A DNA stretch of 64,000 nt from Takakia lepidozioides (GCA_030704615.1 CM060734.1:40610001-40674000), one strand, 5' to 3'; counted from the first letter of the stretch, positions 1-64,000 are shown. Made by a program: numbers and translations. The notes: a model not told the origin generated them from the sequence alone.

Positions 1-24
1 CTCCAACCCATAAAATCTGAGCAG

Positions 25-1558
25 GCAGAGCAGATGAGCCTGAGGAAAGCAGAGGATTATGTGTTGACGCCGTCGGACATAAAGAACAACATGCCGCTTA
101 CTAACCGTGTACGTATTGCCACTCGGTCCTGCACTTCTCCTGTCATTGAGAATTATGTAGTCACGTGGGCTTGACGCTTAGGGCCCCATTGGCAGGGAGC
201 TAACGGCTGAGTCAGCCCAGTGCTCAAGCCAACATGTCATGTGCAATATGCGACCGGTTCCTGCACATTAGCTTTGGAGCTTGGACCTCAAGAGGGTGAA
301 ACAGGAGGAGTCAAGCAAGGTCCATGTCAATGTGTTCAATTCGTCTCAAAGAGAGTAACATCTGAAGAATGTGAAATTTCATCTGAATGATCTAGAAAGA
401 GTACTAACATCTTCAACACTTTCTGCCTTTGTTTGCTAAACTAAAGAGTGTCATGAATGCAGTTCTTTCTGGAGGGTCTTAGGTGTGCATCAATGGTTCC
501 ATTTATCCCTCGAACGGCGGCCCAAGATGTGGAGTTGAATGGTAGTCCCTGTTCACTTGGTCTGGAATTCAATTTCAGTACATGGAACTTGGCTGCATGT
601 AGTTCTGATATCATGACACCAGACCTTACATTTGCATGTTTTGCCCCTTCTAGGTAAGTGCAATGTACTGCTGAGCAGACCAGGGTACCTAGTTTGTATG
701 CTGTGAAATGCCCTGCAGAGGGATACACAACTTGTGCGTGGCAACTTCATGATGTCTGAAACATGAAAGGCGCTGGTGTTTGCAGGGTGTTTCATTCCAA
801 AGGGATGGCAAGTCTGGGCGTCAGTGGCCCCTCTTCATCGGAATCCAGAATACTTTCCAGAACCTTGGAAGTTTGATCCGTCCCGATTTTGAGGTATTGC
901 AGACCATGCACTCTTTCGTGAACCTTCTTGGAGGTCAGTCATGTTCCATAAGTCATTTGTGGCTCTTTAACGGATTAAGGTCTGGGATGTACTGGCAGGT
1001 GCCCCCAAAACCCAACACATTTTTTCCATTTGGCCATGGAGCACACAAATGCCCTGGTGGAGAGCTTTCTAAGATAGAGGTCTTGGTTTTCTTCCATTAC
1101 CTGGTTACTGAATACAGGTACGTCCAACACATGGCATGTACCTTTCAGAGAGATTCCGCTCGCTGAAACTGCGTATCTTGGATGTGGAGAGAGTCAGACT
1201 TAGCTGTGTGGTCAGGACAACATTGAGGTCAAAATTGTGGAGAAAAATGAGTGTGAAACCACAAAGTGGATGGAGCAGAGAGCCAGCTCGAAGGAGATGC
1301 TGACAAAAGGGTGCAACAATGTACATGAATAGATACATAACACATCTTGACCAGATTGCCGAAGGTGTGGAAGTACATATGACTGCTTCAGTCTGGTGCT
1401 ATGCCCTTATCCCAAAGGACAGAGGGTTTTGCTATATGTACTAACTGAGTGACATGGTATGTAGGTGGGACAGAATTGGACCTAATCCAGGCCACCAGCA
1501 CTGGGCTCTTACTCCTCCCAAAGGTGGTTATCCCATCCAAATCAGCAAGCGAATGTAA
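25..1558 (+). CDS. Cytochrome P450, CYP85 clan (CYP707A/ABA 8'-hydroxylase-like); 3' five exons 25-108, 463-541, 786-893, 999-1117, 1465-1558; 5' part lies upstream of the window
   Basis: GT-AG exons splice to AEQMSLRK...MPLTNR / FFLEGLR (ExxR)...DVELNG / CFIPKGW...FDPSRF (PERF) / VPPKPNTFFPFGHGAHKCPGGELSK (heme motif FxxGxxxCxG) / RWDRIG...KGGYPIQISKRM*. An extra T in TTTT (887-890) creates an in-frame TGA, so this is either a pseudogene or a consensus error. Confidence 0.9.
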
Positions 1559-4500
1559 CTGAGTTTAGATTACATCTACAATAACCTAGAATATATACTA
1601 AGACCAGGATGTTGGTTGCGTGGAATGCGGGAATTTGTAATATCACGCACCCCAGTGGGTGTATGTTTGCTAGATACTCATTCAAGATGTACAGGTAATG
1701 CTTACTCAGCTTCGTTTGTGATGGATCACTGGCCATAGTGACTTATTAAATTTGCACTTGAAATCACTGTTCGTATAATCAGAGATGAGTCCCCTCCAAA
1801 ATTGGGAAGTCTTTTACATCCATACTAAGTTGTTTCTACAGGATACTTGTTTGAGTTGGGTGATATGGTCAGCACTGTTGCACAAGCAAACCATCCAGAC
1901 CTGCAATTTTGGTGGAAGGGCAACCTCTTTCACATGCTTGCTCATTCTTATGCATCGTAGGCAAGAGCAGGACATTTTACTGCCTGTGAGAAGTTGCAGC
2001 CACGCCCAACTCAATACAAGGCAATGCCAAGCGGATTCAGCCAAAAATCTGTAGTGAAGTTCCATAAAGAAAATCACTGGAACGTTTTGGGAGCTTCGAG
2101 GATTTGGGACAATAGGAGGTGTGCAGCAGCAGTACATGAATTCTTTCAGAAAATAGACTTCAAACGAAGCAATTAATGCCTCACAGATATGTTAAGAACA
2201 GACTCGCAAGCAGCCAACATCCCAGTAACAGTGAATATACTCAATTTCACTGCCATAGCATCAAGCTACACAGCAGAGTGTTATGTGAAATCCTGCCTCG
2301 AGCAAGTGCATGCAGAAACCAAATGCACCATACCAGGCATCGAAAGTATCCATCAGAATCTATTAAGACTCGTTCCCTTCCGTTATGTTTTGTTGTGGGT
2401 TGGACTTCATTCCAACTGAGACAAGGAGGCTCAGCACACATATGACCTAAAAGAAACTCCAGACAGAAGGTATCAATTAGAGCTTTGCACCACCTACAGC
2501 AGCTCGTATGGTCACTATATCAAGGGACTGGACTGCTCACATGTCAAGTAGCGGGAACATTGAGTTGCATAGGCGGTCAGGGGATCATCGCCAGCTCTGG
2601 GTCCATCATGCTCTACCCTGCACAAGTCCATTTGTGTGCACAGACAAAGGCTGCACCTCCAAGGAATCACTGGTCCTCTCACTTGCTCTCCAACATGTCT
2701 AATGCGATAGAACGATGGCCCCCTCATAAGAAGGGGAAGCACCTTGCTATCACGAAATCGCCTGAATCATCAAAACATACTTCCTTGACCCTCAAAACCT
2801 AATTATAGGAAGAAGGCAGATTCACAGGAGGGTGTCCGTCCGTCCTAGTGCGTGAGGAGCCCCGCACTTGGCCACCACCGTGGAGACCCGCCCACATGTC
2901 CGTCCAGAACCATGCAAGGCGCCCTCTTGTCTTGGAGCGATGTCCAGACCGATGCATTGTTGGGATCGTTCTGCTCACATCAAGAAAGGTAATCTCAGCT
3001 TCCGAAGGTGCACTTGTGCCTTGAACATGTAAGGTTTCTAAGGGCAATTGTGGTATCAACATGACTGGACTGGGTTTAACTACGCTGGGATTCCCATAGA
3101 TAAGCTCGTCTTGTCCAATCTCTGCTGCTACTTGCTCACGGGAAGGAATGTAAACCGTCAATTCCACGGAGAGATGTCGGGTGTATGAGCAGTGTCGAGT
3201 TGAGTTCCCTGCGGAGTAACTTGGACAGCCTGCTGCAATGGTTCAGGTAGGGAGGTGACATCTCCCTCCTGCTCCACTATTTTCCCTTCCTCTAGTAGTG
3301 GCACTTGCCGTTGTTGACCTCCATCCTGCTCAGCCACCATCATTTTCTGCCTCTTTGCTTCATCCTGCCCCTCCAAAGTTTGGATTCACTATGAGCGGAC
3401 CCCTGTTCTTCAACTATAGTGGTGCCCAATTCTATTATGCCTATAGCTTTGCGCTCTTCCACGGTGAGTTAATGTATGCAAGCAACGAGTTAGTTTGAGA
3501 GTAGCTGAACAGAAGAAGATTGCGTGATGGTGATACACATGAGCCAGAGGAAGAGGGGGAGGAAGAACAACTCAAGCGGGAAACAAATTACTGCTGGCTG
3601 TCATCGGTCAGTCGTGAAATGAGAACTGACATGTGTTAGTAATAGGAGATTTCAAAATTTCAAAAAAAAATAAAATAACGGATGTGTGGCTTAGATTTAT
3701 TCTTCATCACGCCTTTTAGGGAACACGATGTTATGTACCATGGGTGATCTGTCAGGTAAGAATGGGCTTTGGAGCGACCTGCAAGAGGCTCTATCATTTT
3801 TTTTTAATGATTTTTTCACGCTCACCTGCTATCACTGGTCATATATGCTTGTGCACCAAATTATCTGATCGAAATCAACGGCTGAGAGAGTTTCATCGAT
3901 GGCTATTTAAAAAATTAAGTACAAACCTAGCTTGCCACCTGACGCAGCGCGTGTCTATATAAGAACTATGCATAGAGTCCTCGTTTTGCCAAAATTGGTC
4001 TATGCGTAGTTCATTTTGTGACTATGACGTTGTCTGCGATCACCGGTAGTGGAAGCAACAAAACGTATGTATCATCTTCTTCCTCGAACGAGATGTTTCT
4101 CTTCTTCTGCTAGAGCGCCGGAAAGTTCACTCATAGCTTAGCATCTAAGCTAAAAGTTGTGCAAGAATAGACGTTCAGTACTTATACCGTTAATAAAAGC
4201 CTGTTAGTTTTATTTAGTGTGTAAAAATATTGTCTAGTGAAGCTTAGACGGAAAACACACTATTTAAGTATGTCAACACCTACAAGTTTGTACAACCTGG
4301 AAGAGAGTGGCATGGTTATAGTCATGGTTAACTAGAAATGATTTATTCTAATAAATTAGACAATGTACATTTGTATTTGTATGTAGAAGTTGACATTGGG
4401 ACTTCACTTGATTTCATGTACCAAGTGAGGTAACAAATCTCGCTTAGGACGTGGAGAGGGTTGTCTCCATGTGTGGCTTATGAAGGCTCGTCTTCTTCTA

Positions 4501-5385
4501 GTCGAGCCTCCCAAGGCCTTTCTCACCGTCACAGCTACAGTACTTGAGATGGAATGTGCAGGATGAAATATGTATGGTGGAGTCCCAAAGCTGCCATTGG
4601 CTTGACTTATATAAAGTGATAAAATAAATTCATCTTTTTTCACATCTCTTATCACTAGAAGAAGACGATGTTTGCATATATGAGTGCAAGGTGTTAGCAT
4701 TTAGTTTGCACTTGTATATGAGAGCTAGTCAAGTTAGATTCAAGGTTTTCACAGTGTAGAAGAAGAGTGAAGAAGCGGCGCGAGCTTGGGCTTGAAGCAC
4801 AAGGAAATGAGAGGGTTGATTTTCCTTATATAACAGTGGTGCATGTGTGGAGCATGTTTTTAGTCCATTGAGGCTTTTATTTTCAAACTTTGGATAGCAA
4901 GAAAGAAGGGGGAAAACTAGTTTCCATTTTTGTGAAAGAAAAACACTTATAGAGCATGTTTCGGTGGGGTTTCAACTTCAAGCTTGAATAAAGCACAACT
5001 CTTGAAGCAGCAAGTGTAGGGGCTGGAATAGGCGCTAGAGGAGGTGTGCTATGGAGGGCACGTGAATGAGTGTTTAGACTCTATACTATCCATGGACCCC
5101 ATGTTTGCCGCACCACAAGCTCTGTAGTAGTACCTGAATGACCCAAAGTCATCACGCATTTTTGGTTGGGTAGTAGGACCATAGAAAAAAAAATTATATA
5201 TGATGGCTACCCTCCCATTCTTGAACTGAGATCAAGAGAAGAGCTCATGAGCTTGGGAGTCCTGGAACGTAAGAAATTTATGATGGTCACATGTAGGAAA
5301 GCCTTCCCACGAGTTCCTCAATGGCTTTACCCAACAACAAAGTATTATGGTGTCGAAGGCCAATTTTACCACCTCACCCAGCTTC

Positions 5386-5822
5386 TGTAACAAGGTAAAA
5401 TCTAGAAGGTTCTAGATAGAGGAGGAAAGTTCCCTAGAAGTTTCCAGAATAACTAGGAATGATCCTAAGAAGTTTGACTTAAGGAAGTTTGACTTGAGGC
5501 TCTCAAGTCAAACCTCTAAGATATTCATATCATGGAAAGCAGGTCAAATCTTTGATAAAGTCATATTGTAGAAAATATGTCAAACTTGTGAAGGTTGACT
5601 TTAGCAAGTATCTTTGATAAAGTCGTATTGTGGAGAATATGTCAAACCTAGGAAGGTTGACTTTAGGAAGCTTTGACTTGAGGCTCTCAAGTCAAACCCT
5701 TAAAATAATCATATTGTGAAGGGTATATAAACCTGCAATGAAAGCCTAGAAGGCATCGAGTTGTTTTGGGAAAAAATTGAGAAATACTTCTATTCTAGTT
5801 TGTGTAGATCCTGGGTGTTACA
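5386..5822 (+). repeat. 5' LTR of Gypsy element 1
   Basis: TGTAACA...TGTTACA termini; direct repeat of 10956-11391; contains two TTTGACTTGAG-GCT-CTCAAGTCAAA hairpins. Confidence 0.95.
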
Positions 5823-5823
5823 A

Positions 5824-5836
5824 TGGTATCAGAGCC
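5824..5836 (+). promoter_or_regulatory. Primer binding site (tRNA-iMet)
   Basis: TGGTATCAGAGCC starts 1 nt after the LTR. Confidence 0.95.
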
Positions 5837-5979
5837 TAGTCTTTCTTAAAGTTGGGAGTGAATACCTTCTTTAGGAGGATTCGATTAAGATGTTTTTTTT
5901 AGAGATTTTTGTTGTTAATATTTTTAAGTGTTGAATAGATAGTAGTGATGGTGCGCCATAACGATAGTATAAAAATTTT

Positions 5980-6399
5980 ATGGACTTAAATCAACCCCTT
6001 TTCCGTGATTTTCCTTCGGAGTGTGAATTTAAAATTATATGTCGTCATAAAGCAAAAATTAGAGATATGATAGTACAGAGATTTGGAGAGGAACAATATC
6101 AAGAAGTGTTACAAAATCCACGACTTGTCGTATTTTCTATAATTAGAAATTGGAAAGTATACATATGTGTATATATATGGCTCATGGATCGAGGTAGACA
6201 TTTTCCGCCTAATTTTCCACCGCCAAATGTATTTAGTATCAATGTGCGCGCCATCGACAAGCATCATCTTGTGAGATTTTTAGTTGCAGAATTTGGGGTA
6301 GAATTCATAAACCTTATCACGAGTTCAAACGTCCATTTTGTATTACCAATAGTCACGTACGGGATGGTTTGGGATTGCACTATTTACATACTGTATTAG
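5980..6399 (+). CDS. Extra 139-aa ORF of unknown function between PBS and gag
   Basis: Open ATG-TAG frame in an AT-rich leader; homolog in copy 2 (15845 down to about 15428); two-fold internal repeat. Confidence 0.6.
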   Translation: MDLNQPLFRDFPSECEFKIICRHKAKIRDMIVQRFGEEQYQEVLQNPRLVVFSIIRNWKVYICVYIWLMDRGRHFPPNFPPPNVFSINVRAIDKHHLVRFLVAEFGVEFINLITSSNVHFVLPIVTYGMVWDCTIYILY

Positions 6400-6471
6400 G
6401 ATAAGAGAATAGAGATAGTATATATTAATTTTAGAAGACAAACACCACGAAGGAAGAAGTAGTGGAGCAAG

Positions 6472-7534
6472 ATGGCGGACAATGAAGAAATGGTGGACAA
6501 CTCACACACTACTCATCAAGCCAATGTTCAGACGGTGTGGATAATGGAGCGCTTACACGAATTGCAGAATGCTCTTGTCACGACCCAACAACAAAACAAC
6601 GTGTTGATGGAGGAGCTTAAACAAGTGAGACACCAAGGACTGGTTGCTGATGGGTCGGATACGTTGCTGCAAAAGATAACCAAGATATGCAAGGTCGAGC
6701 CGTATAAAGGAAGTCGTGCAATGGGAGTGCTAGAATGATGGATTTATCGAATGGAGGTACATCTGTCATATTTTCTTATATCAAGTGATTTAGACCACGG
6801 AATGTTCATACGATCTTTTCTACTCGACAATGCTTCAATATGGTTACAGACATGGGAGAAAAGACAGATTGCAAAAGGAGAACTTTTACTATGGAGCACC
6901 TTGAAAGCGGGACTGCTCCAACAATTCAAGGCAGTAGATGCTGTTACAACTGCTCGAATGAAATTATGGAACTTGGAACAACGCGGGAGTGTGCAAAATT
7001 ACATTGAAGATTTTTTGAATCTTCGGGTCCAAATCGAAGACATGAGTCCTGTAAAAGCTTTAAACAACTTCAAAAGAGGATTGAAGAAGAAAATTCAAAG
7101 AGAGGTAATTTGTTGATGTCCATGATGCAATTTCATTGGCCCAAAAGATTGAAGGGTCGCTACCAAAATACGACGAATGTATACACGTTTCATTGAACCA
7201 ATACGGATCAACGCCTATGGAGCTTGGAAATCTTCGAAGACGGGATAACTTCCAATACTCTCAAAGAAATAGGCCGGGAATCAGATATGGGGAAGATAAC
7301 ACACAGCGGCGAATAAAATTGAATGACAAGGTTGTGACCTCCTCAACATTCTCACGAACAGAATGATAAAGGGAAACTCGACAATGTTACAACTGTGGAA
7401 AATACGGACATCTTGCAGCCAACTGCCGAAGTGGAAGGTACAATCGACAAACTTATCGAAAACCTCTTAACAGTTTAAGGAAATGAGAAGATAACGAACA
7501 TCACAATGAGCAGGAAAACGAGGACAACCAGTAA
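6472..7534 (+). pseudogene. Gypsy gag (retrotransposon gag domain, PMELG motif, CCHC zinc knuckle), disrupted
   Basis: ORF pieces 6472-6738, 6751-7116 and 7136-7366, then CYNCGKYGHLAANC; ends QENEDNQ*. Confidence 0.9.
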
Positions 7535-10500
7535 GTAGACCTCGCGGTCTTACTGGTTCTACAAAGAAGAGGAAAGGCAAGGGCCCCTACAAGGAAAAGA
7601 GACAAATCAATCATGCGGGCAAGAAAGAGACGCAATTAATTGTGGCAAATGGAAACTTGGAAGGTATTCATGTGAGACTGTTAATAGACCCTGGGGCAAC
7701 AGAAAACTTCTTATCTAGAAAGGCTGCCTTGAAACTAGGACTCCCCTTAGAAAAGGATGAAAGAGAGGAAGTAGAAATGTCAAATGGACATACAGATGCC
7801 ATTGAGACACTATCTAAAAACATAGAGTTGTCGATTGTTAAATATAGATAAACCTTAGAATGGCGAGTGGTCAGACTGGCTCGATATGACGTAATATTAT
7901 GCATGTCTTGGATGGAATCTCACAACCCTGATGTTGATTGGCGTAGAAAGATAGTCAAAACTCAGAATTGGAAAAATGGGGAGATCGAGTGAGGACACCA
8001 TATCGAAACCTACCATCATTTGTTTAGGTACTACAACTATATGTAAGAAAGACTTATTATTTGTAGGTTTAATAAGAGACGTGGAAAATCCGAAAAAAGA
8101 CATGAGTGAGGTCTATATAGAATTACAGAGTGTATTGAAAGAGTTCAAATATGTCTTTCCAGATGACCTACTAGCACGGCTTCCGCCAAAGAGAATAGTA
8201 GATCATAAGATTGAGGTTGTTCCAAGTAGTACTCCTTCTTATAAAGTCCCTTATCGATTAGCACCAAACGAGTTAGAAGAATGTAAGGTTCAAATCGAGG
8301 ACCTACTATCAAAAGGTTTTATAAGACCAAGTGTATCCTCGTATGGAGCGCCGGTGTTGTTTGTGAAGAAAAAAAATGGAGCAATGCGCATGTGCATTGA
8401 TTATCAAGTACTCAACCGGCAGACAGTGAAGAACAAGTACCCGTCATCACGCATGGACGATCTATTTGACCAAGTGCGAGGAGCAAAATATTTTACAAAG
8501 TTTGATCTGAGGAGTGGATACAACCAAATTCGAGTCGCTGATGAAGATGTATATAAGACCGCTTTCCGTATTAGGTATGGACATTTTGAATACATGGTTA
8601 TGTCATTTGGTCTCACCAATGCCCCAGCCACATTCATGGGCCTCATGAATGATATCTTTCGCCCATTCTTAGATAGATTTGTGATAGTCTTTTTAGATTG
8701 TCGAGCATAGAAACCACCTCAAACAAGTATTACAAGTTCTCCGTGAGAATCAGCTATATGTCAAAGCATCTAAATGTGAGTTTGAAAAACACGAAGTAGA
8801 TTATCTTGGGCATCGCGTGAGTAGGAAGAGAATTGAGGTAATGAGTGAGAAAATAGAAGCTATTCAGCAGTGGATAGCTCCTAAAGACATTACCCAATTA
8901 ATGAGTTTTCTTGGCCTTACCGGATTCTACAGACGATTTGTACGAGCATTCTCAAATATTGCCCAACCATTGACAAATCTTTTGGGCAAAGGAATTAAAT
9001 AGAAGTGGGATACAGAAGAGAAGTTAGCATTTCAGGCCTTGAATGATGCGTTGTTTCATGCTCCGATCTTGAAATGGTATGATCCGACAAGACTAATCAA
9101 GCTCTCGGTAGATGCGTCAGGCTCAGCAGTGGGTGGGGTATTACAACAAGAATGGGAAGACGGATGGCATCCAGTGGCATATTTTTCTCGCAAATTGTTA
9201 CCTGCAGAACAAAATTACCATACAACCGAACGAGAAGAATTGGCCATTGTTTTGGGTACAAAACATTGGAAGCACTATCTTGGAGACAAAGAGTTCATAG
9301 TAGAGACAGACCATAAACCGTTGGTATACTTGGAGACACAAAAAGATCTATCGAAGAGACAGATTCGTTGGGCGTATGGCGACAACAATTTAATATGAAG
9401 ATCGTCTATGTGGAGGGAAAACGGCAATTGGCAGATGCAATAACAAGGATGCCGCGCATGAACATATTGACAAAAATCAACATTCAACCCGATTGGTGGA
9501 ACAAGATAGCGATGGCTTCTAAAGATGATGGGGAGATTGTGGACGCTAAAAAGAAAGGCAAAGTGACAGAAGTTCGAGGGTTGATATTCAAGGAAGGTAA
9601 ACTTTGGATCCCTGATGAACCTGCATTGAAGACAGAAGTCTTGTTTGAAGCTCATGATACGGCGATAGCAGGACATGTTGGAACCCTAAACCCTAAACAA
9701 CTAAAACGAACATTTTATTGGCCACGGATGCGAGACGAGGTGGAGACGTACGTTCAAAGTTGCATGAGATGTCAACAAAACAAGTCAACAAACCGCAAGC
9801 CAGCAGGTCTTTTACAACCACTACCAGTACCAAACAGATGTTGGGAACATATGAGCATGGATTTAGATTGTGAGTTACCTCAAACCTCATCGGGATATGA
9901 CACTATAGTGGTCTTTGTAGACAAATTGAGTAAGATGATACACATCCGTCCCACTAGAAAATCCGTCACTGCACCTGAACTAGCTCGACTATATCTGGAA
10001 GAGGTCTATTCTCATTATGGGCTATCTAAAGTTCACATTACTGACAGGGTTACCCAATTTACTAGCTTGTTTTGGAAAAGCTTATTTGGTCTTTTTAAAA
10101 CCAAATTAGCTATGTCAACAGCCTATCATCCGGAGTCAGATGGACAGACAGAGAAGGCAAATCGTACAATTGAAGACATGTTGTGGGCCTTTACGTTAGA
10201 AGAACAAGAAGAGTGAGATTGATTATTACCATTGGTAGAATTTTCATACAATAACTCGATCAACGCGTCAACGAAAGAAACTCGTTTCTTTTTTATGTAT
10301 AGTGAACACCCAAATGTGCCAACAATTCTTATAAAGTTCAATTTACCAAAAGATGAGTTATCCAAGGTAGCCGCGACTAACGCATTTGTGCAACAAATTC
10401 GACGGAGAGTACGTCAAGCTAAAGAGAAGCTGATAGTTGCCCAAAATCGCCAAAAGCAATATGCAAATGCACGTCGACGGGATGAAGAGTTTGCAGTTGG

Positions 10501-10942
10501 GGATCAAGTGTGGTTGTCTACAACCAATTTACACATCATTGGATCGCAAAAACTGGGGGCATTGTTCATTGGTCCTTTTTCGATCATTAAACGCATTGGA
10601 GCAGTAGCATACAAGCTGGAGTTACCACCACATATGGAGATCCACCCGGTGTTTCACGTTTCTTTACTACGTCGTTACGAACCTCGACCATCAATATTCA
10701 AAGATAATCAAGAACCACAACCTTTACCAGAGTTGATAGACGGAAATGAAGAGTGGGAGGTCGACCGTGTTCTAAAAAAACGCACATACAAACGAGGGCG
10801 ACATGAGGTGTTGGAATATTTGGTTTTATGGAAAGGATTTCCATTATATAAAGCTAACTGGGAATCGGTGCAAAATCTCGCAAATGCTCAATTGACAATT
10901 CAAGCTTTTGAAAATTCGAACAACGAGGACGTTGCTTCTTGA
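7513..10942 (+). pseudogene. Gypsy pol (protease, RT, RNase H, integrase, chromodomain), disrupted
   Basis: LIDPGAT; RMCIDY...[13 protein letters not shown]...[10 protein letters not shown] (the YxDD region is deleted); DASGSAVGGVL...TDHKPL; H-H-CC and DDE integrase; GPF motif; EEWEVDRVLKKR...YLVLWKGF chromodomain. Confidence 0.95.
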
Positions 10943-10955
10943 AAGAGAGGAGGAT
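10941..10955 (+). promoter_or_regulatory. Polypurine tract
   Basis: GAAAGAGAGGAGGAT immediately before the 3' LTR. Confidence 0.9.
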
Positions 10956-11391
10956 TGTAACAAGGTAGAATCTAGAAGGTTCTAGATAGAGGAGGAAAGT
11001 TCCCTAGAAGTTTCTAGAATAACTGGAAGGATCCTAAAAAGTTTGACTTAAGGAAAATTGACTTGAGGCTCTCAAGTCAAACCTCTAAGATATTCATATT
11101 ATGGAGAGTATGTCAAATCTTTGATAAAGTCATATTGTAGAAAATATGTCAAACCTATGAAGGTTGACTTTAGCAAGTATCTTTGATAAAGTCGTATTGT
11201 GGAGAATATGTCAAACCTAGGAAGGTTGAATTTAGGAAGCTTTGACTTGAGGCTCTCAAGTCAAACCTTTAAAATAATCATATTGTGAAGGGTATATAAG
11301 CCTGCAATGAAAGCCTAGAAGGCATCGAGTTGTTTTGGGAAAAAATTGAGAAATACTTCTATTCTAGTTTGTGTAGATCTTGGGTGTTACA
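10956..11391 (+). repeat. 3' LTR of Gypsy element 1
   Basis: Direct repeat of 5386-5822, followed by TSD GCTTC. Confidence 0.95.
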
Positions 11392-11467
11392 GCTTCCCAA
11401 GGGAACAAAGATCAACCTAGCAACAGGTCTAACAGCTGACTCATATCAAAAATGAAAACAAAAAAAA

Positions 11468-12695
11468 ATCTCGGACCGCCAGCTCTGGTGGTCTCGATTT
11501 TATCCCAAAAAACAACACAATTTAGAACCGTCAGCTTTGACGACCCTTATTTTGTCATAAAATAAAATAAAAATCGGGACCTCCCTGATCCGGTGATATG
11601 GATTGCGTGATCATTTGAATATGCGAGTTGAGTCAATGACCAAAAATGGAACGCCGCCAAGCACTGGAACAATTGCACACCTACTTCGCTACAATGTGCA
11701 TTAGGATTGGATGGAATATCCAAAATCCTTGGATGAAGAAAAGATATCAACACTTCTTGGTTGGTAGGTGTCATATTTCATCCAACCTAGATATTTTAGG
11801 CCCAAAAAATCCACTCCATTTGAATTCTTGTGGCCACGAACGCTCGAAAACTTCATAAATAGTGTCTTATTGACAATCTCGTCCAAAAATCTTCAAAACT
11901 TGGCCACAAATTCCCATGGGGTGTCCTTATAAACCCCACCAACTTTAGGTCCATGTGGTCCAACCATTAACCATAAAAAATAACCAAGTCGTAAATCCTC
12001 TGATCATGATCATTGATAAAATCGAGACAACTATAACTAGTTGTTCATATTTTTTTATTTTTAAAAAATTAGAATAAAATCGGGACCTCCAAGGTTGGCA
12101 ATCCTGATTTACTTAGAATTATTTAGAAAAAAAAATTGTTTAAAAAAATACTAAAACTAAAACTAAAACTGGATATAATCAAGACCGTTAGAATTGGCCG
12201 TCCTTAATTTATTTTACTTTATTTGGATAAAATCGGGATCACTAAAGATGACGGTCTAGTTTTATTTATGATTCTCTACATAAATTAAAATATTATTTTA
12301 AATTCAAAATAAAATATATAATCACAACTGCAGAGCTCGCAATCCCGAGTTTTTAAAAAGACGTTATGGATAAAATTGAGATTACCGCAGCTAACGGTCC
12401 CGATTTAATTAAAAATTAAATACATAAATTATATATATATATTGTTGAAACTGCCAAAGCTCACGGTCCATTTGTTAATAGAAATATTTGTACTGTTTAT
12501 TATGGACTCCAACGCTCCTGATTTAAGAGTGAAAATAATAACATTGGGACCGCTAGTTTTGGCTGTATCGATTTGTTTTAGTATTTTGTAACTGATTTTT
12601 AAGGATGAAATCCAGACTACCAGCATTGGCGGTCCCAAATTTTAAATAATATTTACTTATATATATGGAGCACTAGTATTCGCGGTTCAAATTTT
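11468..12695. repeat. Array of about 14 degenerate ~35-bp palindromes (approx. AAAATCGGGACCGCCAG-N-CTGGCGGTCCCGATTTT) with AT-rich spacers
   Basis: Copies near 11468, 11525, 11571, 12017, 12076, 12177, 12230, 12320, 12372, 12440, 12501, 12543, 12607 and 12664. Confidence 0.7.
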
Positions 12696-12892
12696 ATTTA
12701 AATATAATTTGAATATATATAGATTTTATTAGACTTAATTAGACCTCTACTATATATATATATATATTTTTTGTTAAGTCGATGACAACTTTTTGATTGT
12801 TTTTTTTGCTCTGTGGCTATTTTTTCATATTTGTTTAGCCTATGTGGCATATGGTTTTTATCCCTTATATGTTTTACTTATTATTATATATA

Positions 12893-13135
12893 ACTGACAA
12901 GGCCCAAACTCTCCCTCATAGAATCCGTCCTAAAACCATAGGTCCAATACTCCTTTCATGCGGCTCCCTTCTCCCTCCCTGACATCATCCAAATCGACAA
13001 ACAAATTATCCAACTCACTATGCGCATTTGTGGATTCCCAACTAGCACTCCTAATACTTTCACTCAACTCCCCACGGATAGTTTCGGCATCGGTACTAGT
13101 CCCTTAATAATATCATACCCGCGCACTCTTGGGCA
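12893..13135 (+). mobile_element. Non-LTR retrotransposon fragment (RT thumb region; RandI/Dualen-like is tentative)
   Basis: Reads KLSLIESVLKP*VQYSFHAAPFSLPDIIQIDKQIIQLTMRICGFPTSTPNTFTQLPTDSFGIG; C-rich + strand, like the fragment at 30.6-32.1 kb. Confidence 0.55.
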
Positions 13136-13136
13136 T

Positions 13137-16100
13137 AACCATTTATTCAAAATGTCCATACCTAGTGCGGAAAACGGTCTTATATACATCTTCATTAGCG
13201 ACTCGAATTTGGTTGTATCCACTCTTTAGATCAAGTTTCGTAAAGTATTTTGCTCCTCGCACTTGGTCAAATAGATCGAATTTGGTTGTATCCACTCCTT
13301 AGATCAAGCTTCATAAAATATTTTGCTCCTCGCACTTGGTCAAATAGATCGTCCATGCATGGTAACGGGTACTTGTTCTTCACTGTTTGCTGGTTGAATG
13401 TTCGATAATCAATGCACATGCGCATTGCTCCATCTTTTTTCTTCACAAACAACACCGGCGCTCCATACGGGGATACACTTGGTCTTATAAAGCCTTTTGA
13501 TAGTAGGTCCTCGATTTGAGCCTTACATTCTTCCAACTCGTTTAGTGCTAATCGATAAGGGACTTTACAAGAAGGAGTACTACTTGGAACAACCTCAATC
13601 TTATGATCTACTCTTCTCTTTGGCGGAAGCCGTGCTGGTAGGTCATCTGGAAAGACGTCTTTGAAATCTTTCAATACACTCTGTAATTCTATAGGGACCT
13701 CACTCATGTTTTCTTTCGGATTTTCCACGTCTCTTATTAAACCTACAAATAATAAGTCTTTCTTACATATAGCTGTAGTACCTAAAACAAATGATGGTAG
13801 GTTTCGATATGGTGTCCTCACTCGATCTCTCCATATTTTCCAATTTTGGATTTTGACTATCTTTCTACGCCAATCAACATCAGGGTTGTGAGATTCCATC
13901 CAAGACATGCCTAATATTACGTCATATCGAGCCAATCTGACCACTCGTCATTCTAAAGTTTCTCTATATTTACCAATCGACAACTCTATGTTTTTAGGTA
14001 GTGTCTCAATGGCATCTGTATGTCCATTTGACATTTCTACTTCATCTCTTTCATCATTTTCTAAGGGGAGTCATAGTTTCAAGGCAGCCATTCTAGATAA
14101 GAAGTTTTTTGTTGCCCCAGGGTCTATTAACACTCTCACATGAATATCTTCCAAGGTTCCATCTGCCACAATTAACTGCGTCTCTTTCTTGCCCGCATGA
14201 TTGATTTGTCTCTTCTCCTTGTAGGACCCCTCGCATCTCCTCTTCTTTGTAGAACCAGTAAGACCGCGAGGTCTACTTACTGGTTGTCCTCGTTTTCCTG
14301 CTCATTGTGATGTTCGTTATCTTCTCATCTCCTTAAACTGTTAAGAGGTTTTCGATAAGTTCATCGATTGTACCTTCCACTTCGGCAGTTGGCTGCAAGA
14401 TGTCCGTATTTTCCACAGTTGTAACATTGTCGAGTTTCTCTTTGTCCTTCTGTTCGTGAGAATGTTGAGGAGGTCACATCCTTGTCATTCAATTTCATTC
14501 GCCGCTGTATGTTATCTTCCTCATATCTGATTCCCGACCTATTTCTTTGAGAGTATTGGAAGTTATCCCGTCTTCGAAGATTTCCAAGCTCCATAGGCGT
14601 TGGTCCGTATTGGTTCAATGGAACGTGTATACCTTCGTCGTATTTTGGTAGCGTCCCTTCAATCTTTTGGGCCAATGAAATTGCATCGTTGACATCAACC
14701 GGGTTGCTTAAAATTACCTTTCCTTGAATTTTCTTCTTCAATCCTCTTTTGAAGTTGTCTAAAGCTTCTGCAGGACTCATGTCTTCGATTTGGACCTGAA
14801 GATTCAAAAATCAATGTAAATTTGCACACTCCCGCGTTGTCCTAAGTTCCATAATTTCATTCGAGCAGTTGTAACGCATCTACTGCCTTGAATTGTTGGA
14901 GCAGTCCCGCTTTCAAGGTGCTCTGTAGTAAAAGTTCTCCTTTTGCAATCTGTTTTCTCTCCCATATCTGTAACCATGTTGAAGCATTGTCGAGTAGAGA
15001 AGATCGTATAAACATTCTATGGTCCAAATCACGTGATGTAGGAAAATATGACAGATGTACCTCCATTCGATAAATCCATATTTTTAGCACTCCCATTGCG
15101 CGACTTCTTTTATACGGCTCGACTTTGCATGTCTTGGTCATCTTTTGTAGTAACGTATCCGACCCATCAGCAACCAGTCCCGGGGCGGTTGATTGTCTCA
15201 CTTGTTTAAGCTCCTCTATCAACACGTTGTTTTGTTGTTGGGTCGTGACAAGAGCATTCTACAATTCGTGTAAGCGCTCCATTATCCACACCGTCTGAAC
15301 ATTGGCTTGATGAGTAGTGTGTGCGTTGTCCACCATTTCTTCATTGTTTGTCATCTTGCTCCACTACTCCTTCCTTCGTGATGTTTGTCTTCTAAAATTA
15401 ATGTATTCTATCTTTATTCTCTTATCCTAATACAGTATGTAAATAGTACAATCCCAAACCATCCCGTACGTGACTATTGTAATACAAAAGGGACGTTTGA
15501 ACTCATGACAAGGTTCATGAATTCTACCCCAAATTCTGCAACTAAAAATCTCACAAGATAATGTTTGTCGATGGCGCGCACATTGACACTAAATACATTT
15601 GGCGGTGGAAAATTAGGCGGAAAATGTTTACCTCGATCCATGAGCTATGTATATACACATATGTATACCTTCCAATTTCTAATTATAGGAAAGACAACAG
15701 GTCGTGGGTTTTGTAACACTTCTTGATATTGTTCCTCTCCAAATCTCTGTACTATCATATCTCTAAATTCTGCTTTACGACGACATATAATTTTAAACTC
15801 ACACTCCGAAGGAAAATCACGGAAAGGGGGTTGATTTAAGTCCATAAGATTTTTATACTATCGTTATGGCGCACCATCACTACTATCTATTCAACACTTA
15901 AAAATATTAATAACAAAAATCTCCAAGGAAAAAAAACATCTTAATCGAATCCTCCTAAAGAAGGTATTCACTCCCAACTTTAAGGAAGACTAGGCTCTGA
16001 TACCATTGTAACACCCAGAATCTACACAAACTAGAATAGAAGTACTTCTCAACTTTTTCCCAAAACAACTCGATGCCACTAGGCTTTCATTGCAGGTTTA

Positions 16101-16435
16101 TATACCCTTCACAATATGATTATTTTAAAGGTTTGACTTGAGAGCCTCAAGTCAAAGCTTCCTAAAGTCAACCTTCCTAGGTTTGACATATTCTCCACAA
16201 TACGACTTTATCAAAGATACTTGCTAAAGTCAACCTTCATAGGTTTGACATATTTTCTACAATATGACTTTATCAAACCTACTCTCCATAATATAAATAT
16301 CTTAGAGGTTTGACTTGAGAGCCTCAAGTCAAACTTCCTTAAGTCAAACTTCTTAGGATCATTCCTAGTTATTCTGGAAACTTCTAGGAAACTTTCCTCC
16401 TCTATCTAGAACCTTCTAGATTCTACCTTGTTACA
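13137..16435 (-). mobile_element. 3'-truncated second copy of the same Gypsy family (LTR, PBS, extra ORF, gag, PR, partial RT)
   Basis: Reverse complement of about 5386-8600; LTR at 16007-16435; PBS at 15993-16005; breaks off inside RT. Confidence 0.95.
16007..16435 (-). repeat. 5' LTR of Gypsy element 2
   Basis: Reverse complement of 5386-5822 with a small deletion. Confidence 0.95.
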
Positions 16436-19400
16436 CCTTACGGCCGTAAACCCGCGCCTAGTTTGGGCGGAATAAAGAGATAAAGCTATTATTGTCATGT
16501 GAAGACATGATTTGACTGATCCATTCGAAGAAATTTAATGACATCGTCTGCCTAGAAAAGTTTCCATTGTACTAGAGTCTAGTTTTTATCTCAGCTTACC
16601 TCTAGTCCATGTGGGTGGGAAGTAAAAACCTTAATTTTAGTTTCAATCGCCAAAGAGTTTAGTTCCACCTAAGAGTCAAGCACTTGATAGACTAATACTA
16701 TGAAACCAGATACTATCTAATGCAGAGCTATAGCCACTAAGTAAATGTATTCATTGGCTACGATAAGGACATGATAGCTTGGAGCATTACAACCAGCGTA
16801 CTGAAGAGTATCATTCATGACTTTTCATACTGAAGGATATATAGAGAACACCTGTGACTTATGGAAGTTGCAAGGAAAGACATGCTCTTAAGAGCCACCA
16901 ATTCAAGGCTTTAACAGAAATCAGATTGTTGTCGTGGCAGTTTCTAGAAACCCTCGGAATTCAAATAGGTCTCAGGTATGTACAAGGAAGGTCCTACAAT
17001 CACTCGATCTTTAGATCGAGATTGCTAATTTATAGGGATGTGTGTGATCGAGTCCAAAGTTTTTCAATATTTAGTCTCCACGACACATAGTTTCGTTGAA
17101 ATCTCGAATGACCCATTGACTGAACTTGGTTCAAGCTCATATTTGGTCCACATGTGCTTAAGTATGTTCAAGTCACATATGCAAAGTTGCAAATGACAAG
17201 CATCAAGAAGAAATATTCACCCCGACGTCGTAGGCCCTGCATGAAGTTGAAGAAAACTCAAAAACTCTGTCTTTTGAGCAGTTATGAGCTTTGAGAGAGC
17301 AACTCAAATAGGAGTATGAACACAGACTCTTATCCATGGAGCAAAATAGGCTTTAATATTGAGACCAGTGCAAAGCTCCAGCGATCTTTGAAAGACTCTA
17401 ATTCTGCCTTATAATATAAGAAAAAGAACCTCATTAAGACAGCACTTGAACATATGGAGATGAAGTCTTGAGCACCTGAATTAGTAACTAAAATATTACC
17501 TTAGTGTTAAGATTTGAGCACTAGTCTAGTATTTAGGAGTATTATTGGGGGCGCCATAGGGCAGGGGTTCAAACTCTCCATCCCGCACTCCCCCCTGTAG
17601 TTAGTTTCAATTTGATTAAAAGTGTTAATTGATTAAGTTTCTAATGTTGGTTTGTTTGGTTGTCCACCATTCACTAAAATAATTAATTGGTTTTTAATAA
17701 TTAAAAATATCAAATATATCTATTAAAAAAAGTAAAAGTTTTTTACATATATATATTTAAAAATAAAATAAATTTAAATTTGGTATTAATTGTAATAAAT
17801 TCTTAAGAAAACTAGGAAAAAATGTTGTTTACCTAACATAGTATCTAAAATATAACATCTTTTTTTTAATAAATAATAATAATAACTCGTTGTATACCGA
17901 GAGTAATATTCAATCAATTTAGAGTTGAAGATTCTAAGTGAGCCTTCCCAATACTATGACCATTATAACTTTCGCATAAATTATATCTAGAGCACGATAT
18001 TCTTAATATGTGACTAAATTATTTTCTAACCGTTGGATACAAATTTATAAACGTCAAACGTATAAAGATATATAATATTGAAAATTTATAAACCCACAAT
18101 AGCAACACTCTAGAGTTAGGCGGCGCCTTCAAGACCTAACCTAGTTTGTGTAACCCCGAACCTAAGTTAAGTATGTAATTGTTTCAGGAGGAAAGATCTG
18201 TTGTCACTCTCGAGGGCAGAGTTGTGAGGGGTTTCTTGGGGTCATCAGCAAGAGTTCTCATTCTCCGAGGCAGCGGAATCCACATTATATGAATGGTAGT
18301 GCATGTCGAGCATCCCACACGCATACTTTGGTTTTGCTACACACTTATAGTCTTTCGTCTGCTCTTTCTTTCCTTGTGCTGCAGACTTTTGTTCTTTCTT
18401 CTATTCTTGAGTAATTATTTTTCCTTGTGCTCTTCCTTTCCTTGTGCTAGGCTTTTGCTCTTTCATCTGCTCTAGAGTAATTACTTTTCCCTGAGTTTTT
18501 TTTTTTTTGTGCAGCATGTTTTTTCTTTTTCTTTTGCTCTTAAGTAGTTTCTTTTCCTTGTGCTCATTGACATTCTATTACACATAGAATTATTAGATTC
18601 CTTCCGCCATCCCAATCTGAAAATGGGCTATCAGGCCCTTGTGAGCTCAATCATCGAGAAATGTCATATTGTCTGTTACGCGTTGCCTTGCAACAACACA
18701 AGAGTTAATGTTCTGAGCTATATTCAAAGCTATGAAGGGCATGACAAGGTTTGGACATATATAAATGAGACAAAGGCGTTCGAATAATGGTTGTTGAAAT
18801 AAAGAGCTGCAGCACGTCTACACGATGGACGAGGAGCAAAAATAATACTAAATGCAGGGTTAGTCTCGGCTAATCTTGAGCCTACAAGAAAGTTGGAGAA
18901 CTTGATTGTGTAATTGAAAGAGGCAGACAAGGAAATTAGGGAGAAGTCAAGGCTTTACTTGCAAGAAAAGACGGAGGTTGAGGACCAAAGGCAGACCATC
19001 ACCTTCATAAAAACACTATTAGTCATCACGAAGAGAGTTTGAAGAAACTGAGGGTCAACCAACAAGATAAGGAGCAAAAAATTCTGCAGGTCCACGAGAC
19101 TGTCGTCACTCTTCAGAACACAGTGGGTGAAGATGAGCAACCCCAAAAGGAGGCTAACAATATGATGGTTGTCTGTGGAGCTCTAATGATACAGTATTAG
19201 CAAAGAATGCTGAAGATGCAGAAGCAAATCAAACAATGGAAGCTCCGGAATAAGCAGACTAATAAGTGTATGCTAACCCATATGTTTCATGGTTTTTTTT
19301 TTTTCTTATAACTTGTTTATTGACTTTCAGAAAAGAGATATGGATACTAAGGGTGTTGCACACACTACACCCATATGTTTGAGGCTTATTTTTTAAAAAA

Positions 19401-20414
19401 TATATATAATTTTTCTCTTTATGAAATTTTCATAATCAAATTTATTTGCAATGCAATAATCATATAATTTATTATATTAAACTCTACGATGAGCATCCAC
19501 CGTAAGGGTGGAGGATATTGCATACACAACTATCTTTTTAATATTTTAATATTTTAAAATAACTATTTATAAGATTACATGTTGACTAAGGGAGAGACAC
19601 GTGTTGCGTACGTAACCGCATTTTCAGGGTTTAGGTTTAAGTTTTGAATATTCACGAAATGTAAGATATTTCGTCATATTCACTAGGGTATTGAGTACGC
19701 TACACCCTCATCTTCTCCTTCAACATGAGAAAAGAAGTTGATATGAAGATATCGAAGTCAAAGACTCATACATTCGGTGTTACAGTGATGACCCCTAATA
19801 CACAAGCAGAAATTGGGAGGGAGTATTTGGGACGCACCTCCCATTGGTTGATCCATTGTATGAGGTTGAAGATGGATTGTTTTTATACAAATGATCAACC
19901 ACGTTTTTGTAAGGTATAATAAATGAAAATATATAAAATAAAAGATGGTTGAAATTCAAGGGTGCATTATGATCTACTTTTAATGGATGTTTATCAAATT
20001 AATTTTTATAAATATATTTTTATAATATATGTACGTATGATATTGTAATTATGTAGATGAACGTTTGATGTATAGATGAAAGGCTCTTGAATATTGAAAG
20101 ACTTGAAATTTACAATGTAAGCATTATATTTGTTTGGCTGTTGTTATTACCGTCACCTTTAACCTTTCTTATACCAAGTGTTTTGTTGCACTTGTTTTAT
20201 GATTAGTTACCTTCCAAATGGGGATGGTATATGAGTTCCCATTATATTAGGAAAAGAATTTGGGGCATTGTACATTTATTTATTCCATGATGCATTTTTT
20301 TTCTTGTTTGTTTAATTTCTTTTTTAATTTAGAATCTTTTGTGTGGATGCACTTCTCCAATGAAGAGATTTGAGCGTTGGGGGACGTGTTGGAGGACTGT
20401 GAGGACTCCATGGC

Positions 20415-21245
20415 TTAGCTACGATCGTTGAAATTTGACGGTCGTGGGTACATTTTTTTAAAAGATTATATGTGACTCTCAAATATTGGCGAATACTTCA
20501 TTTTTTTTAATAATCTGCGACCTTCGGGTTTTTTTTAAAAGAAAAATTGTGGCGATCACCAAATATTTTTATTAGCTTTCTTTAAAAAAAATTGATGCAA
20601 CCGTCAATTGTGGAGGTCGCACCCCAAAAAACAATTAACGATCGTATCGTATTAATTTTATAAAATATTAAAATGATTTTATTTTGTTTGTTTTTTAAAC
20701 AATTAATTGATGTGACAGTCAATTGTGGAGGTCACACCTATTTTAGTGATCATGTCAATTCTTTAAAAAAAACTTAATTCAAAAATTGGTGCAACTGCAA
20801 ATTTTAGCAGTTGCACATTTCTTTTCTTCTCAATAGGTGCGACCGCAATTTTCTGGAAATTGATGCAACTGCATAAACTCAACGGTCGCATCTATTAGAA
20901 AAACAAAAAATTACGTGTGATCGCCACCAATATTGGTGTTCGTAGTAAATAATAATAAAAATAAATATTTGCGACCTCTAAAACTTGGCAGTCGCATATA
21001 ATTTTTAAAAACATATGTACAACCTTTAATATTTTGCAGTCTGTATGGTTTTTTAAGAACAATTCAAGGTCCGACCGCCAGAATTAGTGATCGTATCAAT
21101 TATTTTATTTTACGAAAAAAAAATTAAAAAAATTAGTGCGACTGGTTTTAATTTTTTATCATGTACGATTGTCAATTATTGATAGTCGTAGTTATATGTT
21201 TAATTGTTAATTAACTGCAACAACCAATATTGGCAATCGTTGTTA
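20415..21245. repeat. Array of about 15 degenerate ~29-bp palindromes (approx. GTGCGACCGCCAA-N3-TTGGCGGTCGCAC) with AT-rich spacers
   Basis: Copies near 20417, 20470, 20548, 20594, 20709, 20788, 20861, 20915, 20969, 21016, 21069, 21162 and 21214, plus half copies. Confidence 0.7.
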
Positions 21246-21417
21246 CTATCAACGGTATGCCAACATGGCTGCTGATGTGACGTTTTTTTGTTTTACTCCC
21301 CATATATATTTATTATTTATCCCAGCAAAATAAACGTGACATATGTCAGTATTTACCAGTAAATTCAGACGTGTCATCTTGCCAAGCGGATGAATGAAAT
21401 TTTGGCAGCAGAGACAA

Positions 21418-21495
21418 CCAGCATGTAGCCCAATGGTAATGTGCACATACCACGTTGGATGTGGTTGTGGGTTCAAACCACCGCCTGGTGTGTTA
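21418..21495 (+). mobile_element. tRNA-derived SINE head (Pol III A and B boxes)
   Basis: TAGCCCAATGG ... GGTTCAAACC at tRNA-like spacing; no clean cloverleaf. Confidence 0.45.
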
Positions 21496-21614
21496 TGAAG
21501 GTGTTCACCTTTCAACTGGAAGGCAGTAGCCCTTGTATTGAAGAGACACCATAATTTACGCTTCCTTCGAGAGGCGGCTATATTTATTTTGACAACGCAT
21601 GAAATATCATGTCA

Positions 21615-21775
21615 CTGGATGAAAAATCACGGTGGTGGATGAAATTGCGCTAGTGGATGATTTATTGCACCAATGGAGGAAAATTGTGTCAATTATCACG
21701 CATATGGATGAAAAATTACGTTCTTAGATGAAATTGGTTAACGACGGATGAAAAATCAACTGTATGTGGATATTT
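21615..21775 (+). repeat. GGATGAAA short-motif repeat cluster
   Basis: About 7 copies of GGATGAAA(AA)T; similar clusters occur in the CACTA subterminal region at 47930-48140. Confidence 0.55.
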
Positions 21776-22819
21776 TTTGGTCCTTTAGAACCTGTTTGAG
21801 GGACTATTTGAGGTCAAACTTCAGAAGCTCGTGGGGACAAGTTGAGGGCTCTTGGAGAATTATTTGAGAAGTTTTTTAAAGGTAGTCATGTTTATTGCTT
21901 TGCAAGCAAGAATGTGTGTAAAGATAAAGGGAGCAATATGATGAGAGCATGTCGGAATTAATGTTTGCTATAACTTTCATTTTCCATAGTATTCTACCTT
22001 CTCTGTAGGTCAAAGTTTTTCCATAAGTGGAGGCAGAGTTAGTTTGGACATGGAGTTGGACATCTTGCAAGTTTTTGGAGCTGCGAAAAGGTAGATTGAT
22101 TTAAAGTGTGGGGAGTGTTGTTGCTTTCTTGTGTTTGGATCCTTGGATCATATACATGCTTCACTATGTGTCATGCTAGCTTGACTGTGCGTCATGCTCG
22201 TTTAAATTGGGAGCTTTGTCTTTTATAGATGGTTAGTCCAAAATATTTGAATATCGCCGGCCAACCCTAGATCGTGCTGTCGGTGGTGAGACTGGGGTGA
22301 TGACCAACAGACTTGGCATTGCTTCTCTTATGGCGAGGCTGGGTTGACGACCGACAGACGGCCATATGAGTGCTTGCGGTGGATGCATGTGTAGGTACAT
22401 GTTCATGTTAAGAACCTAGTATCTAAGCCATAAGCCGCAACAGGTTTCTATCAGAGTTGTGCGACAGACGGGTTTTGACCCCGGATCCGTATCATCACCA
22501 AATGCTCGGACTCGGACCCACCTGCTAGGTCTTGAACCTGTTAAACCCGATACCCGTGAGCTAGTATAGCGGGTCGGGTCCAGGTTTTAATTTCAATGAA
22601 CATATGTATATATATTTATTTATTTATTTATTTATTTGACATTTATCCCTGGAGACCTTGAGAGCAGCCTCTCTTTCCTCATAATTTAATCAGTTCATCG
22701 TTGTGTACTCCTCCTCCTTCTCTCTCTCTTTGCATTTGTATTCTGTTTGTTTAGGATGGGAGGTGTGGCATACAGCTAAGATATGGTTTGTTTTGCTGGA
22801 ATTGTGCAGAGCAATCAAG

Positions 22820-23400
22820 AGCTGGGAGGCTGCGACAACAGCCAACCCCTACCCTGCTGTTGAAGATATGCGAGCTCCCACGTCACATGCATGTTTTTTT
22901 TGTTTATGTCTTTTGCTTTCGTCTTTTTGTGGTGGTTGACTAAGGGGTGGGATGACAGACAGGTTGTGCATAGCAAGTGGGTGAGGAGTGAGGCCGTGGC
23001 AGCAGCCAGCCCCCACCACTCCTCCCCACCACGCCATGTGTTTTTTTGGGTATGTATTTTGCATTTGTGTTCTTTTGGTGGTTGGCTAAGAAATGGGATG
23101 ACTGGTAGATTTTTGTTTTGTGAGGAATTTTTTTTAATGATTGATTCCTAAATGATAGAATGGCTGGCGAGTGACAGCTTGCAGGTGGGATGACCACGAG
23201 GCTGTGGCTAGCATCCATTTAGGCCATCACCATCCCAGGTAGGCTTCCCATCCAGAATCCTGGTTCGATTCCATTTATGTTTTTTATTTTTTGGGTAATG
23301 AAGACGAGCATGAGGGCTGTCAGATTGCGCATAGCAAATAAAGCAAGCAAGAGGCTGTGGACAATATGTAGCCGCAATCACCATCTCAAGTAGCCTGGCT
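22820..23400 (+). repeat. Degenerate tandem repeat, ~145-bp unit
   Basis: CATGT-T-rich-GGTGGTTG(A/G)CTAAG...GGGATGAC recurs at about 22890 and 23035; TTG(T/C)GCATAGCAA recurs at about 22964 and 23325. Confidence 0.45.
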
Positions 23401-24039
23401 TAGGCTTGACTGCATCATCGAGTTTTTTTTTTTTTTTTTTAAGTGATTGATCTCTAAGGGGGTCTGGGTAGTTGTGTGCTCTTGATGGGAGTGAGTAGGG
23501 AGCCCACCACTTGAAGCACCAGTCATCGAAAGTAGGCCCCGACCCCACACTCGGGTTTTTTTCTTTTTTGGATTTTTTTTCACTAGGATTAATCTCTATT
23601 TGTTTGTTGCATTCCCATTTTCCTATCTCATTCTCTAAACCTTTCTTTGACATCTTATGAGTACATTATCTAAACCTTTCCTTAATTATTTCCTCAAACT
23701 GTCTCTTTTCCTTTCCCTCTTCATTGCTTCTTAGTTGGTTTTATTATTATTGTTGTTGTTTTATTTTATTGTTTTGTTATCTAAACGGTGGGCAGATTAG
23801 TTGGAGCGTAACAGACTATAAACTTTCGATATAAACAAGTGTCTTTCTTGCTACAGTAGCCATTCCACATCGAGAAGTTGCAGGTACGTCCCCACATTTA
23901 TTTTATTTTTTTATTATCATTTTTGGATTTGTGATTGGTTGGTTTTATTCCATTACTTGCTTTGTCGTTTCTCCTCTCATTTCTCCTCTATATCCTCTTT
24001 CTTCTTGTTGTATATTTTTTTATTTAACGGGCAGACATA

Positions 24040-24450
24040 ATCAACCAACAAGATATTGAGAGCTATGTTGGTCAAGCTCGTACCGACTGGGACGTAGCGT
24101 TACCTACGACCTTGTGGGCTTACCGAACGTCATATGAAATCGCCACGAAGAACTCGCCTTTTCAACTGGTCTACGGACTTCAGCTACTGCTGCCGGCCGA
24201 ATTCGTCATGCCTACCTACAGATCAGGGAATACGAGGGACTACAGCAAGGTAGTGACCCTACGAGCCCGGGTAGACAATATGTTAAGGTTGGAGGAGTTG
24301 GATAGGACGCAAAGCAAACGAATGAACGAGTCCAACTGGGATGACATGAGTGTAATACGAGGTGTAATAACTTCCCTGAGCACTGGCTCAAATCAATCCA
24401 GCAGGGGGACCTCGTTTTGTGGTACCCAAAGGAAGTCAAAATCTCGCCAG
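24040..24450 (+). pseudogene. Ty3/Gypsy integrase C-terminal fragment (different family from element 1)
   Basis: RTDWDVALPTTLWAYRTSYEIATKNSPFQLVYG. Confidence 0.8.
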
Positions 24451-26598
24451 GAAAATTCAACAACCAGAACAAGTTCGACGTTATCAATCTCCAGGAGGAG
24501 AATTGCAAATCGAAATCTGTCCTAACAAAAGCAAGATAGCCAACGAAGACGTAGGTGGCAACAAGAATAGATTTTTCAACAAGGACAAAACAATCTACAA
24601 TGAAATCGAAAGTAACAAAGTCGATCAGTGCTACGAGAAAAACGAATGGATGAAAAGGACAACCTGGATGGAAAGACTTTTATCCGAAAGGAATGACGGC
24701 GGTTATCATTTAACCAACACTACAGAACTGGAAGTACCACGATATGAAACGCAAAAGAAAAGAAAAAAATGTGAATGACAAAAAAAAAAACAATTGGAGC
24801 GGCGCTGAAGGACAACATTAATGAGAGCTTAACAGAGCGTGAAAAAAAATGGCGAGAGAGGACAACATAAAGGTTCATGAAACATATTCAAAATGACACA
24901 TTGCAGTCCATTCTTGAATAATAATTTAAAAAAAATAAAACATTGAACTCACTAGGTAATTCATGTGGGGCTGACCATGGTGGACATAGGGCCTGCCTAT
25001 TTTCACTTGAGAGAGAGACCTGAATGTAACAAAGAAAAAAAATCATAATTTTGTTTTCAAAATCGAGAACGAAAACAACGAATTAATACAGAGTTTGAAT
25101 TTCAGAAACCAACCAACTAACAACTAAGCCAAAAAAACAACCACATGTGGTTCTGTTTGTTGCAGGTCTATCATTGATAAGCTAGCCAACAAACCTTGAT
25201 ATCGTTCATCAACCTTGCACAAATAGCCAAATCAGCGCTAGAAGGTAGTTGAGTAAACCAAATGGTCTTATGATGTGCATGATGCAACGATCAATGGTTT
25301 TGATAATGTATATGTTTAATATAGTATAGAGATCACTAGAGACGAGAGACTAGATAATTATGCTTGTTATGGTACACTCTTGGTAGTTCTACCAAATTGA
25401 TGTAATGATTTGAAACCGTTGAAAATGGACCATGATCTATATTCAAATACTAATAAAACTCAATCATTATTACACATACATTGTATTTCATGAATGTAGC
25501 AATGATTGTGTTCGTGGTATGTGAATTGGAATAAAGAGAAGTGGTCAGATTGGTCAACAGTTGGGAATGTTAAATCATAAATGTGTTTATGTTATTGGCA
25601 TGTATATTTTGTAGGATTAAATTCACTTCATTATTAACTTACATGGAACCAGATTACTTTGATAAATTGAAAATAGATGTACGGGTGTTCGGAATCCTAA
25701 CACCGTCTCGGCAAGTGCGCACAATCATGACTCTGAAGCGCAATTGGGATTATCATGTTCGGAAATTCCAGCTGCACCAATTGGGATTCTTCCACAATAT
25801 CTATAGGAAAACAAGATGTGAATACAAATGTAATTTGCACCACCCTTCACACTTATTAGGAACTTGACTATTTTTCTTTTGGACTCAGCCCACCGGACTT
25901 ACTTATGTGACACTCTTTTCTCTCTTAACTGATCTTTTGATTACTGTCAACATGATATCAGAGCCTGGAGCAGTGTAACACAACTCCTGCAATACTACGG
26001 CAAGTCAGTTTCAAGATAGAGTTTTTTTTTGTAGCCGATGTGCAAATAAGTCTCTATTGTGTGAGTCGAATGTAGTAATGTCCTTCCACAGAGAGTTTTA
26101 GCCGATGTGCATAATAGTCTCCATTAAGCAAGTGTCTAGCTTCTGCGGTATGATCCTCCTCCGTTTTAGTAACTTATTGTTCATGCGCTGTCTCTGTCAT
26201 CCGTAACGAAACTTAAATTTAGATAATACTATTTGTAGTCATGGCAAATCTAGACAATACTATCTCTAGGCGAGCTTTCTCGCCCCCTGAACTACATTGA
26301 TGTTTGGAGCTTCAAGCTCGAGAACATTCTAATCAGGGATGAAGTATGATATCATGTCGAACATCTCTAACCGGTGATCAGAGGTCTAGCACCTCCACTC
26401 ATTGACTCTGTCAATGAACTTAGACAAAAGAACAAGGATAGGTCGATCATCAATCTCTCGCTCAAGGATGATATTGGTCTAGCATACCTGAGAGATCCTA
26501 GAAAAGTCTGGGACACTCACTTTCACAGTCACAGTCATAGTCACAGTCACTTTCTAGTACCATAATACCAATAATACTAGAGCACTGTATCTCCAGGA

Positions 26599-27323
26599 GG
26601 GCAGTTGTAGGATATGGTGTCTCAGTTTGGACATCATCGGGCAGTTTTTCAATGACTGTGCTTTATGTTATCTTTTTTTTTGTTCACAATAGTTCATCTT
26701 TATTATAAATGACATTGGTTTTTGTATACCACCTACAAGACCTATATAATGTAACATTTTTTTCGCAAATTAGATGAACTATAAGAATGCTACATGGTTT
26801 TGAATCTCAAAACACGGTTTTGTCATCGGCACAGTTTTTTGTACTCTAGACTCTAAGAAACATATCTAAATTTAACCAATTGTGGTAAGAACAAAAAATC
26901 ATGTGTAGAAATTGTACAATATTTCAATAGATTAAAGTAGTTTGGAAATCTATGAAATTTTTACCAAACTATGGATTTTTTTATACACAAAAAACATATA
27001 TTTTCATTAGTTCATAATATATTGTCTTTTGGATTTTTGGGATATCATCTTTTACTAATAAATATACAAACATATAATCTAGGATGGCCAGGTGTTATAT
27101 ATGGTCATACACTCTAGGATTTGATTCCTAATTTTTTTTCACAATTAAAGATTAAAATTTGAATGAATAATATATATAATATTTGGGGTTAGACCTTAAG
27201 TATTCTATTTTCTATTTTTATAATAATCAAATTGAAAAATAATGTCTTAAATAAAAGAACAATATGGACTTTTATGGACGTCACCATTTGCCAAAAATAA
27301 GACACCCTATTTTTCAACTGCCT
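26599..27323. mobile_element. Non-autonomous TIR element (MITE) in Copia gag, 4-bp TSD AGGA
   Basis: Imperfect TIRs GGGCAGTTG..ATATGGTGTCT / AGACACCCTAT..CAACTGCCT; removing the element restores gag ALYLQDRLF. Confidence 0.8.
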
Positions 27324-27946
27324 AGGACAGATTATTTTCAAAGTTCACTAGGCTCAAAGAAGGAGTATCAATCACTGACTATCTCAAAGAGATATCAAAT
27401 GGCATGAACTGCCTAGCCAATATGAGAGCCCCTGTTGCAGAAACCGAGATTGTCGAACAGATGATCAACTCTCTTCCTATTTGGCTGTACTTCTGAGTCT
27501 CAACGATCTGTCTAGAGGAGAGCATAATTACATTTCACAACAAGCAGTGAGGTGATGATGAAGCTTAGTTCACAATATTCACAATTCACATTTGATGAAT
27601 TTGAACCTAGTGAAAATAGTCTTATTTGAATATTGTGAATTCATCAAATAAGGCTATTTTCACTAGGTTCAAGAACCATAACGGTCCCTTTAGATCCTCC
27701 GCGTCTGAGGATGGCCCATCAACAGAATTGGTGACTCACAGTTCTCGGTCAGAAGATTTTCGACCAAAAGTCGTCGGCCTTTACAATTATTGTGGTTGCA
27801 CTGGGCATCTTATTCGCAGTTACAATGACTTGGCCATGGAAATTATCAATCGCAAGCGAGATAGACGTGCACGCCCTGGTCTGTCAACTCATTTGATCGC
27901 GATGTCCGACGATGGCCCTGAGATCCTAGAGGACAACTTCGAGGAA

Positions 27947-29445
27947 GGGTGAGTGCATGATCAGGTGGCTCAAAGGGTGAATGCAAGCTACGGTGGCTCA
28001 GAAAAGTCCCAGGGTGGCCTACACAAGAAGTCCCAACCTTGTTTTTTACAATTTTGATGTAATGACTATGGAAAAATTATAGTCGCTAGATTCATCCATG
28101 CTGAAAGATATGGACCGTCTAAAGTTAACACTAACATATACTATCACATTATTTCTATTTTTCCTAGTAACAGACTTTTTTTTTTTTATTTTTTTTTTTT
28201 TTTTATTTTCATTATATCGCATAGTGGGACTCAAGCTACTCTTCATCTACATGAAATGTACCTTTTAGTGAAGCAAGTCCATTGTTTTATTTTGTGTCCA
28301 TGCATTCATGTACTTTGGCAAAAATCAATTTTTTGAGGCTCACAATACCATATAGAAGTAAGAACTTTCACTTTTTTGATGGTCTCTATAAGACTTTAAT
28401 ATATTTAAGAGTAGAGCAATACTAATATGAGTCTCTTTTATCATATTTGTTTTCTATAGTGAGTGCAAAAAGTCCATAACACCTTTTTTTATGGACTGTG
28501 ACATTGTCGTATGCACTTTTTAAAAGTCCATTACTTCAACAAATCAACTTCATTTCTTGGTGAGAATTTAAAGATTAGAGCTTGTAGTAGTATGAAACAT
28601 AAAGTGAGTCTCATTTCATCATTGTAATAAAAAATTGTCTCTAAGGTACAATTGAATCAAACTATGTCCTGTAAAACCCGTGTTGTGACACAAAAATGTA
28701 GTCACCGTAGCCTGCATTCACCCCAAAAACGGCAGATCTGAGCTCCACGAAAGTCCATTGGCAAAAATTTAAGTTATGTTTTTTGTTCAAATATATTTTT
28801 ATATTGATATATAATGATATGCCTAACATTTTTAGTTATTGGGTCCATCCTAAATATTTGAGATATTTTTTTTATTATAAATATTATTCTATAATTTAGA
28901 AATTTAAAAAAAAAACAAAAAACAAAAAACAAATTTGTAGGTCCCCAATTCTATAGGACATTTGTCCATCTAGTTATAAGAACTTATGGATAATGACAAC
29001 CTTTATATTGTCATTGCAGAGTTCTACCCAAATATGAATTTTTTTGAACACCATGGATTTTTGAAATTTTGGGTATATGTGGAGGTATATAAAAGTCCAT
29101 AGCACATTAACAAATGAATGAAATTGTCTACAAATTCATCCATGTCTCTTATTCCTCACCGGTAATCTATATTCGGAGTGAAAATTAGTGTTTGAGAATC
29201 CAATTGTGGACGAACTGGAAATATGATGCTCGGAGTGCAAGTCCTAAAAAGTCCATAGCTCCATGAAAATCTAACTTGCAAAATAATCATACCAACATGT
29301 AAATATGGTACATGGCTAGCAACATTCAATCTCATTTGGGACAAAAATAAATTTATTTGCACAAGGTTACAGATAATATGAAGAGCACTTACTGAAAAAC
29401 TACAGTGTGACGTCCAAACTGAGCAACCTTAGCCTTCACTCACTC
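27947..29445. mobile_element. Non-autonomous TIR element, 4-bp TSD GGAA (outer)
   Basis: ~26-bp imperfect TIRs GGGTGAGTGCATGATCAGGTGGCTCA / TGAGCAACCTTAGCCTTCACTCACTC; removing it restores the frame FEEVDVF...WYMDSGAS. Confidence 0.85.
27975..28723. mobile_element. Nested non-autonomous TIR element, 4-bp TSD CAAA (inner)
   Basis: 24-bp TIRs GGGTGAATGCAAGCTACGGTGGCT / AGTCACCGTAGCCTGCATTCACCC; CAAA on both sides. Confidence 0.85.
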
Positions 29446-30619
29446 GGAAGTGGATGTCTTCACAGTGGGTCTAGAATTGGATGGTCAGAAAGACAAGACC
29501 TGGTACATGGATTCGGGTGCTAGCTGACATGTGTTTGGAGATCGTAGCTTTTTCACATGTATCTCTATCTCATGTACCGTCTGACCCAACATTAGAGCTG
29601 CAGGAGAGGAAACTCACCACATAGAGGGAAAGGGAATGTGGAAATCATACTACCAAGAGGTGAAATAAAAGAGATACCAAATATTTTGTATGTTCCCTCT
29701 TTGGGCAAGAATCTCATCTCAGTATGATCTCTCACAGATCAAGGCCATGTACTAATGTTCGATAGCTCCCAGTGCATCATACTCATGAAGCCCAATATTC
29801 TGGTTGGCAGAGGGGAATGCAACCCCTCGAACGGCCTATACCACATCACTTCGAACTCCCCTCTCAAGCCTGAATTAACGCTTTCAATGGATACTCTACA
29901 GGAGATCCTATGTGCGGAGGTCCCCAAGGATGACAGTCTCAATGCATTATGACACAAAAGACTGGCTCATCTCAACTAGCATAGTCTTTCAATCCTGTCT
30001 CGTAACAACATGGTATGAGGAATGCCCAGCCTCGAAGTTCATGAAGGAGTCTGCACGTCATACCTAGAGGGGAAGTAAACTAGAGAGCGAGCTCCCAGGG
30101 TTAGTGAAAGCCGAGCCTCCCAAGTTCTCGAACTTGTGCATGCAGACCTATGCGGCCTTTTCTAAGTGAACTCACTATTAGGTTCTAAGTACTTTCTCAC
30201 CTTAGTAGATACTTCAGCCGCAAAACCTGGGAGAGGTTCCTCAACCTCAAGTCAAATACGTTTGAGGCATTCAAGGCTTGGAAGAAGGTCGTCGAGACTC
30301 AAATGGACAAAAATGGTCAAGACATTGCGAAGTGACCATGGTGGTGAGGTCTTATCTGAGCAATTCTAGCAACTTTGCAAAGATCAAGGACTAACGATGC
30401 AACTTACTCAAGCTCGCATACCGCACCAAAATGGTATTGCAGAACGGAAGAATCGCAGCCTACTCGAAAAAGCTCGCAGCATGATGGCAGAGGCACAAGA
30501 GTCACCCTATCCGTGGGCGGAAGTTGTTAACTGTGCCACATTCCTCACGAATTTATCACCAACTCGCAAATGGCCCAATCAAACCAGATGAGAGCTTCAC
30601 TGGAATCAAGCCAAACAAG

Positions 30620-32097
30620 AGAAATCAAAACACTTCTACTACCATCCCCCCGCCACAAACAACCTGTACTCAAGTATTTGTTCAAATCTATTATTACTAC
30701 GTTGCGGAGACCTACACCCCAACCCCGGCCCTCTTAATATTCAAGATATTATGGACACCCTTTCTATCGACTCTCAAGACAAACACGCTCTCTATTTCCA
30801 ACCAAACTCCCTGACACTAGTACATAGCCACCGACACATCTCAGAACACTTCATGCATTTTTTTCCCCACAGTCAACCTACTGATCACACTCCTACACAA
30901 CACATCACAACATTCGGTCTCCCCTCCAGTCTCTACCCAGCACTCTCAAAGACTCTTTCCAAACTCAAATCCTTCTCCACTGCGCATATCCTCTTTTCCC
31001 TCATCGTCACCATCTCCCCTCTCCCGGACACTTGTAATAACTATATTCACTCGCACTCGATTATCCCAATATGCACCCTCCTCTCACAATTGCAACAATT
31101 ACCACCCCAACCGCATAACTACCAGCCGCCCCCCCACTACTAGTCTTAGATCCACTCCTCTCTCAACATATTAAACTCCACAACTGGAGCAGTCCATAAA
31201 ATTCTAGGGGATCACCTCGCAATAGTCACCCCAGCCGCCCAATATCTCCTCCTCACCTCCGAAAAATTCCCATTTCTCTCCAAAAACATCCTCTCTGCCA
31301 CACTCGGGGCAGTCACTCCGATACCTGGGTACGAACCCCCCACAACGGCACTACCCATGACACCCCCACCCGCCGCTACCACTACCGATACCCCCCTACC
31401 CCCATCCCACACCCGAGCACTCTCACAATAACTTCCTGGAATGTTGGATCATTAGCCACTAGCATACAGAGCCTCCTCCATCTCTTCACAGAATCGTCAC
31501 AGCCACACATTTTTCTCCTACAAGAAATCAAGTTACACACTACCCACACCAGTAACTCCTACATAAATAAACTATTACCAAACTACTACATCCTATACGA
31601 CAACCCCTTGATAGCCCAACAATGCACCTTACGAAGATCCGCACCCTACAAACCTACCCAGGGTGGTCTTGCACTAAGTATTCTTCGTACGCACCACTCC
31701 CCTAGTACCACCACCAAACTCACCATACCTCTCCCTCTCCGATCTCACCTTCAAATCATACAACTACACCCCCCATCCTTATGCCCGATCCTCCTCATAT
31801 ATCTGTACATGCCTTCCCATACGGATTTCCCTTATACCAGACATACTACACACTATAACCAGTACAATCACCCATACGGACTATCAGCAACACCATGTCA
31901 TCCTCGCAGGAGACTTCAACAGAGATATCGCTATGACCGGGCACTCATCCAATGGCGCTCACGTATTCCTATCCTCAACTGACCATGAATGGGCCAGATT
32001 CACCCAAAACCTACAACTAAAATATATCCCAGCTGACCACCAATATTCCAGGCATGGCGGCCTCAACTATTCATCCCTAAGTCTACTAGACGGCTTC
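30620..32097 (+). mobile_element. LINE fragment: 2A-like peptide, Pro-rich linker and APE endonuclease (decayed, truncated)
   Basis: LLLLRCGDLHPNPGP at 30688-30732; ITSWNVGSL...PHIFLLQEIK; GGLALSI; LYMPS; HVILAGDFN; SLLDGF. Confidence 0.85.
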
Positions 32098-32605
32098 TAA
32101 CCCTATTTTAAGTAATTCCAAACTTTTGGCTTAAATCCGGACCAAACTTAATATATATCATAATTAAAATTATTTCAGGTATTAATAATAATATCGTGGA
32201 ATATTGAGTCATTTAACTTGTGAAGTTGCACAATCCCATTCATGTAACATCGAATGGTAAGTCGAATGACATACTTTGCATCAGAAAATTATAAAGATAA
32301 GATCGATTGAATGAAGTTATTAATAAATTGATAGATGTATGACATAAACAGATGATTCAAGAAGATAATATACAAATGAAAAGTAAACATCCATATCATG
32401 CTTACAGTATAGTAGTACCATGAACCAATGTATTGCAAGTTTTCAATTGATGGATTAAAATGTTGAATGGAATAAGGTTGGATTTCAATGAAACATGTGA
32501 ATTATGTTTCAAAATATTTAGGGATCATTCCGATGTTCATATGACAACCAAATATTGTGGAAGAGTGTCATGTAGATTCAGCTATAAAGTCATTGAACCA
32601 AGCTG

Positions 32606-33250
32606 GAATTAGGTTTTAGGTTATAGAGTTTGGCTAGGGTACATTGAAACATAGTACTTGGTATGAATGGAAAAGAAAATATGGGAAAGTGTACAGATGA
32701 CTTGGCACCTATGAAAAATTGTTAATGAAATATCCCAACCACAAATTGTATCCAAATTTCTATGAGGAATGTGAATCAAACAGTGGAGTTTGGTTCAGGG
32801 TTTAGGGTTTAGGGTTTTAGAAAATTGTAAATGGACAAACAATTATGAAGTTTGAGTCTTTACCCATACGTAGAACAATTCATGAAATATTATCCCCACC
32901 ACTTCGACCGTACCCAAAATTGGAAGTAATAAATAAATAAGCATCAAACATTGAAATTAGGTTTTAGGGTATAGAGTTTGCGAGGGTACTAACCATAGTA
33001 CTCGGTATGAATAGAAAAGAAAATATTGGGAAGGGTACATATGACTTGTCACCTATGATTTAGGGTTTAGGGAATAAAATTTCCCAACCACTGATTGTAT
33101 CTAATCTATGAAGAATGCGCATCAAACAATGGAGTTACGTTTAAGGGCTTAGGGTTTAGGGTTTAGAGAACTATAAATGGACAAACAATTATGGAATGTG
33201 AGTAAAAAAATGACAGAAATATGGGAAAGAGTACAAGTGACTTGTCACCT
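32606..33250 (+). repeat. ~350-bp-period duplication containing short TTTAGGG telomeric tracts
   Basis: 32606-32850 resembles 32953-33195, with a partial third copy at 33215-33250; TTTAGGG tracts at about 32797-32820, 33059-33072 and 33140-33165. Confidence 0.8.
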
Positions 33251-34362
33251 AATTTGACTCCATAGTTTACTGCATTGGATGAGAAATTGAAGATGTGATG
33301 CGAAAGAATGCCCTGAAGAAGCACGCGCGATCGCGCGTGCTTTACTTGGTTGGTACTTGTATTCTATCGACCACAACAACACCATTGATACCCAGATGAT
33401 TAGATGACACATATGAGGATATGTCTGAGTGCATACTCCAAACAGTAAAGTGTTTCGGAAGACATTAGTTCACATTATACAATGTCAACTAAAATCTTCT
33501 GTTGCACTTTATCTGTCTTGCCATGCACACAGAGTATGATAATTCATATATGTGGTGGCATTGTCACTCTTATTTATGATGGGCGGAGGTGTTCAATGTG
33601 GACACAATAGTATACTATAGTATCCAACCATCTTGAAGGAAAACTTCAGTTGGTGGTCAGGAGGTACACCCACAGGATTTATTCTCCACTCGGATATCGC
33701 CTGGTTAAGAGTATACAAAGCTACGTGGTCTATATTGAAGTTTGGCGATTTTGTTGAGATGAACTCTTGCATACGCCAACCAGGCAATCCGCCGGTACGT
33801 TTGACTGACGACTGAACATGAAACACAACATTATGTTATCTGGATTAGTATCTCATGGCATTATTTCAAGATTGAGAGGAAAGGCCGAAGTTTGAAACAA
33901 ATCATAATGTCACGGATGTCAGGCCAATATACAAATGGGAATCCCACTGGGAAGAAATGGAATTGGAAGAAACTAACATACAATTAAGCTAGAATAGGGG
34001 ACATTCAATTGTGACTGCAATATGGAATAAACGGAATGGACTAAATCAATGTCACAATTAAACTGGAAATCTCAAAAGCTGCAGATCATTTAATTGGTTT
34101 CAAAAATCGTGAAGAATACTTTATTATTCAACAGTGAAGAAAGAAAACGGAGACATCGTTGGTGTTTAAATGTACAGTCATATATGCCTGCCTAAAACTG
34201 AGATGAAGGACTATATCATGGTGATTCAGGACACCCCCAGTGAATCTCATGAAAACTTATCGGGTACCCAGAAAGTGATCCTACTGATTATTGTGGGTAT
34301 TCGATGGAACCACATGGAGATTCTAAACTGGTTCAAGGACACTCCTGTGAGCCCATGAAGAA

Positions 34363-34995
34363 TCAATCTATTTCTGATGATTCCGAATTGTTAGAACTTA
34401 CAGTTGACGTAGGTGTGTATTGTGCCAAAAATGAGGCCAATGCAGCCGACCCGGGTCTGAGGTGTCTAAAGTATCCTATTGGTGAGTATTGTGGGGATCC
34501 CAGAGTATACCCTGGCGATGAGGGTGTATACTTTGGGTATGCCGGAGTGTACTCTGGGGTTGAGGGAGTGTACTCTGGTGATACGGGAGTATACTCCGGG
34601 GATCCGGGTGTATAATCTTGGGTATCTAGCGTATACGCAGGGTACATAGTGCAGAAATCATTTGATTCCGCCGATACTTCAGCTACAGGATCTCCGGAAG
34701 ACCCTCCACAGTATTGTTCTAGAAAATAACTTAAAGCGGCTGACCCGGGAGGAACGTCGCAAAAATATCCTATTGGTGAATAATTGTCCTGATCGTCTGA
34801 TTCAGGGGAGTAGGTGTCAGGCTCCTCTGTGGATGGAATTGTAGAAACTGGAGATGATATAACATGAACTCCTTTGGAAGGTCCTGTCATAATAACCGCA
34901 GCTCCGCATTCACCTTGTGAGGAGGGTGAAAGCGTTGTCTTGTGTCCGGTATGTTTCATCTCCTTCTCCTCCCTCATCGAACACGAATCCACCAC
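34363..34995 (-). CDS. Small protein with RNA polymerase II CTD-like heptad repeats (YTPxSPx)
   Basis: YTPGSPE-YTPVSPE-YTPSTPE-YTPAYPK-YTPSSPG-YTLGSPQ-YSPIGYF (34468-34614), flanked by two copies of a YSPIGYF...PGSAAL..FL.QY motif. Confidence 0.7.
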   Translation of the reverse strand: MVDSCSMREEKEMKHTGHKTTLSPSSQGECGAAVIMTGPSKGVHVISSPVSTIPSTEEPDTYSPESDDQDNYSPIGYFCDVPPGSAALSYFLEQYCGGSSGDPVAEVSAESNDFCTMYPAYTLDTQDYTPGSPEYTPVSPEYTPSTPEYTPAYPKYTPSSPGYTLGSPQYSPIGYFRHLRPGSAALASFLAQYTPTSTVSSNNSESSEID

Positions 34996-35778
34996 AATGG
35001 AAGAATCATCAAGAACTCGTGCTCAGATATAGAATGTACAGAAAGAGACACGCGAAGAACGCACGATCGCGCGTATTTGGTCCACAATTATAAAATCCGA
35101 TTATAAGCAACAACGATGTTGCTAAGCATGGCGAACGGAATCCATATACATGACTTTGTTCTTTCAGTCATATAAGAGTATCGTGACATCTATTATCCCA
35201 AGAAAATTCTTTTGAGCTGTAGCAACATCAAAATCACGCGCGATCGCGCGTTATTGAGTTGAGGCACAGATTAACTAATTTCATCCCACTGCGAGAAGTC
35301 TACCGGAAGGACTATTAAAGTACATTGAGAACATTGAGGATTATCCAGCTGGAAGTCGTTTTTATTTATATTTAGAATAAGACTGAAACGAAGAAGTCAA
35401 ATTCGCACTATTGCGAAAGGTTCAATAATTGCATAATCCTTAAAATTGCAAACTATGAGTTTACTGTCGTACTAATGAATGATTTCTTCGACCACTTATA
35501 CTTTGGTATTAGCTATTGTTCGTTAGTTCTCCTGTAGGTGACGACTTGCACTGAATGAAGCACTTACTATTGGATGTTATATATTTATCTACGAATTGTT
35601 CAATTATATCATTTTTATCAACCCCGTAAATTGGTGCGCATCAATCCAAAAGTCCAGGGCAGTTTGACATATTACTTGTCGTCAACATCGTTTAGGTTGT
35701 TCATCGATTCTGTAGAGCACTCTTTCAGATTGGACAGTGAAGATGTGATGTCCAAAAATGGTATAAAGGTGCGCGCGC

Positions 35779-36034
35779 GATCGCGTACAGCTGCAGAACT
35801 GCTGGCTCCAACAGAGTTCTGACTGTCCAAAGCAATATTGAGGCCATCAACGTCAACTACAGCAGTTTGTTGTCTACTGCTAATGCCTGACTCCCAGTAT
35901 GCAATCAACTCGTCCAACTGTTCTCCACTCAAATCAGTCTGAGTTCCTTGGGAAACATAAATCTTGTCCCCTTGTGTGCACAGGCTAAGAGACGAGACCT
36001 GCCCTTCAATTACGTCCTCATTGCCCCCAGCCAT
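35779..36034 (-). pseudogene. Inverted segment A: predicted N-terminus of the ParB-like/MTase-fold gene
   Basis: MAGGNED...SSSAAVRDRA joins segment B in frame at the palindrome centre once each segment is flipped. Confidence 0.55.
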
Positions 36035-36177
36035 ACAAGGAGGACATCCACAGATTTGTCTCTCATATAGACCAGAACAGGTTCTAGAAACAGAATTGTG
36101 GATCTTTCATGGCACAATCACACTCTAAAAATTCCATAGATTTGCGATCGCGCGAGGTAAACGTTGATGTACTATAC

Positions 36178-37044
36178 CTTTGCAGCCATAATTGTGTGCT
36201 GGCCTCCAATGACGAAGAATTTTGAATTGTTAATATCTTTCTGATGCCTTGGTTTCATCGCAGACACCTGGGTTGGCACCTGTTCGTTCCTCGGCGCCAG
36301 ATAGACGGGATGTTTCGTATCTAGAACCCGCAACTGGTACAGACGGGCTTTGACATCATCTTTGTGATTAATATTTAGCGGACGATACACCATGCTTCTT
36401 GGAACAAGTTCCATCCTTGAGATGTCAATTGAGATTATGTGGTTGAACCCAAAAAGAAACATGTCTTTGTAGTCATTCTGCAGACTTTATTTCAACGCCT
36501 CGCATTTTTTCTTGTCGAAAATCTCGCCAGGTTTTGGCTTCTTGTTGTCATTCATAAATACAATATCGATTTTATTTTTTTATTTTTTTTGTTGACTGGC
36601 TACTCCTCCTCATTCTTAGTCTGAGAGGATCCCGCCGTGGACTTCCATTTCCCTTTACCCTTTACCCCCTTCGCTGCCTCATCGTCTCGTTGTTTTTTGT
36701 TGATGTTTCCCTGCACATGGAGTACATCTTGGAAAATGCTCCAAGCTCGTACGAATCCCTGAGCAGTCAGGGCTGCACCACCTTCAGGGAAAGTGAATCC
36801 CATCTTTACAGCTGATTCCATCATTGCCTTGCGAACGCGACGAGATTCCGGAGAAAAGCCAAACGTCTTTTTTGCTCTACCATCCTCCAATATGAGGGAT
36901 TCTCCACGTCGGACTCCATCTCAACATCTTTAACGTAGCCATAATTAAGCTCTTTCACCTCTGCATTATGTATTCTTCTCTGCTTCTATGAGAATCATCT
37001 TTCGGATATTTCTTTGTTTTTCCTCATTATCCTTCTCGCGCGAT
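36178..37044 (-). pseudogene. Inverted segment B: charged region plus ParB/Srx-like domain
   Basis: YRPLNINHKDDVKARL...KFFVIGGQHTIMAAK followed by the splice donor GTATAG; GGQH resembles the ParB/DndB G(H/Q)xR loop. Confidence 0.65.
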
Positions 37045-37187
37045 TGCACGTGCTTCTACTAGATGATTATATCAGATGCATCGACGACTTGTTTCGTAGA
37101 GATGCATAGCATGATAAGCAAGCACGCGCGATCGCACGTGCTCCTTTATAGTTCAATTCCATGCCGATGTAACATTTTCCAAATCAG

Positions 37188-40050
37188 GAACTCGTGGAGG
37201 AGATTACTGACCGGGAGCAGAGGGACTACTACGCCGAATGGCCATCAATTATCCTCTGATCAGATAGGAATAATCAATTGCGGAAGGTTTCTAAGCTCCT
37301 GAACGACCCAAATAAAGCCCAAAAATTCGACACAACATTCCCGGAGAAAGTTGCTCACGCCAGGATGTATTATGAGTTGAGGGGGAAGCCCAAGAAATTC
37401 AACGATAACGTTTCCAAATCTGAAACCGTTCAGTGGAAGATAATTATTCGGACTTCCTTTATTGTTTAATGTTTTGTTGTTCATTCACTAGAACTGTGTG
37501 TCCCTGTTGTGTGTTGGCCTGACATGCTGTTCCTGTTGACCAGGAATTTTTGCAAGCTTCACAACTTATATTGGAGATGTTTAGCGTTAAGGAGGCCATA
37601 ACCTTGGTCCTTTTGTGTTGACGATGTTTGGGAGAAGTGGCATGAAGTTTTCAGAGAGTGGGAGAAGGAAAACCTTTTGGACATTAACGGAAAGAAGCAC
37701 AAGGGTGTACAATCGCAGCTAACAAAATTTGCAGTTTGCAAACTCCAAGGATTGAACCCCCTTCAAATGAAGAAGGTTGCGCAGAAGATTTTGGACTTGA
37801 AGATCTGCATTCGTGGTCCTTACAAAGGAAAAGACCCCAAGATTCTTTGCCTGTTCGATTACATCGATCGAATAAAGGACAGGCGGTTTATCATCGATGG
37901 TGTTATGGTGGTATTGGGATATGATGCCAGGAGCAAGCAGCATCCAGAGCCGTACACAAAAGCAGAATGGCTCGAAGTGAAGAAAAGGTACAAGTTCAAC
38001 AAGTCGGAATTTGAGACATTCCGATCGAAATTGGGGGCCAAATACATGAAAAGCAAAGTGAACATGAACATGAAGACCGAGAAAGTGAGTGACGCTTCCA
38101 TCAAATACGTGCTTTCATGTAAGAAAAAGGTTGAAGACATGGAGAAGGAAATGGGCAACCTCAAGGATACATTCAAGCCACATTACCAGTGCATTGGAGG
38201 GAAACGGAGGTTCACGGATGCCAAAACATAGTTGAAAATTGTGAGAAAGAGGGATTTCGATAACATCGCAATGGTGTTCGTCAACACAGTCTGTGACGAT
38301 GATTCAACTGTTTTCATGCAAAGAAATTACAAGAATATTTTTGATGCGTTCTTCGAACAGCAGCTGAGCCCCAATGCATTTGTTTTCTTCTCGACGCAGA
38401 GGTCCTCTTCCAATCTGGTTTCGTACGTAAGGTTTGGCGAGGGGCGGGACAAGTATATTCTGCTTCAGGGGTTGTATCTTCCTGGAGAGTTTGACAATCC
38501 TTACATGAGCCGGCCAAAGTCATTTTCAATGCCACTCATGTGCCTTGATTACGTATTTCCTGTTACAGCTGCCCAGATTGAGAACCACGAGGAGCACCTA
38601 CAGGGAGTGTTGATGTTCAGCACCATTAAACCAGTGATTAAGGCTCCGGACACTGAGCTCACGGAACACAAGAAAGATTGTGCCGCTTATGAACACGAAT
38701 TGCGGGCAGAGTCGAGCGACTACATTGCGTCCTTGTTCTGTGGCGAAGGGATGGCGGTTGTCAACGTTTTTGGAGGCGTAATGATAACATCAGCTCTCCA
38801 CGTAAGCATTTGATTTCCATATCCATTTGATTTCCATTTCCATTTCCATCTCCAAAACACATCTTTGGAACCTTGCACGATCACGCGTTCATCCTGTTTA
38901 CTCAATGGTTAGTATCTTTTGCAGGCTAGGAACGTCCGTGTCCTCGATATAAATCACAACCTGAAAAAGAAATTCTGCATGAATAAGGTTGCCGCTAACT
39001 ACACACTCCTCCACACGGAGAATGAGGACGGAACCGAGGTTGGTGATGACACATTGGGAGGGCAGGAGACCACAAGCACAATGGCGAAGGAAATGATGAC
39101 GACGATGACGATGAAGACGACGGACAAAGAGATCTAGAGATAGAGCAAAACCAGGAAGAAGGTGATTGAAACGAAACGTTGGAGAAAAATGAAGGACATG
39201 AGGAAAGTGATGAAGGCAAGGGCGACTACCAACACGATGATGCCATCAACAATTTTTTGGAAGAGGAGACAGAAAAAATTGAGCAAGGCAGAAATCCACC
39301 AGCTGAACAAGCAGGGAGGGTAGTACCAAAAGAAAGCCACCATCCACAGGCCTAGACAAATACCCGTGAATGAGACAATCCCGAGACAATTGTGCTGTCT
39401 TCCTCCACTGAAGAAGTGGGGGGAGACAATGTAAAGGATAACACTGATTCTAGAGACGTCTTCAATAAGGAGATTTCAGAAATAGACTTAGGGGTGGGAT
39501 TCAGTCCTGTGGAGGGGGATATGCCATTACAGATGTCACTGTATCAAGGTTTAAGCCAACGAGTTAGAGACATCGTTGATGGTCAGGCTTCTAGGGCATT
39601 GGTCAGCAATCAAAACTCTATTGAAGTGAGTATTGCAGATTATGAGTTGTCCTGACACTTGTAAAACCCAATTTATAACAAACTTGATACAACATCAGAA
39701 TCTTATACCAATGGAACTATTAACCTATTGCACAATGATAATCTCGTAAATGAATCGAAATTTATACGGAAGTCTAATCATCCGCATTTTTTGTAGATCC
39801 GTGAGTCCAATACGGAGGAAGTGACACATACCAGAACAAACGACATACAACAGCGTACAATGAAGAAACAATATGACTTGAGAGTGACGATATCGTCGCC
39901 TAAGGTGACAACTTCGGAAAACCGCGGGCGATCGCGCGAGGTTACTTATGGGAGGGGTCGACAAAAACATACCGGACGGTGAAAGACCCATCGTCGATGG
40001 AATTGGCGGCGAAACCTCATCCGGCTTGGAGCAAGTGCCGCCAAAGCTGG
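37188..40050 (+). pseudogene. Downstream exons of the ParB-like gene: helical region, degenerate beta-class methyltransferase fold, acidic tail
   Basis: Exons at about 37188-37463, 37544-38801, 38925-39625 and 39798-40050; ELRAE...LFCGEGMAVVNVFGG...ALH/ARNVRVLD resembles MTase motifs X-I-II; no DPPY; a few stops and frameshifts. Confidence 0.6.
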
Positions 40051-40195
40051 TACTTCATTCTCCGCCTTCTGCTTTCCTTTCTGCATTCCATTGCGAAAAA
40101 ATTCCAATGAATTAATTAATAATTATTTCCTAATGATCTATCCACCACACGGCTATTCCCAAGATGTCCAACCCGCGGATTTCTTTGCTCTTCGA

Positions 40196-40905
40196 ATGGG
40201 TCCAAATGGATGTCAGCCCGGATATTATGTCCTGGTTCTGGATGTCAGGTTCCTATGTGAGGTCTACCTCCAGAATGGGCCAAACCCTCCCGCAACTCAG
40301 CCTTGTATCTCCGCTGGAAGATTTAAGTTAGCAATGCGACATGAGGTGGGAGACTTCCTCAAATGGGTCGTCAAGAAGTTTTGGGTCATCTTATGGAACA
40401 CTGGCAAAGAAGAGACTGTCGTGGATTTCAAATCAGCCTTGTTCGAGAGAACGCCCACAAGGTCATGCATTACAGTTCCGACCAATGTGTGGAACATAGA
40501 CTTACTTTCAACACATATTGGCCTACGCTACCTAAGGCCCCAATCTACTTCAAACGACTTTACGACTTGTTCGTAGACCCCGACTCTAAAGCTTACAGGT
40601 CTAACACCCTGCTTATCGACGTCGTTGGGAACATGTACAAGTCTTTTCTCAATCCTCTGAGCCTGGTCATCTTCCTACCTAAATATGAAGCATTTGTAGA
40701 TCCATACAAGGATGAGTTTTTGATGGGTCATCTGAAGCCCCACCTGGAGAAGTTGAAGCATTCAAAAATGGACACTTGGGCCTTCAATGAGCAGAACCCT
40801 TTTGGAATACCTAAGGATATCTACTTTCAGGATGCTAGAGTGAAATTCATTAATCGCTGGGACTTTCCATGCCCAAGAACAAGGATGAATGAGATGCACA
40901 TCTAA
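40196..40905 (+). pseudogene. FCP1/NIF-like HAD phosphatase domain 1 (frameshifted, catalytic motif degenerate)
   Basis: VLVLDVRFLC...RHEVGDFLKW...FWVILWNT...PIYFKRL...SNTLLID...KSFLNP...NPFG. Confidence 0.75.
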
Positions 40906-41054
40906 AGTACCTAGAGGCCCTGGAAGTGGAACATGGGATATTAAAGTGAGTAGTTTTGAGAATGTATTGGGATTCTGACGTCATTGAGTTCATTATCTGT
41001 TCATGGGATTCTTCTTTTCTTGATTTACTTAATTGTCTTTATCACTCCTTCACA

Positions 41055-41679
41055 GATCCGACAGCCTAGATCTCCACCTGTGCGGGGACCTCGCTTGATA
41101 ATTTTTGACGTTAATGGAGTGTTATGCAAAATAACGAAGCGCCAGAGCCCAGGACCTGCTCCACATTTTTCGGAATCTGATTACAACATTCCTACTATTG
41201 TTGGGTATCAACAAATCTTTAGACGGAAGATGTACCGGGAAGTTTGGCAAGAGTTACATAAGCACTTCATTTTAGGTATCTGGAGCTGCATGATGCTTAA
41301 AAACTTAAATGCCGTTTTGGATTTGTTCCTACGTGGTCTTCCACGGCCAGCGTTCATCATGTCGCAGGAGGATTGTATCATTTGCCCAAGCAATCTGCAC
41401 CCAAATTACCGAACGGAACAAGATCAACCACCTGTGTTCTTGAAACCACTCTTTAAAGTATGGCAGAGTTCTGAAGGTTTTTACAATCAAGGTAACACTC
41501 TGCTGATTGATGATACGGCTTTGAAGTGTTTGTTGAACCCTCCCAAATCTTGTCTTCTTCTCAAGACTTTTGAGAACATCGACGTCGACGATTTCTTCCT
41601 TCTCAAACTTAGAGATTTCTTGCTTAGCTTCTTGAAATTTGAGAACGTCTCAAGCTTCTTGAAAGCAAGGAGAATATGA
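41055..41679 (+). CDS. FCP1/NIF-like HAD phosphatase domain 2
   Basis: RLIIFDVNGVLC...FILGIWSC...FIMSQEDC...PVFLKPLFKVW...GNTLLIDDTALKCLLNP; acceptor CAG just upstream. Confidence 0.85.
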
Positions 41680-43309
41680 TTTCCACCTTTCAAAGTTAAC
41701 GATCCACAGTTCAAGCCTCTTCTTGACTATATTGACAATTCACAATATTGTGATTTCCGAGTAAATGATAAGTAAATATTCGCGTCCTACTGTGGACACA
41801 GTTTACTATTTAAAATTGATTGTGAAGACCATGGAATTTCAGTCTTCTTCTGATATTCTTTTGCTTTGCATGGAAATTGTTATATTGCCGAACCATATGT
41901 AACGGTCAATGGATTCGTTGTTGCTTTATGTCTGTCGATTTCTTTTCGGAACCACGCGTGGTCACGCGTTCTTCCAACTCAACTTTGTTGACATATATTT
42001 CATTTGCATGTATGCCCATATCAATATGTTCTCCATGCCACAAATGCATCTCCAATTGGCGAAACAATATCGTCTGATATTGTTGACGATGTAGAAATGA
42101 TCAGGCCAGAAGCTTTCCAAGGACCTGACAACTTGTTGTCTACTCAGGCATCCATTGCTGTTATGGAGAGTGTTTCGAGGCTCAAAATGTCAAAAGGTGA
42201 ATCCACAGTTAGCAGGGTCGATGATTTAACTGGGGTTGGCTGCATAGTGGAGAGCGACTTTCAATATCTTGGGGAATCCTCCTTGGAGCCGTCCTTCTCC
42301 CAACACTTTCCACCAGACGCCGTCACAGGGCATCTATATGAGTCTACCGAACAATTGGTTGCAACTATCGCTCAATTGCCTCCTCATCATGTCGTAATTC
42401 CAAGCGGGTCACCGGATTACGAGGGCTGGACACCTCAGCTGCTGAGAAGTCAGGTGATTTATTTCTATTTCATCCATACATTTTATTGTTACATGTTTCT
42501 GTTCATCCTCTGATTTTCTCTCTTTACTCCAAGCCAGAAAAGTTGCAACGTATAACCTTCCTATGAAGCGACAACTTATGTGGGGTTGTATTCCAATGTA
42601 ATCCCTTTTTTTCCGTTTGAATTCGGTTCAGGATGTGCAGAAAGAAAGAAACCGAATTCCATTGCCAACCGTCAACGAGAAGGTTATTGAACTCACTCAT
42701 TCGCCAACTGAGGTCAGCACACCGACAAGACCGACAAATATTTCTGCACATCCCCAACCCCCCAGAATTCCGGATGGTCCTGTGTCAAGGAAACATCGCA
42801 GATCACAGCAGTCAGCGGCGGTCGTGTCCGATGATGAAAAAACAGCATCTGGCGTTCTGTTATCCCTTCAACATTCAACTGCCTCCAGTGGTAATCCGCC
42901 TCAGAATCGGAGGGTAAATCTAGCAAAGGTAATAAGTATCCCTTTCACTTGGTCCTCTGTCTTATTGGTTATGGCTTCCAAGTAATCATTACATATATTA
43001 TTTACATTGTCGACACAACTTTCACAAAGTAACCTCGCGCGATCGCGCGTGGTTGCAGGAAACTCAGAGACTCCCGATTGTGATTTTTTGTCTCAAGTCT
43101 CAATTGGATGTCGTAATGCTGAAAATATTACCTTAGCAAAATATTCCATTTGAAAATCAGGGTATAGAAACGAGGTAAACCACAAAACGTAAGTATGTCG
43201 TGGCATTTTTTGAGTTGCAAAATGTATTGGAAATACCTAATTTTTGGGTCAGATAACATAAACTAATGGGCTCTTTTGGATGGTTCAGAACGTTGTTACT
43301 CAAGAAATG

Positions 43310-43985
43310 TGTGGTGTCCGGAAACACAAACGCATGTTGCTGGTACTGAGTGTCAATGGACTTCTTTGCTATAGGCCACCTCCTACCGGAGGTGAGTTGT
43401 TTAAACAGAGGTTCCACTTGAGGAAAGTAACAATTCGGGTGCCCGCAAGACCATTTGTAGTTCCAAGACCTGGAGTGCTGGAGTTTCTTCGACTTGCATT
43501 GACTCATTTTCATGTAGCGATTTGGTCTTGCTCTGAGAGGGATACTGTATTCAAGATGTTGGAGTGTTTCGTTCCTTCGGAAATTATGAAACAATTTCGT
43601 TCATATGGTCTGCCGAGCATTGCACAGATATAGCTGGACATATTAAGCCTGGAATGAAATATCTTATTAAAAATATTAAGAGTATTCTCGTAAAATTTAA
43701 TGGGAAAGAATTTGCTAGGTAGGGGCAAATTCTACTGGTCGACGATGACCCTTCCAAGGCACTCCGAAACCCAGTGAATATTAGAGTCTTCCCCATCACA
43801 TTCAAGGAATCAAGCAATTTGGAGGATTTGGTTGACCTCACCAAATCTTTGTGGCCTTTTCTCTCTGGCTTGATTGGAGCCCAGTCTGTTGTTGATTACG
43901 TCGGCAAAAACTCCTGCAAATCTTCCTGCCCTCCGATAGGTCGAAATCACGTCTACTGGTCCTGGTTTGGAAGATTTATTGATGC
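43310..43985 (+). pseudogene. FCP1/NIF-like HAD phosphatase domain 3 (disrupted)
   Basis: LLVLSVNGLLC...PRPGVLEFLRLALTHFHVAIWSC...ILLVDDDPSKALRNP...LWPFLSGL...SVVDYV. Confidence 0.8.
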
Positions 43986-46249
43986 TTCTGTTGGCACCCC
44001 CCTCAAAAAGATCCTGATTATCTGGGTACGTAGTTTAACATTGCCATATTTTGTGTGTAGTCCATCAACTTTACTTCAACCTCCATTTGTACTTTTTCGT
44101 TTGTTGACTTCACGTGACTTTTGTGAGATCAATGATATTTCAATGATCTTTGTATTTTCTTTAATAATTCCCTTATGTGCTGCCTCCACACAGTTATATT
44201 CCAGTGTCAAGTTCACACTCAAATTCAACAGAAGAAGAAAAAGGAACGGCAGCGGAGCGGAGGGACAGCGAGGCTTTACGTTTGTCAAGGTCATCAAGTA
44301 CAGCTACCAGTGAGGTGTCTGGTCATATCTTACATCAATCTCCCACTGTATCAATCTCCTCGGGTACACAAAATTCCGCCATCAGTGGTAACCGACGGCG
44401 ATCTCGAACATATGCGTTGAGCGTGAGCCATTTGGGAAGCAACTCTGTGTTATTGATGAATTAAACTATGGCCGGCCTGTTCATTACACACATACGTTAT
44501 TTAACTCTCTCAATGTTATGCCAGATCCTTTCGGCTGTAATGTTAGTCATCAAAGTTTGAGAGAAATCACGCGCGATCTCCTTCATATATCCTCTTGTGG
44601 AGCTATCATGGATCAACAGTGCCATCAGATGTTATCAAAACAAGTTGACTTCATTGTCAGTTTAAGCAATAACAGATCAGGCTAGAGGCTGGAGGAGGTT
44701 GGAGGAGAAGAAATTTTCCGAAGTTTTCATATTACGATGGGGAACAAGTGACACGATTATAGTCTATGACTGAATTCGGGTTTCTATCTCGTAATTCAAG
44801 CTCCCACGATGGTCGTCTCATTTGTTCCTGAACGGATTGTGAAGCTCTGTTAAAATCTCTCTTCAAATGGATTGAAGTAATTTTGGCGGCTTCGAAATTC
44901 CTTCCCTGACGAATTGATGGCCACCTTCTGGTTGATTGAAATCTGGATGCACTCGGCTCGTTGTGGTTCTCAATGGTGGTAGAGAGAGATCTGTCGTGTG
45001 ATCACTCGTGGTTCAAAATGCGGACTTTAGCATCGTCCTGGTTCTCCAGCCGACTGCCAAAGTGTTATATTACCTCAAAAGTGCAACATGTGATTGGTCG
45101 GAGTGATGTTTTTTCTATGCTCATGCATTCAACAACGAAAATGCTATTATTTGAAGATGTGATGATTCTGCAGGCATAGTGAGTTACTTCAGGTCAGTTA
45201 CAGTGAGGGAACTCAAGGTATTCGGATAATCCGTCCCGGAATATTTCACACCATTATCCTGGATGATTCATTGATGTGTTTTAGAACACGCACTCAAATC
45301 ATCGAGGCTGATGGTGTCACTTGTTCCCTGGCGGATTGTTCAAGTATCTTATAATCCTAGTCTTTAAGTTGTTTGAAGTCATTCTCCCTGCTTGCATAAT
45401 CCGATCTCCAACAATTGACAGCATCCTCGTGGTGTTTTATTTGGTTCCTATATCCTTCGTTTGGAGATCCATTATTCTTTTGAGAAACACCAACGATTAA
45501 CATCGCGCAATCACGCGTGCTTTTCTAAGAGCTGACCTGTTCTGATGTCCATCATTGCACACCAAAATGGTGTTACGAGGAGGCAGAATGTCAGCAATTG
45601 AACGTCAATCTCCAGCGACATTCTCATCGTTTTCATTTGGACTGGACGCCAAAGGAGGAACACCGTCGCTAACAATCTATGCAAACAATCTGTGCAAACA
45701 ATCTCAACAATCATATGTACTTCAAGGTGCTTGATACCGCGTATGTTCATGTAGCTGATTTCTATAGGAGTCTTTTTGCTATTCCCATTCCAACAACATC
45801 AGGTCCAGTGAGACTGCCATATTCCGAAATCGGAATCAGGCACCACCTACATGAAACCATCAGCTAAGAATGAAATCTCTAGTTCATTCAATCACAGCCC
45901 GGAGAAATATCTCAAGCTGCTGGCCAACTACTGTGGGCTAGGGTGTTTATCTGGAGTTGCATACAATGAATCGAAGATCTAGTTGTCAGCTGATATGCAG
46001 CTGATGGTTTTATATTGGTCAATGATGGTGGGCCGTGGCTGATACGGGAGTCTGAATATGACAGTCTCTGGGGACCTGATACTGTTCACATGGGAATAGC
46101 AAAATGACTACTATACAATTCAGCTACAGGAACAACAATAACATCAAACACCTAGCAGTAAATAGGATTTTTTACATTGCTTGTGATAGCTCCAATCAGT
46201 TAGTTGGTGGTTAGTCAGTTGGAGATTATTTAGTTGGTGATCAGTTTAC

Positions 46250-46560
46250 GAGTGCTTTACAGTAAATCGTCAGAAGTACCACAGCCCATCATAGATGAAC
46301 CTCGACTAGTCACCCGACACTATTTTCTTGAAGATTTCACAGAAAACGTCACTCTCTCCATCAACGTACTCGCCACCGAGCCACTTTCCAGAAGCATACG
46401 AGCAGCATATTTACTCCCCAATTGGATACTTTCAACATCTTACTCTAGGGTCAGTTACTTGGACATTATGTTTTGAAGAGCATATGAATAATTCATCATC
46501 TTCACGGTTCACTAAAAGTCTGCAAGACCACCAATTCTTCAAGAAGTACAGCTGAACTTT
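46250..46560 (+). pseudogene. Degenerate paralog of the CTD-like gene
   Basis: TYSPPS...IYSPIGYFQHLTLGS matches TYSPES...YSPIGYF and YSPIGYFRHLRPGS in 34363-34995. Confidence 0.5.
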
Positions 46561-47120
46561 GGTCGCACAAGACATTGTTGGTTGGCGTAATATTGGAGGA
46601 TATTTTTTGTGAGGTCATCACCATATCAACGATTCTCGAGACAACATTTCAAGGACTTCTTCCATCAACCTTCGGAACAACGGAAGAATACAGATTTGAA
46701 AATGGTCCCTCCAACCTTGTCAAAATATCGTGATTTTGGGTAATGACTTTCCTCAAAATATTCTCATCATAAGTACGTCGGCCAACATCGTCTTGTGCTA
46801 ACGGAGTTCAGCCCTCCTTCTAGAAGTTGATACTCTCATTGACATGGTTTACGTTACTTGTATTGGTCCATGCCGCATGGGGCGAGACTTACTCAAATTG
46901 ACATGGTTCTGAAATAAAACCTGGTTGTTTATCATCAATGTTTCCCCATTGTCTTTCATTTCATTTCATGGTATTGTGTCATTGTGCCATGTTTTCCATA
47001 TTTGATTGATTTGTCTTGTACGTTACATCTTCGTAAGCTCAGTCGCGGTTACGAATATGACTGGTGCTCCAATCATCCATCAGGCCGCGGATCATGAGAC
47101 GAGTTATCACCCGACACCCG

Positions 47121-47338
47121 TTTTTTTAATTTATTTTTTAATGTAATGGAAACACCTGGGAGCGACAGCTTACAAATCAGGCCCCCTTAATAGTATAACC
47201 TCTTTCACAGTAACCCCGCCATGTGGCGTTGGAATGGGACACACCCAGGAACATACCACACTCGTCAGTAGCAAGATATGACCCCATCATCATCTTGGTG
47301 GCACTCAGTGCACTTCACCTACTGAGCTATTGACTGTT
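47121..47338 (-). mobile_element. tRNA-derived SINE
   Basis: On the minus strand: A box TAGCTCAGTAGG, degenerate B box GGGTCATATC, A-rich tail. Confidence 0.6.
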
Positions 47339-48526
47339 GGTATCTCATTCAACTCTTACTAAACGTCGAGTGAACAGTGGAACTTGCTTTATGAGCCAAA
47401 TAGAAACTATTTTTTCTCCTGAAGTTTATACATAATGTTTCTTTATTGCTCATATTATATATTAATAGATAAACAATTATTTATATCTTTATATTTACAT
47501 TTAAAATGATCCATTTAAATTCATTTAAATGATTTAAAAAATACATATTCAGATATTTCTCCTTATTTCTGGACCAAACTTTAGTCCAGATTTACTTAAA
47601 ATTGTGTTTTCTACCTCAAAACAAACAACACAATTCCATCCTACCTCCTTAGTCACGTGCATATCCATAGCATATGCAACTCCGACCACTACCCTGTATC
47701 AGGGGATGCTAAACTGTGAGCGGCTCACGTGAGCGGAAAGATTCGTGAGTGAAGATACCAATCCGTGAGCGGTAAGATTCTCATGGATGAGGATGAATGT
47801 CACTGCAAGGGCGTGTAACCGCGGATGGAAAAACCATGCGGGACCTGTATCCGCGGGAAAGTCTGCACACAACAAGACAGTAATTTGCAACAACGTAGAA
47901 GAGACAATGGCAGCAAGCGGATGGAAAGCGGATGAATGGAGGGTGGATGTTGGATGAATAATGGATGAAAGTTGATGGATGATAAATGAAGGAAACTAGA
48001 TGAAATTTTGGTTGATGGTATGAGTTTGATGAATGAATGTTGGATGAATTTTGGATGTTCACGGATGCAATCCAGCACATTGATGGATTAATGCATGCTC
48101 ATCTCATTGGATGAATGCTTGAAAAGAATGTGGATGTTGAGATTTTCTATTGTTGACGTTTGTAGGATGGTTGAACAAACATACATGAAGAAGGAAGTTT
48201 TGAATAGAAGAACAGGTCGAGAGTCACAGGCATTATTGAAACCATAGAAGTCGATATTGCTTCATTATCCATAGAAAGTCCGAAAATTTATGGGTCATTT
48301 CGATTGTCCAGATCCACTGGTAGAGGAGCTTGCATTGGAAACTGAAGCACGACTATCAATGAACACCATCGTCCCACTATGCACACGTCCATTCCTACCA
48401 CAAACCTGTCTAGGGGGAGATGTTTCGAGAGCAAATGTTCTTGTTGTAGCCTCAGCATAACATGACAATTCAAGCATGGGTGGCGGACTTGGAAAGAAGT
48501 CCGGGTTCGCAAAGAAAGGGAGGAAC

Positions 48527-49685
48527 CTAGGTGTAGTTGGGCTCCTGCAAAACATTGCAAACATTCATGAGAATCCCCAATTCCGACGCCACAACGGAGT
48601 CCCATGCAAAGAAGAAAAAGCATACGATCTCATGGAGGGGAGCAATTACCTCTTTGTACAACTCTCCATCCCCCTCAAAGGCAAACATATGCCTTCCAGC
48701 AGCCTTGTAGGCATGGAACGATGCCTCTGCCAGACGAATAAACCAAATGAGCCAAGATATGTGCACGAACCTGCACTTTCGAACTACAACAATGAAGGCA
48801 GATTATTGCTAGAGTGTGAAGGCCCGAACTTGTTCCAAGAGTGAGGTCAACAACACGGGACCCTTCAACACTGCAAGACTCAATGACTATCTGCATGAAT
48901 GCAAGACTCTTTTCCCGTGCACCTCTCCATGGCTCTCTCGAATTCCGCAGCACAGTAAGTGAGGCGTCCACGTAGTTGTAGATAAAATCATCATCCACGG
49001 GATCGCAGGACGAGTCAACATGCGTTCCCCCTTTCAAGACCTGGAACTCCTTAACAGATGACGGTGTGGATGGGTGACGTTCTCTTACGAGACAGTGTGC
49101 ATCAAAAGCTCGTGTCTACGAAATGAAAACACCGGACTCAATGAGGTGAGCGCCAAGGCAACATCAAGGTAGGTAGCAGATGACAACCTTGCACTACGAT
49201 TTCGTCAACGCAAGGATGCAAGAGAAGATTGACAGCGCAGAAGAAAAATAAAGCTCTCCAAACACGGGAAACATTTCTACAAGATTTAATGAAATGGAGG
49301 ATACGACATACCTTCTGGCCTGGGAAGTCCCCCTTTGTAAGTGGGAGACTATTAACTCCATTCCAGCTTTTAATCACCTTCATCCCACCAGACTTCAGGA
49401 AACTGGACAGTAGTCGTCGGCACTTTGCATTGGCAACTTGTAGGATGAGCAAACACCCATTGTCAGCCAAGAAGTTCCCACAGAACTTGAAGACCCAGGG
49501 CCAGTAGTGCTCGTCCCATTCATTCCAGGCTGGAGTGACACCTTTCGGTGGAAGATCTGGGACTGGAAGCCCGTCTGGAATGTCCACAACAACGAGCTCG
49601 CAGGCAAAGGGTTTTTTCTCTCCGTTTACCCACGATGGATCTTTCCCAGCCGTCACCCCCCAAAGCAATCCAATTTAAATGACAT
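48527..49685 (-). CDS. Spliced beta-class DNA amino-methyltransferase (N6A/N4C family) homolog; exons 49685-49312, 49115-48830, 48726-48527
   Basis: Motif IV-like ELVVVDIPDG near the N-terminus; FLADNGCLLI; WRGAREKS..FMQIVIESCSVEGSRVVDLTLGT (motifs X-I); ASFHAYKAAGRHMFAFEGD (motifs II-III); GT-AG introns; one frameshift in a G6 run near the start. Confidence 0.8.
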
Positions 49686-50869
49686 TTAACCACAGTGCAA
49701 GAACCAAATGACAAGTACGGGCACTAGAAGCATTCGTGTCATTTACCACTGGGGTAACGACTCATTTTGAGTCGTAAAAGTCAAAAAACAGGGATCGACT
49801 GGAAGTTACAACAGACCAGTTACAACAGATGTGGTAGTTGGGTTGGACATCCAATGATTGGAGTGGTAAAGGACGTAGACGCGCGAACAACTGCTCAGCG
49901 ATTAATGCGATTAATGCTGAAGAACCACGTGGCGTAACCAGGCGGGCCGCCCGTGTGTCTGATGTTTTGAGCTGACTTTGACTTTTCCCTCCGGATGAGT
50001 GGACTGACTCACCTGGGGCGCGGTGACACATGGACGCGGACGTGGATGCGGACGTGGATGCCGATGTGGCGACGCCGCGACGAGCGGTAATGCCGCCGCG
50101 TGGCCACGGGCTCAAGACGCCACATCGCAGTCGGCCACATAACTTGGAGTGCTGCATGTCACGTGGCAACAGCCACTGGCGAAGTCGACTGCACAACTGC
50201 CGGCAGACGAATCCACGGGGACCACGTGGAGAGTGTGTGGGTCGACGCGTGGCGTCGTCCCCACGCAATGGCAGTGAGGGGTACGACTGCTAGTGGAAAG
50301 ACGCAGAGTGCTTGTGCCATCTCGGGACTGCTTTGGCCAACTCCGCTGCCACTATGCTAGTTGGTTGCACTACAGTAGGAAAGCACTGCAAATGAGCACT
50401 TGTAGTGGTTTGTGTGAGTTGTCCAACTGACTTGCATTCTAAGCTGAAAATATGGTTCTGATGCATTCTACTGGTTTTAGTGGTTCACCCATATGCAGGG
50501 GGAATTGAGAAGCAATGATACTGGGCGATACTCAGAACACAGACCACGATGCATGCACAACATCACGCTAATGAACCAAATAGACGAGGCAACAGGGAGA
50601 CCAAAGACCATCACACATACACATAGAAGGTGGACGGACACGACGACAAGTCAGGAAATGAAATATTGCATTCAAATTGGAGACCGTCACGGCACACCTG
50701 CATATGAGCAAGACTAGATGCCAACATACATTGTTGCCGGACATCACTTAAACTGTCATGGCCCAAATGTACAAAACTGGTAACGTGAGTATCATACACA
50801 CTTCTATGAGTATCATTACACACCCAACAGGGACTACAAACATGAAATGTCACTTGATACCTTCACCCC

Positions 50870-53800
50870 TCCTCATACTCTTCTCTGGCCACAGAGTCAC
50901 CGTGCCTTTCACGTGCGCTAGCGTGGTCTAGGGGGGGGGCATCGTCCACATTTGGGCAAGACAATGTAACACTTGGAAGCATGATCTCGTGGACTTTCAC
51001 CTTGTACCACCCGGATGGAATGTCCTTGCAGTGGAACTTGTCACCCCGGCTATTCCCACCACTTCCGCCTTGGCGGCGGCTGTCTTTGACCGCTTGTCAT
51101 GGGGGTTCAGGAGAAACACAGGATCTGATATCTGCAGACACCAACATCAGGGTCCACTCAGCAACAAACATAGCAATGACAGGGTTGAAAGTCAAGCGCA
51201 GCTGGGCATGGAAACGATCTTGGTTGCCACAATACTGAATCAGTAGCAAATTCATGGTGTACCAACCTACCTTGAAGCGAAGCTCGTCGCTGAGGGTGGC
51301 AACTGAGGAAAGCTGCCCACGTGTCTTCAACTGCAGCAGCAAAAAGAGGTTTAGTCAGACGGATAAGAATAACATGAACTCTGGTGGTTGCAATGGTATA
51401 AACACACCTCCACGGAGCAAGCTAATACTCTACACCCTGCTCAGACCGTGCACACTATAACCTCCTGGCAAAAATAACCCTACTAAAAACCAGCCAGGCA
51501 AAGCAAGGAGCCATGAATGCATGCCTGGGGAACCACGTCCTGCTGCGGATGATGGTGCCGGGACAGCCCACTCCTCTTGATCACCTGCAATGAATACACA
51601 TTGCAACGCTTCAGGAAGTGTATCCATAAAGGAAACCAACCAAGTAAGTTTGCGGAGAGGGGCTGGGAACAACCATACCTTGGAGCCTGCCTCCTCATGC
51701 CGGGGGGGGAATCCGGAATGCTGCCGCCGTAGCACTATGGTCCTTGGCGCAGGACCCACCTTCTTCACAGACAACCCCACTGCCACTCCCTGTACATGTG
51801 GTCCCTGCAAACATATAGTGCCAGCCTTGCGTGAGAGGGGCATCCGGGGGGAACAAAACAAACATATCTTTTGGTTTCGATGTCATGTTGCAAACAAGTA
51901 GGTTAGTTTCACCTGCATGGGCGCAGAAGTACTTCCCCCAACGACCCCATCCTCTCCCCACATTCAAGCTGCCATCGGGGTCAGCTTCCGCGTGCTTGTG
52001 AAGACACGCACATCCTTGGAGCAAAACAAATCTTGGCAGTAGGGCCAGACTGTTTCTAAAAGGTACTCTGAATCGGGCCCCTCACTAACATTGCTAGTGA
52101 CATCAAATGACAATGGATGGACCATGTTCAAAGGGGAGTTCCCCCTCCCTTGTGTGGTGAATCATCCACTAGGAGGGTGTTGGATTCGTTAAATCCAGAA
52201 AATTCCGACCACACCCTCGACAGTCTCTTCTGTAAGTTCATACGGCAGGCCCTTTTGTGGAGTGTGGCTCTGTCAAGGGGTCACACTCCTCTTGTGACCA
52301 CACAAAGAGGGAGAACCCTTGACCCCCTGCATCACCACTTTGAAGATGTCTGCAACATTCCCCTTGGAAGCACAGGACCATATCCCCACGTAGAAATGCC
52401 GGAAGAGAAGGTTTAAAAACTCGCAGACCTAGGGCCTTGGGAAAACATACTTGTTGGTGGTCAACACCCATGGCCAATGACGCCTCGGGTTGGGCTGAAA
52501 GTTAGGAATAGAGTGGCACAGGATCCCGTTCAGGTCTAGAACAATTAGTTTCGACTTTTCTATGAATGAGCTTTTGAAGGGGTGTCACGGGGTCTCACAC
52601 TCAGTGGGTTGGGAGACAACAGTCACCCCAGAGGGCAAAGTTTCGGTCCCCCTGCAGCCTGGACCAGGCAAACTACCACCTCTCCCCCTACAGCTTCCCC
52701 TTTTCCCTTGATAGAATGAGCAATGACCCCCCATCGTCCATGTCATCCCCACCAACTCGCTGGACCTCTCCCTCTTCAACGAGTGGACCCTGCCCCCCCA
52801 CTGTGAATATCATCAACAACAGGCTGGACCTCTATCACATCCCTACCACTACAATTACTTCTCCTTCTCAGGTACAATGGTCGCAGCAAGGGGGTCTTCC
52901 ATAATGCCACCCGTCACACCCCCTTTTTGCCTCATCATGAGTTCCACTATCTTCTTCAGTTGTGCTTCCATTCCCCTCTCCCGCTCCGCAGAGAGAGCCG
53001 CAAGCCTCTCCAGGGCCCCCGATGGCGGGCTGCCATTGAGTTCCCCGCTCCCTACGCATACAAACACCCACCCGTACTATTAAAACCAGAAGAAGAGCCG
53101 AATGTGCAGGATTTCAGGCATTCGGAGATGGCTGGGTTTGGCATAACACCCCTCGTGTACCATGCGTGGGGCCCCACATACCCACCAAATCTTAGTACAA
53201 CAACAGATTCATGAATGGAAACCGGACTTCAAAACATACCTGGCTCAAAACAGACTCTGATGGGGTGCCAGGCGCATAGTTCTTTTGCTCTCGCCCCGAG
53301 CCATCGACAGTGACGGGCTCCGCACTTTGGCGTCTTTTCTGTATTTGCCATCCACACACTGTCATTACAAAAATGCCAGAGCATATGGACAAAGCATTGC
53401 CCTGCATATCACATAACAACATAATTCTGGCACAAGCAATAAAACCCACTCGTGGGTGTCTCTTCCATCAGAACATGCCACAACGTAGGAGCAATGAGAA
53501 GGGGGTGAGGAGATTACCAAACGGGGCTGCTTGGCCTGCAACTCCTGCCCGGCCCCAACGCGAGGGGTTCGTGACACAAGCACGCGCTTGCTTCATCCCT
53601 TCAGCCTTTGCAAGTCCACGAGGGGACTCCAGTAGGCAACAAGCTTATCCCAATAGGCGGGTTCAGTGTTCATTGGCCTCACACCAGTCTTTGCCCATTT
53701 ATCTTTCAGTTTTGCTCTTTCTCCTTTCATTATCTTCCCACATTGCTTCACTATAAAATCACGATTGGCAGGGATAGGTCTGTACTCGTACATTCCATTT

Positions 53801-54350
53801 ATGCCCTCTATTACTGTTGACATGGCACTCTGGGACTGCTGGTCAATGTCTTGTACGCTTGAGTCAAGGTAACGCAATGCCAGGCCACGCAAATCACGCT
53901 GCCAGTGTTCCTTACCTTCGCAGCCAACATTGATGACTCCATTTCCATGCACCTCCACCTTGTGGCGCTTTAGCCCTGCAGCCACCCTTCCCTCTCCATC
54001 TCCTTCCCATTGTTTCATGGCATGGCGTCGTTCCTTCCTCAGCTCTGATGTCCGTTTCCTGCCCCATGCTCTGGAGCAGCGCCGTCATACGTTGTGGGGG
54101 GTGACTGATGTGTGCCGGAGGGGGGAGGGCCGTATGGAGATGTGGGAGGCCCCCATTGTGACGTGCAGCATCAGGAAGCCAGCGCCACGACCCCGAAGCA
54201 GGGGGGGCTCCCCATGGTGCACTCTGTTGTGGAGACCATGCGGCAGGGGGTGGGTGCCAAGGTTGGTGTTGGTTGGCATTGTGTGGTGGCTGTGAGTGCT
54301 TTGCTGCAGCTTCACTCCCCTTCCGCTGCCAAAAACATCCCACACACAAG
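50870..54350 (-). pseudogene. CACTA TnpA-like gene (Ptta/En-Spm-type region plus Tnp1-like C-terminal domain), frameshifted
   Basis: KGERAKLKDKW...PAYWDKLVAYWS (53593-54018); last exon VFLLNPHD...KFHCKDIPSGWYKVKVHEIM...KGTVTLWPE (about 51130-50870). Confidence 0.7.
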
Positions 54351-54789
54351 GTGCATCAGCTGTAGTCCTACTGAACACAACGTCACCAGAGCACAAACGA
54401 TCCCACAACCACAACTATGGATTGGCTGACCTCAAACCCACTCCCCTGCAGCGCAAGTGCCAAAAACTGAAAAGGAGAGGGACAGAATGTCCTCATAACA
54501 TGTAAGGCCATTCATTGGTGAAGAAACATAATGTGGGCGGGTTCACATCAGTACCATCATACACACTTACCAGGAAACAGAACATCCATCTGGGTTTTGC
54601 ACATAGGGAGTGGACATCTATTCACACAATCAGCAAATGGCTGTATGGCGGAGCCCAGCATCGGAGCCCCAAAAGGCCTAAAGACTCTCAATGTTTAAAC
54701 ACAGGTGCAGACATTCAATTGATAGCTTGGATATCCGGTGGTCTGTATGGTGATAGCACCCGGGCAGTGAGTCAGACAATGACCCTATG

Positions 54790-55737
54790 ACGTTGGTAGT
54801 AAGACTTACCTTCGTATAAAGCATTGATCCGGGTTTTCCAGATACTAGAAATCCCTTCACACAAGCATCAATCTGTGTGTGATTTGCCCAAAAACTAGCC
54901 TCAGGAGGGCCTGGGCTTTTGGCTCAGCCTCGAGTCTTTCAAAGTTGGTAAACAGGGGTACAGGCACAATTCCCTTGATAGAATTGAAGAGAGCGTCTCA
55001 CCCGGACAGCGTATCAGAAAATGAATACTGTCTTCAGATTGCCCACACAACGGACAATTGCACTCTCCCTTTCCGATCTGCTTCTGTTTGCTGTTCAAAG
55101 GTAGGCTTCCTGCCCTGAGTTTAAATTTCAGTCTAGTGCCGAGAGTGGGTGGACCCTTCAGGTCATCCAAGATGTCCCCCCATGTCACTGACTGGAAACA
55201 AGTTCAGGGAAGTTCTCTGCCTAACTTCATTTTCATCAGACAATCTCATGGCAAAGACATGGCTTCAGACACTACAGCCTGTAAGGCAGATTTATCCAGC
55301 AGGGTCAAGACTTGCGGATCCAGGTCCAGGTCCTTGAGAATCTTTTCTACTCTCTTCTGCCAGGACTTAGTCTGTTTGACAGGGCGGTCCTGTTTCCAAG
55401 ATTTAGAGTCGATTTAGGATATCTGGTGTTGGGCATATGTTGCAGCTGACCCCACCATCTGACCTTGAATTCATCTCGTCGGGAGCTTAAGGATGGGATG
55501 CCAAACTCACCCCCGAACAGCCACATTGGCTGTTTTCTCCATGCTGACATACACTCCTTAAGCACCCCCACTTGAATGGATTCTAGAGACTTAGCCTGGT
55601 TGGAGTTATCAACCCATATAGCAGATCCGTACTCCAAGGCAGGTCTAATAACGCGACAAAGCATGGTTTTCTTAACCTCAGAGATGACCCTCTGCAGTGG
55701 AAAATTTAGTGAGCCCCAGAGCTTTGCCCTTGCCAGT
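54790..55737 (-). mobile_element. LINE 3' fragment (RT thumb plus zinc finger)
   Basis: VIRPALEYGSAIW...LESIQ...GEFGIPSLSSRR; KLRAGSLPL...CPLCGQSEDSIHFLIRCP. Confidence 0.85.
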
Positions 55738-55849
55738 TTGAACAACTTTCCGTATATGTGCATCCCAATTACAATTGGAGGAAAACTCAACGCCTAGGTA
55801 AGTGTAGGAAGGGAGGACCGGGATCTCTTGGCTACCCCCTGCCACTTAA

Positions 55850-57026
55850 GATCACTTCCTCCCTCTCCTCTGTCGTTGATTGCTACCACTGCACATTTCT
55901 GCCTAACTTCATTTTCTGCCCAATCACATCTCCTCTACGCTGATGATGTTGCCCTTTTGGCACAATCCCGGTCTTTCTGCAACGCCATCTCTAAATTTTG
56001 GAACAGTTCTGCAAAGACTATGGGATGCAAGTCAATCTTAGCAAGACCAAGATCATGGTCTTCAATGGCCAGGCTGATCGTAGATTCATCTTCAACCAGC
56101 AGGAAATTGAGATTGTCAAATCATACCGGTACCTAGGTCTGGTTATCCACTCCCCCAAGTTTCACTTTGCAGCCACTGCCTTGGACAGATTGACTAAAGG
56201 TAAGGCGGCCTCGTCCGCCTTCGCCAAATGCAAGCAAATACATGTGCGGCATCCCCCGACCAAAAAGTGTCTGTTTGACACCGTCGTCAGCCCTGCTACC
56301 ATCTATGGTTGTGAGTTCTGGGCACCTGGTGTCCCTGTCTCCTGGTGGGAAAAGATTTTGGAACCATTACAGTCATCTTTTCTCCAAGCAATGCTTGGCG
56401 CCAGGAGCACAACTCCCTCTCAGATCCTAGGTGCAGAGTTCGCATGTGTACCATTGCAATCCGAGGCACAGTTCAGGCTTACAATCTGTGAGGAATAGAT
56501 TGCAGGCCCTTCCACCCAAAGGGCTAGTGGCAAGGGCCCTCACAACATCTATGAGGCTCAAAGCTGCAGGTTTCGGGAACTCCTGGTATGCTCGAGTGGA
56601 CAGTTTATTTCAACGTAACGGACTTTCTACTACTTTCCTATTACCAATGAACCCAGATGAGGTGGACATCACATCCACACATGACCGCAACAGACTCATT
56701 CGGAGAGAGCTTATGGAATTACATGTGAAGAGAACTTGGATGCTACCCAATCTCACAACAAAGCTCCACTTCTATCGAGAGACATTCTTGGTGCTCCGCG
56801 ATGATAGAATCTTGAGACCAAATTACCTTTCAGCACCCTTAGCTCCTTCCCTCTGAGGGCATTGGGGCAGTTCAGGGTGGGTTCCCACAACCTACGGATA
56901 GAGACTGGCAGATGGGAAAACCTGCAACGGGAGGACCGCCTATGTCCAGCTTGCATAGGGCGCAGCAAGGAAATTGAAACTGAAGAACACTTCTTCTTCT
57001 ACTGCCCTCTATACTACGAGATCCGA
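55850..57026 (+). mobile_element. LINE fragment (RT C-terminus plus zinc finger), second family
   Basis: HLLYADDVALLA; VNLSKTKIMVF; YRYLG; YGCEFW; FRVGSHNLRIETGRW...RLCPAC...ETEEHFFFYCPLY. Confidence 0.9.
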
Positions 57027-57118
57027 TTGAACAACTTTATGGATATGTGCATCCCAGTTTCAGTTTCAGGAGAACTCAACGCCCATAGAACATGAACAGA
57101 AGTAGGGGTAGAACTCAC

Positions 57119-57418
57119 CTCATGCGCAGCGGGTTTGTGCCGTTTGCGCACCTTTTGGAGAGACTCTGCAGATGGAGGTGCAATTTCCGCCGAACTGTCC
57201 TCCACCTCATCGTCGTCGCCCATGCTATAGTCGCTTGTGTCAAAATCCGAACTGGAAGACCGCCCACTGCTCTGCCTTCCCTCTCGCACCGACGCCATCT
57301 GTACCAGATTCAGTCGAGCCAGGCGGGGGCTCCTTCGCACCGCGGGGCTGGAATGTGCACAAGTGGGAGGAGGTGATGCTGCCTCGGCGGTCGACCGCTT
57401 CTTACTAGGCGTGGACAT
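57119..57418 (-). CDS. Putative first coding exon of the TnpA-like gene (RRSPRL motif, acidic patch)
   Basis: MSTPSKKR...VRRSPRLARL...DDDEVED...HE followed by the strong donor GTGAGT; same strand as, and upstream of, the TnpA-like exons. Confidence 0.45.
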
Positions 57419-58019
57419 AGACCATGACAAAGATGAAGACGAGCGAGGACATAGACCATGAGCAAGACAAAGACGAGCGAGGAAGACCAAGACATGCAAA
57501 GGAGGAAAGAAGGACAAGGAGGGGAGTGTGATCACACACCCCCCGAGCTCAAGGTGAAGATCCGGCCGTTGTTGATTTCAAATATGAACACGTGTCGTGC
57601 ATCCGACACTATGGCCTTTTCGACTTTGAGACGTTAAACCCTAAACCACTTACAGTCCTCCAGACAAACTAGATGTAGTGATTCACACAACTGACATTTG
57701 GTTGGCCTGTTATGCAGGCTTGTTCTGTAATCTCCAGTGGACAACAGTTTCTTTGTTTCTTTCATTTTTTGTAATGCTTGAACAGTTCATATCCTCAATG
57801 TCTTATTGCGGTCCAGGCTTCAAGCAAATGAGAGGTAGTCCTGGTAGGATGGTCAATGTCCTTAAAAGCGGCCTTGTCTATTATCCATCCAAAAACTAAA
57901 GGTCTCATCTATCATGGTTAATATATGCTTGGATAAGAAAATGACTCGGTATGCGGGGAGGGTTACCTCGACTCACTAGCTGATCTAGCACAATTGACAC
58001 CAAGCCCTTGACACGGTTT

Positions 58020-58160
58020 TCATGTGCATGTCAGCATGCTCCAAAACAGCCAATGTGGCTGTTCGGGGCGAGTTTGGCATTCGTTCCTTAAGCTCCCGAC
58101 GACATAAATTCAAGGTCAGATGGTGGGGCCAGTTGCAACAATGAACCGATATTAGCCTTG
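58020..58160 (+). mobile_element. Short LINE fragment, same family as 54790-55737
   Basis: CMSACSKTANVAVRGEFGIRSLSSRRHKFKVRWWGQLQ. Confidence 0.8.
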
Positions 58161-58327
58161 AGTAGTTCTGACTCTTTGTGGCCCTTCTATGGTTATTTGT
58201 TTGTTGTTCTACTCCTTGTGGCCCTTTAGGAATCCCACAGACGTGATACACATATCTCTTTCCTCACTTTCGGTCCTTCACTGACTACCAGAAATGTCAC
58301 ACCGTATGTCTGCATCTGAAACTTTTC

Positions 58328-58905
58328 ACCTTTGAGACAACATTCTGCAGCACGCTCTGCTAGCTTCACATTGCCATGTATTCTGCAGGCACCAAGTAAA
58401 GCCCCACACTAAAGCATCTGGTTTAATTGGCATTGTTGATGAAATTCTCCGCCTCATCCAAGCGCCCTGCACGGCCAAGAAGGTCAACCATGCAGCCAAA
58501 ATGTTTTCTGTTGGAATGATTCTATTATCACACACAACAGATTGATGCTTGTGTGAAGGGTTTTCTAGAGGATATCTGGAAAACCCGGATTAATTCCTTA
58601 TATGATGGTAAGTCTTACTACCACCGTCAGCCCCTGACGGAGGTAGGTTCTGTTCCTTTGTTCCCGCTCAAACTGGGCGCAGGGTCAATGGCCACAAGGC
58701 TACGGCATACAACGTCTTATGAGTACAATCTATAATCTCTACTCATAGAATGGAAATAGTGTTGTCCTTCATCTACTAGGCCCATATGGCTGCATGCAGA
58801 CAGAACTGCAATGAGTGTAACATCATTTGGCTTCACCCCTTGCTGTTTCAAAACTTGGTTGAAAAGTTGCAGAGCATCTTTGCCATGCCCTTGCTGAGAA
58901 TATCC
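58328..58905 (-). pseudogene. Captured PLS-class PPR gene fragment (P2-L2-S2-E1) in two pieces
   Basis: 58905-58728 GYSQQGHGKDALQLF...GVKPNDVTLIAVLSACSHMGLVDEGQHYFHSM; 58520-58328 HFGCMVDLLGRAGRLDEAENFI.MPIKPDALVWG.LLGACRIHGNVKLAERAAE. Confidence 0.88.
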
Positions 58906-59549
58906 GAAGACCTGCTTGCCCTCTTCTACAGCTGGGCACAGGGAGTGTCGTTGAGGCTGAAAAGGGGAAATTTGACCAGGTCATATCCGTTTGTGTTACT
59001 TCGAAGGTGTGGGCCAGCCTGCCAGAAGGTCAAAACAGGTGCATGCTGACATATGAAAGTCTGGCGTCGTGGAGATTGTTGGCTGTGAGGTGGGGATGGG
59101 GTTATCATCTTTCCTGGTAAATGAAGATATGATTGACATATCTCCTCTCCCATAAACTGTCACATTTCCTATAGGAAGTTCTTGTGACGCCCTTGACATG
59201 CTGTTGATGTGAATGAAAGCAGGCTGCAGTAGCAACAATGGAGAATTCAGGGTGTTTGGATTGGGGCAGAGCATACCATGGAAGAGAACAAGGGGCCCAA
59301 TAGTTCGTGCAGTTGGGGGAGTTGATGTATGTACTTCCCCACACGGCCTTTGCCTCTCTTCACCATCTGTACCGAAGGTGCATAGATGGAACAAATCTCC
59401 AGTCTTTTGGTGTGCTCTTGTAATTCTGATATGCCCATAGACCCACTTCTCTCTCCTGTCTGTCTTGAGTTCCCCAACAAAAATGAGTTCCCCTCGCCCA
59501 TGCGGAGGACTTCCAATTAATCACCCCTGTAGACAGAACGGATGACAGG

Positions 59550-62500
59550 TTGTGGGAAAGAGAAGTGGCACGTGCCCGAGCCCTTGGGCTTTCAAGGATG
59601 CCATGCCCATGTGAACGTTGTTTGGGCACTACAAGTAGATCTGAGGACGGTGTGCGCACACATCTCCTTCACCACAAAAGACATGAAGCATTTCGGGTGT
59701 GGATTGGAGATGGACCTGCAGACGAAGACGATGAGGAGTGGGCACAATTGGACAATGCACACCCCGAGGGAGAGCCATACAGACAGGCCAGACGAGGACT
59801 ATGTCATGGGCGCAGGACAGGAACCAGGCATGGACGGAGGGGTGGAGATTACTCGAATGTTGCAGGAAGCATTCCACATCATGGACGATGCTGAAGAGGG
59901 GGACGGCGCTGCGACAACTGGGGATGGTGATGACGCAGGAAATGAAGGCATTCACGTGGGGGAAGGCGTGGAAGGAGGTGGAGATGGAAATGAGAATTCT
60001 GCACACATGACACTAGAAGAAGCATGTGTGCCACTGTACGAGGGATGCAAATCCACAAAGCTTGCTGCCAGCATGCTGTTGATGAACCTGTGCACAACCC
60101 ACGGTGTGTCAGACCATTTTGTGGACGAGTTGTTCTCTTTGCTTCGGCTGAACTTGCTTCCACAACCAAATGAAATGCCAAAAAGCTGTCACATGGCCAA
60201 CAAAATGATTGGGAAGCTCGGCCTCAACTACGTGAAAATACATGCATGTCCAAAAGGACATGTACTTTTCAGAAGAGAGTACAAGGACGCTATGGAGTGC
60301 CCCAAATGCGGTGCAGCCCGATACCATGATGTGGGCAGGTTACAACAGCCAGCCAAGGTGTTGAGGCACTTTCCCTTATCCCCCGTCTATTACGAATGTA
60401 CAAATGCAAGACCATTAGTGAGCTCATGACTTGGCATTCCAGGAATGCCTCAAACGATGGTTTGGTAAGGCATGTCCCAGATTCCCTTGCATGGAAGCAT
60501 ATAGATGCAACTTGGCCCGATTTCGCCGAGGACCCACGCAATGTGCGATTGGCTGTATCTACGGATGGAGTAAACCCATACGGATCAAAGAGTTGCACAT
60601 GGTCCACATGGCCCGTGCAGTTGGTGGCATACAACCTGCCACCATGGTGACAACAAAGAAATTCTTTGTCATGTTGTCTCTCTTGATTCCAGGCAAGGAG
60701 TCCGTGACAAATGCAAACATAGATGTGTATTTGCAACCATTGATTGAAGAGCTACAGGAACTATGGATTGGAGTTGAAGCTTACGACATTTTGAAACCAG
60801 TAGGGCAACGGAGTTTCACCCTCCGTGCCATACTCATGTGGTCAATCCACGATTTCCCCGCATATGGCCTTGTTGCGGGTTGCAAGACGAAGGGCTACAA
60901 AGGGTGCCCCATTTGTGGGCCCTATGTGGATTCACGGCACTCAAAGCCATTAGGGAAGACAATATACATGGGGCATCGACGTTACCTTGCAAGAAACCAC
61001 CCCTACCGACGAGCAGGCCGGCACTTCAATGGATGTGTTGAAAAGAGAATGGCACCAAATGCTGTGACACCGGAGGAGACATTGCAATTTGCAAAGGAGA
61101 AAGAGGCGTTCATGGAGATTGGAGGGAGAGAAGGAAGTAGTGCGGATCCAGCCATGTCGCACGGGGTGAAGCGCCGGACAATCCTTTGGGATTTGCCATA
61201 CTGGAAGGTGCATGAATCCCCCCCCCCCCATTCACTCACTTTCTTTCACATTGTGCTTCCTGGAATTACCTTTACTGTCAGGAGTCCTTCCACCAACTCC
61301 TAAGTCAGTGTAACTACTATGCAGTAGATGTTGAAGTCGTACACCTCACTGTGTAGAGGATCGTGCAGTTGTTGAAAGCAGAATGTAGTAACATGGACAA
61401 CTTCTGCCACATATTCTACTATTTTTGCCCATAGAACTTGGTCTCATGGGAGGACATTTGGCATTTCAGAAACCTCTTGCAGCGGTACCTCCTGGACCCC
61501 ATGCATTGTGAGAAGAACTTCTGCGAGAACATTCTGAAGACTATCTTTGGGGAGAAGGATACGATAAACGTACGAAAGGACATGGAGATTGAAGGGATAC
61601 GGTCACATCTGTGGCTAAGGCCTGATCCAAATAGACCAGGCAAAGTGCTCATGCCAGCAGCATCATACGTCCTGACCAAATCAGAGCAAGAGGAATTTTT
61701 GAAGACATTGGGAGCCATGAAAGTGCCAACCGGATTCTCGGGTGCTTTCCAAAAGCATGCCATAAACAAGAAATGGTCGGGGATGAAGTCACATGATCTA
61801 CACGTGATGATGCAGCAGATTTTGCCAGTGTGCATTCGGGGTACGATGGCGTCGGGTCCTCGAACAGCCATAATGCGTGTAAGTCGAGTGTTAGGAAGAT
61901 TTGTGCGAAGGTGTGGGATCCGAGGGACATTACATCGCTGCATGAGGATGTGGCTGTGACCCTATGTTTGCTGGAGAAAGAATTCCCTCCATCATTCTTT
62001 GACGTCATGACGCACTTGCTAGTGCATCTTGTAGAGGAGCTGCATGTGTGTGGGCCCGTAGCCAGCCGTTGGATGTACCCCATGGAGAGGTACATGAAGG
62101 ATCTGAAGGGGTATGTACGCAACATGGCACGGCCAGAGGGGAGTATGGCGGAGGGCTACATCCGCGACGAAGCCCTGGGCTTCATGACAGAGTATATGTC
62201 TTCATTTGATGCAATACAACGACGGGTGTGGGACGAGAACGGAAGAAGGAGTTGTAGGCGAGGTCCTAGAAGGTGGTGGAACAAAGCGTGCCATGAGCCC
62301 GCGCCTTCGGGATGTGGCACATGATTATGTGCTGAACAACACAACAACCATGACACCATGGAGACAGTGGGTGTAAACTTTACATCCCTCCTGTGCTATT
62401 CTTAATGGTCTTTGTATGCATGAATTACATATATATTGTCACAAGTCATTCCGGCCACTATGGGAGTGGGATCGTGTGTAACAGGGTGCTTCAGACGACA

Positions 62501-63545
62501 ACAGAGGGTGTTTCGTAGTTGGTGTGTTGCTTGCAAGTGATCATGAAGTAGGCTGCATCACTACAATGTGCTTGAAAGGACACACTCTACATGTGGCATG
62601 CATGTACAGTACGGTGTTGGTCAGGGGGACTGAGTTGCAGCTTCTATTTGGTTTCTGCCAGAAAATACGCAGCGGAGAAGGTCCGCCTGAAAACGGAACG
62701 GAGAGCATTTGCAAAAGCATGGCGGAGGGGCGGTCGTAGGCGCAGATCCCCGGTGGAGTACCCGACAACAATGAGGAGCTGCAGCCCTTTACAGTGTGGG
62801 TCAGATCTGCAATTGCAGTGTACGCATCAGAGAACGAGGACCCAGATGAGGGCATGGTGAGTCTGTCATTCCCCCCAGGGCTGATTGCCACTTCGTACCG
62901 GTCAATGAAAGCATATGGCAATCACTATAGAGTGGACGATGCCAACACCAGCCTCCTGGTGACTTATGACAGCGGAGTGGCATCATTTTTTGAACAAGAG
63001 AGTAGGAGCTGTGCACGAGATCGGAATCCAATTTCATGCCATGTGCAATATGTAGGAGTGATCAAAGAGATCCTTAAACTAGACTATGGTCTTGTGAAGC
63101 CAATTCTATTCCGTTGTTCTTGGGTAAAAGCCAATATGGTAGGAGAGAATGCCACCATGAAACGGGATGAGTACGGGTTCCTCCTTGCTGATTTCAGAAA
63201 AATGCTACCACAAGATGAAGAGCCATTCATCTTCCCATCGCAAGTTGAGCAAGTTTTCTTTTCAGATGACATCCATGCGCCGGGATGGAAGGTGGTTCTT
63301 CACAAGGACCCCGGGCCAAACGAGTCGTTGCCGACGTCCATGATCTGGACCTAGGGGAGAATGCCGACCACGAGGGTCTGAGGGAACCACGAAATCTACC
63401 AGATACGGCCGAACCAGTCTCTTTGGAAGGAGCAGTTACCTTTAATGAGGAAGACATTCCAGGGTTGGTAATTACCGCCAGGCAAATTGCAGATGTGGGT
63501 AGTGAAGGGGAAGATTATTTGGATACGGATAGTGAGCCCAGCTGA
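59550..63545 (+). CDS. CACTA transposase TnpD/Tnp2 (transposase-associated, Transposase_21, DUF4218, DUF4216), three exons, several frameshifts
   Basis: MPCPCERC...RTHLL; IHACPKGHVLF...CPKCG; DPRNVRLAVSTDGVNPY; WSIHDFPAYG; LDPMHCEKN; MKSHDLHV; FPPSFFDVMTHLLVHL...RWMYPMERYM...PEGSMAEGY; EPFIFPSQVEQVFF; introns at about 61.21-61.48 kb and 62.37-62.66 kb. Confidence 0.95.
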
Positions 63546-64000
63546 ATCTCAGTGTCCATTAAGCCAGCAGCTCATAGACGAGAGCTATGCTAAGGACTCT
63601 TACTGTCCTTAGAACCCATTTTGTACAGTCCTGCTTATAAGCAAGGGCGAGACAGTTAATAGTATCGATAATGTATGGGTATGTGGTCACTGACTGTCTT
63701 GTGAACAAACCTTTTTTTGTTCTGCCCATATTGTTTCTGACATGTGAGGAGAGGATCGTCTTCATGTACGGGAAGTAGACGTGAATGTGTGCATGCATTT
63801 TCTGGCCCATCTGCATGCTTTCCAGGAACAAAGACCAGTGGAATGGGGGGTGTCTCCAAAGGAGCAGGACCGAACGACACCTTTTTGTGCTTCCCTTGCT
63901 TTCCTTCTCACCGTTGTTCCATTCTCCCACCTGCCCAACAGCAGCACTCTCGAAGCAATAGCATGACATATGTTCGCACATGGTCTTCTTCACCAGTGAA

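Follow-up and report, generated by a model that had tools for sequence, protein, structure and literature searches.

As shown in Table 1, the 64 kb window, which is the whole 64,000-nucleotide stretch analysed, contains a multicopy insertion of 15,510 bp. A small open reading frame (ORF) with heptads that resemble the Pol II subunit RPB1's C-terminal domain (CTD) and three NIF/HAD domains all lie inside it, and thus travel together in one mobile element, as the first-pass annotation had supposed. The empty-site joint 32094>47609 was found in runs X1 and X5 from two studies, and a LINE endonuclease frame was restored once the flanks were joined with the insertion removed; the target duplication and the empty site both refer to this single insertion site. 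The summed depth was at least 1,552 in each bin inside the insertion against 45–93 for single long contigs, which is not a measure of copy number, and the other copies were seen as piles of contigs and not as whole copies.

Table 1. Positions of the features in the window.
Feature	Position	Strand	Remarks
Target duplication TTCT, left copy	32095..32098	+	5 bp TTCTA fits equally
Multicopy insertion, 15,510 bp	32099..47608	.	Likely non-autonomous DNA transposon
Left imperfect terminal inverted repeat, 20 bp	32099..32118	+	17/20 bases match the reverse complement of 47589–47608
Subterminal ~345-bp tandem units	32604..33251	+	With TTTAGGG runs
Dispersed 14-bp CG-rich palindrome CGCGCGATCGCGCG	33324..45517	.	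12 copies
Heptad ORF, 219 aa stop to stop	34363..35022	-	CTD-like array between two ~26-aa YSPIGYF units
21-bp array	34492..34622	-	Y-T-P-x-S/T-P-x heptads
358-bp piece of a very high-copy repeat	35786..36143	.	Inside one palindrome; flanked by 9-bp duplication
ParB-like exon	36178..36486	-	Lead only; GT donor at end
Large intron-containing gene, family not recognised	37188..39655	+	Acidic tail; methyltransferase-like by eye only
NIF domain 1 (LDVRF, motif ~40238)	40214..40905	+	Degenerate; frameshift in this copy
NIF domain 2 (FDVNG, motif ~41095)	41071..41733	+	DxNG subfamily; Asp, Lys, Asp-Asp kept
NIF domain 3 (LSVNG, motif ~43346)	43316..43983	+	Lacks the nucleophile Asp; frameshifted and with a stop in this copy
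Inverted pair of similar segments	45695..46183	.	74% over 149 nt; translations alike by eye
Paralogue of the YSPIGYF unit of the heptad ORF	46310..46555	+	Lacks a heptad array; pairwise 34% over 73 aa (E 4e-10)
Right imperfect terminal inverted repeat	47589..47608	-	Overlaps end of 7-bp-stem hairpin, ~47568–47590
Target duplication, right copy	47609..47612	+	
Fourth NIF domain (DLNG)	52146..52569	-	Outside element; comparison point

Inverted repeats, a target duplication and an empty site, which mark a terminal inverted repeat DNA transposon, were all found. No transposase, including the DDE type, was recognised in the 133 element ORFs of at least 48 aa or in five read-through frames of this copy, and therefore the label of transposon rests on the ends and the empty site. 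CACTA/EnSpm elements have CACTA/G ends and a 3-bp duplication, which the ends AAC...GTT and the 4–5-bp duplication of the insertion do not fit. Mutator/VANDAL elements make a duplication of 9–11 bp; neither this nor a MuDR transposase was found in the element (133 ORFs). For Replitron/Helitron (HUH) elements, no Rep match was obtained with Pfam, and seven H-x-H matches, judged by eye, were not in a Rep context. According to the available part of PMC10288648, Replitrons are abundant in non-seed plants and share with the element short direct repeats at the ends and a hairpin near the right end (here weak, fold z −1.66); however, the direct repeat here acts as the target duplication, the ends are inverted and no HUH-Y1 protein was recognised. 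The element cannot be placed in any superfamily from its ends or proteins, and Rfam and ARAGORN gave no matches. A report of such an element was not found in the literature searched, with most subscription papers and supplementary transposon libraries lying outside that search; the available part of PMC4738411 does not describe the gene type of the element.

At up to three mismatches, the palindrome CGCGCGATCGCGCG occurs 12 times inside the element (at 33324, 35060, 35237, 35774, 36141, 37037, 37125, 38874, 39925, 41955, 43036 and 45504) and not once outside it, compared with a mean of 0.075 and a maximum of 2 in 200 shuffles; at up to two mismatches, nine were observed where 0.00 were expected. 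In the available part of PMC5735166, the VANC motifs in VANDAL elements are element-specific and mainly non-coding. The present element resembles VANDAL/VANC in being a plant DNA element of large size that carries accessory genes and is internally enriched in a short motif, whereas its putative motif is a 14-bp CG-rich palindrome, its duplication is 4–5 bp, and no MuDR transposase or VANC domain was found. The ParB-like exon had no Pfam match, and its Atlas neighbours were DUF6551 (0.92), DUF3723 (0.91) and ParB_N (0.89), on 11% of members. The 358-bp repeat piece had a summed depth of 176,219, with loose ends at both borders. One palindrome copy lies within a spliced intron (38802–38924, GT-AG, 123 nt), which one contig of run X6, guessed to be RNA, lacks. 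Runs X6 and X7, of the same guessed type, did not cover the heptad ORF or most of the NIF region, which has no bearing on expression. The ORF at 37602–38228 had no homologues in 217 candidates or 163 metagenome stretches. A methyltransferase reading of 38232–38801, made by eye, had no support from Pfam, NCBIfam or PDB; Atlas points to acetyltransferases with low recognition, and a single-sequence model reached a pLDDT of 36.9. This segment did not align to the similar-looking region 48500–49800, which also had no family match. The inverted pair of segments is probably two convergent small paralogous ORFs.

The 21-bp tandem array (6.2 copies, 71% matches, score 115) translates into six in-register heptads, each with 3–4 of the seven positions as in YSPTSPS, followed by a YSP-led unit. 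Matches to Y[ST]Px[ST]P in six frames of the window numbered four, all of them within the heptad ORF. Neither PF05001 nor a polymerase domain was matched by Pfam in this ORF or in any of the 133 element ORFs, in agreement with the earlier description of heptads without a polymerase. Among 284 candidates, a single homologue emerged, a partial RPB1 (E 0.026, 35% identity, 39% of the query), and the match likely runs through the repeats, judging by its sequence; the unique part of the ORF had no homologue in other species among these candidates. The ORF is possibly the terminal exon of a longer gene, with a candidate acceptor seen by eye just upstream, and its stop is read through in 64% of the covering depth.

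The array shares with the RPB1 CTD (Y1S2P3T4S5P6S7, PF05001) the period of seven residues, Tyr1, Pro3, Ser5, Pro6 and a hydroxyl at position 2. In contrast to the 26–52 heptads of RPB1 (PMC8774115, available part), the element has 6–7 repeats, with Thr2, a variable position 4, mostly Glu at 7, and no polymerase. CTD-like arrays outside RPB1 are rare, and the available part of PMC6344866 offers ZNF768 as a precedent, a stand-alone array in which conservation is strongest at Ser5 and Pro6, followed by Tyr1 and Pro3. Both arrays lie between two conserved units or boxes, and both are tied to repeat DNA. As described there, however, ZNF768 is a host gene of mammals, its 10–20 repeats have Glu at position 2, and it also encodes zinc fingers, whereas the present gene is borne by an element and a DNA-binding domain is not attached to it for certain.

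The heptads are present in other copies of the element and are cleaner there. At two array positions, all covering contigs have the residue that fits the CTD (Pro3 and Ser5), and in 89% of the depth a Pro is added to the unit upstream. Across the six heptads, third codon positions vary in 5/5 core columns, whereas first and second positions vary in 1/10 with the family alleles (p = 0.002) and in 3/10 in this copy (p = 0.026), where the five core columns were picked after their conservation was seen; over all seven columns, the test does not reach significance (p = 0.06 with family alleles and 0.17 in this copy). How the codons differ from heptad to heptad suggests that Tyr1-Thr2-Pro3-x-Ser5-Pro6 is under selection. 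Among the variants between copies that were listed (40 of 80 rows), 12 comprised four synonymous, seven non-synonymous and one stop, where 24–29% synonymous are expected, and these variants look neutral. This copy is decayed, with 12 of its 15 private changes non-synonymous.

The three FCP1/NIF-type domains with the motifs LDVRF, FDVNG and LSVNG that the first-pass annotation had reported are all present. The Pfam check that it had proposed succeeded in part: NIF matches domain 2 (2.8e-8) and domain 3 (3.1e-5), whereas neither domain 1 nor, for PF05001, the heptads gave a match. Domain 1 was recovered with the family profile, which matches in two of the six frames searched (iE 8.6e-8 and 1.5e-13). 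The frameshifts of domains 1 and 3 are absent from other copies: an added base at 40448 (1,104/1,160 depth, four contigs) joins the frames of domain 1, and another at 43599 (1,169/1,535 depth, three contigs) joins those of domain 3.

The catalytic motif DxDx(T/V) of the FCP1/SCP phosphatases (PMC4163886 and PMC7281111, available parts) is absent from all three domains. In the available part of PMC7281111, the CTD pocket of SCP1 consists of Phe106, Val118, Leu155, Tyr158 and Arg178. In domains 1 to 3, the equivalents are T, N and T for Tyr158 and S, Q and A for Arg178, replaced in 3/3 domains, and K, M and E for Leu155; Phe106 and Val118 lie in a loop without reliable alignment to the domains. 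The model of domain 2 (pLDDT 90.9) has the fold of SCP, CTDNEP1, Tim50 and UBLCP1. As SCP2 and SCP1 rank first for it in Foldseek (E 1.6e-9, TM 0.65–0.70), a link to the CTD stays possible; CTDNEP1, Tim50 and UBLCP1 fit about equally well (TM 0.62–0.70). Domain 2 may keep a slow phosphatase activity on some substrate, and no activity is predicted for domains 1 and 3.

DxNG occurs in 129 of 157 aligned domains and is the norm in a host subfamily of wide distribution, whose members are ordinary host genes of mosses, angiosperms and algae (those named come from Sphagnum, Ceratodon, Asteraceae, oak, clover and red algae). Since it is the usual motif, true degeneracy is confined to domains 1 and 3, and the earlier description of the motif as altered holds for these two and not for domain 2. 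By the alignment, the "altered" motif does not represent decay adapted to the heptads, and the argument from it to a phospho-peptide binder fails for domain 2, which keeps the nucleophile Asp, the Lys and the Asp-Asp of the family. The subfamily profile is much nearer to UBLCP1 (1.5e-16) and SCP1 (2e-11) than to Fcp1 (0.65). Compared with SCP1/CTDSP1 and Fcp1, the element's domains therefore share the NIF domain and fold, whereas motif I is DxNG or worse and Tyr158 and Arg178 are replaced. The marks of the subfamily (D-x-N-G, W-S, F-L-K and D-D) are full in domain 2 and partial in domains 1 and 3. The host proteins Ceratodon KC19_3G035500 and Sphagnum BDL97_02G102600 share motif I, W-S, F-L-K and N-T-L-L-I-D-D with the element's domains, which differ in their ~30% identity, long branches, mobile setting and degeneracy in two of three. 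Tandem NIF domains also occur in DxNG host proteins.

Domain 2 is only 26–38% identical to its best 150 relatives and has a long branch. In a quick-method tree of 162 rows, it groups with 14 long-branch proteins unnamed by function (SH-aLRT 91), and domains 1 and 3 are placed elsewhere on very long branches; the tree thus cannot separate one capture from several. Heptad arrays were found in none of the 150 NIF-matching proteins, and 16 loci (15 metagenome and one viral) had neither heptads nor palindromes, the three plant-like ones being only 1.2–1.7 kb long. The metagenome DxNG loci sit amid cellular housekeeping genes, and four others that were scanned are ordinary algal-type host loci. The fourth NIF domain has no heptads near it (six frames of the window). 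CACTA transposase domains lie at 60422–63351, and we infer that this domain is probably cargo of the CACTA-type neighbour. Mobile elements thus carry the DxNG subfamily as cargo, and in this window two different ones probably do so. The NIF domains of the insertion are likely separately acquired members of the old DxNG family and not matched heptad readers.

Taken with the ends and copies, these results describe what is likely a plant DNA transposon that is rich in cargo and encodes a CTD-like protein, itself likely shaped by selection. The reading that we favour, to which we give a probability of about 40%, is that the insertion is a plant DNA transposon of the non-autonomous kind and that its heptad protein is a docking surface sustaining transcription, the NIF domains being separate and unmatched. 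In the favoured reading, the transposase would be supplied in trans, and the candidate ParB-like product would be an element-encoded DNA-binding protein on the palindromes, by analogy with VANC on VANDAL motifs. Host CDKs would phosphorylate Ser5 and Thr2 of the heptads, and the phosphorylated heptads would draw Pol II cofactors to the element; the protein would thus be a phosphorylatable, polymerase-tail-like surface that keeps the element transcribed. Six or seven heptads are few beside those of RPB1, and the paralogue at 46310 has none, which both speak against it.

It is quite possible, at less than even odds, that the same transposon carries the heptads as a generic Ser/Thr-Pro low-complexity spacer or a kinase-controlled degron without any link to Pol II, with the NIF domains and the rest as unrelated cargo. 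An array that arose between two YSP-led units, a paralogue without it, agreement with YSPTSPS at only 3–4/7 positions, the missing PF05001 match, the non-significant all-column test and the neutral variants among copies all suit a spacer or degron. However, the exact seven-residue period is not what it predicts, nor is the retention of Tyr1, Pro3, Ser5 and Pro6 while 4 and 7 vary, the same residues being best kept in ZNF768 (PMC6344866, available part). A passive Pack-type capture of defunct fragments of host genes, with part of RPB1 among them, would account for the lack of a transposase, the RPB1 tail as best match (E 0.026) and the decay of this copy (12/15 private changes non-synonymous). 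It is nevertheless improbable: domain 2 is far from its relatives yet the frames are open in most copies, and the heptad-flanking sequence has a paralogue inside the element, where one intron is spliced. An endogenous virus-like element, for instance of giant-virus origin, would share the multigene layout and short inverted ends, and is very improbable given the GT-AG intron, the lack of capsid, polymerase, ATPase and integrase domains in 133 ORFs, a single weak locus in viral contigs (E 5e-5) and the cellular neighbours of the metagenome DxNG loci.

The first-pass annotation had proposed a matched pair, in which a CTD decoy is combined with NIF domains that read or erase phospho-marks, either on the decoy or on host Pol II. 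Neither outcome that it had named as contrary arose, since the heptads persist in other copies and none of the three domains is a syntenic host gene. In favour of the pairing, a single element contains both parts, most copies seen have them intact, the predicted fold of domain 2 resembles SCP2/SCP1 in Foldseek, and three diverged domains, two of which have lost catalytic residues, would suit binding roles. Nevertheless, the pairing is unlikely and not supported: DxNG is the norm of an old host family, CTDNEP1, Tim50 and UBLCP1 fit the domain 2 model about as well, the SCP1 pocket residues (as given in the available part of PMC7281111) are replaced in 3/3 domains, the relatives (0/150) and loci (0/16) have no heptads, and the fourth domain lies outside the element without them. 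We hold equally doubtful a new plant transposon family with a complete kit, comprising a ParB-like protein on the palindromes, a selected mini-CTD that recruits Pol II cofactors, and DxNG NIF domains that read or reset phospho-marks. If true, that kit would represent the first CTD decoy-reader system borne by a transposon, and a substrate would be at hand for the uncharacterised DxNG family.

If the favoured docking-surface reading is true, a transposon-borne CTD-like array would be a new anti-silencing route beside demethylation of the VANC type, and the ideas on the palindrome and the heptad peptide are both directly testable. The CpG observed/expected ratio is 0.76 inside the element compared with 0.62 and 0.54 in the flanks, which is only suggestive with regard to methylation.

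The window is repeat DNA of a land plant, with chromodomain-bearing LTR elements, pieces of LINEs, transposase domains of the CACTA type, and PPR and P450 fragments. In public contigs aligned to 29000-48900, an empty-site joint connects 32094 to 47609 in runs of two studies (one contig each), and a LINE endonuclease frame is open again once the flanks are joined. The target duplication TTCT(A) is present at both borders of the insert, whose ends are inverted repeats matching at 17 of 20 bases. The summed depth, which is not a copy number, is at least 1,552 in each bin within the insert relative to 45-93 for single long contigs. Ordinary sites carry other letters in up to 20 contigs, and the element is present as many related copies. 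The joint, the restored LINE frame, the duplication, the inverted ends and the depth therefore indicate that the heptad ORF and the three NIF domains NIF1-3 are cargo of one mobile element. No transposase domain was found among its 133 ORFs, and its ends fit neither the CACTA nor the Mutator end rules. Large DNA transposons bearing accessory genes and internal motifs are already known, so the element is a variant within a known class; the literature searched held nothing relevant on transposons that encode heptads like those of the CTD or that have captured CTD phosphatases.

Positions and strands of the features described, in window numbering
Feature	Position	Strand	Remarks
Chromodomain Ty3/Gypsy element	5386-11391 and 13134-16435		LTRs 96% identical; adjoining inverted partial copy, 94%
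Mobile element	32099-47608		15,510 bp
Tandem units, ~345 bp	32604-33251		Just inside left end; plant telomere-type TTTAGGG runs; unit number differs across contigs
Frameshifted small ORF pair	33620-34217	+	BAH-like by eye, no Pfam match; one base added at 33848 in other copies; contig of run X6 spans 33725-34217
Heptad ORF	35022-34363	-	21-bp array, 6.2 copies
Repeat piece, 358 bp	35786-36143		
ParB-like exon	36486-36178	-	
Possible palindrome-bounded inversion	36141-37138		
Inverted 149-nt pair	45695-46183		74%; seemingly two convergent paralogous small ORFs
Short high-copy segment	47130-47340		Near right end; many loose ends; high depth in each of the two presumed RNA runs; may be a small element of its own
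Probable CACTA-type element	48500-54000 and 59533-63351	- and +	Transposase_21, DUF4218, DUF4216
Fourth NIF domain (DLNG)	52569-52146	-	Outside the element; found with the profile of 157 related domains
PPR gene fragment	57960-58980		Broken by LINE-like pieces

The heptads and the motifs LDVRF, FDVNG and LSVNG (NIF1, NIF2 and NIF3, respectively) reported in the first-pass annotation were confirmed as sequence features. The array encodes six in-register heptads, each agreeing with YSPTSPS at 3-4 of 7 positions, and all four matches to Y[ST]Px[ST]P in the whole window lie inside the heptad ORF. A Pfam search of this ORF, including the suggested comparison with PF05001, returned neither that family nor a polymerase match. 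In the other copies, position 3 of the sixth heptad is Pro and position 5 of the fourth is Ser in all aligned contigs, and the unit upstream has Pro in 89% of depth; because of these residues, the family array is nearer the CTD pattern than the window's copy. In the heptad ORF, changes private to the latter are non-synonymous in 12 of 15 cases. The window's copy of the element is decayed and the rest of the family less so.

The suggested search for NIF domains succeeded for NIF2 and NIF3 with Pfam, and all three domains match the profile of 157 relatives. In NIF1, a single base added at 40448 in other copies (1,104 of 1,160 depth) unites the two profile-matched frames, as does one added in NIF3 at 43599 (1,169 of 1,535). 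The nucleophile Asp is retained in NIF2, along with the Lys and the Asp-Asp pair; NIF3 has lost the nucleophile, and NIF1 has lost the Asn-Gly and one Asp. The predicted structure of NIF2 (pLDDT 90.9) ranks SCP2 and SCP1 first, with CTDNEP1, Tim50 and UBLCP1 about as good and Fcp1 poorer. A 65-member profile matched UBLCP1 (1.5e-16), SCP1 (2e-11), CTDNEP1 (9e-10), Tim50 (1e-4) and Fcp1 (0.65). The NIF domains of the element are not FCP1.

Twelve copies of the palindrome CGCGCGATCGCGCG lie inside the element and none in the remaining 48.5 kb of the window (at most 3 mismatches); shuffles gave a mean of 0.075 and a maximum of 2; at 2 mismatches, 9 copies were found against 0.00 expected. One copy lies within a 123-nt GT-AG intron skipped by a contig of X6, a public run guessed to be RNA, and the others are mostly intronic or intergenic by eye. 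In VANDAL21, a short motif to which VANC21 binds is enriched in the non-coding parts (PMC5735166). The ParB-like exon, whose Atlas neighbours DUF6551, DUF3723 and ParB_N serve as a lead only, encodes a candidate palindrome binder. The exon has its GT donor on the reverse strand, at its end, and its apparent continuation starts on the forward strand from an AG acceptor at 37188; these opposite strands suggest a possible inversion between palindromes, which none of the joints listed confirms. The 358-bp piece comes from a very high-copy repeat, with a summed depth ~70 times that of the element. It interrupts another palindrome and is flanked by a 9-bp duplication, and elsewhere its repeat extends past both borders. 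Because of this insertion, the palindromes may be fragile sites as well.

The reading to which we give the highest probability, roughly 40%, is that the element carries a self-activation kit, for which all functional steps are inferred. A DNA-binding product of the element would dock on the palindromes, and the heptad protein, after phosphorylation by host CDKs, would recruit cofactors of Pol II there. In this reading the NIF domains would be separate cargo. ZNF768 is a precedent for a CTD-like array outside a polymerase (PMC6344866). The heptads could instead be a generic Ser/Thr-Pro spacer, a tentative reading that is to be taken seriously. In a codon test of the six heptads with family alleles, each of the 5 core columns varies at the third codon position, and 1 of 10 first or second positions is variable (p 0.002); with the window copy's own letters, 3 of these 10 are variable (p 0.026). 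The core columns were picked after conservation was seen, and all seven columns give p 0.06 and 0.17, respectively. Minority variants across copies comprise 4 synonymous, 7 non-synonymous and 1 stop change (among 40 of the 80 variant entries), compatible with neutral drift after insertion. The array is flanked on both sides by copies of a ~26-residue unit, of which a third copy at 46310 is without an array. There is moderate evidence that the array arose inside the element and was afterwards maintained at the protein level.

The matched decoy and NIF reader aimed at the host CTD phospho-code, as originally proposed, is unlikely. SCP1 contacts heptad prolines via Phe106, Val118, Leu155, Tyr158 and Arg178 (PMC7281111); Tyr158 and Arg178 are substituted in all three NIF domains of the element. 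The NIF query gave 713 matches among 1.84 billion representatives; when 157 domains of the 150 top matches were aligned, 129 showed DxNG and one DxDE. The named relatives are host genes in Sphagnum, Ceratodon, Asteraceae, oak, clover and red algae. Heptad arrays were found in none of these 150 relatives and none of 16 loci, a co-occurrence comparison that is weak because the plant-like loci are short, and no heptads lie near the fourth NIF domain in the window. Passive capture of the cargo is slightly less probable. A virus-like element is very improbable, with housekeeping genes surrounding the NIF relatives at the four scanned metagenome loci.

Three short contigs (L001-L003) bear intronless NIF domains from the long-branch clade in which NIF2 falls, and one of them has stops; they are compatible with mobile cargo in another plant, yet very short. 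A region assigned to the probable CACTA-type element contains the DLNG NIF domain and a stretch that by eye resembles a DNA methyltransferase, with no database match; cargo of this kind is shared with the 15.5-kb element.
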